Source: Minisyncoccota bacterium
GTDB taxonomy: Bacteria; Patescibacteriota; Minisyncoccia; Phycocordibacterales; UBA5272
Reading direction: 5' to 3'
Length of the DNA: 64,000 bases
Assembly (NCBI GenBank): GCA_018063165.1
Contig: JAGOQU010000001.1
Coordinates: 130,330-194,329, forward strand
Part shown: positions 1 through 64,000 of the stretch, in pieces
Layout: each line of letters starts with the position of its first letter
How positions within the stretch are numbered: the stretch's first letter is position 1
Made by a program: the position numbers and the translations under genes
The notes under the pieces: generated by a model
Seen by the model: the letters and a program-made list of their open reading frames with translations, nothing else
Told to the model about the DNA's origin: nothing
Database searches by the model: none

Positions 1-538
1 GCATAGAAGCACTACCCGTTAGTGATGCAATACTTCCTCCGAGTACTGGACCAAGAATGAACCCAAGACCAACACCAACACCTATAAGACCAAAGTTTTT
101 TGCTCTATCTTTTGGTGCAGTAATATCGGCAATGGATGCTTGTGCGATACTGATATTTGCTCCAGCTAGTCCTGCTACTGCTCGTGAAATAAAAAGTAAC
201 CAGAGTGATGACATGAGAATACCAAAACCAAAAAAGAATTGAGATATAGCTAATATAGTGATACAAATACTTAGTAATTTTTTGCGACCATAAAGATCAG
301 AAAGTTCACCAAGTATTGGTGCTGCAATAAATGTCATAATACCAGCAAGTGCCGTAATGCCTCCAGCTATCAAAAATTGTTCTTTAACTGAATATCCAAA
401 AAGAAGAAAAGAAGGGGATGATGGATCAGTAAAAATTATTGGTAAAATAGGAATAATCATTCCAAAACCAATCATATCGAGAAGTATTGTAAAGAAAAGA
501 GGAAGAAGTGCTTTTTGTTTTAACATGTGTGTTAGCAT
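1..538 (-). CDS. MFS transporter, N-terminal part (the gene continues beyond the window start)
   Basis: My own minus-strand translation from the ATG at 538 gives MLTHMLKQKALLPLFFTILLDMIGFGMIIP...LGELSDLYGRKKLL...SRAVAGLAGANI...GLIGVGVGLGFILGP. These are MFS signature motifs (GxLxDxxGRKxxL and RAVAG). The ORF track omits it because it runs off the window edge. Confidence 0.6.
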   Translation of the reverse strand, partial: MLTHMLKQKALLPLFFTILLDMIGFGMIIPILPIIFTDPSSPSFLLFGYSVKEQFLIAGGITALAGIMTFIAAPILGELSDLYGRKKLLSICITILAISQFFFGFGILMSSLWLLFISRAVAGLAGANISIAQASIADITAPKDRAKNFGLIGVGVGLGFILGPVLGGSIASLTGSASM

Positions 539-576
539 AGCATATTTTGATATTCCCTAGTACACTTACAAGTATT

Positions 577-1650
577 ATGAAAAAGTTGCTGTCGTTGCAC
601 AGATATACAGCTCACACCACAACGATATTATTTTTTGTCGGTTTTATTTTTGATATTATATTTTTACCTGACATAACACATGCAATAACTAGGTATATAG
701 GTGCTCTGTATCTTATTGTTATTGCTTTCCTTATTATGTTTCGTGAATGGGTGATATCACGAAATACAGCAAGCACGCTTGAACAAAAAATATATTCATA
801 CGCCACATTTGGTGCGGCATATTTTTCTGGATCAGCATTATCGTTTATTTTTGTATATGCTTTACGCAGTTCCTCGTTTGTTGCTTCATGGCCATTATTT
901 GTTTTATTTATAGTATGTATTGCTGCAAATGAACTTGTTTCTACTCATGGTTTTCGTCTTGCTCTTGATGTTGGTGTTTTACTTATTGCTATTGTTTTTT
1001 ATGTTATTTTTAATACACCTTTATTAATGCAAGTTCAAAATGATACTATTTTTTTTATTAGTATTATTATTTCAATAGCAGTATCTCTTATATATCTATA
1101 TTTCCTTCAATTCACTTCTGAGTCAGCAAAACATGAAATAGCAAAATTATATGCTCTTGGTGTAGGTGTACCTATGTTTATTTGTATGCTTTATTTTTTA
1201 AATGTTATACCAGCTGTCCCTTTATCACTCAAAGAAAAAGGTATTTATCATTCTATTGTAAAGGATGTTGATGGAGTTTTTTTAGCATTAGGTGAGAAAG
1301 ATACAAGAATATTAAACACATATAGAACAAAGATACATCATATAAATGACATTAATTCTAAAGTATATTTTTTTTCTAGCATAGATACACCAGCAAAACT
1401 TACCGCACCTGTAAGTCATGTGTGGCAATATTATGATACTGTTACTGATACATGGAAAGATTCAACAGTGATATCTTTTGATATATATGGTGGAAGGGAA
1501 GAAGGGTATAGAGCATTTTCATATAAAGAAAATATAACAGAAGGGGTTTGGAGGGTTGTTGTGAAAATAGGCGAAAATCGTATAGTTGGTATACAAAAAT
1601 TTGAAGTTATTCGAGACAATTCTGTTCTTTTAGAATCATCTACTTTATAA
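577..1650 (+). CDS. Polytopic membrane protein with a C-terminal beta-rich soluble domain (possibly DUF2914-type)
   Basis: 367-aa ORF. About 6 hydrophobic helices are followed by a roughly 110-aa W/Y/G-rich soluble tail (SHVWQYYDTVTDTWKD...GVWRVVVKIGENRIVG). The start could be 547 or 577. It is divergent from the MFS gene. Confidence 0.5.
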   Translation: MKKLLSLHRYTAHTTTILFFVGFIFDIIFLPDITHAITRYIGALYLIVIAFLIMFREWVISRNTASTLEQKIYSYATFGAAYFSGSALSFIFVYALRSSSFVASWPLFVLFIVCIAANELVSTHGFRLALDVGVLLIAIVFYVIFNTPLLMQVQNDTIFFISIIISIAVSLIYLYFLQFTSESAKHEIAKLYALGVGVPMFICMLYFLNVIPAVPLSLKEKGIYHSIVKDVDGVFLALGEKDTRILNTYRTKIHHINDINSKVYFFSSIDTPAKLTAPVSHVWQYYDTVTDTWKDSTVISFDIYGGREEGYRAFSYKENITEGVWRVVVKIGENRIVGIQKFEVIRDNSVLLESSTL

Positions 1651-1656
1651 GTTTTT

Positions 1657-2277
1657 TTATTGAGTAGGTGTTGTCCATTCAGCTATTTTTGCAGCGTCTT
1701 GTTCAAGTTCATGAGCAAGTCTTAATTTTTTTTTATTTTCTTTTGGAACTATCTCTATAACTGGAGTGTCATAAATGTTTTCTGCAATATCCCATAGATT
1801 ATCTTCTCTTTCTATCCATTTGGTACCAAATTTTTTTATGTTAATTGGTTTTGTGTATCCAAGTAGAGTTTTTTCACCTGTATCCACTAAAAAGTATTCA
1901 TGAAAATATGACATTACTAACTCTCGTACATTTTTGTATACAGGATCACGGAAACGAAGAACATTGTGGTTGGTTTTACTTATAGCACCATAGTAGCCAT
2001 TCTCTTTATAGAGAACAATGATGTGGTCATAATCACTTAATTTAACTTTTAAACTTACAATTAGGGGTTGTTTTTTATTGAGCCAAAGACATACGCCAGC
2101 AAGAAGTGCAGCCTCGATGCAATGAGCTTTTTTTTCTTTAAGTACTCTTTTAGGAGACATGCAGGTTTCGCCATTTTCTTCTAAATTAAAAGAAATACTA
2201 TCCAAAAAATCTTGTATTTTGTGAGGCGTATTCAAACTTTTAAGAAACTGCTTTTCTTCTTTATTTAATTCTTTCAT
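1657..2277 (-). CDS. Hypothetical protein with a possible transglutaminase-like Cys/His fold
   Basis: 206-aa ORF with conserved-looking Cys (AHCIEAALLAGVCLW) and His (DHIIVLYKENGYYGAISKTNH) segments. The family was not recognised with certainty. Confidence 0.45.
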   Translation of the reverse strand: MKELNKEEKQFLKSLNTPHKIQDFLDSISFNLEENGETCMSPKRVLKEKKAHCIEAALLAGVCLWLNKKQPLIVSLKVKLSDYDHIIVLYKENGYYGAISKTNHNVLRFRDPVYKNVRELVMSYFHEYFLVDTGEKTLLGYTKPINIKKFGTKWIEREDNLWDIAENIYDTPVIEIVPKENKKKLRLAHELEQDAAKIAEWTTPTQ

Positions 2278-2278
2278 A

Positions 2279-3415
2279 TTATTTTTTTGAACATATTTTT
2301 ATAAGCTCCTCTATATCTTCTTTTTCTAATGAAGTATCTGTACCTTTATTAATCGCGTACATAATCGATGTGTCGCTTGTGGTGTGTCCTATACCAAGAG
2401 CATGACCAAGTTCATGTGTTAGAACACGATTTAGTTTTATTTCATTTGAAAATTGATAAATATATATTTTATTTTCTTGCCCACTATACAATCCTTCTGT
2501 AAACTTTTTGCGAGAAACTGCATTACTTGTTGCTACTTTTTCGTTAGCATATGCAACATATTTATTGTAAGCGTCTATTTTTTTATTGATTATTGATAAT
2601 TCTTGAGTAATAGTATCACGAAGTATTGTAAGCTCATCTGCGTCTTTTTGTAAAGATTCTTTTTCTTTGTTTAATTCATCAAATATATTTTTTGGAGCAC
2701 CTCCTTTTTCATTCCAGGAAGCAACACTGTCGTTATAAGCTTTTTGATGTATGTTATAGCTTTCAACTTTTTGAAGATATGTATTTTTATGTTCAGTGAA
2801 CTCTTTTTCCATAGCTTCATAGTCTCTTTTTAGTACTTCTGCAGCTTCTTTTGTGTTATTTATTTCCACACCATTTAAAACATTATTATCGGTTCTTTGC
2901 TGCCTCTCATCATATATAAGATGTATGCTTAGACTAGAAGATAATTGTTGTGGGTCATATATAAATAATTTTTTACCTACTGCGTTATTCCAGAGAGATG
3001 TAGATTCTTCTATTTTTTTTAAAAAATAATCTTTAGATATGTTGAATCTTGTATCAAAAGATCCAAGTGTATAGTAAATAGGAGTATTACAAGGATTGCT
3101 TCTTCGTGAGTATGTTGCATGATCATAATCTTCTTCAATGGTTTCTTGTTCAGTTTTAGGGGCGATATGTGTTGAAGTTGCCAGTGTAAAAACCTGAGTA
3201 AACGTATCTTTTGTATTATTAATATCATCAGTTAGTTTTTCTTTTTTTGTTATTTCTTCTATCTGACTCACGTCTTTTTTTTGTACACTGTGAGTAACTA
3301 CCTGTGTGTTATTTTTTGATTCATCGTTAGTGAACGTTGAAACAACATTACTGTATAAAGCGAAGATAGAAATAACTATAATACTATATGCCTTTGTTAA
3401 TAGGGAAGATATCAT
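2279..3415 (-). CDS. Membrane-anchored metzincin (matrixin-like) zinc metalloprotease
   Basis: C-terminus carries HELGHALGIGH followed by the Met-turn SIMY. There is an N-terminal hydrophobic anchor and a central coiled-coil-like K/E-rich region. Confidence 0.75.
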   Translation of the reverse strand: MISSLLTKAYSIIVISIFALYSNVVSTFTNDESKNNTQVVTHSVQKKDVSQIEEITKKEKLTDDINNTKDTFTQVFTLATSTHIAPKTEQETIEEDYDHATYSRRSNPCNTPIYYTLGSFDTRFNISKDYFLKKIEESTSLWNNAVGKKLFIYDPQQLSSSLSIHLIYDERQQRTDNNVLNGVEINNTKEAAEVLKRDYEAMEKEFTEHKNTYLQKVESYNIHQKAYNDSVASWNEKGGAPKNIFDELNKEKESLQKDADELTILRDTITQELSIINKKIDAYNKYVAYANEKVATSNAVSRKKFTEGLYSGQENKIYIYQFSNEIKLNRVLTHELGHALGIGHTTSDTSIMYAINKGTDTSLEKEDIEELIKICSKK

Positions 3416-3451
3416 GGTGCATTCTTGGGTGTTTATTTCTTGATTACGTAG

Positions 3452-3679
3452 TTACTCTTCACTAAGCATTGTTGTATAAGAATTAACAACAGCTGGTCCT
3501 AAAAGTGCTATGCCAATCATAGGAAGTACAATAGCAAGTATCGTTACCCACATAGTAACAAGAAAATATTTTCTTGTTTTTTCTATCGAAGAATACATCG
3601 CGTCTAGCTTAGTAGCTTGTTCGTCTAGTTTATTTTTTATTTCTTGGTCCATATAAACAAGTATATAGTACTTTCTCAT
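3452..3679 (-). CDS. Small membrane protein
   Basis: 75-aa ORF with one C-terminal TM helix and no recognisable domain. Confidence 0.35.
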   Translation of the reverse strand: MRKYYILVYMDQEIKNKLDEQATKLDAMYSSIEKTRKYFLVTMWVTILAIVLPMIGIALLGPAVVNSYTTMLSEE

Positions 3680-3760
3680 TAAGAGTAAAGGTTATTTCTT
3701 GCAAGATATTCTATAAAAGAGTATTCTAACATCATTAGATACATATAATATATAACTACT

Positions 3761-4534
3761 ATGGAAACATTACGGGAATTGTTTAAAAATAATATTGTTG
3801 CTTTTGGTGTTGTTATTAGTTTTGCTTGGGTGGTAAGTTCTTTTGTTCTTGCTTCAGGCCTTTCAGGTATTAATAAGAGAGACACAATCAGTGTTACAGG
3901 AACTGCAGAACGTGTTGTAGATAGTGATGCTGCTAAATGGACATTTTCTGTTACTAGAAATGCTACACCAGAAGAGTATCCTGCTATGTCAAAACAAATT
4001 AAGGTTGATCAAGTTGTTGTTGAGAAGTATCTTCTTTCTCAAGGCATAGAAGCTAAAGATATAACGTTACAACCAGTCACTTCTAGTGTTGTATGTCAAT
4101 CACAAAGTCAAGTTATGTATGATGGGCAAGGACGTCAACAGTGTTCTGGTTATTTTACATATAGTATTAAGCAAATAATCACTGTTGATTCTTTAGATGT
4201 AAAAAAAATATATGACCTTTCTCTTAATACAGAAAATATTTTAATGCAAAAAGGTGTTCAAATACAGAATGGTTCAGTTGATTTTTTCTACACAAAATTA
4301 GCTGATCTTCGGGTAGATCTTCTTTCTATGGCATCAAAAAATGCAAAAGAAAGAGCTGTTGCTATAGCAAAAAGTACAGGAGACTCTATTGGAGGTGTTA
4401 AAGATGCTTCTCAGGGAGTCTTTCAGGTTACGCAAAAGAATAGTACTGATGTAAGTGATTACGGTAGTTATGATACATCAACAATAGAGAAAAAAGTAAC
4501 TGCCATTGTACGTGCTAGTTTTGAAGTAAAATAG
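3761..4534 (+). CDS. SIMPL/DUF541-domain protein (YggE-like periplasmic protein)
   Basis: N-terminal TM anchor followed by ISVTGTAERVVDSDAAKWTFSV... and a C-terminal ...VTAIVRASFEVK. This is the typical DUF541 architecture. Confidence 0.55.
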   Translation: METLRELFKNNIVAFGVVISFAWVVSSFVLASGLSGINKRDTISVTGTAERVVDSDAAKWTFSVTRNATPEEYPAMSKQIKVDQVVVEKYLLSQGIEAKDITLQPVTSSVVCQSQSQVMYDGQGRQQCSGYFTYSIKQIITVDSLDVKKIYDLSLNTENILMQKGVQIQNGSVDFFYTKLADLRVDLLSMASKNAKERAVAIAKSTGDSIGGVKDASQGVFQVTQKNSTDVSDYGSYDTSTIEKKVTAIVRASFEVK

Positions 4535-4535
4535 T

Positions 4536-5567
4536 TTATTTTTTGTAGACAGAGAGAACAGCAAACAAAATACTGATAATAAGAGGTCCGATAAAGATCC
4601 CAATTGGTCCAAAAAGTAGCATACCACCAAGAACTGAAAGTAAAATAAACAATGGGTGTAATTTTAGTTTGTTTCCGATTAATTTTGGTCCAAGTATGTT
4701 ATCTACTACACCTACTACACCTATTCCCCAAAGGAAGAGTAATAGTGATTCTGTTATGTTGTTTGTAATAAAAAGATAAGCAACGGCAGGAAGTATGATA
4801 ATAGATGTTCCTATTCTTGGTATAAGAGAAGCAACTATGGTAATAGTACCCCAAAGTATACTATTTGGTACACCAAAAAGAGCAAATCCTATAGTCGTTA
4901 AAACACCTTGAATAAAAGCTATTAAGAGGTTTCCTTTTACTATTGAATTAACTGCACCATGAAAACTCGAAATAAGTGTGTCATCATCTTCTTTATTAAG
5001 TGGACTTAATGATTCTATTTCTTTAATTAATTTTTTACCATCTTTAAGAAAATAATACAGTGAAATTAAAAAAATAAAGAAACTAAGAGCAACTTTTGAA
5101 ATACCTGAAAGAGCTGTACCAAGATGATCAATAATCCAAGAAAGTATTTGTTTTATATAAGCGTCTATATTGGCAGAAAGATTAGTAAAAAAGTCACCAC
5201 TTCCCGGAATGATACCATTTGAAAAAACACTTAAAGTATCAGTTAAAGAATAGATTATAGAGTGACGAGTATTTTCTTCTGTTAATGATGAGTAGAGTGT
5301 TAATGCTTGCTGAAAAAGAGTTTTTCCTATGAAAGAAAGTGGAACAACAATACATAAAATAGTGAAAATGATAGTTATCCAAGCAGAAAGTGAATCTCTG
5401 TTTTTCGTTTTTCTAAGTATGTAAGCATACAAAGGATACAGAACTATAGCACACACACCAGCTAATATTAGCGTTGAAAGAAAAGGTTTAAATATAAAAA
5501 AAGTGAGTATTAGTATACCTAAAAGGGTAAAAGCAAGAAATTGTTTTTGTGTTTTATTTGTTTCCAT
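4536..5567 (-). CDS. AI-2E family transporter (PerM/TqsA-like)
   Basis: 343-aa, about 8-TM protein with the characteristic C-terminal segment FHGAVNSIVKGNLLIAFIQGVLTTIGFALFGVPNSILWGTITIVASLIP. Confidence 0.8.
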   Translation of the reverse strand: METNKTQKQFLAFTLLGILILTFFIFKPFLSTLILAGVCAIVLYPLYAYILRKTKNRDSLSAWITIIFTILCIVVPLSFIGKTLFQQALTLYSSLTEENTRHSIIYSLTDTLSVFSNGIIPGSGDFFTNLSANIDAYIKQILSWIIDHLGTALSGISKVALSFFIFLISLYYFLKDGKKLIKEIESLSPLNKEDDDTLISSFHGAVNSIVKGNLLIAFIQGVLTTIGFALFGVPNSILWGTITIVASLIPRIGTSIIILPAVAYLFITNNITESLLLFLWGIGVVGVVDNILGPKLIGNKLKLHPLFILLSVLGGMLLFGPIGIFIGPLIISILFAVLSVYKK

Positions 5568-5623
5568 AATTACACTATATACTAAATAGAGACTTTATCA
5601 AATATTTTTTTAGAATAAAAATT

Positions 5624-5854
5624 CTAGTATCGTTTTTGTTTTTTAGATGTTGCTATATATAATTCTTCTACTTTTTTTCTAGCCCAAGGGGTTCTTCTCA
5701 AAAATACTAAACTAGACGCTATGCTCGGGTTACTTGTAAAACAGTTAATCTTGATTTCTTCTCCGAGTTCTTCAAAACCATATTCAGTAACAAGTTCTTC
5801 TAGTATTGTTTTAAGTGTTTTTCCATATAGTGGGTCATTTGTATGGGTGTTCAT
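5624..5854 (-). CDS. DUF2132 (VF530-like) small helical protein
   Basis: YGKTLKTILEELVTEYGFEELGEEIKINCFTSNPSIASSLVFLRRTPWARKKVEELYI matches the DUF2132 pattern. The start was moved to the internal Met at 5854 to avoid overlap with the upstream gene. Confidence 0.5.
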   Translation of the reverse strand: MNTHTNDPLYGKTLKTILEELVTEYGFEELGEEIKINCFTSNPSIASSLVFLRRTPWARKKVEELYIATSKKQKRY

Positions 5855-5864
5855 ACTGTTTAAA

Positions 5865-6416
5865 TTATTTAAATGAGTCTTTGATTGTATTAGTCTGTTC
5901 GTTGTAATATATATAAGCACTTTTACCAATAGAAGAATTGACTACCATAGACTCTCCTTCATTTCTGTCTGCGTAATTATATATAGTTACACCTTGTTGT
6001 AAAAGTATGGTCTGTGGTGCTATTCTGTCACCTAAAAAAATTGCATTAGTAGAAATATATGAAGTTCCAGATGCTATAGCAAGTACAGCATAATAAAATG
6101 TGCCACTGCCACCATTATTATTAACAAGTAAAACAGCTGCACCAGGCACACCTTTTTCACCAAAAATACCATATACAGGCTCTCCAAATAGTGAAAGTGT
6201 ATTTTTTGTAGCAGATTCTGGAGTTATTTCTTTAGACGCTTTTCCTTCTTTTAATACAAATAGTTCACTATCTATTATGTATGCTATGTTTTTTGGATCA
6301 TTTTTCATTAATATGTCACCTGCGTCTGTAAAATTAAAACGATATATTCCAGCTATAATAATAGATATTACAGTAACAAGTATACAATAGAATACAATTC
6401 GTATAGTTTTTTTCAT
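5865..6416 (-). CDS. Membrane-anchored hypothetical protein
   Basis: Signal-anchor MKKTIRIVFYCILVTVISIIIAG followed by a G/S/T-rich soluble domain. Start placed at the internal Met. Confidence 0.45.
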   Translation of the reverse strand: MKKTIRIVFYCILVTVISIIIAGIYRFNFTDAGDILMKNDPKNIAYIIDSELFVLKEGKASKEITPESATKNTLSLFGEPVYGIFGEKGVPGAAVLLVNNNGGSGTFYYAVLAIASGTSYISTNAIFLGDRIAPQTILLQQGVTIYNYADRNEGESMVVNSSIGKSAYIYYNEQTNTIKDSFK

Positions 6417-6515
6417 GATTAGTATAGTATACATCAAAATGTCTCTATATTTTTTTGTTTTTCCTTTACTAATTCTTTTACTTTTGAGATACTGTATGTA
6501 TAAATAAATTTTACT

Positions 6516-8219
6516 ATGGTAAAAAATACACAATCACCAAAATATATTTTTGTTGTTGGTGGTGTTATCTCTGGTGTAGGAAAAGGAATTACCGCATCTT
6601 CTATTGCAAAGATTCTTCAAAATAGAGGTCAAATTGTTACTTCGATCAAAATAGATCCATATGTTAATGTTGATGCAGGAACAATGAATCCAACAGAGCA
6701 CGGAGAAGTATTTGTTCTTGATGATGGTTATGAGACAGATCAAGATATGGGTAATTATGAACGTTTTCTTAATATCACATTACCAAGTGATAACTATATG
6801 ACAACAGGTAGGGTATACCAGAGCGTTATAGAAAAAGAACGTAGTATGTTTTATAAGGGTAACTGTGTACAAGTTGTGCCACATGTACCTATGGAAGTGA
6901 TAACACGAATTAAAACAGCACAAAAGAAAACAAACGCAGATGTTGTTGTGATAGAGATCGGGGGTACTGTAGGAGAATATGAAAATATTCTTTTCTTGGA
7001 AGCTGCTCGTATGATGAAAACAGAGAAACCAAATGATGTTGCTTGTGTTGTTGTGTCGTACCTTCCTATTCCTTTTGCTGTAGGAGAGATGAAAACAAAA
7101 CCAACACAGCATGCAGTAAGAACACTTCAGTCTTCAGGTCTTTGGCCGGATATGATTATTGCGAGAAGTGCATTACCACTTGATGATAAACGAAAAGAAA
7201 AGCTAGCTTTTTTTTGTAATGTAAAAAAGGAACATATTATTTCTGCCCCCGATGTTAAAAGTATTTATGATGTACCTGTTAATTTTGAAAAAGAACATGT
7301 AGGAGATATTATTTCTGAAATACTTGGAATAAACACTGGTACTGTATCTGTTGAAAAAAAAGCATTAGGAGAACAATCTAAAAAAGATTGGGAACTTTTT
7401 GTAAAACGTGCAAACACTGTTAAAAATGAAATAAAAATAGCTATTGTAGGAAAGTATTTTGATACAGGAGATTTTGTTTTATCTGATGCATATTTGTCGG
7501 TAATAGAAGCTATAAAACATGCATCATATGCACAAAATAAAAAACCAATTATCACATGGGTAAATTCTGGAGATTTTGAAATAAGTGACACACAAAAGCA
7601 TTCCGATGTTGTAAAAAAATTAAAATCACTTAATGATTATGATGGAGTTCTTGTTCCTGGTGGTTTTGGCTCACGTGGTATACAGGGAAAAATTGAAGCA
7701 ATTAAATATGTTCGCGAACATAAGATTCCTTATCTTGGACTTTGTTATGGTATGCAATTAGCTGTTATTGAATTTGCTCAGCATGTTGTAGGTATAGCGG
7801 GTGCAACATCAAAAGAGTTAGATGAACATGCAAAGGATCAAGTTATTACTATAATGGAATCACAAAAAGAAACAATTAAACATGCAAAATATGGAGGTAG
7901 TATGCGTCTTGGTGCGTATGATGCAAAACTAAAAAAAGGGAGTTTGGTTGCTGGATTGTATAATTCGCTTCATGTAAGCGAAAGGCATCGTCACCGTTAC
8001 GAAGTAAATAATAAGTATGTAAGTGAATTAGAAAAAGCTGGTTTAGTTTTTTCAGGTACATCACCTGATGGTTCTCTTATGGAATACATTGAACTTCCAA
8101 AAAAAGTGCATCCATTTTTTGTGGGTACACAAGCGCATCCAGAATTTAAATCACATCCAACTTCGCCACATCCTCTTTTTATTGGTTTTATACAAGCATC
8201 AAGCAAAAAAAGAAATTAA
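6516..8219 (+). CDS. pyrG: CTP synthase
   Basis: N-terminal synthetase motif FVVGGVISGVGKGITASSIA and a glutamine amidotransferase domain with GLCYGMQ and HPEF. 567 aa. Confidence 0.97.
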   Translation: MVKNTQSPKYIFVVGGVISGVGKGITASSIAKILQNRGQIVTSIKIDPYVNVDAGTMNPTEHGEVFVLDDGYETDQDMGNYERFLNITLPSDNYMTTGRVYQSVIEKERSMFYKGNCVQVVPHVPMEVITRIKTAQKKTNADVVVIEIGGTVGEYENILFLEAARMMKTEKPNDVACVVVSYLPIPFAVGEMKTKPTQHAVRTLQSSGLWPDMIIARSALPLDDKRKEKLAFFCNVKKEHIISAPDVKSIYDVPVNFEKEHVGDIISEILGINTGTVSVEKKALGEQSKKDWELFVKRANTVKNEIKIAIVGKYFDTGDFVLSDAYLSVIEAIKHASYAQNKKPIITWVNSGDFEISDTQKHSDVVKKLKSLNDYDGVLVPGGFGSRGIQGKIEAIKYVREHKIPYLGLCYGMQLAVIEFAQHVVGIAGATSKELDEHAKDQVITIMESQKETIKHAKYGGSMRLGAYDAKLKKGSLVAGLYNSLHVSERHRHRYEVNNKYVSELEKAGLVFSGTSPDGSLMEYIELPKKVHPFFVGTQAHPEFKSHPTSPHPLFIGFIQASSKKRN

Positions 8220-8225
8220 TTTTTT

Positions 8226-9704
8226 CTATTGTGTATTAAGTATATTTCTAGAGTCTTCTTTAAGAATACCTGTAACATGAATACCATTATGTTTTTGCCA
8301 TTTCTTTAAAGCTTCTTGTGTCATAAAACCAAAATAACCTGTTATCTTTGTATTAAGAAAACCAGTATCATTAAGTATTTTTTGTAATGCAATAACTTGT
8401 TCACCTTCATCCCCAATAGAAATATCTTTAGTGAAAATAAGAGTGGTGGCTCCGAGTACCAAACCTTTACCAGCATCTTTTTTGTCTCGCTGTGTTAATA
8501 CTGTTGTTGTGGATATTTCTGTAAAAGAATTATGTGAAAGAATTGTATTGTGTGAATTTCTACTTACAGCAATAGGAGCATTTTTTGAAATAACAGTATT
8601 ATCTGTAAGTATAGTATTGTTAGATCCTTGTGTGTCTCCATCTAGTTCTATTGCAGAAATAGTGTGTAAAGTTTTTGTTGTATAAGAAATAGTGTTCTGG
8701 GAAAATATGTTATTGCTACTTTCCCAAGAATAAAAAGCATTTTCTATAGTATCTACTATTTTATTTTTTATATAGGTATTGTTATTTGTATAACTAGTCC
8801 ATATACCAACAAGTCCACCAGTGATAGTATTTCCTTTAATTATATTTTCTACAGCAGGATATCTTTTGTCATTATAATCACTCACCATGACACCAGCTTT
8901 TGTACTAGTGTTTCCTTCTAAAGTATTATTGGCTACTGTTGTTTTTGATGCTTGTTTTATATTTATACCAGCTTGATTATTAAGTAATGTGTTATTAACA
9001 ATAAACACATTTTTTGTATGATGTATGAGAATGCCCGTTGCCCATATACTAGATGTACCTATAAATAAATGATTTGAAATAGTGTTGTTACTTATGGTGG
9101 CTTGATTGTCTTCCGATATTTGTATTCCATTTTGCGGCATTACATTCTTTTTTCCGTTTCCTACTAGTATATTATTATTAATTGCACCTGATACACCGCC
9201 ATATCCAGGAAAAAGTGTTGGACCATAGGTTATGCCATTTTTTTGATATTCTTGTATTGTATTATTTTCTATACGAACATTTGCATCAGAAAGGACGTTG
9301 ATACCACTTAATCCTTTTGTGATTATAAGATTACGAATAGTGACTGTTGGTTTTGATTCATCTCCTTCTATAGTAATAGTCGCTAATGTACTACTTGCTT
9401 CACCACGTATATCTGGTGATTTTTTTGATGCACCTGTAGAAGGTATGACTCCTTCACCTATTAGAGTTAATGATTTTTTAATAAGAATATTTTCTTTATA
9501 TATTCCTTGTTCAATATAAACTGTTCCACCATTTTCAACATAGTCAATTGCTTCTTGTATAGTGTTAAAAATAGTAGAAGTTGATGTGTGATATGTTTTG
9601 TTTTGTGTGTTTTGTCGTCTTACATATACTGTAGTTGCAGAAAAGGCAAAATCATAACTGATACAAAGAAAAGCAAGGAATAAATAAAAAAGTTTTTTGT
9701 TCAT
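8226..9704 (-). CDS. Secreted right-handed beta-helix repeat protein with a C-terminal peptidoglycan-binding domain
   Basis: Signal peptide MNKKLFYLFLAFLCISYDFAFS. Many NxT/NNT-type parallel beta-helix repeats. The C-terminal PG_binding_1-like segment is GDEGEQVIALQKILNDTGFLNTKITGYFGFMTQEALKKWQ. Confidence 0.7.
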   Translation of the reverse strand: MNKKLFYLFLAFLCISYDFAFSATTVYVRRQNTQNKTYHTSTSTIFNTIQEAIDYVENGGTVYIEQGIYKENILIKKSLTLIGEGVIPSTGASKKSPDIRGEASSTLATITIEGDESKPTVTIRNLIITKGLSGINVLSDANVRIENNTIQEYQKNGITYGPTLFPGYGGVSGAINNNILVGNGKKNVMPQNGIQISEDNQATISNNTISNHLFIGTSSIWATGILIHHTKNVFIVNNTLLNNQAGINIKQASKTTVANNTLEGNTSTKAGVMVSDYNDKRYPAVENIIKGNTITGGLVGIWTSYTNNNTYIKNKIVDTIENAFYSWESSNNIFSQNTISYTTKTLHTISAIELDGDTQGSNNTILTDNTVISKNAPIAVSRNSHNTILSHNSFTEISTTTVLTQRDKKDAGKGLVLGATTLIFTKDISIGDEGEQVIALQKILNDTGFLNTKITGYFGFMTQEALKKWQKHNGIHVTGILKEDSRNILNTQ

Positions 9705-9835
9705 AGAGAAGGGTAATATATTCTTATTCTATATGTATCTATGTTGTTGTCAATAATGTTAATATTTATTGACAAAAGTATAAAAAAATTTTAGTATAAA
9801 AATGCCCATTAAACACGTTCTTAAAAGGAAAAGAA

Positions 9836-10360
9836 ATGAATAAAGATTTTTTATCTTTTATTGGAGAAAAATTATTTGGTTTAAGAGTTATAATGTCGTT
9901 CTTTTTTGTAGGTTTAATCGTTGTTATTTTTGCTATTCTTTGGAAATTTTGTTTAGAAATAGGGCATCTTGTTTATGCTTTATTTGATAAAGAACTTGAG
10001 AAAACTGTTCTTATTATAAAAGTTCTTGAATTGGTTGATATGACAATGGTTGCTCAGCTTGTATGGGTTGTGGCACTTGCCGGTTTTTCTCTTTTTGTTA
10101 CTTCTGAACATTTTGACAAGAATAAAGAAATTTCAAAACCAGACTGGCTTGATCATGTAAATACTTACAACCTCAAACTTAAACTTGCATTTGCAATGAT
10201 AGCGATTTCTGGTGTTCACGCACTTAAAACATATTTGCAAGGAGGGGTTCCGTATGTAGAGATGATTGTTGTTGTGTGTATTCATTTTTTGTTTGTTCTT
10301 TCTGCTGTAGGAATTTCTTTTGCTGAGTATTTAACAAGAAAAGGTGATACCTCTAAGTAA
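9836..10360 (+). CDS. UPF0114 (YqhA) family membrane protein
   Basis: The N-terminus, LFGLRVIMSFFFVGLIVVIFAILWKFCLEIGHLVYALF, matches the YqhA-family consensus (SRWLLAPIYLGLSLAL...KFFQE). About 4 TM helices, 174 aa. Confidence 0.55.
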   Translation: MNKDFLSFIGEKLFGLRVIMSFFFVGLIVVIFAILWKFCLEIGHLVYALFDKELEKTVLIIKVLELVDMTMVAQLVWVVALAGFSLFVTSEHFDKNKEISKPDWLDHVNTYNLKLKLAFAMIAISGVHALKTYLQGGVPYVEMIVVVCIHFLFVLSAVGISFAEYLTRKGDTSK

Positions 10361-10391
10361 TATATAAAAGACACTATTTAATTATTTTTTT

Positions 10392-10425
10392 AAAACAGCA
10401 TCTTATGTAGATGTTGTTTTTTTAT
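10392..10425 (+). terminator. Rho-independent terminator
   Basis: Hairpin AACAGCATCTtatgtAGATGTTGTT followed by a T-run. Confidence 0.5.
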
Positions 10426-10509
10426 TTAAAATTAAAAAAGGAGAGTTATTTACATACTAAACGAAATAATAAGTATAAGATTGTTGGTATTATTGATATA
10501 CTTATATGT

Positions 10510-12066
10510 ATGAAAAAAATAAGCATTATTGTATTATCGTTCTTTTTTATAACTCCTAATCTTTTTGCTTTAGGATGTGTAGATATTAAAAGTAATCTTG
10601 CTCAGACACAAGAAAATGCATCTGTTAAGTTGCTTCAGGATTTTTTATTTGAAAAAGGTTTTTTACAGGCTAAACCAAATGGTTATTTTGGTGTAGGGAC
10701 ACTTGCTTCTGTAAAAAAATATCAAAAGAGTATTAACCTTTCTCAAGTTGGAGTAGCTGGTCCTGCAACTAGAGCTGCTATAAAAAAAGAAACTTGCTCA
10801 TCTTTAGTTACTCCGCATTTACAAGCTACTAGTACAAAAAGTGTAACTATTCAAAAAAAAGATGAAATAAAAGAGAGTATAAAAATACCAGAGACTAAAA
10901 CAAAAACAATTTCTGAAGAAAATAATAATAAAAGAAGTAAAGATGTTGAGACTATTTTACTGGGTCTTTATAATGACTTTTTATACACTGGAGGTGTAAT
11001 TCCTATGCCAGTTTTAGATATTCCGAAAGAGCTCTGTGTAGTACCTCAGTCTGTTATTAATGCAAACGCTACAGCTACGATACCAGTTTTACCATGTAGT
11101 AATTTTGTAGACATAACAAGACTTTCTCCTCATCGTTTAAAGAATATTCCTCGAGATCCTAAAATAGCTACAACGAGTACTCTTACTGGATACTTTGTAA
11201 CAAGAACTAATACTAATGATATTTCTGTTATAGCAAAGAATGCAGAAAATGGTATAACGATTAAAGCAACATGTAATTTTAATAATGCATGCAAAAATAT
11301 AGAGCGTATCTCACATGTTTTTTTCGATGTTCCAAATCTTGCTTCAACTAGCAGAAGTGTTCTTATTAAAGATTCTGCATTAGTTGTACCATTTGTCCTG
11401 TATGGTAAAAATTTCACAGCCTCTAATACTTTAACGTTATCTGCTAAATATTCTAATCAAAAATATATATTAGGCACCTTTCCTTCTTCAGACGGTAAAA
11501 TTATTACATTGCAAGCAAAAGATTTATCACGTAAAGTGTCTTGTGGTAATAGTTGTATACAAGAAATTCCTTTAGGTGATTATGAAATATCATTGAGTAA
11601 CCAAGGAGGTGTAAGTGTCAGTGTGATACCTGTTTCTATAAAAGGTTATTCTATGTCAGTTGTAGATAATAGTTATTCTGTAAAACCTGATACAAAAAAT
11701 ACAAAATTTGCAACAATTACTTTTTCTGTAGATATACCTGTTACTATAAAATCGTTAACGTTGACAGCAACAAATACAGCATCAGCTCTTTCAAGTAAAG
11801 TAAGTCGTTTAGTGGTGGAAGATGTTAATGAAAGTACTATGTCTAGTCCAGCAACCGGTGTCTTAAATTTAGGTTCAAAATCTATTAGCGCTGGTCAAGT
11901 AAAAAAATATAATTTATACACTGATGTTGGCATATTAGCGTATAGTGAAGTTGGAGCTGTCAGGTATTCCGGGTATATTACTGTAACTGATTCTATTACT
12001 GATAAAACACGTTCAGCCGATATTCAGATTCCTATTAAAGACTTATTTATAAATATTTCTTATTGA
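10510..12066 (+). CDS. Secreted protein with an N-terminal peptidoglycan-binding domain and a large beta-rich C-terminal region
   Basis: Signal peptide MKKISIIVLSFFFITPNLFALG, then the PG_binding_1-like segment VKLLQDFLFEKGFLQAKPNGYFGVGTLASVKKYQK. The remainder is S/T/N-rich repeats. Start placed at the internal Met. Confidence 0.65.
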   Translation: MKKISIIVLSFFFITPNLFALGCVDIKSNLAQTQENASVKLLQDFLFEKGFLQAKPNGYFGVGTLASVKKYQKSINLSQVGVAGPATRAAIKKETCSSLVTPHLQATSTKSVTIQKKDEIKESIKIPETKTKTISEENNNKRSKDVETILLGLYNDFLYTGGVIPMPVLDIPKELCVVPQSVINANATATIPVLPCSNFVDITRLSPHRLKNIPRDPKIATTSTLTGYFVTRTNTNDISVIAKNAENGITIKATCNFNNACKNIERISHVFFDVPNLASTSRSVLIKDSALVVPFVLYGKNFTASNTLTLSAKYSNQKYILGTFPSSDGKIITLQAKDLSRKVSCGNSCIQEIPLGDYEISLSNQGGVSVSVIPVSIKGYSMSVVDNSYSVKPDTKNTKFATITFSVDIPVTIKSLTLTATNTASALSSKVSRLVVEDVNESTMSSPATGVLNLGSKSISAGQVKKYNLYTDVGILAYSEVGAVRYSGYITVTDSITDKTRSADIQIPIKDLFINISY

Positions 12067-12131
12067 CTTTAAATGTGTTTAAGGATAGTATTCTCTTTGT
12101 TCTTTAAACAATGTTAGAAAGGGGTTTTTGT

Positions 12132-12383
12132 ATGGTATATAAGACTGAACATAAAGAAATCGGTCTCACAATTAAAATTTCTTCACATAGAAAACATGGT
12201 AATGGTGCAGTTGGTGGTGGTCGTAAGAATACAAGTGGAAAGAAAGCTGTTATCTCAAAAATAGGTAACGAAAATGTTGTTATTACAGCTTGTACCATGT
12301 GTCAGCTTTTAAAGGATATACGATCAAAGTTTAATATACCTCCGTATATTAAAATAAATGAAAAAGGGGAAACTTGTATATGA
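12132..12383 (+). CDS. Hypothetical small protein
   Basis: 83 aa from the internal Met, preceded by AAAGGGG 8 nt upstream. No domain recognised. Confidence 0.3.
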   Translation: MVYKTEHKEIGLTIKISSHRKHGNGAVGGGRKNTSGKKAVISKIGNENVVITACTMCQLLKDIRSKFNIPPYIKINEKGETCI

Positions 12384-12431
12384 TATACAAAAACATCAAC
12401 AATATATTGTTGATGTTTTTTTTATGTATCT

Positions 12432-12716
12432 TTATATAAAAAAAGAAATTAAAAATATCGTTAGTGTTTGTATTAAGATTACTATTAAAAGTTTGGCAAG
12501 ATTAGTACGTATTAGAGTAACATTATTATGTGTTATTTTTTGAATGATATATAGATATATAACAAGAGAGGAGAAATATAATATTGTTGCAAACACAATT
12601 ACAATAAGAAGGTTTGGTCCTTCGGGGTCATTCAAAAACCAAAAAGCTATTTTTGAAGAAAGCAGAGATACTATGTAGAGTGTGATTAAAGAAATAGTTT
12701 TCTGTTTGGTATACAT
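12432..12716 (-). CDS. Hypothetical 3-TM membrane protein
   Basis: 94-aa hydrophobic ORF in a low-coding-density stretch. Confidence 0.3.
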   Translation of the reverse strand: MYTKQKTISLITLYIVSLLSSKIAFWFLNDPEGPNLLIVIVFATILYFSSLVIYLYIIQKITHNNVTLIRTNLAKLLIVILIQTLTIFLISFFI

Positions 12717-12775
12717 ATTTAAAAGTATACAGTAGATTTTTTAATGTGCGTATTTGTATGTATTTATATACTACA

Positions 12776-12808
12776 AAAAAGTAGTCCCAATTGAGACTAC
12801 TTTGTTAG
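12776..12808. terminator. Bidirectional hairpin terminator
   Basis: AGTAGTCccaattgaGACTACT flanked by an A-run and a T-run. It serves the minus-strand gene ending at 12815. Confidence 0.5.
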
Positions 12809-12814
12809 TTGTAT

Positions 12815-13051
12815 TTATTTTGTTGACTTGGTAATTTTTGCTCTACCATAATCAACAATTGGATTCATTTGTATCTGAGCGTTGTAGTTTTCAACATATT
12901 CGATGATGCCTCTCTTACTTAGATACATGGGTGTAATATCCCAGAGAGGGCTATTTTTTGTTTTGTAAAGCCATTGCCACACTTTGTTCTTGTTAACAAC
13001 AGGTGGAATGTTTTGATTTTCTGAATTTACAATAACTAGATCTGCTTCCAT
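12815..13051 (-). CDS. Hypothetical protein
   Basis: 78-aa ORF with a GAAAGG RBS. It could be a fragment of a larger ancestral gene. Confidence 0.4.
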   Translation of the reverse strand: MEADLVIVNSENQNIPPVVNKNKVWQWLYKTKNSPLWDITPMYLSKRGIIEYVENYNAQIQMNPIVDYGRAKITKSTK

Positions 13052-13135
13052 TGGTATACCTTTCGTAACAAAATACCTTTTTTATAATAATATTATTTTA
13101 TATTTATGTCAATTTTTACTTTAAGATTTTTAATG

Positions 13136-13381
13136 TTAGAGTCCGTTAATATCTTCGTTGATATTAGTAATGTCAGCTTCAAAATTTTCTCCATCTATTG
13201 CATTAAGATCAGCATCTATAGAACTAGGTTCAGGTGTTACTACTTCTGGTGTTTTGACCTGCTCAGGTGTTGTTAGTACTGTTTCAGGAGATTTTTGCAT
13301 ATCTTTTTTTGAATAGTAGAAAACAACACTAATAATGATAAGGATTACTGCAACAACTGAGATGATTATTTTTTTGTTCAT
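13136..13381 (-). CDS. Small membrane-anchored acidic protein
   Basis: N-terminal TM (IISVVAVILIIISVVFYY) then an acidic P/E/T-rich tail. Confidence 0.4.
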   Translation of the reverse strand: MNKKIIISVVAVILIIISVVFYYSKKDMQKSPETVLTTPEQVKTPEVVTPEPSSIDADLNAIDGENFEADITNINEDINGL

Positions 13382-13399
13382 AGTATATATACAATAGTA

Positions 13400-14305
13400 T
13401 TATTTAATAGATGATAAATCAGTTGCTATTGATCGCAATGTTTCGTTTACTACCTTTATTGCTGTGTTTACAGATTCGATATCATTTTTGATGGCATCTC
13501 TGGTTTTTTCTGTATTAGTACGAAGAGTTGATTCGGTTGTGACGTCTATTGTATACACTTTTGTTGATTGATTTAAGATGAGAGTTCTTAAATTTGTAAT
13601 GCTTGACTCTACTTGAGAAAGCTTATTGGTTACAACAGAAACATCTTTGCCTTCTTCTGCTAGAGATGCTGATCTATCTTTAATTTTTTGAATAACCTCC
13701 TCTTGACGTGTTACTTTCTTTGAAAGAGTGTCTGTTGCTTTTTTGTTGAGTTCTTGGAATTTATCATTAATCGAAAGAGCTAGATTTTTTTTCTTTTCAT
13801 CTTTTATAACAGTAAGATTTTTCTGCAGTTCTTCTCTCTTGTTTGCTACGTTTTTTCTAGTTTCTTCTCGTCTTGCTTCAATTTTAACTTTAAAATCTGC
13901 TCTAGTTTGTTCTACTTGAAGTCTGTTTTCTTCTCGTTGTTTCTTAATATCTTCTCTTGTGGTAGAAGCATTAAGTTTCGGCTGTCCTACTCGTTCTTTT
14001 AATAATGCTCTTGTATTTGAAGCATTCATTTGTTGTACATTTTTAACAGCTTCTCTTCTTTCTGATTGTAATACATCTACATCTTCTCTTCTGTCTCCTC
14101 GCATAGTAGTGATGGTTTCTTTTGTCTCCATGCGCATAGCTTTTCTCTCTTCAATACGTGCACGTACTGGAGCGGGTGCGGTTTGAGTATTTTCTATTGC
14201 TGCTGTTGGTGATATACCAATTGTTTCTTGCGCGTATGCCAAATAAGATGCAGATAGAACGCAACTAAGTATAGATATTGTTGATACGTGTAGTATTTTT
14301 TTCAT
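13400..14305 (-). CDS. Secreted coiled-coil protein
   Basis: Signal peptide MKKILHVSTISILSCVLSASYLAYA, then K/E/R-rich heptad-like sequence throughout. Confidence 0.55.
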   Translation of the reverse strand: MKKILHVSTISILSCVLSASYLAYAQETIGISPTAAIENTQTAPAPVRARIEERKAMRMETKETITTMRGDRREDVDVLQSERREAVKNVQQMNASNTRALLKERVGQPKLNASTTREDIKKQREENRLQVEQTRADFKVKIEARREETRKNVANKREELQKNLTVIKDEKKKNLALSINDKFQELNKKATDTLSKKVTRQEEVIQKIKDRSASLAEEGKDVSVVTNKLSQVESSITNLRTLILNQSTKVYTIDVTTESTLRTNTEKTRDAIKNDIESVNTAIKVVNETLRSIATDLSSIK

Positions 14306-14395
14306 TATATGAAAGTGTATTATTTTTTTAAGTGAATAAATATAGTGTAACAAGGTTTTTGTTTAATCAAAAATAATAACGTCTTTAAACGTCTA

Positions 14396-15304
14396 TTATT
14401 TTTTTATGTTTGAAGATTGGTTATTTGTGTATTGTTTAAGTATGGCTTGTATTCCAGCTAGATTTTCTTCCCATTCAATTGTTTCATGAGATTGTAATTC
14501 TACCGTAATAGCGGGGATGTTGATTGAAGATAGCCAATCATCTGCAGCTCCTGTTATTTCGTATGCATCAAATGATTGTATTGCTGGATATCCCGATGCT
14601 TGAGAGTAGAGATTCATAAGTGTGAGCGTTTCTTGCATTATTCCATTCTGACATTGTGAAGCAAAGACACTATTAGACTGACTATGCCAAAAAATAACAG
14701 CAGTTGGCTTTTCGGTAAGCATGAAATGTTGTATTGCTTTTGTTTCCGGTTCAGAGAAGGGTGCTGATCCAGCACTTACTATGTTTGATTGCCATGTGCT
14801 TTTTGGTTTCCATTTACAATCAAAATTACGATTTAGGTCTACATTGTTAGCATTAAAACGTCCGGATGTTAAAATTTTTTTATCGTTAGATACATCCTCA
14901 CGAGTAAAACGACCTTCTTTACCTGTAACTTTATACGCACCATCAGGATTAACAGAAGGTACTATACTTATGGTTATGTTTTTTGGAATACTTGTGGGGT
15001 TATTGGTGAGATAATCAATGAAAGTATATGAAAGTAAAATACTATTCCATTCATACCCACCATGAATACCACCAACAAAAACAAGATGAGTAGGTCCATC
15101 ACCGAAAGTATATTTTTCAATAGCGCGTTTTTCTATAGAAGTACCAATAATAGTTTTAATTGGCCAGGTAATTACTTTTTCCTCTTTTTTGTTAGTAATT
15201 TCTATTACTGGTGTTTTTTCGTGAAGTTTTATATATGTTCCTAGACTAAGGATAATAAGAATAAAAACTATTGCAATATTTTTTTTGGATAAAAGTGGTT
15301 GCAT
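14396..15304 (-). CDS. M14-family zinc carboxypeptidase, membrane-anchored, catalytic residues intact
   Basis: GGIHGGYEWN (Zn His/Glu region), VDLNRNF (the Asn-Arg motif), FWHSQSN (second Zn His) and AITVELQ (catalytic Glu). The ATG at 15304-15302 overlaps the upstream paralogue's stop (TAATG). Confidence 0.7.
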   Translation of the reverse strand: MQPLLSKKNIAIVFILIILSLGTYIKLHEKTPVIEITNKKEEKVITWPIKTIIGTSIEKRAIEKYTFGDGPTHLVFVGGIHGGYEWNSILLSYTFIDYLTNNPTSIPKNITISIVPSVNPDGAYKVTGKEGRFTREDVSNDKKILTSGRFNANNVDLNRNFDCKWKPKSTWQSNIVSAGSAPFSEPETKAIQHFMLTEKPTAVIFWHSQSNSVFASQCQNGIMQETLTLMNLYSQASGYPAIQSFDAYEITGAADDWLSSINIPAITVELQSHETIEWEENLAGIQAILKQYTNNQSSNIKK

Positions 15305-16203
15305 TATTTGGTGTAATATGTGAGTAATGCTTTCACTCCTGCTATATTTTTTGCCCAATCTGTGCCGGTATGATTTGTTAATAAAATACTAATAGCTGGA
15401 ATATTATTTTTTGCAAACCAGTTCACCATATCTCCGGTTGTTGCGTAAAAATCAAAACTGTCGTATGCAGGGTATCCGGAGGCTGTAGCAAATACTTTTG
15501 TAATCGCGCTTGTTTCTGTGGATACGCCATTGTTACAACTGGATGCAAAAACACCACCAGCTGCACTGTACCAAACTACTACAGATATAGGTGTATGTGT
15601 TTCTGTATATTCTTTAATAGCTTTACTTTCCGGTTCAGAGAATGTGTTACTTCCAGCGCTTACTGTTTTATTTTGCCATACACCTTCTGATTTCCAGTTA
15701 CAATCAAAATTTCTACTTAGATCAACATTATTTCCATTGAATCTACCAGATGTAACAACACTTTCTAAGGTTGATACATCTGTTTTCAAAAATCTTCCAG
15801 TTGTTCCTACGACTTTATGTAGACCATCAGGATTCATAACAGGGATAATTGTAATCTTTAGAGTGTCTGGAATACTATTTGGGTTTGCTTTAAAATAGTC
15901 CATAAGATCGTATGCAAGTAAAACCGTGTTCCATTCATATCCACCATGAATACCTCCAATCAGTAAAAGTTCATTCGTTCCTTTTCCGTAGTGATATGCA
16001 ACAATCTCATTTCCTTCAACAGATGTACCTATAACTGTTTTGGTTTTATCAATAACAGTTTCTGTGGTAGAAGAGTGATTGTTGGTGTTCTTTATTTCTT
16101 CAGTGTCAGTCGTTAAATCTATTTTCTCTACAGGTCTATCAAGTAACATATATACACCTACACCAATGATCAGTACCAAAATCACAATAAATATATTTTT
16201 CAT
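15304..16203 (-). CDS. M14-like paralogue with substituted catalytic residues (probable pseudo-peptidase)
   Basis: Same fold and the same GGIHGGYEWN segment. However VDLSRNF has Asn replaced by Ser, VWYSAAG has the second Zn His replaced by Tyr, and AISILLT has the catalytic Glu replaced by Leu. Confidence 0.65.
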   Translation of the reverse strand: MKNIFIVILVLIIGVGVYMLLDRPVEKIDLTTDTEEIKNTNNHSSTTETVIDKTKTVIGTSVEGNEIVAYHYGKGTNELLLIGGIHGGYEWNTVLLAYDLMDYFKANPNSIPDTLKITIIPVMNPDGLHKVVGTTGRFLKTDVSTLESVVTSGRFNGNNVDLSRNFDCNWKSEGVWQNKTVSAGSNTFSEPESKAIKEYTETHTPISVVVWYSAAGGVFASSCNNGVSTETSAITKVFATASGYPAYDSFDFYATTGDMVNWFAKNNIPAISILLTNHTGTDWAKNIAGVKALLTYYTK

Positions 16204-16244
16204 ATACGTTAAGTATACACTTCTCACAGCAATTAGATATCTTC

Positions 16245-17177
16245 CTAATCAAATATATGTATGAGATAAGTATCTATTTCTCTTTGGTCAATATCGTAGA
16301 AATTAAGTGTATTCTTGTGAAGATATGTAGCCAATTCTATACCAACAAAACGCCAATGCCACGGTTCATAAACGTAGTATTTATTACCTTTTGGATAAGA
16401 AAGTACAAATCCAAAACGGTAAGCATTATTAAGAAGCCATGTATAAGCGTCTGTTTTATCAAAAGCAGTAGTAAGTTGACCATTAAGTCCTGTTGTTATA
16501 AAGTCCAGTGTTACCCCAAGTTGATGCTCAGAATATCCTTGATCAGCAGAAAAGGTGTTGGAAGTTCCAGCGCCATATTTCACTGTATATGCTGATTTGA
16601 GTGACTTTTGTTCATCAAAGGATCTATATCCAGATTTTACATAAAGAGTAACTCCATCTGCTTTAGCAGAAGTAAATAAATGTAATAAATAAGGCAAAGA
16701 CTTTGTAGAAAAATATTCTTGTCTTGTTGAACTGTAGGTATACTCAGGTGGAATAGTACTTAAATCTAATGGTTTATAGTTTTCGTTTAAAAAGTATACT
16801 TTCGAATATTTTTTTAAAAGCTCAGGGTCTATTTGAGAAAGTTTCTGCAAATCACCGACTGTACCAGATATGGAACCAACTGTTTGTGCTACGCCACCAA
16901 CTTGATTTTTTACTGATTCAATATTTTGTTGTGTGTTGTTAAGAACATCAGAAATTCCTGTTGTCTGTGTATGTAAGTCAGTGATATTTTCTGAGAGTAA
17001 CTTCGTATTTTGCATTAAAGCATGTGAAGTAGAAGACAATTCACTGTTAAGAAAAAGTATATCTTTTTTTAAACTAGATATTTGTATATATCCATACACA
17101 ACAGAACCTCCTAATACAATAAAAATAATTCCAGTTAGAAAAACATATGATGATTTTTTTGGTGTATGTTGTTGCAA
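16245..17177 (-). CDS. M15 (VanY-type) D-alanyl-D-alanine carboxypeptidase family protein
   Basis: SGYRSFDEQ...SEHQLGVTLD (H-x6-D) ...EPWHWRFVG. There is an N-terminal TM plus a coiled-coil linker. Confidence 0.75.
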   Translation of the reverse strand: MQQHTPKKSSYVFLTGIIFIVLGGSVVYGYIQISSLKKDILFLNSELSSTSHALMQNTKLLSENITDLHTQTTGISDVLNNTQQNIESVKNQVGGVAQTVGSISGTVGDLQKLSQIDPELLKKYSKVYFLNENYKPLDLSTIPPEYTYSSTRQEYFSTKSLPYLLHLFTSAKADGVTLYVKSGYRSFDEQKSLKSAYTVKYGAGTSNTFSADQGYSEHQLGVTLDFITTGLNGQLTTAFDKTDAYTWLLNNAYRFGFVLSYPKGNKYYVYEPWHWRFVGIELATYLHKNTLNFYDIDQREIDTYLIHIFD

Positions 17178-17233
17178 GATGTATATAAGTATAGCACTAA
17201 TGAGTTTATGTGTTGTTATCTTGTTGTGTGTTA

Positions 17234-17791
17234 TTAATTTCTTGTTTGCCAGAGTATTAAGTCGAGCATTTTTGTTTTTGATATTTTAGAAGTTGGATAT
17301 TCTTTGGTGAATTGTTCAACCAAATATTTACCAGTTTCTGTTTTAAGAAATAGAGAAAATTCTTTAACCAAGGTTTGATAAATTTTAAGAATTTTTACTT
17401 CTCTCTCTTTGTCATACGAGTAGGGTAGTTTTAATTTAAGATTCTTCAAAACGATACTATCTATAACAGGCATCTTTGGATCTATTGTCGCAACAAGTTT
17501 ACTTGCAAAAGAAGATTCTATTTTTCCTGTCTTCTTAAAAAGTTTCGACAGAGTATTTTTAAAAGTTACAGTATCCTTTTTACTTTTTTGAAGTAGGGAA
17601 TAAAATTCTTTTTGCCACTCTTTGTTTCTGTGGGGTGTAATTTTATAGAAGTAATTAAATTTCTTTTGGAACTCAGCATCTTTGCTTACGTCTTTCTTCA
17701 TTACTTCATTTTGAATCCACAGGTATTGATCAAGACCTTTTTTAACCTTGGGTAGAGCTTCGTGAATTTGTTCCTTTGTAAGCGATATCAT
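17234..17791 (-). CDS. Hypothetical protein
   Basis: 185 aa, K-rich, no recognisable motif. Confidence 0.45.
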   Translation of the reverse strand: MISLTKEQIHEALPKVKKGLDQYLWIQNEVMKKDVSKDAEFQKKFNYFYKITPHRNKEWQKEFYSLLQKSKKDTVTFKNTLSKLFKKTGKIESSFASKLVATIDPKMPVIDSIVLKNLKLKLPYSYDKEREVKILKIYQTLVKEFSLFLKTETGKYLVEQFTKEYPTSKISKTKMLDLILWQTRN

Positions 17792-17884
17792 TGTATATAT
17801 TTTGATTTTAACATTATTTTTTAAATATAGTTATATATTTTCAATGTGTTACTAAATACAATAATCATACTAAACAATAACAAG

Positions 17885-18133
17885 ATGTTATCCATTGAAA
17901 TTGACCTAGACGAGATAGGAATGAAAGAGAAGATAAAAGATGAGGTTAATAGATTCAAACGCTTCCAAATAGGTGTTTTAGGTGTTAAGGATAGTACCAG
18001 TGTAGGTGATGTGGATATACGAAACTATGCGAAGTATATTTTGAGAGATGGGAAAGATATTGAGAAAAGAGAGTTGTTAAGTTGTCTAAGAAGTAGGATT
18101 CTACTAAAGAATAAAGAATTGAGTTTAGTTTAA
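17885..18133 (+). CDS. Hypothetical small protein
   Basis: About 82 aa from the internal Met. No HTH recognised. Confidence 0.3.
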   Translation: MLSIEIDLDEIGMKEKIKDEVNRFKRFQIGVLGVKDSTSVGDVDIRNYAKYILRDGKDIEKRELLSCLRSRILLKNKELSLV

Positions 18134-18155
18134 TTTATTTATCCACAGTTTGTTC

Positions 18156-18187
18156 TATTGTATTAGAACAAATGTTCTAATACAATA
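18156..18187. promoter_or_regulatory. Perfect 15-bp inverted repeat with a 2-bp spacer, upstream of the methyltransferase
   Basis: TATTGTATTAGAACA aa TGTTCTAATACAATA, about 90 bp upstream of the methylase start. No T-run follows it. Confidence 0.5.
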
Positions 18188-18274
18188 ATAATGTAAGCAA
18201 AACAGTGTGTATTTAAGGATAAAACAATACACAATCATTTACTAAAAGAAAATGTTAAACTAAATAGTAATTTT

Positions 18275-19384
18275 ATGACACCTGTTAACAAAAAAACAAA
18301 ACTTCAAACAATAAAAAAGCCACTAGATTTATTTTCTGTACAGAAAAAAGAGGTAAAGAATAAGAATGCACTTAAAATGATTGATCTCTTTGCTGGCATT
18401 GGTGGCATACGACAGGGATTTGAAAGTGTTGGGTGTGAATCTGTTTTTTCATCAGAGTGGGATGCTCCCGCTCAAAAAACTTATGCTGAAAATTTTGGAG
18501 ATATTCCGTATGGTGATATAACTCAAATTGATCCTGAACAAATTCCTTCCTTTGATATTCTGTTGGCTGGATTCCCATGTCAGCCATTTTCTCAGGCAGG
18601 AAAAAAGCTTGGTTTAGCTGATACACGTGGAACACTTTTCTTTGATATAGCTAAGATAGTTAATCATCACAGACCAAGAGTTGTTTTTTTGGAGAATGTG
18701 AAGAGATTTAAAAGTCATGATGGTGGAAAAACATTTGAAACAATTAAATCAATTTTAGAGGATCTTGGTTATCAGATTCATGCTAAAGTTCTGAACGCAA
18801 GGGATTTTGGAGTTCCTCAAAACAGAGAAAGAATTTATATTATTGGATTCCTTGGAGAAGTTGATTTTTCATTTCCAGAACCATTAGGAAAAAAGACTAG
18901 ACTTGGTGATATTTTAGAAAAAAATGTAGATTCTAAGTACACTCTTTCAGACAAGCTTTGGGCAGGACACCAAAGAAGAAAGAAAGAGCACGCCGCTAAG
19001 GGGTATGGTTTTGGGTATTCTATGTTTAACGAGAAGTCAGAATATACTAGTACAATTTCTGCGCGATACTATAAAGATGGTTCGGAAATATTAATTGAGC
19101 AAGAAGGTAAAAACCCAAGAAAGCTCACACCTCGTGAAGCTGCAAGACTGCAAGGTTTTCCTGATACTTATAAACTTCCAGTAAGTGATATGCAAGTATA
19201 TAAACAGTTTGGTAATAGTGTAGCTGTGCCAGTTATTAAAGCACTTGCTAAAGAAATTGATAAAGCTCTTAAAACTTTGAAACAGAAGAAAACTTCAGAT
19301 CTTAGTAATATTGATATTGATAAAATTAAAGCGGACAGTGTTAAAACTGTTATGTTGAATCTTAAAAAAGAAGCTACTGTTTAG
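18275..19384 (+). CDS. DNA (cytosine-5)-methyltransferase
   Basis: Motif I DLFAGIGG, motif IV GFPCQPFSQAG, motif VI FLENVKRF, and the C-terminal QFGNSVAVPV. Confidence 0.95.
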   Translation: MTPVNKKTKLQTIKKPLDLFSVQKKEVKNKNALKMIDLFAGIGGIRQGFESVGCESVFSSEWDAPAQKTYAENFGDIPYGDITQIDPEQIPSFDILLAGFPCQPFSQAGKKLGLADTRGTLFFDIAKIVNHHRPRVVFLENVKRFKSHDGGKTFETIKSILEDLGYQIHAKVLNARDFGVPQNRERIYIIGFLGEVDFSFPEPLGKKTRLGDILEKNVDSKYTLSDKLWAGHQRRKKEHAAKGYGFGYSMFNEKSEYTSTISARYYKDGSEILIEQEGKNPRKLTPREAARLQGFPDTYKLPVSDMQVYKQFGNSVAVPVIKALAKEIDKALKTLKQKKTSDLSNIDIDKIKADSVKTVMLNLKKEATV

Positions 19385-20151
19385 TGGGTATCTGTAATTA
19401 GTGATTCCCAATAGTTATTATTAGCTCTCCATTGTGAATATGGTCTTGGGTTACCTGCATACATTCCACTATCAAAAAAAATTAAACCTTTCTTTACTCC
19501 CGTTATCCAAGTTTTAAAATTTATTGGATCACCAAAGACAATACTTGTGTAAACACCTTCAGAATTTTTGTTGCATTTAAACCAGCCAAGTTTATTAAAC
19601 TTCTTCTCAACTCTTTTCTTCATTAACTCAGCACTCCAGCTTGCAATTATCAATCTATTTTGTTGAAGATCTTTAGGAACTATATTATTTTTATCTAGTC
19701 TTTTGTCTTTTTCAAATGAATATATCGTGAGAATGTTATCGTATTCATCAATTTCAAGTTTCTGTCCAAAATCATTATATGTATTAATCTTAGGACAAGG
19801 TTTTCCAGACCAAGAGTAACGGTTTTCTTTTTCTACGTTAGGTGCTCCAAAAAATTGAAGAAACTGATCTCTCTTTAAAATATTTACTTTCTTTTTGAAC
19901 AATGAGTAGTCAGGCGACCAGTCACCAAAAGTGGTTTTACTTGCTGTGTGGTTTTTCATTTCAAAACCATCTATATCAGGCGCATTATTTCCATTATGTG
20001 CAATTCCCATTTGTGTTTCAAGCCAATGACCATCTTTACCGTCATGTCCAGCATTTGAAGAAGTGGTGTCAGATTTTTTACCTCTAACTTTTTTATCAAA
20101 TAGAGTGATTATCTTTCTTTTTGTTTCCTCACGATTTTGAGTATTTGTCAT
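19381..20151 (-). CDS. Putative type II restriction endonuclease, MutH/Sau3AI-like PD-(D/E)xK fold
   Basis: Convergent with the methylase and overlapping its stop by 4 bp. The segment HWLETQMGIAHNGNNAPDIDGFEMKNHT resembles the MutH catalytic region [26 protein letters not shown] (PD...ExK). Confidence 0.5.
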   Translation of the reverse strand: MTNTQNREETKRKIITLFDKKVRGKKSDTTSSNAGHDGKDGHWLETQMGIAHNGNNAPDIDGFEMKNHTASKTTFGDWSPDYSLFKKKVNILKRDQFLQFFGAPNVEKENRYSWSGKPCPKINTYNDFGQKLEIDEYDNILTIYSFEKDKRLDKNNIVPKDLQQNRLIIASWSAELMKKRVEKKFNKLGWFKCNKNSEGVYTSIVFGDPINFKTWITGVKKGLIFFDSGMYAGNPRPYSQWRANNNYWESLITDTH

Positions 20152-20181
20152 TAAATGAATACTATCAAATAATGAACTTTA

Positions 20182-20685
20182 TTACGAGTTTTCATTATCT
20201 AAAATAGTCTTTGCTTCAGAAACTAGCGACTTAGTCACACTTAAATTCCAAGCTCTCATCGTACTGTGCCATTTTCTAAATTTTAAGAATTGTCCCCAAG
20301 AAAGTTCTAAGATTTTTTTTGGTTTGTAGTTTTTATAGATTTGCACAATAACAACATATTCAAATTTTTTATCAGGGGTAGTATTATCATTTTCTCCACA
20401 TCCATAAAATACACCAGTAGTTGCCCCAGGTTCTGAAATTGTCTTGATACTGTATCTTTCTCCTTTCCTACTTAGTGCGTCCACATTCTGAGTACCTTCT
20501 GGTGCTGCATGTAATTTTGGTAATCCATTTATTGAATTATATGTCTCAACAACGAGAAATTCACCTCGTTCACCAACCATGTTATTAGTTCTAACAAGCT
20601 CACGTTTTTTAAGTTCTTGTTGAATTTCACCATACGCCAACCATAATTCTTCGTTATTTAGTTGATTAAGATCTATTTTGTTCAT
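20182..20685 (-). CDS. Hypothetical protein in the same operon as the nuclease
   Basis: 167 aa, 30 bp upstream of the nuclease gene. It contains ...NVDALSRKGERYSIKT..., which is only weakly nuclease-like. Confidence 0.45.
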   Translation of the reverse strand: MNKIDLNQLNNEELWLAYGEIQQELKKRELVRTNNMVGERGEFLVVETYNSINGLPKLHAAPEGTQNVDALSRKGERYSIKTISEPGATTGVFYGCGENDNTTPDKKFEYVVIVQIYKNYKPKKILELSWGQFLKFRKWHSTMRAWNLSVTKSLVSEAKTILDNENS

Positions 20686-20705
20686 AAATAGCTTTAGTAA
20701 GTTTC

Positions 20706-21596
20706 TTAGATTTTAAATTTTTTAAATGCACACTTAAAGTAGAGGGTTTGTAGAAATGAAAGAATAGGGTAAAAGATCTTATTTGCTTTTAAAATTTTAG
20801 GTAGTATTGTGTTTGCTAAACCTAAAGAAACTATTCCATACATAGTTGTTAGAAAATTATTTGTAAAAATATTAGTTAACCAAGCTGGTTTATAATTAAA
20901 AAAATAAAATAATCCATAAATAAAAAGGTGAAAAGAACAATATAATGCAGCAACCCATGCTTCAACCTCGTATTCAAAGATTTTAATACCTCTACCATTT
21001 GTACTAACAATATCTTTTTTTAATGATTGGTTTAGGTAATATTTTGACTCAGTTAAATTCTCAAAAATATGTATTTTTTTACCGGATATGAAATACTGTA
21101 AACCTGAAAATATATTGAATACGAAAATAATAATTGAAGCAAGAATTCCATGAAACAAAAATAGTTTCGTTCTTATTGATATGCCAGCAATAGGTCTCGT
21201 TGGTTTTAAATGCTGAATATCTACTTGCTTTAGTATGTCTATGCCGGAAATTATTTTATTATTTTTATCAAAAAAATTGTTTATTTTTATATTATAAAAA
21301 TAATCTTTTTCAGAAATTAACTCTATAGGCCAATCTCTTCCTCTTTTAAAATTTGAAGATGAAATTGTTATACCATTTTCAGTTTCTTTACCATAACTAA
21401 CTGATACAACAACAGGTTTCAGTATATACTCTTTCTCTATGTCTTCATTTCTAATGTACACCCTAAAAAGAGATTTAAACCCCTTAGTTTCTCTTTCTTT
21501 ATAAACAGAAAAGCCAACTTGAGTATCCTGTAAATCAACCGGTTCTAAAAAACCATTTTGAGGTAAATTAAATTTTAATTTAAATTCATTTTTCAC
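20706..21596 (-). CDS. Membrane protein with an N-terminal cytoplasmic domain of about 150 aa followed by 4 TM helices
   Basis: 296-aa ORF, first gene after tRNA-Gln and 20 bp upstream of the 167-aa gene. No domain recognised. Confidence 0.5.
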   Translation of the reverse strand: MKNEFKLKFNLPQNGFLEPVDLQDTQVGFSVYKERETKGFKSLFRVYIRNEDIEKEYILKPVVVSVSYGKETENGITISSSNFKRGRDWPIELISEKDYFYNIKINNFFDKNNKIISGIDILKQVDIQHLKPTRPIAGISIRTKLFLFHGILASIIIFVFNIFSGLQYFISGKKIHIFENLTESKYYLNQSLKKDIVSTNGRGIKIFEYEVEAWVAALYCSFHLFIYGLFYFFNYKPAWLTNIFTNNFLTTMYGIVSLGLANTILPKILKANKIFYPILSFLQTLYFKCAFKKFKI

Positions 21597-21640
21597 TTTT
21601 TAAGTTTTAAGCTCTTCGGGCACTTGAATCTGATTCAACT

Positions 21641-21714
21641 TGGCTGGGGTACAAGGACTCGAACCTCGATACTCAGGACCAAAACCTGATGTCCTACCAT
21701 TAGACGATACCCCA
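21641..21714 (-). tRNA. tRNA-Gln (anticodon UUG)
   Basis: My own fold. Acceptor TGGGGTA/TACCCCA with U1-A72 (typical of bacterial tRNA-Gln). D-stem GTCT/GGAC. Anticodon stem TCAGG/CCTGA with loop TTTTGGT. T-arm CGAGG-TTCGAGT-CCTTG, discriminator G, then CCA. Confidence 0.85.
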
Positions 21715-21875
21715 ATGTAATATGTAGCACGTACTTACTCTTTATTGTCCTTCATATCAAGGACAGTAATCTCTTAGATAACCGAGAGACTACACTTAGA
21801 AGATACTATCATATTTAAAGTTTTTTTTCCATTAAAGTATGTGTGTAAAATAGATAATAAAGAAATGATACTTCT

Positions 21876-22310
21876 TTATATTTCTTTTGATAAAGAAAGA
21901 ATAGCTTCTGTTTCTTTTTGATTAAAAATACCTGTATCTAAAAAAAGATTTTTTGCTCGTGTAAGACGAGGGCCTTTATATGTTTTTAGTATTGTTTTTG
22001 CGTAGGGTTGTATATCTTGTATAGAACCTTTTCGAATATCTTCTTTTGAAAGTAACTGTTCTTCAAACATATAGTCAAGTGCAAATGGTGTACCTAAACG
22101 TATTTCTTCAAAAGCTTTATCTAATAATTCTTTTTTTACCCATTCATATGTAAGTGATGTTTCGCTAGTTACTTCTATGTTAAAAAGAAAAAGTAAATCT
22201 TCTTGAATGTGTCTAAATTTTGGAACAAATTCAATAATTGTTTCATTAGAAGGTGATATGGGTGATCTTTTTTCTAAAGAAATAGTAGAATTATTTTGAA
22301 GTGACTCCAT
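21876..22310 (-). CDS. Hypothetical protein
   Basis: 144-aa ORF, no motif recognised. Confidence 0.45.
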   Translation of the reverse strand: MESLQNNSTISLEKRSPISPSNETIIEFVPKFRHIQEDLLFLFNIEVTSETSLTYEWVKKELLDKAFEEIRLGTPFALDYMFEEQLLSKEDIRKGSIQDIQPYAKTILKTYKGPRLTRAKNLFLDTGIFNQKETEAILSLSKEI

Positions 22311-22519
22311 ATATATAAAGTATAATCATCTTTATATAAATAAACAAACAAAGAAAAATATTTTTTGTCAATTATTACTATGTTTTTTGTCTTGTTTTTG
22401 AACAGATATGTTGATGTATATTTTTTTACACAACAACACAAAAAAATCGCTTGCGCGAGAATAGAAAGAGAGAGTATACTCATTTCTATTACTACGTTAT
22501 TTTTTATATTCCTCTTTGT

Positions 22520-22771
22520 ATGTCGCAAGAATTTTCACCAACACAAATAGCTACCGAGAACGTTGATGCAAATACAGTACGATCATTGTTTAAATTAGAA
22601 GGACAGTTTTTACACAAACATACATTAGCTACACAAGAATATAATAAAGCACTTTCAATTGCAGAAAATATAGATGACAGAGAGGAGACATCTGTTCCAT
22701 ATAGAAGAAATGCAGTATACGCAGCGTCACTTCTTACTATTGCAAGTTTGCGAGGTGCTCAAATTGCATAA
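22520..22771 (+). CDS. Hypothetical small protein
   Basis: 83 aa from the internal Met. Confidence 0.3.
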   Translation: MSQEFSPTQIATENVDANTVRSLFKLEGQFLHKHTLATQEYNKALSIAENIDDREETSVPYRRNAVYAASLLTIASLRGAQIA

Positions 22772-22884
22772 CATACTATTCTTTTTTAAAAAAAGGTATA
22801 CACAGATATATCTTGACGTTTTCTTCTTTTTATGAGAGAGTAAAAGTATATTTGACCTTATAAATTAAAGGTAAAATTAAAAAC

Positions 22885-23178
22885 ATGGCACTTAGTAAAG
22901 ACTTATCAAAGATCCTTGAGGAATCCGCACTTACTTTTGAAGAGGTGAGGGCTTTTGAAACAGGCTTACTTTTGCTTACTCCAGAAGAACAAGATGAGTT
23001 CATGGAGATTATTAAGCAAGATCCAGAATTAATTTATCCTTTGTATATTAATTTTAAAGTGAAGTTGCGCGCAGTACATGGCACAGAAGAAGAATGGTCT
23101 GAAGCAATAGAAACAGAAATAGTTCAGCTTGAAGAATATATAGCAAAAAGAAAAAAAGTTGGCAGTGAGATACGTTAA
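22885..23178 (+). CDS. Hypothetical acidic protein
   Basis: 97-aa E-rich ORF followed by a strong terminator. Confidence 0.45.
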   Translation: MALSKDLSKILEESALTFEEVRAFETGLLLLTPEEQDEFMEIIKQDPELIYPLYINFKVKLRAVHGTEEEWSEAIETEIVQLEEYIAKRKKVGSEIR

Positions 23179-23195
23179 GATACATATATAAAAAA

Positions 23196-23226
23196 GTGGA
23201 AACCGAAGGTTTCCACTTTTTTTGTT
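23196..23226 (+). terminator. Rho-independent terminator
   Basis: GTGGAAACCgaaGGTTTCCAC followed by TTTTTTTGTT. Confidence 0.75.
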
Positions 23227-23280
23227 GTGGGTACTATGATATTTTTCTTGATATATACATGTGATACACTTGTATATACT

Positions 23281-23820
23281 ATGAAACATTTAGTTACGAG
23301 TCTCACGCTTATCATGCACAGAAAAGATAGTAGATGGGTTATTATCATTGCAACACTTGTTTGTATGCTGTTGTTACTCCTTTTGCAAAATGGTAAAGCT
23401 GCTAATGAGATACTTAACCTTGAAATACTTTCATTTGGTAAACGTATATCTCTTGCAACAAGAACGTTATTTGATATACAAAATACTTTTACAGCGGGTG
23501 CTCTCATTCTTGCTGTACTTGGTTCTTTTTTGGGAGGTATTAATTTATCACTAGCATATACATATATGAGGTTGAGGGGGGAAGTGCTTTTACATAGTGG
23601 ACTATATAGTGGCATCGGACTTCTTTTTGCTTTTTTTGGTATCGGGTGTGCTGCGTGTGGTACTGCACTTCTTAGTATTATTCTTAGTTTTTTTGGTTTT
23701 TCAGCAATGCTGGATGTATTGCCGTATCAAGGTCAGGAAATTGGTTATATAGGGTTACTTCTTTTGTGTATAGCGACCTATACACTAGCTCATAAAGTGG
23801 CAGTACCTAATGTGTGTTAA
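23281..23820 (+). CDS. Polytopic membrane protein
   Basis: About 5 TM helices and a GIGCAACGT segment. No family recognised. Confidence 0.45.
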   Translation: MKHLVTSLTLIMHRKDSRWVIIIATLVCMLLLLLLQNGKAANEILNLEILSFGKRISLATRTLFDIQNTFTAGALILAVLGSFLGGINLSLAYTYMRLRGEVLLHSGLYSGIGLLFAFFGIGCAACGTALLSIILSFFGFSAMLDVLPYQGQEIGYIGLLLLCIATYTLAHKVAVPNVC

Positions 23821-23829
23821 ACTCTATAT

Positions 23830-24414
23830 ATGTCAGCACATGGAGCAGGTATTCCGAAAACAGCGAATAAGTTTTTGATTTTTTTGGCGGGTATTATTAT
23901 CTCTGCATTTGTGTATCATGTTCAAAATTCTGGGCTTGTTGAACTTGGATTACCAAACACAGTACCAAATATGGTTGGGGTGTATTATAAGGTTACAAAA
24001 GTTACAGATGGGGACACTATACATATAGAAATGGATGGTCGTGACGAGGTGGTAAGATTTATTGGTATCAATACACCAGAAACAGTTGACCCACGACGTG
24101 AAGTAGAGTGTTTTGGTAAAGAGGCTAGTTCTCGTATGAAAGAGCTCGCTAGTGGCAAAATTGTACGTCTAGAGTATGACGAATCTCAGAGTACAAGAGA
24201 TACATATAATAGAATACTCGCATATGTATATCTTGAAGATAATCAAATGCTTAATCGTAAAATGATAGCAGAAGGATACGCTTATGAGTATACGTATTTA
24301 ACACCATATAAATATCAAAAAGAATTTAGAGATTTGCAGGCGTTTGCAAGAAATAGTGAAAGAGGTTTGTGGTCACCAGAGAGTTGTAATGGTAGTAAAA
24401 AAATAAAACGATAA
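23830..24414 (+). CDS. Thermonuclease (staphylococcal nuclease-like), membrane-anchored
   Basis: TM anchor, then the SNase core VTDGDTIHIEMDGRDEVVRFIGINTPETVDPRREVECFGKEAS...YNRILAYVYLEDNQMLNRKMIAEGYA. Confidence 0.85.
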   Translation: MSAHGAGIPKTANKFLIFLAGIIISAFVYHVQNSGLVELGLPNTVPNMVGVYYKVTKVTDGDTIHIEMDGRDEVVRFIGINTPETVDPRREVECFGKEASSRMKELASGKIVRLEYDESQSTRDTYNRILAYVYLEDNQMLNRKMIAEGYAYEYTYLTPYKYQKEFRDLQAFARNSERGLWSPESCNGSKKIKR

Positions 24415-24423
24415 TTTATATTT

Positions 24424-25140
24424 ATGGAATCAATAAAATTTCTTATTACTTTTTTGTTTAGAATATCAATAGTTATATTTTTAGTTGCATTTGTGTGGTG
24501 GCTTGTGTCTGTCCTTGCACCATCTTTTAGTCCAAAAGCTTTGATATTAGGAAGACCAGCTACAGCACTTGATAAAGAAGGGTGGCTTCCTTCACCTCGA
24601 AATTTTAATGGATTATTTGGAAAAGTAAAAGCGCCAAGTAGTCAAGATAATGTATATGACGGAACATTGTATATATATAAGAGTGACACACAATATGAGC
24701 ATAACAATACTGTAGAATATATTTCTTATTCGTATCCATCATATGCAAATCAGGGGATAAAAAAAGCCACAAGTACGAATGTTTCATCTGTTCAAAATAC
24801 AAATAATGCACCTAAGAGTCTCTACATACGAAATCTTTCATTATATCAAAATGGTCGTATATATCAGGGTATTTCTTTTACAGGCGAAGCTAAAAACATT
24901 ATGTTTTTGCAAGGAAAATTTCCTGTTGTAATTGTCGATCAGGCTACAGGAAGAGTAATATCTGTTTCTTTTGCTGAAGCGACAACCGATTGGGCTATTC
25001 CTGGTTGGGTACGTTTTAAAGTTACAATTAATAATGTTGGAGCAAATAAAATACCTTGTACTATGGTTTTTGAACAGGCACGGGTTCAAAATTCTCAAGC
25101 TGTACCATCTCGTGTAGCTGTACCATTTATTTGTAATTAA
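24424..25140 (+). CDS. Secreted or membrane-anchored hypothetical protein
   Basis: N-terminal TM followed by a beta-rich domain. Confidence 0.5.
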   Translation: MESIKFLITFLFRISIVIFLVAFVWWLVSVLAPSFSPKALILGRPATALDKEGWLPSPRNFNGLFGKVKAPSSQDNVYDGTLYIYKSDTQYEHNNTVEYISYSYPSYANQGIKKATSTNVSSVQNTNNAPKSLYIRNLSLYQNGRIYQGISFTGEAKNIMFLQGKFPVVIVDQATGRVISVSFAEATTDWAIPGWVRFKVTINNVGANKIPCTMVFEQARVQNSQAVPSRVAVPFICN

Positions 25141-25154
25141 TTTTTTTAGAGAAT

Positions 25155-25188
25155 AAAAAAACGCTCACACTGTGTGAGCGATTTTTGT
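25155..25188. terminator. Bidirectional terminator
   Basis: CGCTCACACtgtGTGTGAGCG flanked by an A-run and a T-run, between convergent genes. Confidence 0.7.
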
Positions 25189-25210
25189 GTAACCTGGTTG
25201 TTATATGATC

Positions 25211-25453
25211 TTACAGATCACCCGCGGCTGCACGTTTGTAGTCTTTTCTTTTTTGACTAACTCTTGGCATTCTTGCTTTTTCTTTTTTAATATATTTTGC
25301 CCTTATTTCCTCCACTATTACATCCCTAAATGGAGTTTCTTTCATGATTTTATCAAAAGAATCTTTCCCCATGATTCTTTCTGCTTCTGCAACAAAGTCA
25401 CTCGTAGACATTTTTTCAAGAAGCAAAACATCTTCCTCAGTAAACATAGCCAT
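25211..25453 (-). CDS. Hypothetical small protein
   Basis: 80 aa from the internal Met, with a basic C-terminus. Confidence 0.4.
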   Translation of the reverse strand: MAMFTEEDVLLLEKMSTSDFVAEAERIMGKDSFDKIMKETPFRDVIVEEIRAKYIKKEKARMPRVSQKRKDYKRAAAGDL

Positions 25454-25593
25454 AAAGGTACCTTTCTTTAGTGATGGTGTATATTTATTATACAATATTT
25501 ATGATAAAAAGTCAAATTTATAATAATTGATTATAATATTTTTTTTAAACAAAAAGCATTCCAAATAGGAATGCTTTTTAAGGTCTGGGTACA

Positions 25594-25848
25594 TTATTTT
25601 TTTGGTACCACTTTTATTTTTGCTGACCTTCTTTTTGATATACCACTTCTTTTACCACCAAGAGAGCTAATACACTGTTTAACCCTTAAAGGAACATCAC
25701 GGTAGCTATTATAGCCAAAGTATTTTGCTGCTTCCCAGATGTTGTAAATATGTATCGGGTAGTTGTACATTTTTGCACGCTCTCTGATCTTTGCTGCAAG
25801 CTCTTGCTCTTCTTCAGTGAAAACAAGGGTCTCTTTTTTTGTGGCCAT
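25594..25848 (-). CDS. Hypothetical small basic protein
   Basis: 84 aa with a K/R-rich C-terminal tail. Followed by a hairpin terminator at about 25553-25583. Confidence 0.45.
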   Translation of the reverse strand: MATKKETLVFTEEEQELAAKIRERAKMYNYPIHIYNIWEAAKYFGYNSYRDVPLRVKQCISSLGGKRSGISKRRSAKIKVVPKK

Positions 25849-25938
25849 GTAAAGCCTCCTTTCATAAAAAACAACAAAAACACTTTATCATAAAAATGAT
25901 AAAGTGTCAATGTTTTGGTTACTGCGGTATGAGTTGTT

Positions 25939-26385
25939 TTACGCTGTAAGTCTATCTATAACAGCTTTTACAATAGCACCATCTGCTGTGTCTCCAAGTT
26001 CTTTCATCATGAGTCCTACGAATTGTCCTTTCTTAGTAGGGTCAAGTGGTGATTCTGCTAGTTTTGCAGATACTTTACTTTCTATTTCAGCTTCTGTCAT
26101 TTGAGCTGGAAGAAATTCTTCAATGATAGCAAGTTCTGCTTTTTCATCTTCTGCGAGTTCTGGACGACCACCAGAAATATATTGTTCAATAGAGTCTTTT
26201 CTTTGTTTTGATAGACGTTTAATAACTTTCATGCAGTCTGCATCTGACAATGGATCAGTTGGAGGGTGGCCTTGAGTAACGAGTTCATTAGTAAATGCAG
26301 CCATGATCATACGAATAGTACCTACACGCACACTATCCTTAGCTATCATAGCTGGTTTAAGTGCTGATTTAATTTGTTCTTGCAT
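25939..26385 (-). CDS. GatB/YqeY domain protein
   Basis: MQEQIKSALKPAMIAKDSVRVGTIRMIMAAF...AEIESKV matches the YqeY/GatB C-terminal domain family. Confidence 0.85.
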   Translation of the reverse strand: MQEQIKSALKPAMIAKDSVRVGTIRMIMAAFTNELVTQGHPPTDPLSDADCMKVIKRLSKQRKDSIEQYISGGRPELAEDEKAELAIIEEFLPAQMTEAEIESKVSAKLAESPLDPTKKGQFVGLMMKELGDTADGAIVKAVIDRLTA

Positions 26386-26478
26386 AATGTATGTATTCTA
26401 TCATGAGCTTGATAATTATAAAAAGAAAATACCCCAATAATGAATTATGTGGGGTCTTCTTATATAAGAAGTGGTGTA

Positions 26479-26805
26479 TTAGACTTCTTCTAATTTTGTA
26501 ACATAGAAAGCATTAGGTAATTCTGAAATACCTCCAACATAACAACGTGAACCATTGTCCATGTTTGCCATTACCTGAGGAACAGATACTACATTTGGAT
26601 GGAGTAAAAGAAATTCGCTCCACCTGCCGAGATCTTTGCTGTTGTTGTCTATTGAATATTCAACAACTTCAACACTTGGTAAATTAGTACGTATCCAGTC
26701 TTTTGCTTCTTCGCAAAAATGACATTTAGGTGTTTTTCTTACAAAAATTTCAAGAAAAAGTATTCTTTCTTTTTTAAGAAGTTGTCTAAGCATAACCATT
26801 ATCAT
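26479..26805 (-). CDS. Glutaredoxin-like (NrdH-type) thioredoxin-fold protein
   Basis: 108 aa from the internal Met, with a CHFC active-site motif near the N-terminus and a GAGAGGAA RBS. The ORF-track N-terminal extension is probably spurious. Confidence 0.55.
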   Translation of the reverse strand: MIMVMLRQLLKKERILFLEIFVRKTPKCHFCEEAKDWIRTNLPSVEVVEYSIDNNSKDLGRWSEFLLLHPNVVSVPQVMANMDNGSRCYVGGISELPNAFYVTKLEEV

Positions 26806-26934
26806 TTCCTCTCGATGTAAAAAAGAACAAATATCAAAGTAACATAATGTCACTGAGTATTTATTAATAACATATTTATATACTTCTTTGCAAATTTTAT
26901 GTTTGAGAAGTTTGTCATGATACACTAAAAATAT

Positions 26935-27996
26935 ATGACTTCGACAACAATCGCTATTATTATTTTCGGTGTTCTTATCGTTGTACTCCTTGTTATTATT
27001 CTTATTCGTACATATTCTTCCAAAAAAGACGACATAGACGATCAATCTTTTCTTATTCTTCAAGATCAACTTGAGCGCTTACGCAATACTGTAGAAAATA
27101 AATTAGAAAGATCGTCTTCTGATCTTCATCAGGTGCTTCATCGTCAGAATACAGAAGCAACAAGACTTATTACAGAAATTACACGTGAGCTTACTGAAGT
27201 AAAAGAAGGTAATAAACAAGTTTTTTCTATGACTGAGCAACTTCAGAATCTTGAAAAAGTGCTTACTCATCAAAAGCAGCGCGGAAATCTAGGAGAAGCA
27301 TCTCTTGAACTTATTCTTTCTAATATGCTTGCACCAGGTCAATATGAAATGCAGTATTATTTTAAAAATGGAGAAGTTGTAGACGCTGTTATACATACAA
27401 AAGAAGGAATAATACCAATAGACGCAAAGTATTCACTTGATAATTATCAGCGTCTTATGAACGCAACAGATGAAGAAGATACAGCATATTATCAAAATGA
27501 ATTTAAAAAAGATATACAGAAGCGTATCGACGAAACTTCAAAATACATACGACCAGAAGAAGGAACGCTCCCATTTGCATTTATGTTTATACCAGCTGAG
27601 GGTATCTATTATGACCTTCTTGTTAATCAAGTGTCACGTGGTGCTGTTAATACTCAAAATTTAATTGAATATGCATATAACAAACGTAAAGTAATTATTG
27701 TTTCTCCTACTACATTTTATGCATACTTACAGTCAGTATTGTATGGTTTTAAAGCATTTAAAATAGAAGAAAGTGCAAAACATATTGAAAAGCGTGTGGA
27801 AGAACTTGGTAAACATCTTGAAGCATTTGAAGAATATATGAAAAAACTAGGTGTTACTTTAGGTACAAGTGTTAATCATTATAATACTGCATATAAAGAG
27901 TTAAAAAAGGTAGATAAAGATGTTCTTCGTATTACAGGAGATACTATTGGTATAGAGCCAACACTTCTTGATAAGCCTAGTTTTGAAGAAGAATAA
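26935..27996 (+). CDS. rmuC: DNA recombination protein RmuC
   Basis: N-terminal TM and coiled coil, then the RmuC nuclease-like core (GNLGEASLELIL...PIDAKYSLDNYQRL...PFAFMFIPAEGIYYDLL). Confidence 0.85.
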   Translation: MTSTTIAIIIFGVLIVVLLVIILIRTYSSKKDDIDDQSFLILQDQLERLRNTVENKLERSSSDLHQVLHRQNTEATRLITEITRELTEVKEGNKQVFSMTEQLQNLEKVLTHQKQRGNLGEASLELILSNMLAPGQYEMQYYFKNGEVVDAVIHTKEGIIPIDAKYSLDNYQRLMNATDEEDTAYYQNEFKKDIQKRIDETSKYIRPEEGTLPFAFMFIPAEGIYYDLLVNQVSRGAVNTQNLIEYAYNKRKVIIVSPTTFYAYLQSVLYGFKAFKIEESAKHIEKRVEELGKHLEAFEEYMKKLGVTLGTSVNHYNTAYKELKKVDKDVLRITGDTIGIEPTLLDKPSFEEE

Positions 27997-28046
27997 CAAA
28001 AAACTGCTCTTACAAGAGCAGTTTTTATATAATGAAATTTACGTAA

Positions 28047-28235
28047 TTAGTATTTTTTTTGCAAAAATCTTCGTACCGAATTAACAATGTCTTCTTTTTT
28101 TAAAAAGATATAAATAATACAACAAAAGATTGCTAAACCTATTAAAAAAGATAATAACCAAAGAGGCCAATTGACCTCATCGACACTTTCTAAGTACGAA
28201 TACCCAGGGTACGCTTTTACTAAATATGTTTCCAT
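28047..28235 (-). CDS. Small membrane protein
   Basis: 62 aa with one TM helix. Confidence 0.3.
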   Translation of the reverse strand: METYLVKAYPGYSYLESVDEVNWPLWLLSFLIGLAIFCCIIYIFLKKEDIVNSVRRFLQKKY

Positions 28236-28335
28236 TAAAACCTTTCACTGTATAAAGATCAAGTATACTTTAACACACACACTAAAATAGTCTACAACTA
28301 TAAAATAATATGTCAAGACATCTTATGATTTTCCC

Positions 28336-28364
28336 TTGCAGAGTTTTACTAAATAGTGTATAAT
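28336..28364 (+). promoter_or_regulatory. Sigma70-like promoter for rplU (TTGCAG, 17-nt spacer, TATAAT)
   Basis: The -10 box ends 9 nt before the rplU ATG, which implies a leaderless or near-leaderless transcript. Confidence 0.45.
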
Positions 28365-28373
28365 TTCAAAACT

Positions 28374-28691
28374 ATGTCATTCGCAGTTATACAAACAGGG
28401 GGAAAACAATATAAAGTTGCCGTTGGTGATGAAATCGCAGTTGAGAAAATCAAAGGTGATTACAACGTTGGTGACAAAATTACTATAGAATCAGTTGTTC
28501 TTAAAGATGATGGAAAGGTTACAGAACTTGGTGCTCCGTATATCGCAGGATCTACTGTTTCTGCTACTATTACAGAATCAGGTAAATTAGACAAGGTTAT
28601 GGTGGTTCGATATCGTCAGAAATCACGTTATCATAAACGTAATGGTCATCGTCAGCCGTACATGACTCTTAAAATAGACGCAATTAAGTAA
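28374..28691 (+). CDS. rplU: 50S ribosomal protein bL21
   Basis: MSFAVIQTGGKQYKVAVGDEIAVEKIKG..., 105 aa. Start placed at the internal Met that matches bL21 N-termini. Confidence 0.9.
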   Translation: MSFAVIQTGGKQYKVAVGDEIAVEKIKGDYNVGDKITIESVVLKDDGKVTELGAPYIAGSTVSATITESGKLDKVMVVRYRQKSRYHKRNGHRQPYMTLKIDAIK

Positions 28692-28695
28692 CAAT

Positions 28696-28721
28696 AAAAA
28701 CCGCTCATATGAGCGGTTTTT
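28696..28721 (+). terminator. Rho-independent terminator
   Basis: CCGCTCATATGAGCGG followed by TTTTT. Confidence 0.75.
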
Positions 28722-28813
28722 AGTTTCTTTATATATAACACTTTTTGCATTTTTGTCAATAAAATGATAGTCTAGTATCATTCGTTAGTTCTTTTATTAT
28801 GTGAAAGGGTATT

Positions 28814-29299
28814 ATGATAAGAAAAGAAATTCTTAAAAGGGTAAAACCTGTGTTACCTGCTATGTATATATTTGGTGTAACCGTAGTATCATTTTTCTAC
28901 ATCCTTCAAGGATTTGGATATATGTTATTATTTGGAGATTATTTTAATATCTTTCAATCAGAAGATAAAGAATTTTCTGAAACACAAAGATCAATTATAG
29001 GTTTTTTCTTAGTTTTTGGTTCTTTGTCCATGTCCACATTTTTGAATACAATTATGTATATGGCAATTAATCCATACACATTTTTTGAACGTAATACCGA
29101 AAAAAATAATTATTTAGATAGAAATAGAATAAGAATGTATTGTATATATATAGGTCTGACATATCTTTTATTAACAAAGATTGAAGAATATTATTACAGT
29201 ACTTTTTCTTTTATTTTTAATCTTTTTTTAGCTGTCTGTTTATTTTGTTTTATATTTCTTGAACGTTATAAACAAGAATACATACAAAAAAAGATGTAA
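28814..29299 (+). CDS. Polytopic membrane protein
   Basis: 161 aa, about 4 TM helices. No family recognised. Confidence 0.45.
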   Translation: MIRKEILKRVKPVLPAMYIFGVTVVSFFYILQGFGYMLLFGDYFNIFQSEDKEFSETQRSIIGFFLVFGSLSMSTFLNTIMYMAINPYTFFERNTEKNNYLDRNRIRMYCIYIGLTYLLLTKIEEYYYSTFSFIFNLFLAVCLFCFIFLERYKQEYIQKKM

Positions 29300-29334
29300 T
29301 AGTTAAAACACCTTCACTTATGTGGAGGTGTTTT

Positions 29335-29961
29335 TTAATGTCTTCTTTCAAGTGCGCTTTTAAAGGTTTCTCTATCAACGTATTCGAGTTCAAGACCAGA
29401 AGAAAGCCCTCGTGCCAAATGTGACAGGGTAACGGTCTCTATACCTACTATTTGTTTGATGGTTTTTTCTACGTATTCTGTAGTAACATCCCCATAGTCT
29501 GTTACAGGAAGAGCAAAAATGACTTCTGTTATCGTTTTATTTGTTATGTCTGTATGTATGCGTGATGTCAGTTCTCGTATGCGTATAATTTCAGAAGGTT
29601 TTTCTGTAAGAGGTGGAACAAGACCTCCTAAAATAAAATATAGACCATTGTATGAGCCAGCTTTTTCTATGGCATCTAAGTCAAGTTCTTTTTCTAGTAT
29701 CATTAATTGTGTAATATCACGAGATTCTGATGAACATATTGAACATAAAGGTTTTGGAAGTTCTGTATTTTTATCACCAAAAAAGCGATAACACTTTTCA
29801 CATTGTCTTCCGGTAAACTTTAATTCTTCAAGAGTTTTAATAAGTTGCTCTTTATAGTGTGAGTGTTCACGTAGAAGAAAGTATACAAAACGTTTAGCTT
29901 GCTTTGGTCCTATTCCAGGGAAACGCATAAAAAGCTCAGTGAGACGATCTGTAGGATTCAT
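29335..29961 (-). CDS. recR: Recombination protein RecR
   Basis: HhH motif RFPGIGPKQAKRF, zinc finger CEKCYRFFGD...CSICS, and a Toprim domain. Confidence 0.92.
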   Translation of the reverse strand: MNPTDRLTELFMRFPGIGPKQAKRFVYFLLREHSHYKEQLIKTLEELKFTGRQCEKCYRFFGDKNTELPKPLCSICSSESRDITQLMILEKELDLDAIEKAGSYNGLYFILGGLVPPLTEKPSEIIRIRELTSRIHTDITNKTITEVIFALPVTDYGDVTTEYVEKTIKQIVGIETVTLSHLARGLSSGLELEYVDRETFKSALERRH

Positions 29962-30105
29962 AGAGTTAATTTGTTAAGTATAACAAATTAACAGTTCTTA
30001 GCTATTAGCTGATAGTTTTTAGCTAAATACATACTGACGACATAGAAATAAGTAAAAAAAACAGAAAAACAAAAACCGCAACGCAGTTTTTGCGTGGCGG
30101 TTGGT

Positions 30106-30726
30106 TTAGTGAACGCAATACTCACGAATGAGTTCCTTACGTGTAGATGTTTTAAGACCACGAAGAGGAATCTTGCGAATCAGTTCTTGTTCTTCGCAAA
30201 ACTTTCTTTTATTCTTTGCTTGTTCTTCAGCAAGATCTGTAAGATAGGATTCTCGCCAGTAATCGAAATCAGTATACCCTTGAAGTTGACAGTCATCATC
30301 TAAAGGTATAAAAGTATCAAATTCATATGAATATTGACCAGGGAACAATCTGTCATCTGAGTCATATCTGTACAAATCCCAGTTTGGGTCTCCTGCTTCA
30401 AACCATAGATCCTCCATTCTTTCGAGTTTGTGGAACAGCTTTGCTTCGTTATTGTTAAGCTCACGCCATCCGCGTTCCATAGCAAGACAAAGGTAATCGT
30501 CGGTCATCCGATCGAATTTACTATCTCTTATCTCCATCATCCAGTCAAGGAAACGGTCATCTTCACCGAAATCTTCAAAGTCAAAGATGTGAAAGTGCGA
30601 TTCAAGTTCTTGACTTAAATGGTAATTAAATTCCATCCGGTCGATTTCTTCATTGCTTGGTGCCGTAAGGTACGGCAGGGTTGCGACGAATTTTTTCGAA
30701 CCAGAAACTTTACGATTTTTAGCCAT
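30106..30726 (-). CDS. Highly acidic Trp/Asp/Glu-rich hypothetical protein (cassette 1)
   Basis: 206 aa from the internal Met MAKNRKVSG, with a GGAGA RBS. Composition and local GC content are atypical for the window. Confidence 0.55.
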   Translation of the reverse strand: MAKNRKVSGSKKFVATLPYLTAPSNEEIDRMEFNYHLSQELESHFHIFDFEDFGEDDRFLDWMMEIRDSKFDRMTDDYLCLAMERGWRELNNNEAKLFHKLERMEDLWFEAGDPNWDLYRYDSDDRLFPGQYSYEFDTFIPLDDDCQLQGYTDFDYWRESYLTDLAEEQAKNKRKFCEEQELIRKIPLRGLKTSTRKELIREYCVH

Positions 30727-30839
30727 TTTTATCTCCAAAAGTTGTTGAAAAGTACAGAAATCTTTAGTGAAATGAACAATATTCAATTCAAAAAGCAGAA
30801 TTATAGTATACACTAAATATAGAAAAAGTCAAGTAAAAT
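30727..30839 (-). repeat. Copy 1 of a 113-bp promoter-plus-5'-leader module
   Basis: Near-identical to 31387-31498 (3-4 mismatches). On the minus strand it reads TTGACT, 16 nt, TATACT, then about 75 nt of leader, GGAGATAAAA and the ATG. Confidence 0.7.
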
Positions 30840-30906
30840 TGAATTGAAAAGTATTATTAAATATGAAAAACAAAAACCGCTAATGCAGTTTTTGTCTAGC
30901 GGTCTA

Positions 30907-31386
30907 TCAGTATGCAGTTTGTAGCGGTCCATCTTGCCAACATGTTTCCTCGAGATATTCTTTCTCAGGTGCAGATATTGGATCAGGATTCAGCCATGAA
31001 TAGCGAGCGGGTATCACAGCCCAGGTTAATCTTGGTCGTGAGTCCCACCAGTCTACAGCAAAACGAAGATCAGTCTTTTCCTGTAAAACTTGACGTAGTT
31101 TAGCACCAAGATATAACTCAGGGGATTCAGTCTGGTCTTTTAGGTGTAGTGCAACAAGCAGTGATCCGCTTGTCTTACATGTTTTGCATTCACGGTAGTT
31201 TTCAAGGTATCCATTACCGTTACAGTCAATACATCTATCGTAATATAGTTCCCATGCAACCTCATCATCATGATCATCAAAATAATCATCATACAGACCA
31301 TCGATACCCCAAGGGCCCATTACAACAAGTGCGGTCAAGGTCTCAGAAACTTCACGTGAACTTGGTTTAAAGCGGTTTGCTTTCAT
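30907..31386 (-). CDS. Hypothetical acidic protein with a CxxC...CxxC zinc ribbon (cassette 2)
   Basis: 159 aa containing CIDCNGNGYLENYRECKTCKTSG. It is W/D-rich. Confidence 0.55.
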   Translation of the reverse strand: MKANRFKPSSREVSETLTALVVMGPWGIDGLYDDYFDDHDDEVAWELYYDRCIDCNGNGYLENYRECKTCKTSGSLLVALHLKDQTESPELYLGAKLRQVLQEKTDLRFAVDWWDSRPRLTWAVIPARYSWLNPDPISAPEKEYLEETCWQDGPLQTAY

Positions 31387-31498
31387 TTTATCTCCAAAAG
31401 TTGTTTAAAAGTACAGAAATCTTTAGTGAAATGAACAAAATTCAATTCAAAAAGCAGAATTATATTATACACTAAATATAGAAAAAGTCAAGTAAAAT
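31387..31498 (-). repeat. Copy 2 of the 113-bp promoter-plus-leader module
   Basis: See copy 1. The 3' flanks of the two ORFs (30066-30102 and 30866-30903) are also related hairpin terminators. Confidence 0.7.
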
Positions 31499-31816
31499 AG
31501 TAAAAAAGTCTTTTAAAATAATGAAAACAAAGCAATAAAGAAGATTTTGCTTGAGTTGCTTTATATTGTATTTCACAGACTCAAGTTTTTCATTTTAAAA
31601 GTTTCTCGGAGACTGACGAGTCGAGAGGGAGCGAATTGCGAAGCCGAGCAATTACGCGACTTTTAAAATGGAAAACTAAAAAGAAAACAAGAATTGATGT
31701 AAGGAAGAGTTTGATATTTAAACAGAGAAAATTTCTATATTTCAAAAAATAAGAATATAAAATATTTTATACAGAATACGGACCTGGATTCCATATCAAG
31801 CCTGGAATGATAAATA

Positions 31817-31856
31817 CAAAGAGCGAAACCGAAGGTTTCGCTCTTTGTATTTTTAG
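31817..31856 (-). terminator. Terminator downstream of dnaB
   Basis: CAAAGAGCGAAACCgaaGGTTTCGCTCTTTG with T-rich flanks. Confidence 0.6.
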
Positions 31857-31913
31857 TTACAGTCTACCCAGTAGATAATTCTACTGAATCACATGCTAAT
31901 CACTAAAAGCTCT

Positions 31914-33401
31914 TTAGAAGTCCTGTATATTTACACTAACATTCGGCATAGAAAAATCTCCAAACTCTGATTTCTCAACAGAAACGAACGAGGTCTTCTT
32001 GTCATCAAAGTATAGTTCTACCATACCAGTTGGTCCATTACGGTGTTTTTCAATTAAAATTTCTACAATGTTTTTACGTTCAGTTCCTTCAGTTCCATAT
32101 TTGTCTTCACGATGTATGAACATAACCACGTCCGCATCTTGCTCGATAGATCCAGAGTCACGAAGGTCAGAGAGTCTTGGTTTTCCTCCACGAGATTCAA
32201 CGGCACGAGATAACTGTGACAGTGCTATAACCGGAGCGTTAAATTCCTTTGCGAGCGCTTTAAGAGAGCGAGAAATTTCTGTTACTTGATTCACCATGTT
32301 GTCATAGCTTTTAGACGTTCCCATAAGCTGGAGGTAGTCCACGATAATAAGTCCAATAGGTTTATCTGTATTGAGTCGACGAAGTGTACTACGCATGTTA
32401 AGAATAGTATTAGCAGCTTTGTCATCTACAAAGATTGGTGCACGCATGAGTTCGTGCATACCTTGTTGAAGACGTTCGAACTCTTCATCGAGTGAAAGTT
32501 TTGCTGTACGAAGTTTCCAGCTATCAACTTGTGATTGAGCTGAGAGCATACGATCAACAAGTTGTTCTTTACTCATTTCCAGAGAAAAAATTGCAACAGG
32601 TATACCATGTTTTACTGCAGCATTACGAGCAAAATCTAGTGCTAACGATGTCTTTCCAACAGAAGGTCGTGCAGCTAGAATAATAAGATCTGATGGTTGA
32701 AAACCAGATAGTTTGTGGTCAAGGTCTTTGAAACCAGAAGGTGTTCCACGCATACCACCTTCTTTTTCTGACATTTTTTCAATACGGGACCATGTTTCAT
32801 CAATAAGTTCATTAAAGCCTATTAGTCTATCAGATGTACCTCCTTTTGTTGTAATCTCGTATATACTTTTTTCTGATTCTTCTAAAATTGATTCAAGAGA
32901 GTCTGTTTCTTCATAAGCAATTTCACCTATGTGTGTTGTTGCTTCTATGAGTTTACGAAGTAGCTCTTTTTTTCTAACTATCTGTGCATAGTATTTTACA
33001 TTAGATGCAGACCCAACAAGACCAAGAAGATCTGAAAGGTATGAAGCACCACCTATTTGATCAAATTCTTTTCGTTCACGAAGCGCAGCACTTACTGTAA
33101 GTATATCTACAGGTTCTTTTCTGTTTACAAGGTCTTCTATAACTTCGTAAATGATTTGATGCTTTGCTGCATAGAAACTTTGAGAATTAACAACATCTGC
33201 TATGTCAAACATAGCATCAGAAGAAAGAAGAAGTGAGCCTAGTAACGCTTTTTCTGATTCTAAATCTTGTGGAGGTATACGTGGACCACGGAGAGGGTCT
33301 TCTGTAGGTTTACGATCGTAACTTTCATAGTTTCCACCATATTTACTTCTTCCTTTATATTTTTGTTTTGAAGATGATGATAATTGGTCAAGTGGAATCA
33401 T
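31914..33401 (-). CDS. dnaB: Replicative DNA helicase DnaB
   Basis: N-terminal DnaB domain (ALLGSLLLSSDAM), Walker A ARPSVGKTSLAL, and the C-terminal RecA-like fold. Confidence 0.95.
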   Translation of the reverse strand: MIPLDQLSSSSKQKYKGRSKYGGNYESYDRKPTEDPLRGPRIPPQDLESEKALLGSLLLSSDAMFDIADVVNSQSFYAAKHQIIYEVIEDLVNRKEPVDILTVSAALRERKEFDQIGGASYLSDLLGLVGSASNVKYYAQIVRKKELLRKLIEATTHIGEIAYEETDSLESILEESEKSIYEITTKGGTSDRLIGFNELIDETWSRIEKMSEKEGGMRGTPSGFKDLDHKLSGFQPSDLIILAARPSVGKTSLALDFARNAAVKHGIPVAIFSLEMSKEQLVDRMLSAQSQVDSWKLRTAKLSLDEEFERLQQGMHELMRAPIFVDDKAANTILNMRSTLRRLNTDKPIGLIIVDYLQLMGTSKSYDNMVNQVTEISRSLKALAKEFNAPVIALSQLSRAVESRGGKPRLSDLRDSGSIEQDADVVMFIHREDKYGTEGTERKNIVEILIEKHRNGPTGMVELYFDDKKTSFVSVEKSEFGDFSMPNVSVNIQDF

Positions 33402-33494
33402 AATAGAATTAAGTGTACACGAGTAGGTACCACTTGCACAAAAGAAATATATATTGTGTTACTTATAAAATCTGTGGATACTGTGGATAACGAA

Positions 33495-34889
33495 TTAAAT
33501 ACGTTCTAATTCTTGCTCGTTACCATTGTCTTGTATAGAAAAACCTAAACTAGCTATTTCATCACGTAATCTATCTGACTCAGTATAGTTTTTTGCATTT
33601 CTAGCGAGGGTTCTCATTTCGAGTAGTTTCTTCACTTCTTCTGGTATTTCTATTATTTCTTTTTTTGCTTCTTGTATACCAAGACCAAGCACTGAATCAA
33701 AAGAAAGTAATGTCGTATATATATCAGCAGATGACGCTGTATCATCTTTAAGCATTGTCCAAATAAGAGCAATTGCTTTTGGTGTATTAAGATCATCTGC
33801 TAGAACTTCATTAAATTTTTCTTTATATGTTTCTAAGATTGTTCCTGTTTCTTTGTTGTGTTCTATTGACCATGCAATTAGCTTGTTGTACGCATTGCTA
33901 GATGCTTCGAGACTTTCGAAAGAAAAATCTATTTCTGATCTATAGTGAGCTGTAAGAACGTAATATCTAAATAGAAGAGGAGAGTATCCTTTAGCTGATA
34001 ACGTATCTAATCGTAAAAAGTCTTCATTAGATTTTGACATTTTACCTTGTTTATCGTTCAAAAAATTAACATGCATCCAATAGTTTACGTATGTTTCTCC
34101 TGTAACAGATTCGCTTTGAGCTATTTCATTTGTATGGTGTACTGGTATGTGATCTATTCCTCCTGTATGTATATCAAAATGATTACCAAGATATTTCATT
34201 GACATTGCTGAACATTCAATATGCCATCCTGGAAACCCTTTTCCCCAAGGGCTTTCCCATTCCATATGTCTTGTTTCATTATGTGGTGAAAATTTCCAAA
34301 GAGCAAAGTCTGTTATATTTCTTTTTTCTGTGTTTTCTTCTACACGTGCACCACTTTTTAAACCTTCTATATCAAGATGTGCAAAATCTGCATACGCTTT
34401 GAATGTTGATGTATCAAAATAGACACCATCAGAGATAGTGTATGTATGTCCAGATATTTCAAGCGCTGAAATAAGAGCTATTTGTTCTCGTATATGATCT
34501 GTTGCACGAGGAAATGTATATGCGTTAGTTGGTATAGAAAGACTTTCCAGATCTTTCAAAAAAGCATCTGTATACATTTTTGCAATTTCCCAAGCATTTT
34601 TACCTTCACGTATAGCACCTTTTTCTAATTTATCTTGGCCATCATCACCGTCACCAACCATATGACCAACATCTGTTATGTTAATGATGTGTGTTACGTT
34701 GTATCTATTGTAGATAAACATTCTGCGAAGTGTATCTGCAATAATATATGCACGTAAATTGCCTATATGAGCATAGTGGTATACAGTTGGTCCGCAAGAG
34801 TATATACCAACAGAATTTGGTATAATAGGAATGAATTCCTCAACTGATTTTGATTTTGTGTTATAAAGTTTTATTGCTGTAGAGCTCAT
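33495..34889 (-). CDS. cysS: Cysteine--tRNA ligase
   Basis: HIGN (the HIGH motif) and KMSKSNEDF (the KMSKS motif). Confidence 0.95.
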   Translation of the reverse strand: MSSTAIKLYNTKSKSVEEFIPIIPNSVGIYSCGPTVYHYAHIGNLRAYIIADTLRRMFIYNRYNVTHIINITDVGHMVGDGDDGQDKLEKGAIREGKNAWEIAKMYTDAFLKDLESLSIPTNAYTFPRATDHIREQIALISALEISGHTYTISDGVYFDTSTFKAYADFAHLDIEGLKSGARVEENTEKRNITDFALWKFSPHNETRHMEWESPWGKGFPGWHIECSAMSMKYLGNHFDIHTGGIDHIPVHHTNEIAQSESVTGETYVNYWMHVNFLNDKQGKMSKSNEDFLRLDTLSAKGYSPLLFRYYVLTAHYRSEIDFSFESLEASSNAYNKLIAWSIEHNKETGTILETYKEKFNEVLADDLNTPKAIALIWTMLKDDTASSADIYTTLLSFDSVLGLGIQEAKKEIIEIPEEVKKLLEMRTLARNAKNYTESDRLRDEIASLGFSIQDNGNEQELERI

Positions 34890-34934
34890 AGGTATCTATA
34901 TATTACTTATTCCTTTCATTCTAGCACATATACG

Positions 34935-36212
34935 ATGTATACTAAGAAACATATGTCTACAATGAACAATTTTTCAGATGGTGTACTGCCTCATCATTTT
35001 TCTAAGAAAATGGCTATTAAGAGTATTGCAATAGGTTCTTTTATTTTTGCATTATTTGCGCTTGGTTTTTTGATTGGAAATGCTACAGCTAATAAAACCT
35101 ATGCTTCAAATATTACTGTAACAGCGCTTGATGGCGGTGACCTTTTTTCTAAAGTTAAGAGTACTGTTTCAGATAAATTTATTTTTTGGAAATCTTCCTC
35201 AACTCTTCCTACTGCAAAAGAACTTGAATATGGCATGATATCAGGATACGTTGCTAGTTATAAAGATCCATACACTGTCTTCTTTCCACCAAAAGAAGCT
35301 AAAAGTTTTGCTGAAAATGTTAAGGGTTCATTCGGAGGTGTTGGTATGAATGTTGGAATGAAAGATGGAAACATTGTTGTTATTGCTCCTCTAAAAGATA
35401 GTCCTGCCATGAAAGCTGGTATTAAAGCGGGTGATATTATTACAGCTGTAGATGGAAAAAACATGCTAGGTATGCAGTCAGATGAAGCTGTCTCTCTTAT
35501 ACGTGGTGAATTAAATACTTCAGTAAAAATAACAGTACTTCATGTTGGTGATAAAGAAGTTACAGATATTACTATTGTCCGTAAAGAAATAAAAATACCA
35601 ACACTCGATACTGAAAAGAAAAACGGAGTATTCGTTATTCATTTGTATAATTTTTCTGCAGAGTCACCAGAATTATTTAAGAATGCTCTTATTGAATTTG
35701 TTAATTCAAAATTGCGCTACCTTGTGGTAGATCTTCGTGGTAATCCAGGTGGATATCTAGAAGCTGCTGTTAATATGTCTAGTTATTTCTTAAAAGATGG
35801 ACAGGTTGTAGTTAGTGAAAGACAGGGTAAAAATGAAACAGTTGTCAATCATAGAAGTTCGGGTATTACTGGTCTTCCTTCTGGTATTAAAATGGTGGTA
35901 ATGGTAGATGGAGGTTCTGCATCTGCATCAGAAATTTTGGCTGGAGCATTGAAAGATCATGGTATAGCAAAAGTTGTTGGAATAAAATCTTTTGGTAAGG
36001 GGTCTGTTCAAGAACTTATTAATTTTGATGATGGCTCATCTCTTAAAGTAACTATTGCTAAATGGTATACACCAAACGGTGTTAATATTTCTGAAAGTGG
36101 TATTAAGCCAGACATAGAAGTTGCTGTGGCTACAACAACACCAAAAGGATTTAAAGGGGTATATGATGCACAGCTTGAAAAAGCTATTGCTGTAGTAAAA
36201 AGTATCAAATAA
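34935..36212 (+). CDS. Carboxyl-terminal processing protease (S41 family) with a PDZ domain
   Basis: PDZ segment GIKAGDIITAVDG, and the S41 core LRGNPGGYLEAAV...GGSASASEILAGALKDHG...KSFGKGSVQ. Confidence 0.9.
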   Translation: MYTKKHMSTMNNFSDGVLPHHFSKKMAIKSIAIGSFIFALFALGFLIGNATANKTYASNITVTALDGGDLFSKVKSTVSDKFIFWKSSSTLPTAKELEYGMISGYVASYKDPYTVFFPPKEAKSFAENVKGSFGGVGMNVGMKDGNIVVIAPLKDSPAMKAGIKAGDIITAVDGKNMLGMQSDEAVSLIRGELNTSVKITVLHVGDKEVTDITIVRKEIKIPTLDTEKKNGVFVIHLYNFSAESPELFKNALIEFVNSKLRYLVVDLRGNPGGYLEAAVNMSSYFLKDGQVVVSERQGKNETVVNHRSSGITGLPSGIKMVVMVDGGSASASEILAGALKDHGIAKVVGIKSFGKGSVQELINFDDGSSLKVTIAKWYTPNGVNISESGIKPDIEVAVATTTPKGFKGVYDAQLEKAIAVVKSIK

Positions 36213-36236
36213 TAACTTTTAAACAATAAGAAAAAA

Positions 36237-36267
36237 GAGTGAACGCGAAGCGTCCACTCTTTTTGTA
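36237..36267 (+). terminator. Rho-independent terminator
   Basis: GAGTGAACGCgaaGCGTCCACTC followed by TTTTT. Confidence 0.65.
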
Positions 36268-36439
36268 TTAGTTAGAAAAAGACAAGACCGCTGATGAGGC
36301 GGTCTTTAAGAAACGATCTGGTGCTTGTTCTTGCTTGGGTTGTTACAGGGAGTTGAACAAGTCTTCAACCATCGTTTAACTCATGTATAAGTTTAAACAT
36401 ACTTTTAAATAGTGTTCAAGGGTTTCTGTATAGTAGAGA

Positions 36440-36468
36440 AAAGGGCGACATGCTTCGCATGTCGCCCT
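36440..36468 (-). terminator. Terminator for the lipoprotein gene
   Basis: AAGGGCGACATGcttcGCATGTCGCCCTT with a T-rich tail on the minus strand. Confidence 0.65.
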
Positions 36469-36485
36469 TTAGCATCAATCTTCAT

Positions 36486-37643
36486 TTACGTATTTTGATA
36501 CACAGCTAAAAGATTGGATTTTGTTTTAAGTGCATAAGGAGCTATTCTATGCTTGCCATAGGCAGCAAAGATAGACTTTGACATGTTTTTTTGTATCCAT
36601 GCTTTTGTCATATTTTTTGCTGGCTCTGGCGCATGATGTGCTGCTGCTATATACATCACTATCTCGTCTTGGTAGTTACCGTGCTTCTCTTTTAAGATTG
36701 TTACACCTTTAGGAGAAAGCGAGGCGACAAGGCGGGAGAGATTATGTACCGCAAAATAAAATGCGGCGGTATGATGCTCGTGTCCCTTTAATTTCACGAC
36801 TGAATCAGCTATCTTGTCACCACCTTCTTTTACAAAAGCGTTGACAATAGATGCTCCATCAGTAGATTGATTATCTTTTCTAACAGCATACATAGTAAAC
36901 TGATAGAATCCGATCGAAGTGAGGCCATCACCGAGTGCTGGAATGTTATAAACAAATTCAGCGCCTGCGTTCTGCAGAAGCACATCCATATACTCGACGT
37001 TCAGTCTTCCTTCGGAAGAAGGGAGGAGTTCTGTCATGCCATAGGCAATCAAATCTTTTCCTTGTAGATTAGAAATGACTGCTTTGTTGACCTGACATTT
37101 TTCTTGTGTAAGTTTGTAATGCTTACACAATTTATTCCAATCAAGAGATTTTTTTCCAGAAGCAACTTTTTGGTTTGCGACTGAAACAAAATTCTTGAAG
37201 CTCATCTTTTTTCTATCCGAGATGAGGTAGTTCTCGTAAAGTTCTGGTACCTTACTTAGTACTGTTTCTGTACTCTCCTTACACACTCCTTTTTTGTTAC
37301 ACTTTTCAAAGTTTATTTTTTGTTCAAATAACTTTGAAAGATTTTCATCGAAAGAAATATCTGTATGAGGTGGTACAGACCCATTAGGAAGACCAAGGTA
37401 TTTTGCATACAGGTCTCCTAGTTTTCTGCCAGCAAGTGGACCAAGGTTGATAGTTTTTTTATCACCAGCCTTTTCCTCTTTTGCAGTCTTCAGAGCTTCC
37501 AGAGAGGCATTTTTACGATCCTCACGGGTTGTAGGTATTACTGCAATAGATTTCTCAATTACTTTCTTTTCGTATGCTTGTTGTTCTTTTTCAGAACAGC
37601 CAAACATTCCAATAATAGAAAGCAACATAATGAAAAAATTCAT
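36486..37643 (-). CDS. Hypothetical lipoprotein
   Basis: Lipobox LLSIIGMFGCS. 385 aa. No catalytic motif recognised with confidence. Confidence 0.5.
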   Translation of the reverse strand: MNFFIMLLSIIGMFGCSEKEQQAYEKKVIEKSIAVIPTTREDRKNASLEALKTAKEEKAGDKKTINLGPLAGRKLGDLYAKYLGLPNGSVPPHTDISFDENLSKLFEQKINFEKCNKKGVCKESTETVLSKVPELYENYLISDRKKMSFKNFVSVANQKVASGKKSLDWNKLCKHYKLTQEKCQVNKAVISNLQGKDLIAYGMTELLPSSEGRLNVEYMDVLLQNAGAEFVYNIPALGDGLTSIGFYQFTMYAVRKDNQSTDGASIVNAFVKEGGDKIADSVVKLKGHEHHTAAFYFAVHNLSRLVASLSPKGVTILKEKHGNYQDEIVMYIAAAHHAPEPAKNMTKAWIQKNMSKSIFAAYGKHRIAPYALKTKSNLLAVYQNT

Positions 37644-37780
37644 CTTATCTCCAGTTTTAAATTAAAAAGAACAGGGTAGTTTTTATATAAAAACTAGTAT
37701 TACATTATAGCACATTTTAGTATAAAAGTCAAGTAAATTATCATTTGTTTATAAGGCTTTTTTGCTGTATTATAGAATAT

Positions 37781-38221
37781 ATGAAAGTAATACTCTTAAA
37801 AGATATATCAAAAATTGGCAAACGTGGTGATGTAAAAGAAGTGGCAGATGGATATGCTATTAATGTTCTTATTAAAAAAGAGATGGCACTTCGTGCTACA
37901 CCTCAGGAACTGATGAAGTGGAAACAAAAAGCCGATTCTCAAGATCATAAAAAAGCACTTGCGACAAATACATTTGTACAACTCATAGACGCTATTCGTA
38001 ATGAAAAAGTTGTGATAACTGGAAAAAAAGCAGATCAAAAAGGACAGCTTTTTGCTGCTGTGCATGAAAATGATATAGTAGATGCTATTTTTGCCGTAAC
38101 TAAATTATCTGTTGACCCGAAGCAGATACTTATAACTGGTCATATTAAATCTATTGGTGTACATACTCTAGAAATAAAACAAGGAGACAAAAAAGAAAAA
38201 ATTACTATTGAGATAAAATAA
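37781..38221 (+). CDS. rplI: 50S ribosomal protein bL9
   Basis: MKVILLKDISKIGKRGDVKEVADGYAINVLI... Confidence 0.9.
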   Translation: MKVILLKDISKIGKRGDVKEVADGYAINVLIKKEMALRATPQELMKWKQKADSQDHKKALATNTFVQLIDAIRNEKVVITGKKADQKGQLFAAVHENDIVDAIFAVTKLSVDPKQILITGHIKSIGVHTLEIKQGDKKEKITIEIK

Positions 38222-38223
38222 GT

Positions 38224-38826
38224 ATGTTTTCCAAAAAACTTTCTGAGTTGCTTAGTTTTTCGAAGGTTGTTAATGCTTTACAGGGTGTAGAAAGAGTTGT
38301 TCGAATTCCAGAAACCGAAAGAAGAGAAAATGATGTAGAACATAGTTATCATTTAGCTATGCTTGCATGGTATGTTGCTGATTCAAATGGACTTTCGTTT
38401 GATAGAAATCTTCTTCTTAGATATGCACTTATTCATGATTTTGTTGAAGTATATGCTGGTGACACATATATTTATTCCACAAATAAAGAGCATCACGATA
38501 CGAAGAAGGAAAGAGAAGAGCTTGCTCGTATTCGTTTAGAAAATGAATTTCCTGAATTTAGCGAATTACACAGCACTATTTTAGAATATGAAATGCAGGA
38601 AAATAATGAGAGTAAATTTATTTATGTTCTAGATAAACTTCATCCAGTATTTCAAATATATTTGGATGGAGGCAGAGACTGGAAGAAACATCAAGTAACA
38701 TTAGAAATGCTTATCGGTAAAAAAGAAAATAAAGCAAAAATGTCACCAGAGCTTCTTCCTTATTGGAATGAACTACTTAGTATTCTTCGTGCTAAGGAGA
38801 AAGATCTTTTTCCAGAAGAAAAATAG
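38224..38826 (+). CDS. HD-domain phosphohydrolase (YfbR-like)
   Basis: HSYHLAMLAWYVA...LIHDFVEVYAGDT (an H...HD...D motif). Confidence 0.8.
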   Translation: MFSKKLSELLSFSKVVNALQGVERVVRIPETERRENDVEHSYHLAMLAWYVADSNGLSFDRNLLLRYALIHDFVEVYAGDTYIYSTNKEHHDTKKEREELARIRLENEFPEFSELHSTILEYEMQENNESKFIYVLDKLHPVFQIYLDGGRDWKKHQVTLEMLIGKKENKAKMSPELLPYWNELLSILRAKEKDLFPEEK

Positions 38827-38853
38827 GGTAGTGAGATTATTCAGTTCCAATGA

Positions 38854-39174
38854 TTATTCGTAATTGATAATAAACCCTCGTAACTTTTTATTTGCTTCTA
38901 AACTATTTGCTATCTCTTTTGCATCTAATGTACCATACAACATAAATACTTGTTTTGTTGCTTTTGTAATAACTGTCATCTGTACCATAGAAGAGGTAGA
39001 GACAATTTTGATGGACTGATTTCGTGCACCGATTCCTGCTTCAATAAAACCATTTTGTATACGTATATTTGGAAAAGATGTGGTAAGTGTATCAAGAATA
39101 ATTCTAGCACCTGTAATAATTGTTGTGTGTGTGCCAGCCTTGCTTTTACCATCAAAATGTTTTTGTCTAGCCAT
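38854..39174 (-). CDS. SpoVS-like protein
   Basis: FIEAGIGARNQSIKIV resembles the SpoVS segment EIQAIGAGALNQAVKAV. 106 aa. Confidence 0.45.
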   Translation of the reverse strand: MARQKHFDGKSKAGTHTTIITGARIILDTLTTSFPNIRIQNGFIEAGIGARNQSIKIVSTSSMVQMTVITKATKQVFMLYGTLDAKEIANSLEANKKLRGFIINYE

Positions 39175-39224
39175 GAGTAAATGAGATAGTTAAAAGCGAC
39201 ACCGTAAGGTGTCGCTTGTAACTG

Positions 39225-39506
39225 TTATGCCTTTGGTTCGACATTAGCTAGCTTCTTTCTTTTTATTGTTCCGTCTAAATGTTTCATACGACGTTCAGAA
39301 AAAGATACTTTTCCTTCTACAAGAGCGAATAGTGTATGATCACGTCCAAGTCCAACATTTTTTCCTGGCATGATTTTTGTACCACGCTGACGAACAATAA
39401 TTGCTCCAGCTGATGCTGTTTCTCCGGCGTAAAGCTTGGTACCTAGGTACTTTGGCTTACTGTCTGTTAGGTTTTTTGCCGAACCTGCGGCTTTTCTTGT
39501 TGCCAT
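39225..39506 (-). CDS. rpmA: 50S ribosomal protein bL27
   Basis: [16 protein letters not shown]...[32 protein letters not shown]. Confidence 0.92.
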
Positions 39507-39529
39507 AGCGTATACTTAATAAATATTAT

Positions 39530-39880
39530 ATGGGTAGCAGTATACAAGATTATTTAAAAAAAATCAATAGCAAGCTAACTTGGCTTGATTGTGTAAGTCT
39601 TTTAGTTACAATGCTTTTTATTATGATTTGTGTGGTATTTTTAATCATAAAGAAAAAAAGTTCAAATATTCCCGTTTCGTATATAGTAGGTAAACCACTT
39701 GTTTCAACTGTTGTTGACGCGCAAGATATTCGTCCTTTTGGAAGTAAACATGGTACAACATATACTTTTTACTGGTGTAAAAAACAAGAAATGATACGTG
39801 AATATAATAAAATTTATTTTAATAACGAAGAAGAAGCAAAGAAAACAGGTAGAACACTTTCAAAATTTTGTCAAAAATAA
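39530..39880 (+). CDS. Membrane-anchored protein with a C-terminal Ada-like zinc-binding motif
   Basis: TM anchor, then TYTFYWCKKQEMIREYNKIYFNNEEEAKKTGRTLSKFC. This resembles the Ada N-terminal segment YHRPSC...ENVRFFHSAEEAEAAGYRPCKRC. Confidence 0.4.
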   Translation: MGSSIQDYLKKINSKLTWLDCVSLLVTMLFIMICVVFLIIKKKSSNIPVSYIVGKPLVSTVVDAQDIRPFGSKHGTTYTFYWCKKQEMIREYNKIYFNNEEEAKKTGRTLSKFCQK

Positions 39881-39890
39881 TCAAAAAAAA

Positions 39891-39918
39891 GACCCCAGCA
39901 CACATTAATGCTGGGGTT
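39891..39918 (+). terminator. Rho-independent terminator
   Basis: GACCCCAGCAcacattaaTGCTGGGGTT. Confidence 0.7.
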
Positions 39919-40114
39919 TAGAGTATTTGGTGAATCGGACACCCGACACTTTTCATACTCTACGTAAAGAAATTATTCAGAGGGTGGGAGGTGAAAATCT
40001 CTGAAACGTCTACGCACGTAATATTGTAACACATTTATTTAAGTTGTCTATTCCATACAAAATAATGTGTATTTATCCACACTATTTTTTTGTAAAAGTC
40101 TATATACTGTATAT

Positions 40115-40180
40115 ATGGCAAAAGAAGAAAAATATCATAAAAAAGAACAAAAGAAACCAAAGAAAGTTGTTACTAAATAA
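40115..40180 (+). CDS. Candidate 21-aa lysine-rich micro-protein (MAKEEKYHKKEQKKPKKVVTK)
   Basis: The ATG lies 8 nt after a TATACT -10 box, which implies a leaderless transcript. The stop is followed immediately by a strong terminator (40191-40221, AAAACCCCATCGACgtaGTCGATGGGGTTTT). Confidence 0.3.
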   Translation: MAKEEKYHKKEQKKPKKVVTK

Positions 40181-40242
40181 TGTGTAGTAGAAAACCCCAT
40201 CGACGTAGTCGATGGGGTTTTGTTTTGAAGGTATACCTCCTG

Positions 40243-40650
40243 CTAATTATTGTGTTTTAATCCTATGTATCCTGTATATATTACAAGTGCTGATATGGGT
40301 ATCATCGGAATAACCAGCATTGAAGCTAAGATATTTGTAGTGACGCCATCTTCTGAATATATACGTAGCAGAATTATGCTTGCGTATAATGATGTGCATA
40401 TATTTGTTAGTCCATAACAAGTGGTTATCCAAGTTATTTGAGCTGGGTATTTTGTTATCCAGCGTAGCGTTGTCAGTATGACAATGCAAGGTGAGACAAA
40501 CAAAATCAAAACAAATGAATGTATTACAAACCAAGATGCAGGGATGATTCCCCACCTAAAGAATAGTATAGGTATAATACCTATACTAAATAAACAAGTA
40601 AGAAGAGATGATACGGGGTGTATATACTCTTTTTTTAAAATATTTTTCAA
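40243..40650 (-). CDS. 4-TM membrane protein
   Basis: 135-aa hydrophobic ORF. Confidence 0.45.
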   Translation of the reverse strand: MKNILKKEYIHPVSSLLTCLFSIGIIPILFFRWGIIPASWFVIHSFVLILFVSPCIVILTTLRWITKYPAQITWITTCYGLTNICTSLYASIILLRIYSEDGVTTNILASMLVIPMIPISALVIYTGYIGLKHNN

Positions 40651-40808
40651 TGAAATCTCCTAATAGAATATATAAAAACAAAGATCCTATATTTATATTA
40701 TACACTATTTATGTGTAATTGTCAATATTTACATATTTTAAATAATATTTTATTTAAATATACGATTATTCGCTTAGTACCTCTGTAATTTGCTATACTT
40801 ATAAGTAT

Positions 40809-41402
40809 ATGATGTTTACTCCACGTATTAATGAGGCTATTAAGCTTTCGTGCCATCTTCACCGAAACCAGACAAGAAAAGATTTTTATAATACACCATA
40901 TGTGAGTCATCTTTTTTCTGTTGGTATGATTTTGTCTTCTGTGACCAATGATGAAGAAATTATGATAGCAGGTCTTATGCATGATTCCTTGGAAGATGTA
41001 CCAGACTACTCATATGACATGCTTGTAAAAGATTGTGGTAAAAGAGTTGCAGATATCGTAACACACGTAACAGAGCCACTTGATGCTAACAAAAGAGAAG
41101 ATGAACAGCTTCCGTGGCTTGAAAGAAAAGAAGCATATTTACATGTGCTTAGAAATGGAGAAAAAGAAAGCGCAATGGTAAGTGCGGCAGATAAAATACA
41201 TAATACTGAAAGTTTTCTTTTTGATGTAGCAAAAGAAGGTGATGTTTTTCTTTCTCGTTTTCATTCAAGTCTTCGTAATAAGCTTTGGTTTCATGAAGAA
41301 GTTCTTGCTATTGTGAGTCAAAAATTAGGCAATGATAATCCTCTTGTTACAAGACTTGTGTTATGCACAGAAGAATTTAGAAAATTGTGCGAAAATAGAT
41401 AG
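40809..41402 (+). CDS. HD-domain protein of the RelA/SpoT (p)ppGpp-hydrolase type
   Basis: PYVSHLFSVGMILS...IAGLMHDSLEDV...ADKIHN. Confidence 0.75.
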   Translation: MMFTPRINEAIKLSCHLHRNQTRKDFYNTPYVSHLFSVGMILSSVTNDEEIMIAGLMHDSLEDVPDYSYDMLVKDCGKRVADIVTHVTEPLDANKREDEQLPWLERKEAYLHVLRNGEKESAMVSAADKIHNTESFLFDVAKEGDVFLSRFHSSLRNKLWFHEEVLAIVSQKLGNDNPLVTRLVLCTEEFRKLCENR

Positions 41403-41418
41403 CTAGTCTAGATATTGT

Positions 41419-42171
41419 ATGATTCAAACTTATATTTCTATTATTTTTTCTCTGTTTATTATTGAAGTTCTTCTTTCGGTAGATAACGCACTTGTGAATG
41501 CAACACTCGCTGAGTCACTTCCAGAAGAAAAGAGAAAGAAGGCACTTCGTATTGGTATTCTTTTGGGTGCATTCTTTCGAGTTGTTGCACTTTTCCTTGC
41601 AGCACTTATTATTCAAAACATTTGGCTTAAGATAGCGGGAGGTCTCTATCTCGTCTATTTGGCAATTAACCATCTTGGGCGAGTTGTTTCTGAAGACGGT
41701 AAAGAAATTAAAGCAAAGACGACATATAGGGGAGTTATCTTGCAAATCGCTCTAGCGGATATTGTGTTTAGTCTCGATAATGTAATCTCTGCTGTAAGCT
41801 TTTCAGAAAATATTTATATTGTGATGCTTGGAGTTGGTATAGGTGTTATCTCAATGCTCTTTATCACACCAATACTTTCGAGGCTTATACATAAGTATAA
41901 TGGGATGCCTCAAGCTGCGTATACAATAGTGGGTGTTGTTGGTGTAACTCTTCTTATAGAAACGTTTATGCATATTCATATTTCTGAATTTAGTAAATTT
42001 GTAACTGTTTTTTCTATAGCGTTGTTTACCGTATGGTATGAACACAGTTTTATTGTTAGACGTATTTCTAATCCTGTTCTTAAAAGTTTGCAGTATATTA
42101 TCGCAATTCCTGTTGATATTGTATATGCTATTAAAAGTGTATTGGTTAGAGTATTTGAAAAGGTTAGATAA
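41419..42171 (+). CDS. TerC-family integral membrane protein
   Basis: LSVDNALVNATLAESLPEEKRKKALRIGILLGAFFRVVALF and a second DN-containing half-repeat. Confidence 0.85.
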   Translation: MIQTYISIIFSLFIIEVLLSVDNALVNATLAESLPEEKRKKALRIGILLGAFFRVVALFLAALIIQNIWLKIAGGLYLVYLAINHLGRVVSEDGKEIKAKTTYRGVILQIALADIVFSLDNVISAVSFSENIYIVMLGVGIGVISMLFITPILSRLIHKYNGMPQAAYTIVGVVGVTLLIETFMHIHISEFSKFVTVFSIALFTVWYEHSFIVRRISNPVLKSLQYIIAIPVDIVYAIKSVLVRVFEKVR

Positions 42172-42173
42172 AA

Positions 42174-42284
42174 AAAGAAAAGTGCGAAACCGAAAGGTTT
42201 CGCACTTTTTACATTCTTTGAAGTGTCATATATTTCATTTCTTTTTCTTGTACCTTTTTTTCTTTTTCGTGTGGAGGGAGAGAT
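42174..42284. repeat. 111-bp direct repeat, copy A (3' coding end plus terminator)
   Basis: Identical apart from 1 mismatch to 42866-42976. Confidence 0.8.
42177..42210. terminator. Bidirectional terminator (copy A of the shared 3' module)
   Basis: AAAAGTGCGAAACCgaaaGGTTTCGCACTTTTT between convergent genes. Confidence 0.75.
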
Positions 42285-42766
42285 GTTGTGCAAAGAAGAT
42301 ATTCAATTAGAACTGACAAAAATATCAACATTGAAAAACAAAGAAAATTAAACAAAAAAATTAACTCAATAAGATTTGTTTCATTTTTACTGCCAAGAAA
42401 TATAAAGAAAGGAAGAGAAAGTATACAAAGAAAACTAACTAAAATTAGTATAATTCTAGGCTCTTTCCTATTTTTTATTTCAGCTGGAAGTATTCCGAGC
42501 GGCTGGTTTCTTTTCGAAATCATTTCCCATATCATGAGGTTTAAGGTGCATGTAGTCATAAAAACTAAATTTATGATTGCACTTATAAAATTACTTTCAA
42601 GTATAAATCTTGTTGTTCCTACGAGAAAGAAAACAAGTAATCCTACCCTTATAAGTGATAAGCAAAAGTTAGTCAAGTCTTTCCTAGTTATTTTTGTATA
42701 GAGTTCAAATTGCCTTACAGACCATTGTGTCATGTTAATAAGTCCTGTATCGATTGTAGAGAACAT
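42209..42766 (-). CDS. 4-TM membrane protein, paralogue A
   Basis: 185 aa. The N-terminus MFSTIDTGLI and the C-terminal 25 aa SLPPHEKEKKVQEKEMKYMTLQRM are shared with paralogue B. Confidence 0.5.
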   Translation of the reverse strand: MFSTIDTGLINMTQWSVRQFELYTKITRKDLTNFCLSLIRVGLLVFFLVGTTRFILESNFISAIINLVFMTTCTLNLMIWEMISKRNQPLGILPAEIKNRKEPRIILILVSFLCILSLPFFIFLGSKNETNLIELIFLFNFLCFSMLIFLSVLIEYLLCTTSLPPHEKEKKVQEKEMKYMTLQRM

Positions 42767-42865
42767 GCTAATTCCTTTATATTTGAATAAATATTGTTGA
42801 AAATCTAAGAGTAGACTACATTAACATCCGTCTTTCGTCAACAAGGTGTAAGATATTTTTTGATA

Positions 42866-42976
42866 AAAGAAAAGTGCGAAACCGAAAGGTTTCGCACTTT
42901 TTACATTCTTTGAAGTGTCATATATTTTATTTCTTTTTCTTGTACCTTTTTTTCTTTTTCGTGTGGAGGTAGAGAT
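42866..42976. repeat. 111-bp direct repeat, copy B
   Basis: See copy A. Confidence 0.8.
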
Positions 42977-43437
42977 CTGGCACACAAAAAATATTCAACC
43001 ATTATGGTAAGAAATAATTGAAAAACAATACATACGCTATTTTTATATATATCATGTTCAACAAGAAAAAGGAGATACAAAAAGAAAATATTAATAGGAA
43101 AGGAAAAGAGCCAAATAAGTCTGATATCTTTTCTTGAAATAATTACCTTCGGTAAAGTACTTTCTTGTTTTTGTTTTTTTATTATCTTGTATTGTTGATT
43201 ACTAAGTATAAAAGTAAGCACACAATACATAATAAGATTAAAGAAAGCCGCTAAGCGTTGTAAAATAATATCTTGATTGTTGTAGACTAAAAATACAATA
43301 GAAATAATACTAACTATTTTTAGAAAAGTGGTACAAATATAAATAAGTTTTTTCTTAGTTATTGATGTATGTATTTCTAGTGTATGTAGTATTTTTTCAC
43401 TAATTTCTATTAATGCAGGATCAATTACAGAGAACAT
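42901..43437 (-). CDS. 4-TM membrane protein, paralogue B
   Basis: 178 aa. N-terminus MFSVIDPALI, the same C-terminal tail and the same terminator as paralogue A. The central region is divergent. Confidence 0.5.
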   Translation of the reverse strand: MFSVIDPALIEISEKILHTLEIHTSITKKKLIYICTTFLKIVSIISIVFLVYNNQDIILQRLAAFFNLIMYCVLTFILSNQQYKIIKKQKQESTLPKVIISRKDIRLIWLFSFPINIFFLYLLFLVEHDIYKNSVCIVFQLFLTIMVEYFLCARSLPPHEKEKKVQEKEIKYMTLQRM

Positions 43438-43539
43438 AAAAACCTTTCTATGAAATTATTTCACACAAAATCTATATCTAACTTACAGTAACATGTATAT
43501 TTAGTCAATATAACGTATACTTAGATGTATATTACTTGT

Positions 43540-46500
43540 ATGAATAAAAATAGCAAAGCACACAATATATTATTTGAAGATCGTTATAAAGCCTTAAATA
43601 AAGCTCAAAAGAAAGCAGTTGATACTATAGATGGACCGGTTATGGTGATAGCAGGTCCTGGGTCAGGTAAAACGGAACTTCTTTCTCTCCGTATTGGAAA
43701 TATTTTAAAAGCTGGCACTGCACGAGCGTCATCGATTCTCTGTCTTACATTTACAGAAACTGCCGCACGTAACATGAGAGAGCGACTTGAGAAACTTATA
43801 GGAGCAGATGCATACCGTGTTGCTATTTATACATTTCATGGTTTCTGTACAGATATCATTGGTAGATATCCAGAATATTTTTTTAATGCGACACATTTTA
43901 GGCCGGCAAGTGATCTGGCACAGAGTGAAATTTTGGAAAAGATATTTGAGAGACTTCCATATAAACATGTGCTTGGAGGTTTTCATCCTGAGCGGGGGTA
44001 TTCATATCTGAAAGAGTGTCAATCAAAAATAAAAGATATAAAAAAAGGAGGGCTAACACCAAGTAGGTTTAAGGAAATAATACAAGAAAACGCACTTGTA
44101 TATCCAATGCTTAATAAAATTCTTGCAGATAATTTACCTGATCGTGTCGGGAAGGATTCATACAATTCTTTTGTAACAATGAGAGACCTTTTCATACAGT
44201 CGGAAACATCACTCGGTGCGAGGTATGCTATTTCGATAGGTAGAGCGCTCGAGGCAGTAGACCAGACCGAAAAGAATACTCCGCTGTCTGCATGGAAAAG
44301 TGAGAACACAACAAAAGATGAAGCAGGTAACAGAGTGCTCAAAGATTTTTTACTTACAGAAAAATTACTTGCTCTTGGTGATGTATATGAGATGTATCAG
44401 GTTGCTCTCCATCAGAATGGGTATTTTGATTATGAAGATATGATACTTCAAGTGGTTGAAGCACTCACTAAACATATTTCTCTTCGTACTGAGTTAGAAG
44501 AAATGTATCAGTATATTATGGTTGATGAATTTCAAGATACGAACAACGCTCAGCTTTCACTTGTAAAAGCAATATCAAGTAATCCAGTTCATGAAGGAAA
44601 ACCTAATGTATGTGTGGTGGGTGATGACGATCAAGCAATTTATAAATTTCAAGGTGCAGAAATTTCTAATATTCTTTCTTTTAAAAAATTATATGATGAT
44701 GTAGAAGTTATTGTTCTTACTGAGAATTATCGTTCCACACAAAAGATTCTTGATTTTGCTCGAGCTATTGTTGTCCAGGGTTTTGAGCGTTTAGAGACAC
44801 GTGAAAAGATTAGTAAAAATCTTACAGCAAAAAATAATACATTACATGATGGTGATATTTATACGCTTTCATTTCCATCTCCTGAAGAAGAGTATGCGTA
44901 TATAGCAGGAGAAGTGGCTACGTTGCTTAAAAATAAAGTAGAAGCAAAAGAGATAGCATTAATAGCACGTGAACATAAACAACTTATTTTACTTCTTCCG
45001 TATCTTGATAAATTAGATATTCCGTATATATATACTCGTAAAGAAAACGTGTTTGATGAACAACATGTAAAAGAACTTATAACTCTTTGTCGTTTCCTTG
45101 CTACTATCGGTGACACAAAATATGAACGTGATGATTTGTTACCAAGTATTCTTGCGTTTCCATTTTGGGGACTTGATCGTATTTCTATTTGGAGAATTGC
45201 CGAGCAAGCTAAACGAGAAAATGTTTCTTGGCTTTCAGCTATGGAACAATCAAGCGATAAAAATATTGCTGAACTCGCAAAGTTTTTAATCGAACTGGGG
45301 ATAGCATCTCAAACAACACCACTTGAAATTATTTTAGACACTCTTATTGGAAGTAAAGATATTCCTCTTACTAGTGAATCACCTGATGACGACGCTTCTT
45401 TTTTGCGTGAAAATATTACCCTTACAACAGAGTTCACATCACCATACAAAGCTTTTTATTTTGGTAAAAGTGCGCTTAAAGAAAATGCGAGTTCGTATAT
45501 ACATTTTCTTTCGTCACTTAGAGTTTTTATGCGAGCACTTCGTGAGTATAAAGAAGGGGAGTCTCTTAGGGCACATGATGTAGGAGATTTTGTTGATATG
45601 CATGTATCATATTCAATACCGCTTATTAACGAAACTTCATTTGCACATAATGAAAATTCTATTCAATTACTTACTTCACATGGTGCAAAAGGTCTTGAGT
45701 TTGAATATGTTTTTGTGGTGGCTGTAAATGATGCTGTTTGGGCTGGAAGTAAAAAAGGTAGTAAGCTTTCATTTCCTGAGAATTTACCGTTAACCGGAGC
45801 GGGTGACAATGAAGATGATTTCATTAGACTCTTTTATGTAGCGCTCACACGTGCACGACATACTATATATATTACACATCATAAAAGTCCTCTTAGATTT
45901 TTACAAACAAGTGAATTACCAGAAACAAAAAATGAATACGCTGAAGTAGCTTCTTCGGAACTTTTGGCTCATGGACTTTCTGTATATCAAGCTCCACCAT
46001 TTGCAAAAGATGAAAGAGCTCTTCTTGAAAAAGTTGTAGAAGGATATATGCTTTCACCAACACATTTAAATAATTTTTTAAATATTATAGATGGTGGACC
46101 AATGATGTTTCTTGAACAAAATCTTCTTCGTTTTCCTCAAGCAAAAACAGCAAGTAGTGTTTATGGAACTGCTATACATAAAGCACTTGAGGATGCACAT
46201 GTTATGGTGCGTAAAGATGGAAAGCTTCCAAAAGTAGAAGCGCTTATAGGTATATTTGCTAAAGAATTAAAGTATGGAAGATTACAAGATTTTGAAGAAG
46301 ATAAATTACGTAATCGTGGTGAAAAAGTTCTCAGAACATATTATGAATTAAAAAAAGATGAAATCAAAAAAGGGTCTTTAGTAGAAATTAATTTTTCAAA
46401 ACAATCTGTTATGGTAGATGGTGCGTTGCTCACTGGTAAAATAGATAAAGTTATAGAAGATGAGGATAAAAATTGGATTGTGGTTGATTTAAAAACTGGT

Positions 46501-46863
46501 AAAGGGTTCAGTGAGTGGAATGAGAAGGGGCAGAGTGCTTATGATGAAATTAAATTACATCATTATAAATATCAACTTATGATGTATAAAATACTTGTTG
46601 ATAACTCACGTGATTATAGTGTACACACAGTAACTTCTGGTGTACTTGAATTTGTTGAAGAAGAAGTTGAACAGAAGATACAAGAACTCTCTCTTATTTT
46701 TTCTGGTCATGATATAGATCATGAACTTCCTCGTTTTAAAAAACTTATCGTATCTGTATATAAAAAAATTGCTACACTTGATTTTCCAGATACAGAAAAA
46801 TATGAAAAAACGTTAGAAGGTATTAAAGAGTTTGAAGAAGATTTGATTGCTGGTGTTGTGTAA
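43540..46863 (+). CDS. UvrD/PcrA-type helicase fused to a C-terminal PD-(D/E)xK (RecB-like) nuclease domain (AddA-like)
   Basis: Walker A AGPGSGKTELL. The UvrD motifs DEFQDTN and VGDDDQAIY, then YRST. The C-terminal ...VVDLKTGK...YKYQLMMYKIL (DxK plus QxxxY) is a RecB-family nuclease signature. Confidence 0.85.
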   Translation: MNKNSKAHNILFEDRYKALNKAQKKAVDTIDGPVMVIAGPGSGKTELLSLRIGNILKAGTARASSILCLTFTETAARNMRERLEKLIGADAYRVAIYTFHGFCTDIIGRYPEYFFNATHFRPASDLAQSEILEKIFERLPYKHVLGGFHPERGYSYLKECQSKIKDIKKGGLTPSRFKEIIQENALVYPMLNKILADNLPDRVGKDSYNSFVTMRDLFIQSETSLGARYAISIGRALEAVDQTEKNTPLSAWKSENTTKDEAGNRVLKDFLLTEKLLALGDVYEMYQVALHQNGYFDYEDMILQVVEALTKHISLRTELEEMYQYIMVDEFQDTNNAQLSLVKAISSNPVHEGKPNVCVVGDDDQAIYKFQGAEISNILSFKKLYDDVEVIVLTENYRSTQKILDFARAIVVQGFERLETREKISKNLTAKNNTLHDGDIYTLSFPSPEEEYAYIAGEVATLLKNKVEAKEIALIAREHKQLILLLPYLDKLDIPYIYTRKENVFDEQHVKELITLCRFLATIGDTKYERDDLLPSILAFPFWGLDRISIWRIAEQAKRENVSWLSAMEQSSDKNIAELAKFLIELGIASQTTPLEIILDTLIGSKDIPLTSESPDDDASFLRENITLTTEFTSPYKAFYFGKSALKENASSYIHFLSSLRVFMRALREYKEGESLRAHDVGDFVDMHVSYSIPLINETSFAHNENSIQLLTSHGAKGLEFEYVFVVAVNDAVWAGSKKGSKLSFPENLPLTGAGDNEDDFIRLFYVALTRARHTIYITHHKSPLRFLQTSELPETKNEYAEVASSELLAHGLSVYQAPPFAKDERALLEKVVEGYMLSPTHLNNFLNIIDGGPMMFLEQNLLRFPQAKTASSVYGTAIHKALEDAHVMVRKDGKLPKVEALIGIFAKELKYGRLQDFEEDKLRNRGEKVLRTYYELKKDEIKKGSLVEINFSKQSVMVDGALLTGKIDKVIEDEDKNWIVVDLKTGKGFSEWNEKGQSAYDEIKLHHYKYQLMMYKILVDNSRDYSVHTVTSGVLEFVEEEVEQKIQELSLIFSGHDIDHELPRFKKLIVSVYKKIATLDFPDTEKYEKTLEGIKEFEEDLIAGVV

Positions 46864-46949
46864 AGTAGATAATATTGACTTTATTGATTTTTCTTGTAGT
46901 ATTGTGTGTGGAGTATATTGTTAACATTAATTAATGTAAGGAGACACTA

Positions 46950-47408
46950 ATGAATGATTCTTTAAAGAATAATGCTTGTTTCCCGGTTTTTTTTGACCGT
47001 GCACAATTGGTTAAACAAAATCAACTTGGTGAGAAATACAATGCTGCTTTTATGTATGCAAAAAGTATTTTTTTAAAAGCGGGTGCTATTTGTGATTATG
47101 AAAAATATTTTTTATCTCCACAAATTGTTGAAAGGTTTTTTATTAATGATAAAAAAGTGTTAGGGTATCAATGTGTTTTTTTTGATAAATACACAGAACT
47201 CAGTTCTTTGGAAAGAGAAACATTGCAAGGATTAACTTTTAAGGAGCTTGTTGATTCTTTAGATAGACAAGTTCTTGTAAAAATTGGTCTTGTTTGGGAA
47301 AAAGGTCCAGATAAAGCTCCCACATTGACACTTTGTTCTAACACTATGGAAATCAAAGATTTAGATTTTATGAAATTTATGCTTAAACCTTTTGATTTTT
47401 ATATGTAA
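46950..47408 (+). CDS. Hypothetical protein
   Basis: 152 aa with a strong AAGGAGA RBS. Aromatic-rich. No motif recognised. Confidence 0.5.
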   Translation: MNDSLKNNACFPVFFDRAQLVKQNQLGEKYNAAFMYAKSIFLKAGAICDYEKYFLSPQIVERFFINDKKVLGYQCVFFDKYTELSSLERETLQGLTFKELVDSLDRQVLVKIGLVWEKGPDKAPTLTLCSNTMEIKDLDFMKFMLKPFDFYM

Positions 47409-47423
47409 TAAAAGGAGATAAGA

Positions 47424-47891
47424 ATGTGTATGTTCTATGGAAGAAATTTTTGGAGCGATGCTGTTGTGCAAGATGAATGTGATTTTAAAATTCACTTTCC
47501 TTTTGCTTATGAACATAAAGAGTATCTTGAACGACAAATGAAGAGTCTTTGTGATAAAAGAACTTACGATAGTATTATTCTGTCTAAAATTTTTCTTTAC
47601 AAGAATTATACAGATTGTATTGTGAGGTGCTATCATCATAGTACTTTTCTGCAAAGAAAAAAGTTTGCTGAAAAACATCCAACATTTCATTTATTTTTTG
47701 GAACTTTTTTACCATCGATAGAACTTGCGTCAGTTACTATCCGGTGGGAATATGGGGTTAATCAGATTCCTGTGCTTCATACGTATGAGTTTTATTTTGA
47801 TATAGAACTACAAGATTCAGTTTTAAAAGAATTGTTATCTCCAAGTGCAGCAAATGACCCTCGTTTTTCAAAAAAAATAACATGGGAATAA
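47424..47891 (+). CDS. Hypothetical protein
   Basis: 155 aa with a strong AAGGAGA RBS, starting 16 nt after the previous stop. Confidence 0.5.
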   Translation: MCMFYGRNFWSDAVVQDECDFKIHFPFAYEHKEYLERQMKSLCDKRTYDSIILSKIFLYKNYTDCIVRCYHHSTFLQRKKFAEKHPTFHLFFGTFLPSIELASVTIRWEYGVNQIPVLHTYEFYFDIELQDSVLKELLSPSAANDPRFSKKITWE

Positions 47892-47963
47892 CGTATAAAC
47901 ACATCATATATAACATATGATGTGTTTTTAATTTGTGTATCACCTGATATACTAAAATTTATT

Positions 47964-48851
47964 ATGGCTGATAAATATTCTGCGGTGTGGGTATCGCATT
48001 CTTCTATGGGGGATTTTATTAAATGTCCACGTTTGTATTATTTACATAATATGTATAAAAGTGGAAAGACAGGCAGAAAAATGTCTATTGTAAGTCCTTA
48101 CATGTCTTTAGGTATTGCTGTTCATGAGGTGTTAGAAGGTCTAGCAGAATATCCTGCACACGAAAGGCTTGATCGTGATTTATTTGCTTTGTATGAAGAA
48201 GCGTGGAGTAAAGTAAGTGGTAAAAAGGGTGGTTTCACTTCAACCGAAGAAGAAGAAATGTTTAAAAGCAGAGGAAAAGAAATGATTTCTAATGTTATTA
48301 ATGATCCAAAATTTTTATCTAACAAATGTATAAAACTTAAACGTGACACTATGCCATGTAATTTTTATATTAGTGAAGATCATAATATTATTTTAAATGG
48401 TCTTGTGGATTGGATAGAATATTTACCAGAAACTGACTCTCTTCATATAGTTGATTTTAAAACTGGGAAACATGAAGAAAAAGAAGGGTCTCTCCAACTT
48501 CCTATTTATCTTCTTCTTTGTGACGCTCTTCAAAAAAGAAAAGTAACTAAAGCAAGTTATTGGTATTTAGATAGTGGAAAAATGGTAGAAAAAGAATTAC
48601 CAGATATCGAAGTTGCTAAACGAGATGTGCTTGATACAGCAATGAAAGTAAAAGAAGCTAGACGTATTGCAAAGAAAGAAGGCGAAGAACAAGTATTTGT
48701 ATGTCCTTCTGGAAAGTATGATAAGGATACTAAAGAGGGTGGTTGTGTACACTGTCGTCCATATGAGTGGATATTAACTGGAGATTCTCGTGTCGAGCCA
48801 GTTGGTATTGGTGGATTTAATCAAGATATATTTATTCTTAATAAAGAATAA
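47964..48851 (+). CDS. Cas4/AddB-like PD-(D/E)xK nuclease with Cys residues placed for a 4Fe-4S cluster
   Basis: An N-terminal Cys (FIKCPRLYY). The nuclease core IVDFKTGKHEEKEGSLQLPIYLLL (DxK, QxxxY). A C-terminal Cys triad CPSGKYDKDTKEGGCVHC. Confidence 0.65.
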   Translation: MADKYSAVWVSHSSMGDFIKCPRLYYLHNMYKSGKTGRKMSIVSPYMSLGIAVHEVLEGLAEYPAHERLDRDLFALYEEAWSKVSGKKGGFTSTEEEEMFKSRGKEMISNVINDPKFLSNKCIKLKRDTMPCNFYISEDHNIILNGLVDWIEYLPETDSLHIVDFKTGKHEEKEGSLQLPIYLLLCDALQKRKVTKASYWYLDSGKMVEKELPDIEVAKRDVLDTAMKVKEARRIAKKEGEEQVFVCPSGKYDKDTKEGGCVHCRPYEWILTGDSRVEPVGIGGFNQDIFILNKE

Positions 48852-48852
48852 A

Positions 48853-49478
48853 TTAGTATTCTAAACGATACGTTTTATAATTTCTTTTTGTTGGTGTTAT
48901 AACTTCCATGAAAGAAAATTTTTCTTGTATATCAATATTTTCTTTTACTGCTTCTGTCACAAAAATTTCTCCTGTTTTTGCAATATCTTCTCCTAGTTTA
49001 CTTGCTGCATTTACTTCTTCACCGAAAACATCAGTGTCTCCTATCTTTAGTACTTTTCCGTAGCCAAGGCCTACACATAAAAGTACTTGTTCTTCTTTAC
49101 TTTTCTTTTTGTTGTATATTTTGAGTGATTTTTGCATCTTGACCGAAGCATGAAGTGCTTTAGAAATATTTCTAAAAATAACTAAATAGCTATCGCCTTC
49201 AATTTTTAAAAGTATACCGTCATGATCTTCTAATATAGGAATAAGCAATCTTTGAGATTCTTGTATTGTTTGCAAAAAATGTATAATACCAAACTTTTCT
49301 ACATGTCTAGAAAACCAGATAGATCTGTAAACATGACACACCATTCTTCTCCAAACAAATCCCATATTCTTTTGTCTATTTCTTTTTTATTGGTACCTTT
49401 TTGTAATCGTTCTGTAATAAGATTTTCCAATCTATCTTCCGAAGCTGAAGTGAGTATAAGTTTTTGTAAGTCATAAGG
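48853..49478 (-). pseudogene. Stand-alone class III nucleotidyl cyclase catalytic domain, split by a frameshift at an A4 run (plus-strand 49311-49314)
   Basis: The downstream frame gives ...KIEGDSYLVIF...GLGYGKVLKIGD...FGEEVNAASKLGE (cyclase motifs). The upstream frame, my own translation, gives ...RIWDLFGEEWCVMFTDLSGFLDM*, which carries the first metal-binding Asp in F(T)DLSGF. One extra T on the minus strand would fuse them as ...TDLSGFSRHVEKFG... Confidence 0.55.
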
Positions 49479-49544
49479 TGTGCAAGTGATATATAATATC
49501 TATATTCTAGTATTATTTTATGAAATAGTAAAAGTGTATAAAAT

Positions 49545-49585
49545 AAAAAGGGTGATTCGCGTAGCGAATCACCATTTTGTTTATG
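49545..49585 (-). terminator. Terminator downstream of the PhoH2 gene
   Basis: GGTGATTCGCgtaGCGAATCACC with a T-run on the minus strand. Confidence 0.65.
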
Positions 49586-49593
49586 TTTATATA

Positions 49594-51158
49594 TTACAAT
49601 ACATCATTTGCATAACTTGCAAGTCTGGAACGTTCACCTGTTGGAAGTATGAGATGTCCACCATATTTCCATCCTTTGAAGCGTTCTACAACATATGTAA
49701 GACCAGAAGATCCTTCTGTCATATATGGTGCGTCAATTTGCGTTAAATTTCCAAGGAGAACCATTTTTGTACCAGGACCTGCACGCGTTACAAGTAATTT
49801 TGTTTGCTTTTGTGTCAGGTTTTGAGCTTCGTCTACTATTACAAATTTATTGAGAAATGTTCTTCCTCTCATGAAGCCTAAGGTTTTTACTGAAATCATT
49901 TCAGTGATTTCTTTTGCTTTTTCTCGTTTTTCCATTTCCCTTATTGTGTGAGAATGGTTAGATGTACTAGGTCGTTCAATTTTTTTTGTTTCACTGGTTT
50001 GGGTGTATTCAGCAAGAAACTCTAAATTGTCGTGTAATGCACCCATCCATGGATCCATCTTTTCTTTTTCTGTTCCAGGTAGGAATCCGATATCTTCACT
50101 TGTAGAAATTAATGCTCTTGTTATGATAATTTCTGAGTATATCCCTTTTCTTACTTGATCAATGCCCGCAGCTAATGCAAGGAGTGTTTTTCCTGTACCT
50201 GCAACACCAAGTAAAGTAACAATGTCAATATTTTGATCCATAAGCAGATTTGCAGCATAATTCTGCTCTCTGTTACGAGTCATAATACCAAGAATATTAT
50301 TTTTAGGTATCGAATAATCAGTAATTGTTTCAAGAATTGTTACTGCGTCATCTTTATCAACAATTCGAAGATCTTTTTTAAAAGATGACTCTCTTAAATC
50401 GTAAATAAATTCATTAGGAAGTAGTGGCTTTGCAAGTTCGTGAGGTGTTTTATACTGAGTCTGTACTCCATTTTTAGAAGAGGCAAAATTATCAAGCTTG
50501 TCCCAAAATCTCTGATGAAGTGCAGTTGATCCTGGGTATAGTAAATCTATATCTTGAATTACCACGTCATTAAAATAATCCTGAACCAGAATGCCTTGAG
50601 TTTTTGCTTCAATAAACATATTGTTATCTTTGGTTACAAGAATAACTTGATATTTACCTTCAAATTTTTCAGTAAGCTTTTTGGCAACAGAAAGAATTTT
50701 TGTATCTGCTTTTGTTGTACTCTCGTCAATTTCAATATCGTTTGTCTGAAGATACAGTCTACCAGTTGCAATTTTTTGGACGCTTCCTTAAGTGGGATAC
50801 CGTCTCTAATGTTCTGAGAATGTTTAGATAATTCACTTTTTAGAGTTCGAGAAAACTCTCTACTATTTCTTGCTGTATCGTCGGTACCTTTTTTGTGATT
50901 ATCAAGCTCAGCGCGTACAACTGTTGGTATGTAGACATCATTATCTTCAAATTTAAAGATACAATTAGGGTCACTAAGAATAACATTTGTATCCAAGATA
51001 AACAATTTCCGAAGGGGAATGATTTTTACTTTTTTTCTTTCAACTTGAGAAAGATTTCCTTTTTTTTGAGATGACAAGTTTACTGCTTGTTGTTGTAGAC
51101 GTGAACGAGTTTGCTTTCCTTCAAATACATTCCGAGTGGAATTATTTTTTGGTAACAT
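49594..51158 (-). pseudogene. PhoH2 (PIN domain fused to PhoH-like ATPase), interrupted by a frameshift at a T6/A6 homopolymer (50773-50778)
   Basis: The upstream ORF (50634-51158) holds the N-terminal half of the PIN domain (FILDTNVILSDPN...VVRAEL). The alternative frame continues IATGRLYLQTNDIEIDESTTKADTKILSVAKKL...VILVTKDNNMFIEAK straight into the PhoH ORF (Walker A GVAGTGKT, then FVIVDEAQN). A7 instead of A6 on the minus strand would restore ...ASKKIATG... Confidence 0.7.
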
Positions 51159-51271
51159 ACTTTTCTCCTTGAAGTTTGTTAAAGAACTTTAAAACCATAT
51201 ACAATACTGGACTTTTTTAAATATAATGCAAGTTATTTTTTTTGAATGGTAGAATGTAGTTATAATATAGT

Positions 51272-51850
51272 ATGGGTAAAATAAAATTAGAATTTCAAAA
51301 AGAAATACTTCTTTTAAATAAAAATATAGTGTATACACATAAAAAGAGTAAAACTAGTTCTAGTATTAAACTTGCTGTGTATAAAAATGGAGATTTTATT
51401 GTTACATCGCCATTTTTTGTAACTGAATCGTCTGTCTATAATTTTATTATTGCTAAAGCATCTTGGATATTAAAAAAAATTGAGTATTTTAAAAATAAAC
51501 CACAACAAGAAAGAATTATACATTCAGCTGGTGAAATTATTGCATACAAAAAACAGGCAGAAGATATTCTTTCAAAAAGATTGCTACACTTTAATGCACA
51601 TTATAATTTTTCATATAATAGAGTGACTATTAAAAATGTAACTACACGATGGGGGAGTTGTTCAAGTAAAAGTAATCTTAATTTTAATTACAAGATGGCA
51701 CTTTTACCAGAAGAATTAGTGGATTATATTGTTGTACATGAACTTTGTCATTTACGAGAGATGAATCATTCAAAAAAGTTTTGGCAATTGGTTGAAGAAA
51801 AAATTCCTAATCATAAAGAATTGCGAAAGCAATTAAAATTCTACCAATAG
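51272..51850 (+). CDS. YgjP-like (DUF45) metal-dependent hydrolase with an HExxH motif
   Basis: TTRWGSCSSKSNLNFNYKMALLPEELVDYIVVHELCHLREMNHSKKFW. Confidence 0.8.
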   Translation: MGKIKLEFQKEILLLNKNIVYTHKKSKTSSSIKLAVYKNGDFIVTSPFFVTESSVYNFIIAKASWILKKIEYFKNKPQQERIIHSAGEIIAYKKQAEDILSKRLLHFNAHYNFSYNRVTIKNVTTRWGSCSSKSNLNFNYKMALLPEELVDYIVVHELCHLREMNHSKKFWQLVEEKIPNHKELRKQLKFYQ

Positions 51851-51905
51851 ATGTAAAACATAAAAGTATCTAAATTACAATAAATATGCTATACTGTCTA
51901 GTATT

Positions 51906-52655
51906 ATGACAGAAAAAATCTATCTATATGGTCGAAACCCTTTAAAAGAGGCACTTCTTGCAATTAAACGCGGAAAGACATCTCTTATTGAAAAACTTTT
52001 TATTACAAAACAAGCAGAAGAAGATCCTAAAATAATGAGTCTTATTCAAGCTAATAAACTTACGTATGATGTTGTAACGTATCAAGAAATTGAAAGTATG
52101 GTTGGTAAAGGAGTTGTTCATCAGGGTGTATGTGCTCTCCTTAAAGAAAGTGAGTTATATACTTCATTTGAAAAAGTTTTAGCTACAGCTAAAGCTAAAG
52201 AAGGTAATTCAGTTTTTGTGCTTCTTGATAAACTTCAGGACCCTCACAATGTTGGAGCAATTATTCGTTCATCTGTAGCTTTTGGCGCAGATGCTATCCT
52301 TCTGCCAGAGCATGATCAAGCCCTTCTTTCTGGTACAGTTATAAAAACTTCTTCTGGCATGTCTTTCGCTATTCCTGTAGTAAAAATTGGTAACACTAAT
52401 ACACTATTAACTAAATTAAAAGATAATGGTTTTTGGACATATGGCTTAACCGGTGAAGGTGAAACAAAATTGCAATCAGTAACATTTGATACAAATACAG
52501 TAATCGTAGTGGGAGGTGAAGGAGATGGTGTACGTACAAAGACTCTAGAATTGTGTGATTTTAGATTATCTATTGAAACAAGTGATTTGTGTGAATCACT
52601 TAATGCATCAAACGCAAGTGCTGTTGTGCTTTATGAATGGAAAAAGCAAAATTAG
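51906..52655 (+). CDS. rlmB: SpoU-family 23S rRNA 2'-O-methyltransferase (RlmB-like)
   Basis: N-terminal LYGRNPLKEAL, then LDKLQDPHNVGAIIRS and VVGGEGDGV. Confidence 0.85.
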   Translation: MTEKIYLYGRNPLKEALLAIKRGKTSLIEKLFITKQAEEDPKIMSLIQANKLTYDVVTYQEIESMVGKGVVHQGVCALLKESELYTSFEKVLATAKAKEGNSVFVLLDKLQDPHNVGAIIRSSVAFGADAILLPEHDQALLSGTVIKTSSGMSFAIPVVKIGNTNTLLTKLKDNGFWTYGLTGEGETKLQSVTFDTNTVIVVGGEGDGVRTKTLELCDFRLSIETSDLCESLNASNASAVVLYEWKKQN

Positions 52656-52687
52656 TTAGAGTAAAATTGGAATTATAATAAAAATAC

Positions 52688-53956
52688 ATGTCAGTACCAG
52701 AACAACAGAATAAGATATGGGATGTCGTAGTTATTGGTGGTGGTCCTGCGGGTATGATGGCTGCTGGACGTGCAGGGGAGCTCGGTAAAAAGGTTCTTCT
52801 TCTTGAAAAAAATACAGTACTTGGTAAAAAACTTTTAATTACTGGTGGTGGTAGATGTAATGTAACAAATAATAAAACAAACACACGAGAGATGCTTTCG
52901 AAGTACAAAGGAAATGATCAATTTCTTTTTTCTGCTTTTTCACAATTTGATGTTACGTCAACACTTTCTTTTTTTAATGAAAAAGGTATGCCTACAAAAG
53001 AAGAAAATGAAGGAAGAATTTTTCCTGTTTCTAATTCTTCCCAATCTGTGTACGATGTACTTTACGCTTACATGAAAAAAGGTAATGTTGAAATCAGAAA
53101 AAGTAGTATTGTTGGAGGCATAGAAAAATCAAAAGATGGTGACTCTCTTGTTATACGTACTAAGAGTGGTAATGATATACATACAAAAAAGTGTATCCTT
53201 GCAACAGGTGGAACATCTCGTCCTGAAACTGGATCAACTGGAGAAGGGTTTATGTGGCTTAAAAAATTAGGACATACTGTTACTGAAAGTAGTGCATCTT
53301 TAGTGCCAGTTGCTCTCTCTGATACATGGGTTAAAAAGATAAGTGGTCTCACATTAGATGATGTACGTCTTACTACGTATCAAAATGGGCAAAAGCAAGA
53401 AGCTTATAAAGGAAAATTATTATTTACTCATTTTGGTATAAGTGGTCCAATGGTTCTTAATATGAGTAAAGATATAGGTGAACTTTTGAAATATGGAGAG
53501 GTTACACTAAAGCTTGATCTTTTTCCTGGAAAAGATGGAAGTAAAATTAAAAATGAGTTACAAAATATTCTTGTAACAGAAAGCAATAAAAAATTAAAAA
53601 ATGTTCTTGGTGTGATGATACCTTCAGCGCTAGTGACACCACTTCTTGATATAACAACTATAGATGGACAAACACCTAACCACAGTGTAAGTAGTGAAGA
53701 TAGAGTAAAACTTGTTAAGTATATGAAGGAGATACCTCTTTCTGTAAAAGAATTGTTAGGAAAAGATAAAGCTATTGTTTCTTCTGGAGGAGTTGCTCTT
53801 ACTGAAGTTGATTTTAAAACTATGGAATCACGTATAGTAAAAAATGTATATATAGTTGGAGATGTTCTTAATATAGATAGACCTTCTGGAGGATATAGTT
53901 TACAACTATGTTGGACGACAGGATATGTTGCAGGTACAGCAATAGGTAAAGAATAG
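52688..53956 (+). CDS. HI0933/BaiN-family NAD(P)/FAD-dependent oxidoreductase
   Basis: WDVVVIGGGPAGMMAAGRAGELGKKVLLLEKN...LITGGGRCNVTN. Confidence 0.85.
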   Translation: MSVPEQQNKIWDVVVIGGGPAGMMAAGRAGELGKKVLLLEKNTVLGKKLLITGGGRCNVTNNKTNTREMLSKYKGNDQFLFSAFSQFDVTSTLSFFNEKGMPTKEENEGRIFPVSNSSQSVYDVLYAYMKKGNVEIRKSSIVGGIEKSKDGDSLVIRTKSGNDIHTKKCILATGGTSRPETGSTGEGFMWLKKLGHTVTESSASLVPVALSDTWVKKISGLTLDDVRLTTYQNGQKQEAYKGKLLFTHFGISGPMVLNMSKDIGELLKYGEVTLKLDLFPGKDGSKIKNELQNILVTESNKKLKNVLGVMIPSALVTPLLDITTIDGQTPNHSVSSEDRVKLVKYMKEIPLSVKELLGKDKAIVSSGGVALTEVDFKTMESRIVKNVYIVGDVLNIDRPSGGYSLQLCWTTGYVAGTAIGKE

Positions 53957-53981
53957 AATTGTCGTATTAAAAATATAAAAA

Positions 53982-54010
53982 GTGTAGCTTATTATAGCTA
54001 CACTTTCGTT
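53982..54010. terminator. Bidirectional terminator
   Basis: AAAGTGTAGCTtattatAGCTACACTTT between convergent genes. Confidence 0.6.
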
Positions 54011-54031
54011 AATTATTTAAAAGATATTTTC

Positions 54032-54364
54032 TTATCCGGCATCTATTTTTGCAATAGTTTTATCATCTTTATCCCGTATAAATGATAATGTTCCATTATC
54101 AATTTCTTTTGCACTTACTATCGCTTCTTGCAATGTGATAAAAACTTTCTTCTTCCGTATATGTTGATATATGCCTTGAACTATAAAAGGTCCTTTTTCA
54201 TTAAGTTTGTCGGGTATTTCTTGTAATTGTTTACTAATATACAAGCCTTCTTTGTATGGTTTTAAAGCTAATGCATACTCTGCAATAAAATACACAAGAA
54301 TAGACGAACGAAATCCATTAAATGTAAAAGGCATTTTATAAAAATGCTCATCGTTGTATTTCAT
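54032..54364 (-). CDS. Hypothetical protein
   Basis: 110-aa ORF, no motif recognised. Confidence 0.4.
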   Translation of the reverse strand: MKYNDEHFYKMPFTFNGFRSSILVYFIAEYALALKPYKEGLYISKQLQEIPDKLNEKGPFIVQGIYQHIRKKKVFITLQEAIVSAKEIDNGTLSFIRDKDDKTIAKIDAG

Positions 54365-54472
54365 AGAAGTGTCCTTATTTGAATATGATGAGTAAAGAGC
54401 TGGTATTATATTACTATTATTTTATATTTTGTCAAAGAAGATTAGACTATATAAATATGTTAGAATGATTAC

Positions 54473-55522
54473 ATGTTTAATCGTTTGTACCAAAATTTTT
54501 CTAATGATATCGGAATAGACCTGGGAACGGCGAACACCCTTGTGTATCTTCGTGGTAGAGGTATCGTCATTAATGAGCCTTCAGTTGTTGCACTTAATAC
54601 AAAAACTAATCGTGTTGTGGCTGTAGGTCTTGAAGCAAAAAATATGATGGGTCGTACACCTCATCATATACGTATAGTAAGACCTCTTGTTGATGGAGTT
54701 ATTTCTGACTATGAAGTAACTGAAGAAATGCTTTCTTATCTTATTAATAAAGCTAATGATTCTGTAAAAAAACTTTTTAGACCACGTGTTGTTATCGGTA
54801 TTCCTGTTGGAATAACAAACGTAGAAATGCGTGCTGTGTATGATGCTGCAAAATCAGCTGGTGCACGTGAGGTATATATTGTAGAAGAACCTATGGCTGC
54901 AGCTATAGGTGTCCACATGCCTATACATGATCCTGTTGGAAGTATGATGGTGGACATTGGTGGTGGAACTACAGATATTGCTGTTATAGCTCTTTCTGGT
55001 GTTGTAAGAGCAAAGAGTTTAAAGATTGCTGGAGATAAGTTAACAGAAGATATTATTGCGTATATGCGTGATGAGTTTAAAATGCTGATTGGTGAAAAAA
55101 CTGGTGAACATATAAAAATAACAATAGGTTCAGCGCTTCCTGATGAAAATGGAGAAGAATTAAGTATAAAAGGAAGAGATCTTGTTACAGGTCTTCCTCG
55201 CGAAGCTGTTATAACAGATGTTGATATTCGTGAAGCGATGTATGGTTCTATTTCTCAATTAGTTGATGCAATAAGAGAAGTTCTTGAGACTACTCCGCCA
55301 GAAGTACTTTCGGATATTATGCAAAAAGGTATGACACTTTCTGGTGGTGGAGCACTTATTAAAAATTTACCACAACTTCTCGAAATGCAGTTGAAAGTTC
55401 CTGTAACAGTAGCTGATGACCCACTTACTGCTGTTGCTCGAGGTGCTGGTATTATTTTAGAAAATGTTGGTCTTTATAAAGATGTTTTAATTCAAGATAC
55501 CAATGACATATCTTTCAGGTAG
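54473..55522 (+). CDS. mreB: Rod shape-determining protein MreB
   Basis: IGIDLGTANTLVY...DIGGGTTDIAVI (the actin-fold phosphate loops). Confidence 0.95.
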   Translation: MFNRLYQNFSNDIGIDLGTANTLVYLRGRGIVINEPSVVALNTKTNRVVAVGLEAKNMMGRTPHHIRIVRPLVDGVISDYEVTEEMLSYLINKANDSVKKLFRPRVVIGIPVGITNVEMRAVYDAAKSAGAREVYIVEEPMAAAIGVHMPIHDPVGSMMVDIGGGTTDIAVIALSGVVRAKSLKIAGDKLTEDIIAYMRDEFKMLIGEKTGEHIKITIGSALPDENGEELSIKGRDLVTGLPREAVITDVDIREAMYGSISQLVDAIREVLETTPPEVLSDIMQKGMTLSGGGALIKNLPQLLEMQLKVPVTVADDPLTAVARGAGIILENVGLYKDVLIQDTNDISFR

Positions 55523-55544
55523 AGATCAAAAAAAGAAAAAAATA

Positions 55545-56306
55545 ATGTATATTTTTTTTCCGATAGTTTTTTTCTTTTTCTGTATTATGTATTGGGTGTA
55601 TGCACGAGGTTTTTTGTACCCTTTTTTTGTCACTGTAGTTACAAAATATAGTTCAGTTAAATATTCTATTATGCATGTGCCAGATTTTTTTTCTACATAC
55701 ACCACCTCACGCGCATTACTCACAGAAAAAAATAAAACATATGAAATTACTATTGAAAGGCTTGAAAATGAGTTGGCAGAAAAAAATGCAAAATTAAAAG
55801 AGTTTGGTGTTATATCTGTTGATTTAGGTGATTCTTATGTATCATCTACTATAGTGATGTATCCACTTGTGGAAGATATTACTAAAATATATTCCACTAT
55901 TCTTCTTTCAAAAGGTTTCAAAGACGGTGTAGAAAAAGATGCAAATGTGTATGTTCGAGGATTACAACCTGTATGTAGTATAAAAGAAGTATTTACTTCT
56001 ACATCTCTTTGTGAACTTTTATCTGCTTCAGGACGAGAAGTAGAAGCTGTTATTGGAAACGAAACCTCATCATCGACAATAGCTGTTACTTTGATTGGTC
56101 GAGGAGGGGGAGCGTTTTTGGCTGATGTAGCAAGGGATACGCCGATAGTTGTAGGAGATGCAGTTTTTTTAAAAAGTGATCAATCTATGCGTATAGGTCA
56201 TGTTGTAGATGTTATACATAATAATCAAGATACTTCGTGGAGGGTGTTTGTTAGAGGGGCTTATAACCCTGTTACTTCTTCTACATTTTACATAAGAAGA
56301 AAATAA
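55545..56306 (+). CDS. mreC: Rod shape-determining protein MreC
   Basis: TM anchor, a coiled coil (LENELAEKNAKLKEF) and beta-rich C-terminal domains. Sits immediately after mreB. Confidence 0.75.
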   Translation: MYIFFPIVFFFFCIMYWVYARGFLYPFFVTVVTKYSSVKYSIMHVPDFFSTYTTSRALLTEKNKTYEITIERLENELAEKNAKLKEFGVISVDLGDSYVSSTIVMYPLVEDITKIYSTILLSKGFKDGVEKDANVYVRGLQPVCSIKEVFTSTSLCELLSASGREVEAVIGNETSSSTIAVTLIGRGGGAFLADVARDTPIVVGDAVFLKSDQSMRIGHVVDVIHNNQDTSWRVFVRGAYNPVTSSTFYIRRK

Positions 56307-56308
56307 AA

Positions 56309-56470
56309 TATGTCGTACAAAACTTTGATTATTTTTTTAGCTATTTTTTTTACACTTATGTTTGATACTGTTTTAGGTACATCAAGATATCCAATTCTTA
56401 CTATTATTCTTTGTGGTATAGTAAGTATATACATATATGTTTCACCTTTTATCTACACATCGCGCTAGAA
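56309..56470 (+). CDS. Candidate MreD-like micro-membrane protein (53 aa)
   Basis: My own translation gives MSYKTLIIFLAIFFTLMFDTVLGTSRYPILTIILCGIVSIYIYVSPFIYTSR*. It lies between mreC and PBP2 and is below the ORF-track length cutoff. Confidence 0.35.
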
Positions 56471-58176
56471 AAGCAGCGTCTCATGAAATAGATCCTGAGG
56501 ATGTTTTTTTAGATTCACAAAATCTTTCTTCTTTGAACATAGACCAGATGGAAGGACAATTAGAAAAACCTCTCGGTAAAAAAGTTTTTTATTTTTTTGG
56601 TATAGGTGTTTTTATTTTTTTAAGTCTATACACATATAGACTATTTAGTATGCAGATACTTAATGGAGAAGTGTATGCTGTAAAAGCAAATAATAATCAT
56701 TTAAAAAAATTACCACTGTTTGCTCTTCGTGGAACTATTTCAGACAGAAATGGTGAGTTACTTGCTTGGAATACGCTTGGAAATTATATTTATAAAAATA
56801 CACAGGCATCATCTTCAGAAAAAGTGTCTGTTGATGATATTCCTATGCGTGTTTATACAGAATCTGCAGGTTTTTCACATTTGTTAGGATATGTAAGTTA
56901 TCCAAAGCGTGATACTAGTGGAGTTTTTTGGCAAGATGAATATATAGGTAAAGATGGTGTTGAAAAGCAGTATCAAGACGCTCTTCAAGGTGAAAAAGGA
57001 GAAAGAATTATAGCAATTAGTGCACTCCGTCAAATAGAAGCACAAAATGTTGTCGTATATCCGAAACATGGTGCCAATCTTCAGTTAAGTGTAGACAAGG
57101 AAGTTCAGGCGAAATTATATGAAAGTATTGAAAATCTTGCAAAAAAAGCACCTTTTGTGGCTGGTGCCGGTATTATTATGGATATTACCAATGGTGAAAT
57201 TTTGGCTATAACAAGTTATCCAGAATACAGTAACAACATGATGACTAATGCAAAATCAAAAGAAGAGAATAAACAACTAGGTGAAGATCTTCTTGATAAG
57301 AGACGTAAATTTTTAAATAGGGCAGTGAGTGGTCTTTTTACTCCAGGGTCTACGGTTAAAACATTTGTGGCTTTAGCTGCTCTTATGGAAGGTGTGATTA
57401 CCCCTGAACAAAATATTTATAGTTCTGGTAAATTGGTTATCAAAAATAAATATGGAGGACCAGATACTGTTTTTAAAGATTGGAAAGCTCATGGATATGT
57501 TGACATGAGAAAAGCGATAGAGCAATCTTCTGATGAATATTTTTATCAAGTAGGTGGTGGTTATAAAGATCAGAAAGGTATTGGTATTGAAAAAATAAAT
57601 AAATACGGAAAGATGTTTGGTTTTGGTACAACTACGGGTATTGATTTACCTGGAGAGGAATATGGTGTTATACCTTCTCCAGAATGGAAGAAGAAAGTTT
57701 TTAATGAAGATTGGTTAGTTGGTAACACGTATCACACTGCTATTGGTCAGTATGGTTTTCAACTAACACCACTTGAACTCATTCGAGGTGTGGCAGCGTT
57801 AGCAAATGGCGGTTATTTGGTTACACCACACGTTCTTTTGGGGTTACCTACCTCAAGTACATCACTTGATTTACCTCAAAAAGATTTAAAAGTAATTCAT
57901 GAAGGAATGCATTTAGTTGTGCATGGAGAAGGTGGCACAGGAAAAGCTTTAGACATCCTTGGTGTTGATGTAGCGGCAAAATCAGGAACAGCAGAACTCG
58001 GTGTTAGTAAGCAACAGGTTAATTCACTTATTACAGGTTATTTCCCTTATGAAAAGCCACGGTATGCTTTTGTTGTAGTAATGGAAAAAGGTGATAGACA
58101 TAACCCTTATGGAGCTATATTTGCTATGAGGGAAACTCTTGAATGGATGAGGGATAATACTGAATACACAAAGTAA
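56437..58176 (+). CDS. mrdA: Penicillin-binding protein 2 (elongation transpeptidase)
   Basis: TM anchor, a dimerisation domain, and the transpeptidase motifs STVK, SSD and KSGT. It follows mreBCD. Confidence 0.85.
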   Translation: MFHLLSTHRARKAASHEIDPEDVFLDSQNLSSLNIDQMEGQLEKPLGKKVFYFFGIGVFIFLSLYTYRLFSMQILNGEVYAVKANNNHLKKLPLFALRGTISDRNGELLAWNTLGNYIYKNTQASSSEKVSVDDIPMRVYTESAGFSHLLGYVSYPKRDTSGVFWQDEYIGKDGVEKQYQDALQGEKGERIIAISALRQIEAQNVVVYPKHGANLQLSVDKEVQAKLYESIENLAKKAPFVAGAGIIMDITNGEILAITSYPEYSNNMMTNAKSKEENKQLGEDLLDKRRKFLNRAVSGLFTPGSTVKTFVALAALMEGVITPEQNIYSSGKLVIKNKYGGPDTVFKDWKAHGYVDMRKAIEQSSDEYFYQVGGGYKDQKGIGIEKINKYGKMFGFGTTTGIDLPGEEYGVIPSPEWKKKVFNEDWLVGNTYHTAIGQYGFQLTPLELIRGVAALANGGYLVTPHVLLGLPTSSTSLDLPQKDLKVIHEGMHLVVHGEGGTGKALDILGVDVAAKSGTAELGVSKQQVNSLITGYFPYEKPRYAFVVVMEKGDRHNPYGAIFAMRETLEWMRDNTEYTK

Positions 58177-58229
58177 CTATTCAGTAGTATTCTTGGACTA
58201 AAATGACTTTTTATGTTAGTATATGATGT

Positions 58230-58688
58230 ATGGAATATTTAACATTAGAAAAGAAAAATGAATTAGAAGCAGAGCTTGCACAGCTCAAAACAGTTCGACG
58301 TAAAGAAATTGCAGACTCTCTCGAGTATGCTAAATCTCTTGGTGATCTTTCTGAAAATGCAGAATATCATCAGGCTCGTGAAGATCAGGCTAATTGTGAA
58401 GATCGTATAAATCACATTGAACAAATACTCAAAAATGCTGTCATAATGGAAGGTAGTGTTGTTGCTGGTGTTGTACATGTTGGATCTACTGTTACTGTTC
58501 TTAAAAAAGGAAGTAAAGAAGAAAAGACATTTGCACTTGTTGGAAGTGAAGAAGCTGATTCTGTTTCAGGAAAGATTTCAAATGAATCGCCCCTTGGTGA
58601 AGCGCTTTTAGGAAAGAAAAAAGGAGATAAAATTATTGTACACGCACCTAAAGGTGATATCGAGTATTCTGTTGTTGAAGTAAACTAA
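58230..58688 (+). CDS. greA: Transcription elongation factor GreA
   Basis: LSENAEYHQAREDQ and the C-terminal FKBP-like SPLGEALLGKKKGD. Confidence 0.9.
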   Translation: MEYLTLEKKNELEAELAQLKTVRRKEIADSLEYAKSLGDLSENAEYHQAREDQANCEDRINHIEQILKNAVIMEGSVVAGVVHVGSTVTVLKKGSKEEKTFALVGSEEADSVSGKISNESPLGEALLGKKKGDKIIVHAPKGDIEYSVVEVN

Positions 58689-58704
58689 AATACGTTTTTT
58701 AGAT

Positions 58705-58738
58705 AAAAAAGCGCGAGCCTTCGGCTCGCGCTTTTTTT
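58705..58738 (+). terminator. Rho-independent terminator
   Basis: GCGCGAGCCttcGGCTCGCGC followed by TTTTTTT. Confidence 0.8.
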
Positions 58739-58831
58739 ATCGACTTAATCATTAGTTTTTGTTATGATGAAAATATATCTAATCATTATTGGTTAAGCAT
58801 ATACCTACTAATTAATATTTTTTTATATTAT

Positions 58832-60283
58832 ATGGCGTCACTTGAAGAACTTCGTGCTGAGCGAATAAAAAAATTAGAAATGCTACAAGCAAAAGGTATT
58901 TCTTCATACCCAAGTAAATCTTCTAGAACTCATGAGCTTAAAGATGTTATCGCTACTTTTGCAGCACTTGAATCAACACAGGAGGTTATATGTATAAATG
59001 GTCGTGTAATGACATCTCGTGGTCAGGGAGCTATTTCTTTTATTGATTTATATGATGGATCAGCTCGTATGCAAGTGGTTATCAAACTTCCTGAATCGAC
59101 AGAAGAGGTTATGAGTTTTTATCGAGAGTATGTAGATAGTGGTGATTTTGTTGAAGTTACAGGCACAGTATTTATAACCAAATCTGGACAACAGAGTATT
59201 TTAGTATCTAAGATATCAATGTTATCAAAAGCACTTCTTCCTTTACCTGATAAATTTCATGGTATTCAAGATGAAGAGCTTCGTATGCGTGAAAGATATC
59301 TTGATATTCTTACAAATGAAGAGCTTCGTGATATGTTCGAAAAGAAGGCAAAATTTTGGCAGGTTGTACGCACATTTCTTAACGGTAAAGGATATCTTGA
59401 AGTGGAGACACCAACACTTGAAGTAACAACAGGAGGTGCAGAGGCGAGACCATTTGCTACACATCATAATGATTTTGATCTTGATGTATATATGCGTATT
59501 TGTATTGGCGAACTTTGGCAAAAACGTCTCATGGCAGCTGGTTTTCCTAGAACATATGAAATAGGAAGAGCGTATCGTAACGAAGGGTCATCACCGGACC
59601 ATCTTCAAGAATTTACTAATTGTGAATTCTATACTGCGTATTCTAATTATGAAGATGGAATGAATCTTGTACAAGAATTATATAGAACTATTGCCCATGA
59701 AGTGTTCGGAACAAGTACATTCACAACACGTGGACACACATTTAATCTAGAAGATGAATGGAAACACATTTCGTATAGAGGTGAAATACTTTCTCAGACA
59801 GGAATTGATATAGACATAGCAACAGATGAAGAGATTGTTCAAAAATTAAATAAACTTCAAGTGAAGTATGATGGAACGAATCGTGAACGTTTGACTGATA
59901 CTATTTGGAAGTATTGTCGAAAAAATATTTCTGGTCCAGCGTTTCTTATTGACCATCCAGTGCTCGTTGCACCGCTTGCAAAGAAAAATGAAAATAGTCT
60001 CACTGTACAACAATTCCAGCCAATACTTGGTGGAAGTGAGCTTGGTCGTGGATATAGTGAGCTTAACGATCCTCTTGATCAGCGTGCACGATTCGAAAAA
60101 CAACAAGAATTACTTGCAAGTGGTGATGAAGAGGCGATGATGGCTGACTGGGAATTCGTAGAAATGCTTGAGCATGGCATGCCACCAACGTGTGGTTTTG
60201 GTTTTGGAGAAAGACTCTTTGCTTTCTTTATGGATAAACCTGTACGAGAAACACAAATGTTTCCACTTATAAAACCAAAATAA
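58832..60283 (+). CDS. lysS: Lysine--tRNA ligase (class II)
   Basis: OB-fold N-domain. Class II motifs YLEVETP, FPRTYEIGRAYRNEG and GFGFGERL. Confidence 0.95.
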   Translation: MASLEELRAERIKKLEMLQAKGISSYPSKSSRTHELKDVIATFAALESTQEVICINGRVMTSRGQGAISFIDLYDGSARMQVVIKLPESTEEVMSFYREYVDSGDFVEVTGTVFITKSGQQSILVSKISMLSKALLPLPDKFHGIQDEELRMRERYLDILTNEELRDMFEKKAKFWQVVRTFLNGKGYLEVETPTLEVTTGGAEARPFATHHNDFDLDVYMRICIGELWQKRLMAAGFPRTYEIGRAYRNEGSSPDHLQEFTNCEFYTAYSNYEDGMNLVQELYRTIAHEVFGTSTFTTRGHTFNLEDEWKHISYRGEILSQTGIDIDIATDEEIVQKLNKLQVKYDGTNRERLTDTIWKYCRKNISGPAFLIDHPVLVAPLAKKNENSLTVQQFQPILGGSELGRGYSELNDPLDQRARFEKQQELLASGDEEAMMADWEFVEMLEHGMPPTCGFGFGERLFAFFMDKPVRETQMFPLIKPK

Positions 60284-60299
60284 TAATTAAATTGAATTT

Positions 60300-61040
60300 A
60301 TGGAAAATGAAACTAAAAAATCATATAATCCTTTTAAAATGTATGGAAGTTGGATTGGTTTTATTATTGGAATAACAGGAATTTTAACTGGGCATATTTT
60401 CTTACAACCCGTTGCCATATCTACAAATCATTTTGGTGATTTAGTCCTAGTATATAATCCATTTTTCTGGATTGCTTTTCATTCTTTATCTAGAGTTGGT
60501 TTTCTTGTTGTTACTATTATTACCACACCAGTAATATTTTTTATTTATGGTTGGATAATTAATTCTATTTTTAGAAAATCAAATAAATTAAGTAGAATTA
60601 TTTTTGCTAGTATATTTATTCTGTATATTATGGGTTCATTTATTTTCTCTTATTTAGGTAACTTAGAGAATGGCTCAAAGTCGTTTAATTACATAGATGG
60701 TTATATTTACTCTAAAATAATAAAAAGAAACTTTGAAAAATTAAAAGCAGAAACAAATAATTTGTCGTTAATTAATGAGGTTCTTAAAGTTGCCTCTAAT
60801 CAATCAATTTCAATTGATGTAAGAATTGAAGTGCTTGAATTATTGGAATCAAGAATAAGTCTTCTAAGCTCAGAAGAGAAAATTCTTTTAGTAAAATATT
60901 TAGATATGTTAGATGATTATATTAATAAACAAAATCAATTATTAGATCTAAATATTAAATCTGACTTAGTTATCAAGGAAGAAAATCAAAAAATAATTTC
61001 TGAAATCAAGAATTTAAAAGATTTATTAAATAAATATTAA
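60300..61040 (+). CDS. Membrane protein with a C-terminal coiled-coil domain
   Basis: 4 TM helices followed by a K/E/L-rich helical tail. Confidence 0.5.
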   Translation: MENETKKSYNPFKMYGSWIGFIIGITGILTGHIFLQPVAISTNHFGDLVLVYNPFFWIAFHSLSRVGFLVVTIITTPVIFFIYGWIINSIFRKSNKLSRIIFASIFILYIMGSFIFSYLGNLENGSKSFNYIDGYIYSKIIKRNFEKLKAETNNLSLINEVLKVASNQSISIDVRIEVLELLESRISLLSSEEKILLVKYLDMLDDYINKQNQLLDLNIKSDLVIKEENQKIISEIKNLKDLLNKY

Positions 61041-61078
61041 TTAGTTGAACACAGGGTAACTTTAGAAAGAAATACAAA

Positions 61079-61115
61079 ATGCGCGAGCCGAAGGCTCGCG
61101 CTTTTTGTTTTTTCA
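61079..61115 (+). terminator. Rho-independent terminator
   Basis: GCGCGAGCCgaaGGCTCGCGC followed by TTTTTGTTTTTT. The same stem family occurs at 58705. Confidence 0.8.
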
Positions 61116-61204
61116 GCAGTGATATTCAAAAATAACTCTAAAGAGCGACTAAAAATGCTTCTTTTTAGTTATCCACAAGATTTTTCTAGTCTTTTTGTAC
61201 TAAA

Positions 61205-61240
61205 GTGGAGTATAATGGGTCCTAGTGGGGGAAAGTGGGA
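61205..61240 (+). promoter_or_regulatory. Candidate MraZ operator: three GTGG(G/A) direct repeats spanning a TATAAT box
   Basis: GTGGAG (61205), TATAAT (61211-61216), GTGGGG (61225), GTGGGA (61235). Spacings are 20 and 10 bp, upstream of mraZ. Confidence 0.5.
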
Positions 61241-61304
61241 GCTTTTTAAAAAGTTCTTAATTTGTGTTTATTTCAAATTAACTCTTTTTACCTCATATAT
61301 TTGT

Positions 61305-61739
61305 ATGCTAATCGGAAAATACACGCACGACCTAGATCCAAAAAAACGACTAACGCTTCCTTCAAAGTGGCGTACTGATCTTGGTAAAAAAGTTGTGGTT
61401 ACAAGTGGGCTAGATAATTCATTATTTGTTTTTGCAATGAGTGAATGGGAAGTAGTCGCACAAAAATTAGCACAATCAAGTTTTGGTAATCATGACTCTC
61501 GTAGTTTCAATAGATTTATTTTAGGAAATGCTTTTGAAACTGACGTAGATGCTGCAGGACGTATTGTTATTCCTGATACCTTAAAAGCTTTTGCTAATCT
61601 TTCCGATAAAGTTGTGCTCGCGGGTATGTATTCACGAATAGAAATTTGGGACGAGAAATCATGGGAGTCTAATATCGCAAAAGTTAATGGAGAAGCAGAC
61701 GCTCTCGCAGGAAAACTAAGCGACTTAGGTATTTTGTAA
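61305..61739 (+). CDS. mraZ: Transcriptional regulator MraZ
   Basis: MLIGKYTHDLDPKKRLTLPSKWR...RIVIPDTL (two DXXXR half-domains). Start placed at the internal Met. Confidence 0.9.
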   Translation: MLIGKYTHDLDPKKRLTLPSKWRTDLGKKVVVTSGLDNSLFVFAMSEWEVVAQKLAQSSFGNHDSRSFNRFILGNAFETDVDAAGRIVIPDTLKAFANLSDKVVLAGMYSRIEIWDEKSWESNIAKVNGEADALAGKLSDLGIL

Positions 61740-61740
61740 T

Positions 61741-62697
61741 ATGGAAACACTTCTGTCTCAATTTTCATTTTTAAATAATTCAACATCAAACACCACTATT
61801 AAATCTATGCATATTCCTGTACTTCTAGATGAAACAATAGAAGGACTCGCCATAAAGGAGGGTGGTATTTATGTTGACTGTACTACTAATCGTGGAGGGC
61901 ATAGTATAAAAATCGCAAAAGCACTTAAAGGAAACGGTACACTTATTTGTATAGATTTGGATAAAGACGCTCTTAAAGAAGCGGAAAAAGAAATTTCAAG
62001 TATAAAAAATCCACCAACACTTCATTTTGTTCATTCAAATTTTAGATACATACAATCAATTCTTAAAGAATTAGGTATTAGTCATGTGGATGGTATATTA
62101 GCTGACTTAGGTCTTTCCTCACAAGAACTCGATGAATCAAAGAGAGGTTTTTCATTTAGATTTGATGAGCCACTCCTTATGACATATGACGCTCACCCTA
62201 CAGAAGACATGACCACCGCTTTTGATATTGTTAATTATTGGAGTGAGTCTACTATTGCTGATATTCTATTTGGTTTCTCTGACGAAACATACAGAGGAAG
62301 AATTGCTAGAGCTATTGTTGAAAGTAGAGAAAAGAAGCAAATAAAAACAACATTTGAGTTGGTAGATATTATAGCTAGTGCTGTTCCTGTTATGTATAGA
62401 CATAGAAAGACACATTTTGCTACGAAAACGTTTCAAGCACTACGTATGGCTGCAAATGACGAGCTTGGTAGTATTAATGATTTGATAGAAGCTCTTCCAC
62501 ATGTACTTGCTTCAAACGGTCGTGCGTGTATTATCACATTTCATAGCACAGAGGACAGGATAGTAAAGCAGGGGTTACGAACAAGAATAGAAATGCTTAA
62601 ACCAATTACCAAGAAAGCAATTATTCCAAATAATGAAGAATTAGAAAAAAATCCCCGTGCAAGAAGTGCTCAGCTTAGAATAGTAGAAAGAATATAA
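61741..62697 (+). CDS. rsmH: 16S rRNA (cytosine1402-N4)-methyltransferase RsmH
   Basis: HIPVLLDETIEGLAIKEGGIYVDCTTNRGGHS...DLGLSSQELD. Confidence 0.92.
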   Translation: METLLSQFSFLNNSTSNTTIKSMHIPVLLDETIEGLAIKEGGIYVDCTTNRGGHSIKIAKALKGNGTLICIDLDKDALKEAEKEISSIKNPPTLHFVHSNFRYIQSILKELGISHVDGILADLGLSSQELDESKRGFSFRFDEPLLMTYDAHPTEDMTTAFDIVNYWSESTIADILFGFSDETYRGRIARAIVESREKKQIKTTFELVDIIASAVPVMYRHRKTHFATKTFQALRMAANDELGSINDLIEALPHVLASNGRACIITFHSTEDRIVKQGLRTRIEMLKPITKKAIIPNNEELEKNPRARSAQLRIVERI

Positions 62698-62701
62698 ACA
62701 T

Positions 62702-63019
62702 ATGCCATTACAATATAAATCATCAACTCTATATGAAAAAACAGTACATGCTATGTTTGGTACTCTTTCGGTGTTAGCTCTTGTGTATTGTTTTGTTCTT
62801 CTTTCTCTTGTTTTTTCTGTGATTGATCGTAAGCAAAATACATTAGCTAATAGAGATCTTGTATCACAATTAAGTGCGCTTGAAGCTAATTATGCAAATC
62901 AGCTTAGTTCTATTAACGAAACAGTGTTAGAAGCGAATGAATATACACGTATAGATAGTACAACATTTGCTGTGAGAAAAGATGCAATAGCTAGTTATAC
63001 TGTGCTATATGAGCGCTAA
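62702..63019 (+). CDS. FtsL-like small bitopic membrane protein
   Basis: 105 aa with a single TM. Sits between rsmH and ftsI. Called from context and topology only. Confidence 0.45.
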   Translation: MPLQYKSSTLYEKTVHAMFGTLSVLALVYCFVLLSLVFSVIDRKQNTLANRDLVSQLSALEANYANQLSSINETVLEANEYTRIDSTTFAVRKDAIASYTVLYER

Positions 63020-64000
63020 CAAGCAGATACCTCTAACAAACGATCAGGTTTTACGTTCTAACGATAGGGCATATATTATTTTATTTGTTTGGATGATTGT
63101 AGCTCTTTTTATTATAGGAAGAGCTTTTTATGTACAGGTAATTAAACATACATATTATGTTTCTCTTGGTAGTAAACAATATGTATCTTCTGTTCCTATT
63201 AATTTTGACAGAGGTACTATTTTTTTTTCTAATTACAAAAAAACACCAGTACCAGTTGCACAGCTTCGTACAACGTATCGTATAGCTATTGATCCTACAC
63301 AAATAGAAAACCCACTTACAACATACACTACTCTTTCGAAATATATATCGCTAGATAAGGATACTTTTATTGAAAGAGCTTCTAAGAAAAATGATCCTTA
63401 TGAAGAAATAGCTAAAGGTGTAGATACTGACGTAGTTACATTATTAAAATCAAAAAAAATAAAAGGAGTTTCTTTTTATCGTGACAATGAAAGGTCGTAT
63501 CCTCAAGAAAATGTTGGTGCAAAAGTTATTGGTTTTGTGGGTAATAATGGTGACAGGGTTAAAGGGCAATATGGTTTAGAAAGATATTATGAAGATATAC
63601 TTACTCGTAGCAGTGACGACAAGACTGTTAACTTTTTTGCAGAGTTATTTACTGATATAGAAAAAACAATTGTTTCAAATGTTGATAAAGAAGAAGGGGA
63701 TATTATTTTAACTATTGACGCAGAAGCTCAGCGTGTACTTCATGCGACACTTATTGATACACAAAAGACATGGAAGTCAGATATTATAGGTGGTATTATC
63801 ATGGACCCAAAAACAGGTGCAATTATTGCAATGGACTCACTCCCATCTTTTAATCCAAATAAGTTTCAACATGTTAAAGATGCTAGTTTTTTTGTTAACC
63901 AAAACGTGTCCGGTGTATATGAGATGGGAAGTATCATAAAACCTATAACCATGGCTTCGGCTATAGACGCTGGTGCTGTTGATGAAACAAAGACAACATA
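63009..64000 (+). CDS. ftsI: Penicillin-binding protein FtsI/PBP3-like, N-terminal 330 aa (continues beyond the window)
   Basis: My own translation from the ATG at 63009: MSANKQIPLTNDQVLRS..., a TM, a dimerisation domain, and ...MDPKTGAIIAM...GSIIKPITMASAIDAG (SxxK). No stop before the window end. Confidence 0.85.
   Translation, partial: MSANKQIPLTNDQVLRSNDRAYIILFVWMIVALFIIGRAFYVQVIKHTYYVSLGSKQYVSSVPINFDRGTIFFSNYKKTPVPVAQLRTTYRIAIDPTQIENPLTTYTTLSKYISLDKDTFIERASKKNDPYEEIAKGVDTDVVTLLKSKKIKGVSFYRDNERSYPQENVGAKVIGFVGNNGDRVKGQYGLERYYEDILTRSSDDKTVNFFAELFTDIEKTIVSNVDKEEGDIILTIDAEAQRVLHATLIDTQKTWKSDIIGGIIMDPKTGAIIAMDSLPSFNPNKFQHVKDASFFVNQNVSGVYEMGSIIKPITMASAIDAGAVDETKTT

Follow-up and report, generated by a model that had tools for sequence, protein, structure and literature searches.

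A locus in a low-GC Parcubacteria/Paceibacteria (CPR) genome places two small genes, s1 and s2 (the S genes), between a gene for a helicase-nuclease (hel) and one for a Cas4/AddB-like nuclease (nuc). This raises the question of whether the four products form a single DNA-end-processing machine, with the small proteins as accessory subunits, or instead serve in defence, both of which the initial annotation had proposed. All four ORFs that it listed were found on the plus strand of the window (the whole 64-kb stretch of DNA that was analysed), with minor corrections to lengths and details (Table 1). Our analysis suggests, with moderate confidence, that the core of the locus is a two-gene chromosomal DNA-end-processing pair of one Parcubacteria lineage, and that S1/S2 form a separate cassette.

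Table 1. Features of the hel-nuc locus (window positions)
Feature	Position	Strand	Basis or remark
TATACT, -10-like box upstream of hel	43516..43521	+	Sequence reading; putative promoter function
hel, SF1A UvrD/PcrA-type helicase with C-terminal RecB-type PD-(D/E)XK nuclease, AddA/RecB-like architecture	43540..46863	+	Pfam, motifs
Promoter-like site ahead of S cassette, TTGACT-16-TAGTAT, TG before -10 box	46875..46902	+	Predicted
Shine-Dalgarno AAGGAGA of s1	46938..46944	+	5 nt upstream of ATG
s1, S1-type member of S-family, 152 aa, cytosolic	46950..47408	+	Profile search; tree clade
Shine-Dalgarno AAGGAGA of s2	47412..47418	+	5 nt upstream of ATG
s2, S2-type paralogue of s1, 155 aa	47424..47891	+	Paralogy, profile search, tree
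Block 97.7% identical to relative L001	47498..48058	.	13 mismatches in 561 bp
Terminator-like hairpin (13-bp AT-rich stem) and T-run, end of S cassette	47897..47932	+	Predicted from sequence; also placed at 47897-47927
TGATATACT, extended -10-like box	47945..47953	+	Ends 10 nt before nuc ATG; putative function
nuc, stand-alone PD-(D/E)XK nuclease, Cas4 / AddB-nuclease-domain type	47964..48851	+	Pfam, alignment

The hel product comprises 1107 aa from the ATG at 43540, and the ORF opens earlier, at ATG 43525, for 1112 aa. It matches the Pfam models UvrD-helicase (4e-64), UvrD_C (2e-34) and, at its C-terminus, PDDEXK_1 (PF12705; 9e-15), the last with 55.7 bits, which passes the gathering score of 22. 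Helicase motifs I-VI are intact (GPGSGKT39, DEFQD329, GDDDQAIY361, NYRS396, HGAKGLE714 and VALTRA767), as are the D/DxK/QxxxY motifs of the nuclease domain (GKID966, VDLKT982 and QLMMY1012), which has no Fe-S cysteines. These matches bear out the earlier description of a UvrD-family helicase with a C-terminal RecB-type nuclease domain, with 1107 residues rather than 1108. NCBIfam yielded only partial PcrA/UvrD/AddA matches, all far under cut-off; the best was a partial PcrA match of 295 bits against a cut-off of 911, and hel also falls under the curated AddA models TIGR02785 addA_Gpos (100 bits versus 707.65) and TIGR02784 addA_alphas (104 versus 860.75). Among solved structures, the nearest by sequence are PcrA (9e-55) and AddA (7e-11), and the helicase core is nearer to PcrA/UvrD than to AddA/RecB. 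Neither candidate hel ATG (43525 or 43540) is preceded by a Shine-Dalgarno site, and a TATACT-type box like that upstream of hel also lies upstream of many other window genes.

The nuc product of 295 aa matches PDDEXK_1 (8e-21) across residues 10-240, its 75.5 bits passing the gathering score of 22. The residues D149, D164-x-K166 and Q178..Y182 do not vary among 30 homologues, nor do any of the four cysteines, arranged as C21 ... C247-x13-C261-x2-C264. These cysteines form a putative 4-Cys Fe-S cluster, with one N-terminal and three C-terminal residues. Thus, the assignment to a Cas4/AddB-style PD-(D/E)xK nuclease with an N-terminal Cys holds, at 295 rather than 296 aa, whereas the CxxxxC-type triad once ascribed to it does not match the actual pattern. 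In contrast to Cas4, nuc remains under the gathering scores of the Cas4 models PF01930 (17.2 bits versus 22.7) and TIGR00372 (29.1 versus 65). It is also without an AddB-type N-terminal helicase-like domain, and scores 11.9 bits against the 718 of rexB. The nearest solved structures by sequence are those of ACE1 (9iab/9iac; E ~1e-5). All named top matches among its 3842 homologues come from the Parcubacteria group, and some homologues carry the JGI annotation 'helicase/DNAse subunit B'. Almost every locus of the hel-linked clade, even where the spacer is 33 bp, carries a TGnTATACT sequence 6-14 nt ahead of nuc, and the position of the TGATATACT box suggests that nuc is transcribed from a promoter of its own as a near-leaderless mRNA.

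Among known systems, AddAB (Bacillus subtilis AddA/AddB; PDB 3U44, 4CEH) is similar in that hel joins a single SF1A UvrD-like motor to a C-terminal RecB-type nuclease of the non-Fe-S kind, that nuc is a PD-(D/E)XK nuclease with one N-terminal and three C-terminal cysteine staples as in the AddB nuclease, and that the genes lie side by side in the chromosome. However, nuc lacks the ~800-aa inactivated-helicase domain with which AddB binds ATP and reads Chi, the curated models are missed widely (AddA, 100 bits versus 708; AddB, 12 versus 718), the hel core lies closer to PcrA/UvrD, and hel and nuc have separate promoter-like signals and are unlinked in many relatives. RecBCD and AdnAB likewise combine SF1 helicase(s) with RecB-family nuclease domains that act on both strands of a DNA end, but the locus lacks a second motor and any counterpart of RecC or RecD, and hel matches RecB and AdnB weakly. 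Solo Cas4-family genes occur in many CPR genomes (Parcubacteria, Nomurabacteria), and UvrD proteins fused to a PDDEXK_1 nuclease, as well as operons of unfused UvrD and Cas4-like genes in non-defence contexts, have been described with a suggested role in repair (Hudaiberdiev et al. 2017, PMC5704561). These solo-Cas4/UvrD-Cas4-like proteins of pfam12705 represent the same kind of gene set as hel plus nuc, although a fusion helicase-nuclease with a separate Cas4-like gene and a hypervariable cassette slot is absent there, as is the S-family (PMC5704561). A reduced AddAB-like pair is therefore of a kind already noted for CPR, to which the window adds a clade-specific S cassette. ACE1, an Argonaute-associated Cas4-family enzyme (PDB 9IAB/9IAC; PMC12094033), resembles nuc in size, at 273-277 aa, and has a DxK/QxxxY core in common with it, but the similarity is limited to ~120-145 nuclease-core residues and no Argonaute gene lies near nuc.

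Judged by its domains and by the precedents of AddAB and Cas4, the hel-nuc pair probably trims broken DNA ends. hel would load at a DNA end and move 3'->5', driven by its single SF1A motor, while its RecB-type nuclease would cut the tracked strand. nuc, which would be comparable to the AddB nuclease domain or to a solo Cas4, having a putative 4-Cys cluster and lacking the helicase-like N-terminus, would degrade the 5'-ended strand. Acting together, they would leave a 3' tail for use by RecA. With regard to Chi, word skew across the 64-kb window showed nothing significant in a scan of low power.

The small genes have the signals of a separate expression unit. The gaps are 86 nt between hel and s1, 15 nt between s1 and s2, and 72 nt between s2 and nuc, so that the proposed tight coupling applies to s1 with s2 and not to the S genes with hel or nuc. 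Both S genes carry the strong AAGGAGA ribosome-binding sites noted previously, and Shine-Dalgarno sites are rare in the window (8/56 ORFs, with strong ones in 6/56). The TTGTAGTAT part of the promoter-like site is found again ahead of the first S gene in three relatives (L001, L106 and L104), and the s2-nuc gap holds both the terminator-like hairpin and the TGATATACT box. A hairpin with a T-run follows the last plus-strand slot gene in 7/7 S-bearing loci examined. Together, the promoter-like site, the strong Shine-Dalgarno sites and the hairpin make S1-S2 look like a unit expressed separately. As anticipated by the initial annotation, neither protein has a recognisable motif, with no match in Pfam, NCBIfam, PADLOC or PHROGs; no PDB relatives of the S-family were found, and s1 was an orphan in a word-indexed search. 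s1 and s2 are nevertheless genuine protein genes, and s1 is under purifying selection (dN/dS 0.16 versus L001). They are old tandem paralogues with a weak but real relationship: the pair of a relative gave a shuffle z of 8.5 (0/2000 shuffles), and hhalign aligned s1 with s2 over 117 columns (E 0.016).

We assigned to the S-family proteins of 150-165 aa that match the s1+s2 profile and are encoded between hel and nuc. An exhaustive profile search returned 13 matches, of which ~10 were true, giving ~10 related clusters. The alignment of 14 members has conserved F/C/FF/YxC/W/G/PxL columns, and the tree places S1-type and S2-type proteins in separate clades. Most S1-type proteins are acidic (pI 4.7-5.0; the window s1 has a pI of 6.3), and those of the S2 type range from near-neutral to basic. 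Identity among S orthologues is 20-57%, versus 77-88% for the flanks, and the S genes diverge several-fold faster than their neighbours. The S-family is a new, fast-evolving family of small cytosolic proteins confined to one sub-lineage. Comparison with L001 also points to exchange of these genes. On either side of the 97.7% identical block, identity falls to 66% in the s1 region and to 82% in the remainder of nuc, and the dS of the block is 0.11 versus 0.8-2.0 in its neighbours. The block, which takes in most of s2, the s2-nuc gap and the 5' part of nuc, probably stems from recent recombination. The S genes are probably shuffled via homologous recombination through conserved flanks.

All S clusters with recoverable context adjoin nuc, downstream of hel wherever the contig is long enough, which places them in the hel-nuc slot in 9/9 representative clusters as well as in the window and L001. 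On the hel tree, all S-bearing loci that include a full hel fall into a single monophyletic sub-clade, and every member keeps at least one S copy in the slot. Loci carry one or two S copies, and each type may occur without the other. The length of the hel-nuc spacer varies across relatives from 33 to 2408 bp, and where S is absent the spacer contains at least 8 mutually unrelated small-ORF families, many of their ORFs on the opposite strand, or nothing. It is empty (33-88 bp) in L018/L019, L006 and L046, whereas other occupants are a 104-aa c8 protein, an mTERF-like protein and minus-strand families A-F. Sister lineages whose hel is 75-77% identical (L010, L012, L013 and L004) have no S. Because the slot is empty or otherwise filled in relatives, the S genes probably do not belong to the core of the machine, and the expectation that the small ORFs would be conserved alongside the nucleases failed. 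The S-family arose in the hel-nuc slot within one sub-clade, and its constant retention there indicates that S1/S2 may have a clade-specific accessory role.

The linkage of hel and nuc was examined in 35 more distant loci with at least 5 kb on both sides. hel lies upstream of nuc in 20/35, and in 13/35 no helicase occurs within 5 kb of nuc, which then neighbours CTP synthase, AlaRS, DNA polymerase III alpha or GyrB. The order is reversed, nuc then hel, in L069 and L079. A second, divergent hel type (43-45% identical) can take the place of hel, and adjacency is maintained at hel identities of 62-86%. The proposed helicase and Cas4-like nuclease unit stands as a recurrent pair, with two hel types and both orders. 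Given the helicase-less loci and the promoter-like box of nuc, the two enzymes could act independently. It is accordingly conceivable that hel is a UvrD-like repair helicase-nuclease and nuc a housekeeping solo-Cas4-like enzyme, adjacent through inherited synteny with S as unrelated cargo. The box is present even at a 33-bp spacer, and hel and nuc identities are discordant (45% versus 80% in L017; 75% versus 66% in L004), which favours such independence. Nevertheless, we regard it as unlikely, since chance synteny does not predict recurrence with two divergent hel types in both orders, and the complementary nucleases, one cysteine-free and RecB-type, the other Cas4/AddB-type with a putative Fe-S cluster, mirror AddA/AddB. 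At the opposite extreme, S1/S2 could be dedicated accessory or regulatory subunits of hel-nuc in the sub-clade; they might replace the AddB/RecC-type helicase-like domain in end binding and Chi-like regulation, or be fast-diversifying modulators. Their exclusive location in the slot, the retention of a copy in every clade member, the purifying selection on s1 and the missing N-terminal domain of nuc are consistent with this, and an acidic S1-type and a near-neutral/basic S2-type protein would suit a heterodimer. However, the S contexts are all orthologous positions in one narrow clade, so descent alone explains the co-location; four sister lineages manage without S, and L018, L006 and L046 without any insert; either S type may be missing; and the low orthologue identity is unlike a conserved subunit interface and the expression signals are separate. 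Four subunits in the sub-clade are thus quite unlikely, and are not supported as a general design. What remains of the minimal AddAB-like machine once envisaged is the pair with its AddAB-like division of labour; S1/S2 are probably not constituent subunits.

A related idea, to which we give little credence, is that the spacer is a dedicated accessory slot whose S1/S2 and other lineages' small proteins are interchangeable modulators of a minimal AddAB-like enzyme, possibly as specificity or Chi-like regulators or as decoys against phage end-protection or inhibitor proteins. Such proteins would then gain diversity by changing quickly in sequence and by being swapped as cassettes through conserved flanks. 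We lean modestly towards S1/S2 being clade-specific cargo that the cell can do without, carried in a slot prone to recombination, over a role as modulators of hel or nuc. The suggestion of an uncatalogued defence module, in which hel and nuc would be anti-phage effectors and the hypervariable small proteins would act in sensing, in specificity or as decoys for phage inhibitors, is disfavoured and appears very unlikely. PADLOC profiles for GajB (3e-79), Cas4, an Argonaute-associated Cas4-like nuclease and DruK do match hel or nuc, ACE1 is an Argonaute partner, UvrD-Cas4 fusions have been tied to defence contexts (PMC5704561), and a hypervariable, recombining slot resembles arms-race loci. The PADLOC matches, however, reflect generic UvrD-core and PD-(D/E)XK similarity. 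Gabija was considered specifically and rejected, as the GajB match covers only the generic UvrD core and no GajA-like gene is among the neighbours. Within ~10 kb there is no GajA, Argonaute, R-M, cas1/cas2 or other defence partner; the genes there are HD, TerC, cyclase, PIN-PhoH, YgjP, SpoU and similar. An Rfam scan of the 64-kb window found one tRNA and nothing else, and relatives were not found among the viral contigs or phage records searched, nor were phage or mobile-element signals. The pair instead sits in conserved housekeeping synteny (L9, L27, HD, TerC, PIN-PhoH, YgjP, SpoU, MreB/C and PBP2) with ordinary GC content and dN/dS of ~0.11 for both hel and nuc versus L001, consistent with purifying selection, and the locus is chromosomal and vertically inherited. 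In addition, the junctions beside the pair (TerC-hel and downstream of nuc) vary as much as the hel-nuc spacer, indicating that variability is not particular to the hel-nuc pair.

Our analysis leans toward a reading in which hel, a UvrD/PcrA-type SF1 helicase with a C-terminal RecB-type nuclease, and nuc, a Cas4/AddB-nuclease-type PD-(D/E)XK protein, form a reduced AddAB-like end-resection pair, with S1 and S2, the products of the two small genes between them (s1 and s2), being a clade-specific, fast-evolving, separately expressed cassette and not subunits. Under this reading, hel would be a single SF1A motor bearing a RecB-type nuclease, and its partner would be a stand-alone Fe-S Cas4/AddB-type nuclease lacking the AddB helicase-like, Chi-reading domain. 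We infer by analogy both the hel-nuc complex and the strand assignments of its two members. Every SF1 motif is intact in hel, as are the nuclease D / DxK / QxxxY motifs; it has no cysteine beyond residue 517, and its closest solved relatives are PcrA and UvrD. In nuc, D149, D164-x-K166, Q178..Y182, C21, C247, C261 and C264 are invariant across 30 homologs, which corrects the cysteine pattern proposed in the initial annotation to C...C-x13-C-x2-C. Among solved structures, nuc is closest to ACE1, a Cas4-family enzyme associated with Argonaute, and Cas4 models match nuc, but below their cut-offs. Among its 3842 homologs, all named top matches are to Parcubacteria-group bacteria, and some are labelled 'helicase/DNAse subunit B' in JGI annotations. 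The curated AddA, AddB and Cas4 models were all missed by wide margins; the pair at most works in the manner of AddAB and falls outside the AddAB family.

Features of the hel-nuc locus in the window, gene content of the hel-nuc spacer (slot) in S-bearing relatives, and positions of c8 in other loci
Feature	Position	Length	Description
hel	43540-46863	1107 aa	UvrD-helicase, UvrD_C and C-terminal PDDEXK_1 domains
s1	46950-47408		preceded by AAGGAGA site
s2	47424-47891		preceded by AAGGAGA site
terminator-like hairpin and T-run	47897-47932		past s2
nuc -10-like box	47945-47953		TGATATACT, TGnTATACT type
nuc	47964-48851	295 aa	PDDEXK_1 match, 8e-21
L101 slot			hel, mTERF-like (167 aa), S2, nuc
L106 slot			hel, S1, S2, nuc
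L108 / L107 slot			hel, c8, S2, mTERF-like, 102-aa membrane protein, nuc
L104 slot			hel, S, nuc
L113 slot			hel, S1, nuc
P0131 contig slot			hel, c8, S2, nuc
L100			S, then nuc (confirmed by tblastn); short contig
L112			S, then cut 133-aa ORF at nuc position (putative nuc); short contig
c8 in L004	6167-6484		directly past hel
c8 in L010	11299-11610		directly past hel
c8 in L012	11291-11605		directly past hel
c8 in L044	5488-5802		directly past hel
c8 in L107	749-1063		directly past hel

Close relatives of the window genes are found in Parcubacteria/Paceibacterota, Nomurabacteria and Yonathbacteria MAGs, identifying the host genome as CPR/Patescibacteria. GC content is 0.325 over the window (0.29-0.36 across 2-kb windows), and the cumulative GC skew climbs steadily along it. 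The hel-nuc locus belongs to the core genome, in a syntenic housekeeping neighborhood, and purifying selection acts on it. The metagenomic contig L001 (111 kb) is collinear with the window through ribosomal proteins L9 and L27, HD, TerC, hel, s1, s2 and nuc, and onward through cyclase, PIN-PhoH, YgjP, SpoU, HI0933-like, MreB, MreC and PBP2 genes; between the two, hel, nuc and TerC have dN/dS values of 0.08-0.11. In 12 GTDB genomes and additional metagenomic loci, hel (62-86% identical to the window copy) lies upstream of nuc wherever the contig is long enough. A second hel type of 1066-1074 aa, only 43-45% identical to the window hel, occupies the same position in L017/L023, L021, L034, L043, L044 and L049, beside a nuc that is 62-83% identical, and in L069 and L079 the order is reversed, a UvrD+PDDEXK_1 protein of 976-977 aa lying downstream of nuc. 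Both the divergent hel type and the reversed order argue for a real hel-nuc partnership. The linkage is not obligatory: among 35 loci flanked by 5 kb or more on both sides, 13 have no helicase near nuc, which there neighbors CTP synthase/FtsX, AlaRS, DNA polymerase III alpha or GyrB genes. These loci fit an alternative in which hel and nuc work independently, which the partnership evidence leads us to consider rather unlikely. That the locus is a defense module is highly improbable: its PADLOC matches reflect generic UvrD and PD-(D/E)XK similarity, inspection of the locus and viral searches revealed no partner defense genes, no mobile-element genes and no phage relatives, and a core, syntenic locus under purifying selection speaks against it. 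Close relatives of nuc were likewise not found in viral contigs and phage records. The initial annotation had proposed a four-gene end-processing machine; its four ORFs are real and the hel-nuc pair stands, but the four-gene arrangement is not general. In the 64-kb window, no Chi-like skewed word was significant.

As first described, s1 and s2 each follow an AAGGAGA site and lack recognizable domains: neither they nor eight family members match Pfam, NCBIfam, PADLOC or PHROGs. A JetB match (E 0.012, 13 bits) was dismissed as chance. The two proteins are paralogs: a full-length alignment shows 25-28% identity, the similarity of the L001 pair exceeded 2000 of 2000 shuffles (z = 8.5), and hhalign gave E 0.016 over 117 columns. 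A word-indexed search across 5.8 billion proteins yielded near-identical S1/S2 copies only, and an exhaustive search of 1.84 billion representatives with an s1+s2 profile gave 13 matches. Nine of these, small proteins 118-165 aa in length including one fragment of 118 aa, are collinear with most of the profile, and a match to an 860-aa repeat protein (P0123) was rejected as spurious. Conserved columns of the family are F, C, FF, YxC, W, G, PxL and LxP. S1-type proteins, which are acidic for the most part, and S2-type proteins form separate clades, indicating an old tandem duplication. The profile found no match among PDB sequences (best E 0.47), relatives were not found in viral contigs and phage records, and AlphaFold2 models built from 4-row alignments (mean pLDDT 38 and 42 for S1 and S2) were too poor for a fold search. 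Orthologs of these proteins share just 20-57% identity, versus 77-88% for hel and nuc. For s1, 57% identity between the window and L001 with a dN/dS of 0.16 shows that the protein is under purifying selection; minus-strand ORFs overlapping s1 and s2 were discarded, as their dN/dS is higher and they have no family.

Each S cluster with retrievable context lies directly upstream of nuc, with hel farther upstream where the contig is long enough. On a hel tree, those S-bearing loci in which both nuc and a full hel are present (window, L101, L113, L001 and L106) are monophyletic, so the co-location reflects a single origin in the slot followed by vertical descent and is not a repeated independent association. 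At least one S gene is kept throughout this clade, though the S1-type or S2-type may be absent. Such retention would also fit S1 and S2 being true accessory subunits within the clade, an idea that we consider unlikely alongside the single origin of the co-location and the fast divergence of these proteins. The spacer itself ranges from 33 bp (L018/L019) through 88 bp (L006, L046) to 2408 bp (L017). Besides S genes it holds c8, an mTERF-like gene, a small membrane protein and minus-strand ORFs of six or more families (A to F), and all-against-all hhalign comparison detected no kinship of these families with each other or with S. A single hidden family filling the slot was dismissed on these negative results (best pair famA-famE, E 0.003). 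L004 and L044 share slot content (c8, famB, famA) and differ in hel type, showing that the locus is mosaic. A bolder reading, which we find quite improbable, is that the spacer is an accessory slot whose interchangeable occupants modulate a minimal AddAB-like enzyme. The TerC-hel junction and the region just past nuc show the same kind of variation, so the plasticity is regional and not unique to the slot. A compositional anomaly of the spacers was dismissed, because the high GC seen in the spacers of some relatives follows that of their own genome with a modest excess.

Two slot genes deserve separate mention. The c8 product is a well-conserved plus-strand protein of 102-106 aa (about 104 aa) with a weak DUF2103 match (E 0.045), and in the helicase-less locus L028 it lies directly past nuc. 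Although absent from the window, c8 is a stronger candidate than S1/S2 for a conserved small partner. The mTERF-like repeat protein (165-167 aa) sits beside an S2-type gene in L101 (5343-5846) and L107 (1808-2305), with a Pfam mTERF match (E 0.0035) below the cut-off. Proteins of this kind are uncommon among bacteria.

Expression signals also set s1-s2 apart from the pair. A hairpin and T-run follow the last plus-strand slot gene in all seven S-bearing loci examined. The TGnTATACT box of nuc recurs in some 25 related loci (L001, L018/L019, L100, L106, L010 and L017 among them), and almost throughout the hel-linked clade it ends 6-14 nt before the nuc ATG, even at the 33-bp spacer. As these loci have no Shine-Dalgarno (SD) site before nuc, the box suggests, judged from sequence, that nuc has its own promoter and a leaderless or near-leaderless mRNA. 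TATACT also precedes hel, again without an SD site. An SD-like motif occurs in just 8 of the 56 window ORFs and is strong in six, including s1 and s2; several of these eight (40243-40650, 42209-42766, s1 and s2) are small genes that are either unknown or variable. A promoter-like TTGACT-16-TAGTAT precedes s1, and its TTGTAGTAT part is seen again in relatives. Together, these sequence signals, unlike those of the core genes, suggest that s1-s2 is an autonomous expression unit.

The cassette also appears to recombine. A 561-bp stretch of the window (47498-48058), spanning the greater part of s2, the gap between s2 and nuc, and 95 nt at the 5' end of nuc, is 97.7% identical to L001, versus 66% for the flanking s1 region and 82% for the rest of nuc. 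With breakpoints within s2 and nuc, it resembles a tract of recent homologous recombination that joined diverged lineages, and the dS of s2 is correspondingly low (0.11, versus 0.8-2.0 in its neighbors). The presence of the L001 version in three independent assemblies counts against an assembly chimera.

In CPR bacteria, whose genomes are tiny and for which there is no cultured genetics, the route of DNA-break resection has to our knowledge not been established. The widespread hel-nuc pair is a plausible minimal end-processing system, with its 'AddB' pared to an Fe-S nuclease domain; if true, it shows the capacity of the smallest AddAB-type enzyme without a Chi-reading domain. Hudaiberdiev et al. 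2017 (PMC5704561) described solo Cas4 genes across many genomes of CPR bacteria, UvrD-PDDEXK_1 fusions, and operons of unfused UvrD and Cas4-like genes with a suggested repair role, and our search for literature on AddAB or RecBCD in Patescibacteria found nothing besides that study. Current understanding is thus not overturned, as the gene kinds and their CPR occurrence are already in the literature. What appears new is the S family, the hypervariable slot and, in this lineage, an AddB-like partner cut to its nuclease domain with its own near-leaderless promoter-like box. The s1 and s2 genes serve mainly as a caution that close spacing and good ribosome-binding sites are not proof of subunit status, and their cassette neatly illustrates how an element confined to one clade, evolving fast and recombining, can be lodged between two conserved partners.

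Several features of the surrounding region were also recorded. Between TerC and hel lies a hydrophobic 178-aa ORF (42901-43437, minus strand) that evolves fast (53% identity to L001, dN/dS 0.27) and is found in some relatives only, with TerC directly adjoining hel in L005, L009, L010 and L018. GC-rich, strong bidirectional terminator-like hairpins (42869-42902 and 49551-49573) flank the region from this gene to the cyclase. The adenylate/guanylate-cyclase-domain gene downstream of nuc (48853-49365, minus strand, plus about 49366-49480) carries an apparent frameshift, its N-terminal part (…RIWDLFGEEWCVMFTDLSGF…) being out of frame with a 170-aa ORF; orthologs in L001, L017 and L018 are intact at 207 aa. 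PhoH (49594-50619, 341 aa) and PIN (50634-51158, 174 aa), both on the minus strand, are separate ORFs in differing frames in the window and one fused 517-529-aa protein in relatives; this is a genuine split or else a frameshift, the latter marking a pseudogene or a sequencing error. Farther away, four successive minus-strand ORFs of about 310 aa each with TTG or GTG starts (13400-17177) encode two M14 zinc carboxypeptidases, one VanY D-Ala-D-Ala carboxypeptidase and one unknown protein, and their proximity to peptidoglycan-binding and beta-helix proteins (8226-12066) points to a cell-wall remodeling cluster.

Follow-up and report, generated by a model that had tools for sequence, protein, structure and literature searches.

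The closest described counterpart of the locus reported here is Ma1120 of Mycobacterium avium, with Rv1120c of M. tuberculosis (PDB 4wp8, 4wp9, 5d0e), a minimal stand-alone class III adenylyl cyclase that comprises a single cyclase homology domain without a sensor domain and carries the adenine-specifying Lys/Asp pair (PMC4215837). In class III cyclases this Lys/Asp pair specifies ATP, and most of these enzymes possess an Asn-Arg transition-state pair; Ma1120 is active without the Asn, so that deviations from the pair are compatible with activity (PMC4215837). As relayed in the same source from Shenoy et al. 2005, M. avium has a functional gene, and its orthologue in M. tuberculosis is a pseudogene. 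Further points of comparison are the PycC cyclases of Pycsar, which share the class III cyclase fold and small size, and a set of ~207-aa 'adenylate/guanylate cyclase domain-containing proteins' from L. perolatii, L. wolffii and other bacteria. LA_4008 from Leptospira interrogans is a class III soluble adenylate cyclase without transmembrane segments (PMC3789758), yet it is multidomain, is restricted to pathogenic Leptospira and does not belong to the 207-aa family; the literature on adenylate cyclases of Leptospira pointed to it, and it was set aside as a different protein.

In the DNA studied here, which we refer to as the window (the whole analysed stretch of 64,000 nucleotides, G+C 32%), the minus strand at 48853-49478 holds a cyclase domain distributed over two reading frames, and the sequence reads exactly as the original prediction had claimed. 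Like Ma1120, its best match in both sequence and fold, the encoded protein has a single cyclase homology domain, no sensor domain and the Lys/Asp pair, and the division between the broken window copy and its intact orthologues mirrors the pseudogene/functional split between M. tuberculosis and M. avium. The identity to Ma1120 is, however, only 20-25%, and whereas Ma1120 has replaced the Asn (A164) and kept the Arg (R168), the window family has kept the Asn (N156) and carries Lys instead of Arg (K160). Compared with Ma1120, the window family also has ~41 extra N-terminal residues, which form two helices, and its conservation between phyla is much higher (55-75% identity).

After repair of its reading frame, the window gene is an orthologue of the ~207-aa proteins, with 65-86% identity over the full length and the same length, N-terminus and invariant residues. 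In contrast to the listed relatives, which are intact except for the sister strain L086, the window copy contains two frameshifts. The PADLOC PycC models gave weak matches (best 27 bits, E 4e-7; below the generic PF00211 score), and a defence-system reading was rejected on its genomic context, as no conserved neighbour emerged among 80 loci. Unlike Pycsar, which forms a conserved two-gene unit, the window cyclase has no adjoining gene for an effector activated by a cyclic nucleotide (TM or TIR); it differs further in its Lys/Asp purine-type specificity residues and in the very high cross-phylum conservation of its family, which is unlike that of defence genes.

Reading frames and repair of the cyclase gene

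Translation of the minus strand identified 48853-49474 as the coding region of a class III cyclase domain, which is composed of the following features:

48853..49474, minus strand: whole pseudogene of a 207-aa class III (predicted adenylate) cyclase, from ATG 49474-49472 to TAA 48855-48853
49461..49465, minus strand: frameshift site 1, A5; A6 in the sister strain and A7 in an 82%-identical relative
49311..49314, minus strand: frameshift site 2, T4, directly past the first metal-binding Asp (FTDLSGF/SRH); T5 in the sister strain and in relatives
49299..49430, minus strand: middle segment, a 43-aa ORF with a TTG start, covering family residues 16-55, followed by an LDM tail in the wrong frame; contains D51
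48853..49365, minus strand: 170-aa ORF (gene-finder call P0002), first 17 residues out of frame; from FSRHVEKFG on, cyclase residues 55-207 with D95, K91, D149, N156 and K160

The upstream minus-strand frame reads ...RIWDLFGEEWCVMFTDLSGFLDM and terminates as ...EEWCVMFTDLSGFLDM, and the 170-aa ORF (FSRHVEKFG...KIEGDSYLVIF...GLGYGKVLKIGD...FGEEVNAASKLGE) picks up with FSRHVEKFGIIHF in a frame other than the upstream one. The two meet at AAAA 49311-49314 on the plus strand, which corresponds to T4 on the coding strand, as the original prediction had located the split. Addition of one base at this position gives the fused reading DLSGFSRHVEKFG, and the proteins of the orthologues run uninterrupted across the junction as CVMFTDLSGFSR(H/N/G)VEKFGIIHFLQ. 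PF00211, whose gathering score is 21.9 bits, matched the 170-aa ORF alone with 37.4 bits, and after joining the score rose to 49.6 bits (E 4.7e-13), with 8-164 of the 183 profile positions covered; this gain led to the conclusion that the upstream fragment is the true N-terminal part of the cyclase domain, as had been assumed from its translation.

While the break at the A4 run was thus borne out, the expectation that a single added base would restore the gene did not hold. DNA alignment to two intact orthologues revealed a second 1-bp deletion in the coding-strand A5 run at 49461-49465: ATG ACT TAC AAA AA at 49474 gives MTYK, and past the A5 run LILTSASEDRLENLI follows in the 'upstream' frame, so that the N-terminus conserved in the orthologues is spread over two frames in the window. 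It was because of this second frameshift that no ATG had been evident and that a TTG start had been proposed. Repair of the A5 site restores ATG 49474 together with the conserved N-terminus, and the TTG start was dropped in its favour once the second frameshift was known.

One base inserted at each of the two homopolymer sites yields a clean 207-aa ORF with 86% identity to the intact syntenic orthologue P0001. At residues that are at least 90% conserved in the family, the repaired ORF shows one deviation, L172F, and P0001 likewise has Phe at this position. Left unrepaired, translation from ATG 49474 reaches a stop after 32 codons, and D51 lies in a different frame from the segment D95-K160. 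As the long 170-aa ORF lacks D51, the first metal-binding Asp, no active enzyme is possible in this strain. A search of the cyclase for an earlier shared inactivating change (catalytic missense or start-codon loss) found none. In terms of annotation, 48853-49474 represents one 207-codon pseudogene with two frameshifts, and the 170-aa 'protein' called by the gene finder is no real product.

Family membership, catalytic residues and fold

A search of 5.8 billion proteins retrieved 4269 homologues at E<=1e-3, and no intact allele of the cyclase with more than 86% identity was found among these proteins. The closest homologues measure 202-231 aa, mostly 206-209 aa, and the listed ones share the N-terminus M-x-Y-K-K-x-I-L-T-S-A-S-E-D-R-L-E-N-L-I. 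The family consists of a lone ~207-codon gene that occurs in CPR groups, in Leptospira and other Spirochaetota, and in Acidobacteriota, Verrucomicrobiota, Myxococcota and Methylophilaceae, and its members from CPR and Leptospira still share 55-75% identity. NCBIfam offered no meaningful equivalog for the cyclase, and a literature search found neither a paper on the 207-aa family nor an assay of any member.

The window holds both metal-binding residues, D51 (FTDLSGF) and D95 (EGDS), at the places first assigned to them, and the two are invariant in 120/120 close homologues. The adenine-specifying pair is conserved almost as strictly, with K91 in 119 and D149 in 117 of the 120, and N156, also present in the window, is invariant in 120/120. 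The reading of the transition-state Arg as Lys was likewise correct: all 120 close homologues have Lys at this position (K160), and the Asn-Arg pair is not found. Because K160 is invariant in this set, we regard it as a family trait, that is, as a conservative, family-wide variant and not as a sign of local decay.

An AF2 model of P0001, the 86%-identical orthologue, showed the cyclase fold (pLDDT 79) with two helices, residues 11-41, ahead of the catalytic domain. Foldseek matched this model best to Ma1120 (TM 0.82, probability 1.00), followed by Cya2, Rv1625c and Rv1900c, and Ma1120 is also the closest solved structure by sequence (E 3e-12). Pfam, the Ma1120 match and the AF2 model agree on a class III cyclase homology domain that stands alone, without a sensor domain, in keeping with the bare cyclase originally described. 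In the alignment of P0001-P0120, the N-terminal ~41 residues (SASEDRLENLI...IDKRIWDLFGE) match the catalytic core in their conservation across phyla, and this extension is without a counterpart in Ma1120 or the other matched cyclase structures.

Based on these features, we infer that the intact family protein is a homodimeric ATP-to-cAMP cyclase. The 207-aa protein would convert ATP to cAMP through standard two-metal catalysis, in which D51 and D95 would bind the metals, K91 and D149 would select adenine, and N156 and K160 would stabilise the transition state, with K160 standing where Arg is usual; a family-specific pair of N-terminal helices would precede the catalytic domain. cAMP is proposed as the product because of the Lys/Asp rule, which is the sole ground for this assignment.

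Probable parallel loss of the cyclase and the neighbouring PIN-PhoH gene

The gene upstream of the cyclase on the same strand proved to be broken as well, and the region comprises the following features:

49594..51158, minus strand: PIN-PhoH ATPase pseudogene, split into a 174-aa and a 341-aa ORF
50772..50777, minus strand: PIN-PhoH frameshift, a 1-bp deletion in an A6 run; A7 in the sister strain and AAGAAAA in a relative
49551..49573, minus strand: strong predicted intrinsic terminator after the PhoH stop codon; 10-bp stem with 6 GC pairs, then a T run
49504..49542, minus strand: promoter-like hexamers upstream of the cyclase ATG; consensus matches only

One inserted base converts the two PIN-PhoH fragments into a clean 521-aa ORF, and the orthologue in the syntenic relative L004 is intact at 521 aa; the 174-aa and 341-aa ORFs should accordingly be annotated as one broken PIN-PhoH gene. 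No cAMP-binding domain was found in PIN-PhoH. With the terminator between them, the two genes would be transcribed as separate units, and promoter-like sites in the region were no more numerous than in shuffled sequence.

The vicinity of nucleases and a PIN-PhoH ATPase had been taken to suggest a second-messenger module. An AddA-like UvrD helicase-nuclease and a PD-(D/E)XK protein on the opposite strand make up these 'nucleases'. In a GTDB scan, none of 80 other cyclase-carrying genomes had PIN-PhoH, PD-(D/E)XK or UvrD within 6 kb of the cyclase, and the top neighbour family, common to 13 of the 80 loci, is a generic ABC ATPase ~2 kb away. The order YgjP / PIN-PhoH / cyclase / PD-(D/E)XK / UvrD is kept in some related Paceibacteria species; one close Paceibacteria relative retains the cyclase with no adjoining PIN-PhoH, and another related species has the cyclase in an unrelated context. 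As the cyclase adjoins PIN-PhoH and the nucleases in this lineage only, and with a terminator lying between PIN-PhoH and the cyclase, the signalling module is not supported.

To assess the three frameshifts, three other assemblies from two sequencing runs were compared, although the assemblies carrying the window allele may share one project. The window is 100% identical, all three sites included, to contig JAGONQ010000054.1 of GCA_017992935.1 and to a Logan contig from SRR11088409, and SRR11088410 yielded a shorter Logan contig that shows no difference at the two sites in the cyclase. When JGI metagenome contigs were scanned for exact matches to either allele of the T4/T5 site, none was found. 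L004, which is 82% identical and syntenic, shares 22 genes with the window over 21 kb; only the cyclase and PIN-PhoH gave split matches, and the 20 other shared genes are unbroken. The larger intergenic gaps of the window were also searched for broken genes; the gap at 12717-13399 contains two small ORFs that several intervening stops keep apart, and not a split gene.

The listed orthologues of the cyclase are in frame at both of its sites, and all are intact except that of L086, a sister strain from a separate run (Logan SRR12762274) with 98.5% identity to the window, which carries a stop codon. None of the three frameshifts occurs in L086 (A7 in PIN-PhoH, A6 and T5 in the cyclase), and both of its genes are interrupted by nonsense mutations, with GAG changed to TAG at codon 146 of PIN-PhoH and CAA to TAA at codon 72 of the cyclase. 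Between the window strain and L086, the cyclase has a dN/dS of 0.04 and PIN-PhoH one of 0.16, compared with 0.05-0.13 for four neighbouring genes, so that apart from the disabling mutations themselves no decay signal is seen. Because of these low values, both genes appear to have been under purifying selection until very recently. Judging by the sequences, the cyclase and PIN-PhoH were inactivated independently in each strain, and very recently.

We therefore consider that the locus very probably once encoded a small class III adenylate cyclase, presumably homodimeric, and that its inactivation is genuine and very recent. The bacterium belongs to Candidatus Paceibacterota (CPR); proteins of the neighbouring genes bear the name Candidatus Pacebacteria/Paceibacterota in NCBI. 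On this reading the cyclase was disabled where short A/T runs each lost one base, from A6 to A5 at 49461-49465 and from T5 to T4 at 49311-49314, and the separately transcribed PIN-PhoH neighbour likewise, by A7 to A6, while the 98.5%-identical sister strain lost both genes independently through nonsense mutations. Separate knock-outs in two strains suggest that both genes may have become dispensable or disadvantageous in the lineage, and only recently.

A more specific cause would be an adaptive, coupled loss, in which the cyclase and PIN-PhoH form a functional pair, for example in a cAMP-dependent stress or RNA-turnover response, and their knock-outs were positively selected in parallel. This we regard as unlikely. 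It would account for five independent disabling mutations in two adjacent genes of two strains, with zero in the other four genes of the 5.7-kb region common to both, and for a dN/dS that is otherwise as low as that of the neighbours, which leaves no room for a long neutral phase; moreover, PIN-PhoH and the cyclase are also neighbours in two or more other Paceibacteria species. However, this arrangement is missing in the 80 other cyclase-carrying genomes and in the close relative that retains the cyclase, the terminator lies between the two genes, PIN-PhoH is without a detected cAMP-binding domain, and two strains are too few to separate selection from relaxed constraint.

Homopolymer-length errors of sequencing or assembly, which the original prediction had raised and which would leave both the cyclase and PIN-PhoH really intact and functional, are a still less probable alternative to our preferred reading of true inactivation. 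Each of the three lesions removes a single base from an A/T run of 4-6 bases, the classic error pattern, the repaired ORFs are pristine in other respects, and with window-allele assemblies that possibly all stem from one project a systematic error is formally conceivable. Against this, the same sequence was recovered in the NCBI MAG contig and in both Logan assemblies, random homopolymer errors would not cluster within ~2.2 kb while sparing the other 20 shared genes of the 21-kb syntenic block, and the same two genes carry stop codons in the sister strain. Since these stop codons are substitutions, which homopolymer error cannot make, they are not homopolymer artefacts.

Finally, programmed recoding by -1 ribosomal frameshifting or transcriptional slippage, with a regulated low level of full-length cyclase, can practically be dismissed: although the exact conserved protein would result if tRNA-Phe slipped by -1 on G-GUU-UUC or tRNA-Lys did so on the A run, two separate slips would be required in one 207-codon gene, the A/T runs are too short for efficient transcriptional slippage, and the sites are not conserved, being absent from the syntenic relatives, the other homologues examined and the sister strain, which has plain stop codons instead.

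Other features of the window and implications of the loss

Comparison with relatives also drew attention to further differences in gene content. A 169-aa ORF is present in three relatives (L004:7099-7608, L087:3458-3967 and L089:2383-2892); in L004 and L087 it lies between the SpoU methylase and YgjP, whereas in L089, for which neither of these two was called, its place is upstream of PIN-PhoH. The window and L086 both lack it, with only a 55-bp spacer between SpoU and YgjP (window 51850-51906). To all appearances, this absence is another gene loss of the neighbourhood, older than the split between the window strain and L086.

Elsewhere, two tandem paralogous ORFs on the minus strand, at 42209-42766 and 42901-43437 (185 and 178 aa), both start with MFS.ID..LI, and a single 177-aa gene of L004 matches them at 31% and 54% identity, so that 42209-43437 looks like a lineage-specific duplication. 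On the plus strand, the ORF at 18275-19384 contains the cytosine-C5 DNA methyltransferase motif DLFAGIGG and is followed by three minus-strand ORFs up to 21596; the segment 18275-21596 is possibly a restriction-modification island by tRNA-Gln (21641-21714), the only hit of the tRNA and Rfam scans of the window. Between the same two flanking genes, a non-coding gap of ~360-400 bp occurs in both the window (39881-40242) and L004 (L004:18679-19074), and no Rfam or tRNA match was obtained for it.

These findings leave the current understanding of cyclases unchanged. The subfamily to which the broken gene belongs is uncharacterised, though already database-annotated, and with a Lys that always takes the place of the Arg it would be a reasonable biochemical target. 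Should the loss of the cyclase and PIN-PhoH prove to be coupled after all, nature would thereby have supplied a genetic clue to what PhoH-like proteins and this very highly conserved cyclase family do. As very probably a true and very recent inactivation, the locus is a small but clear case of genes lost recently and in parallel from a reduced CPR genome.
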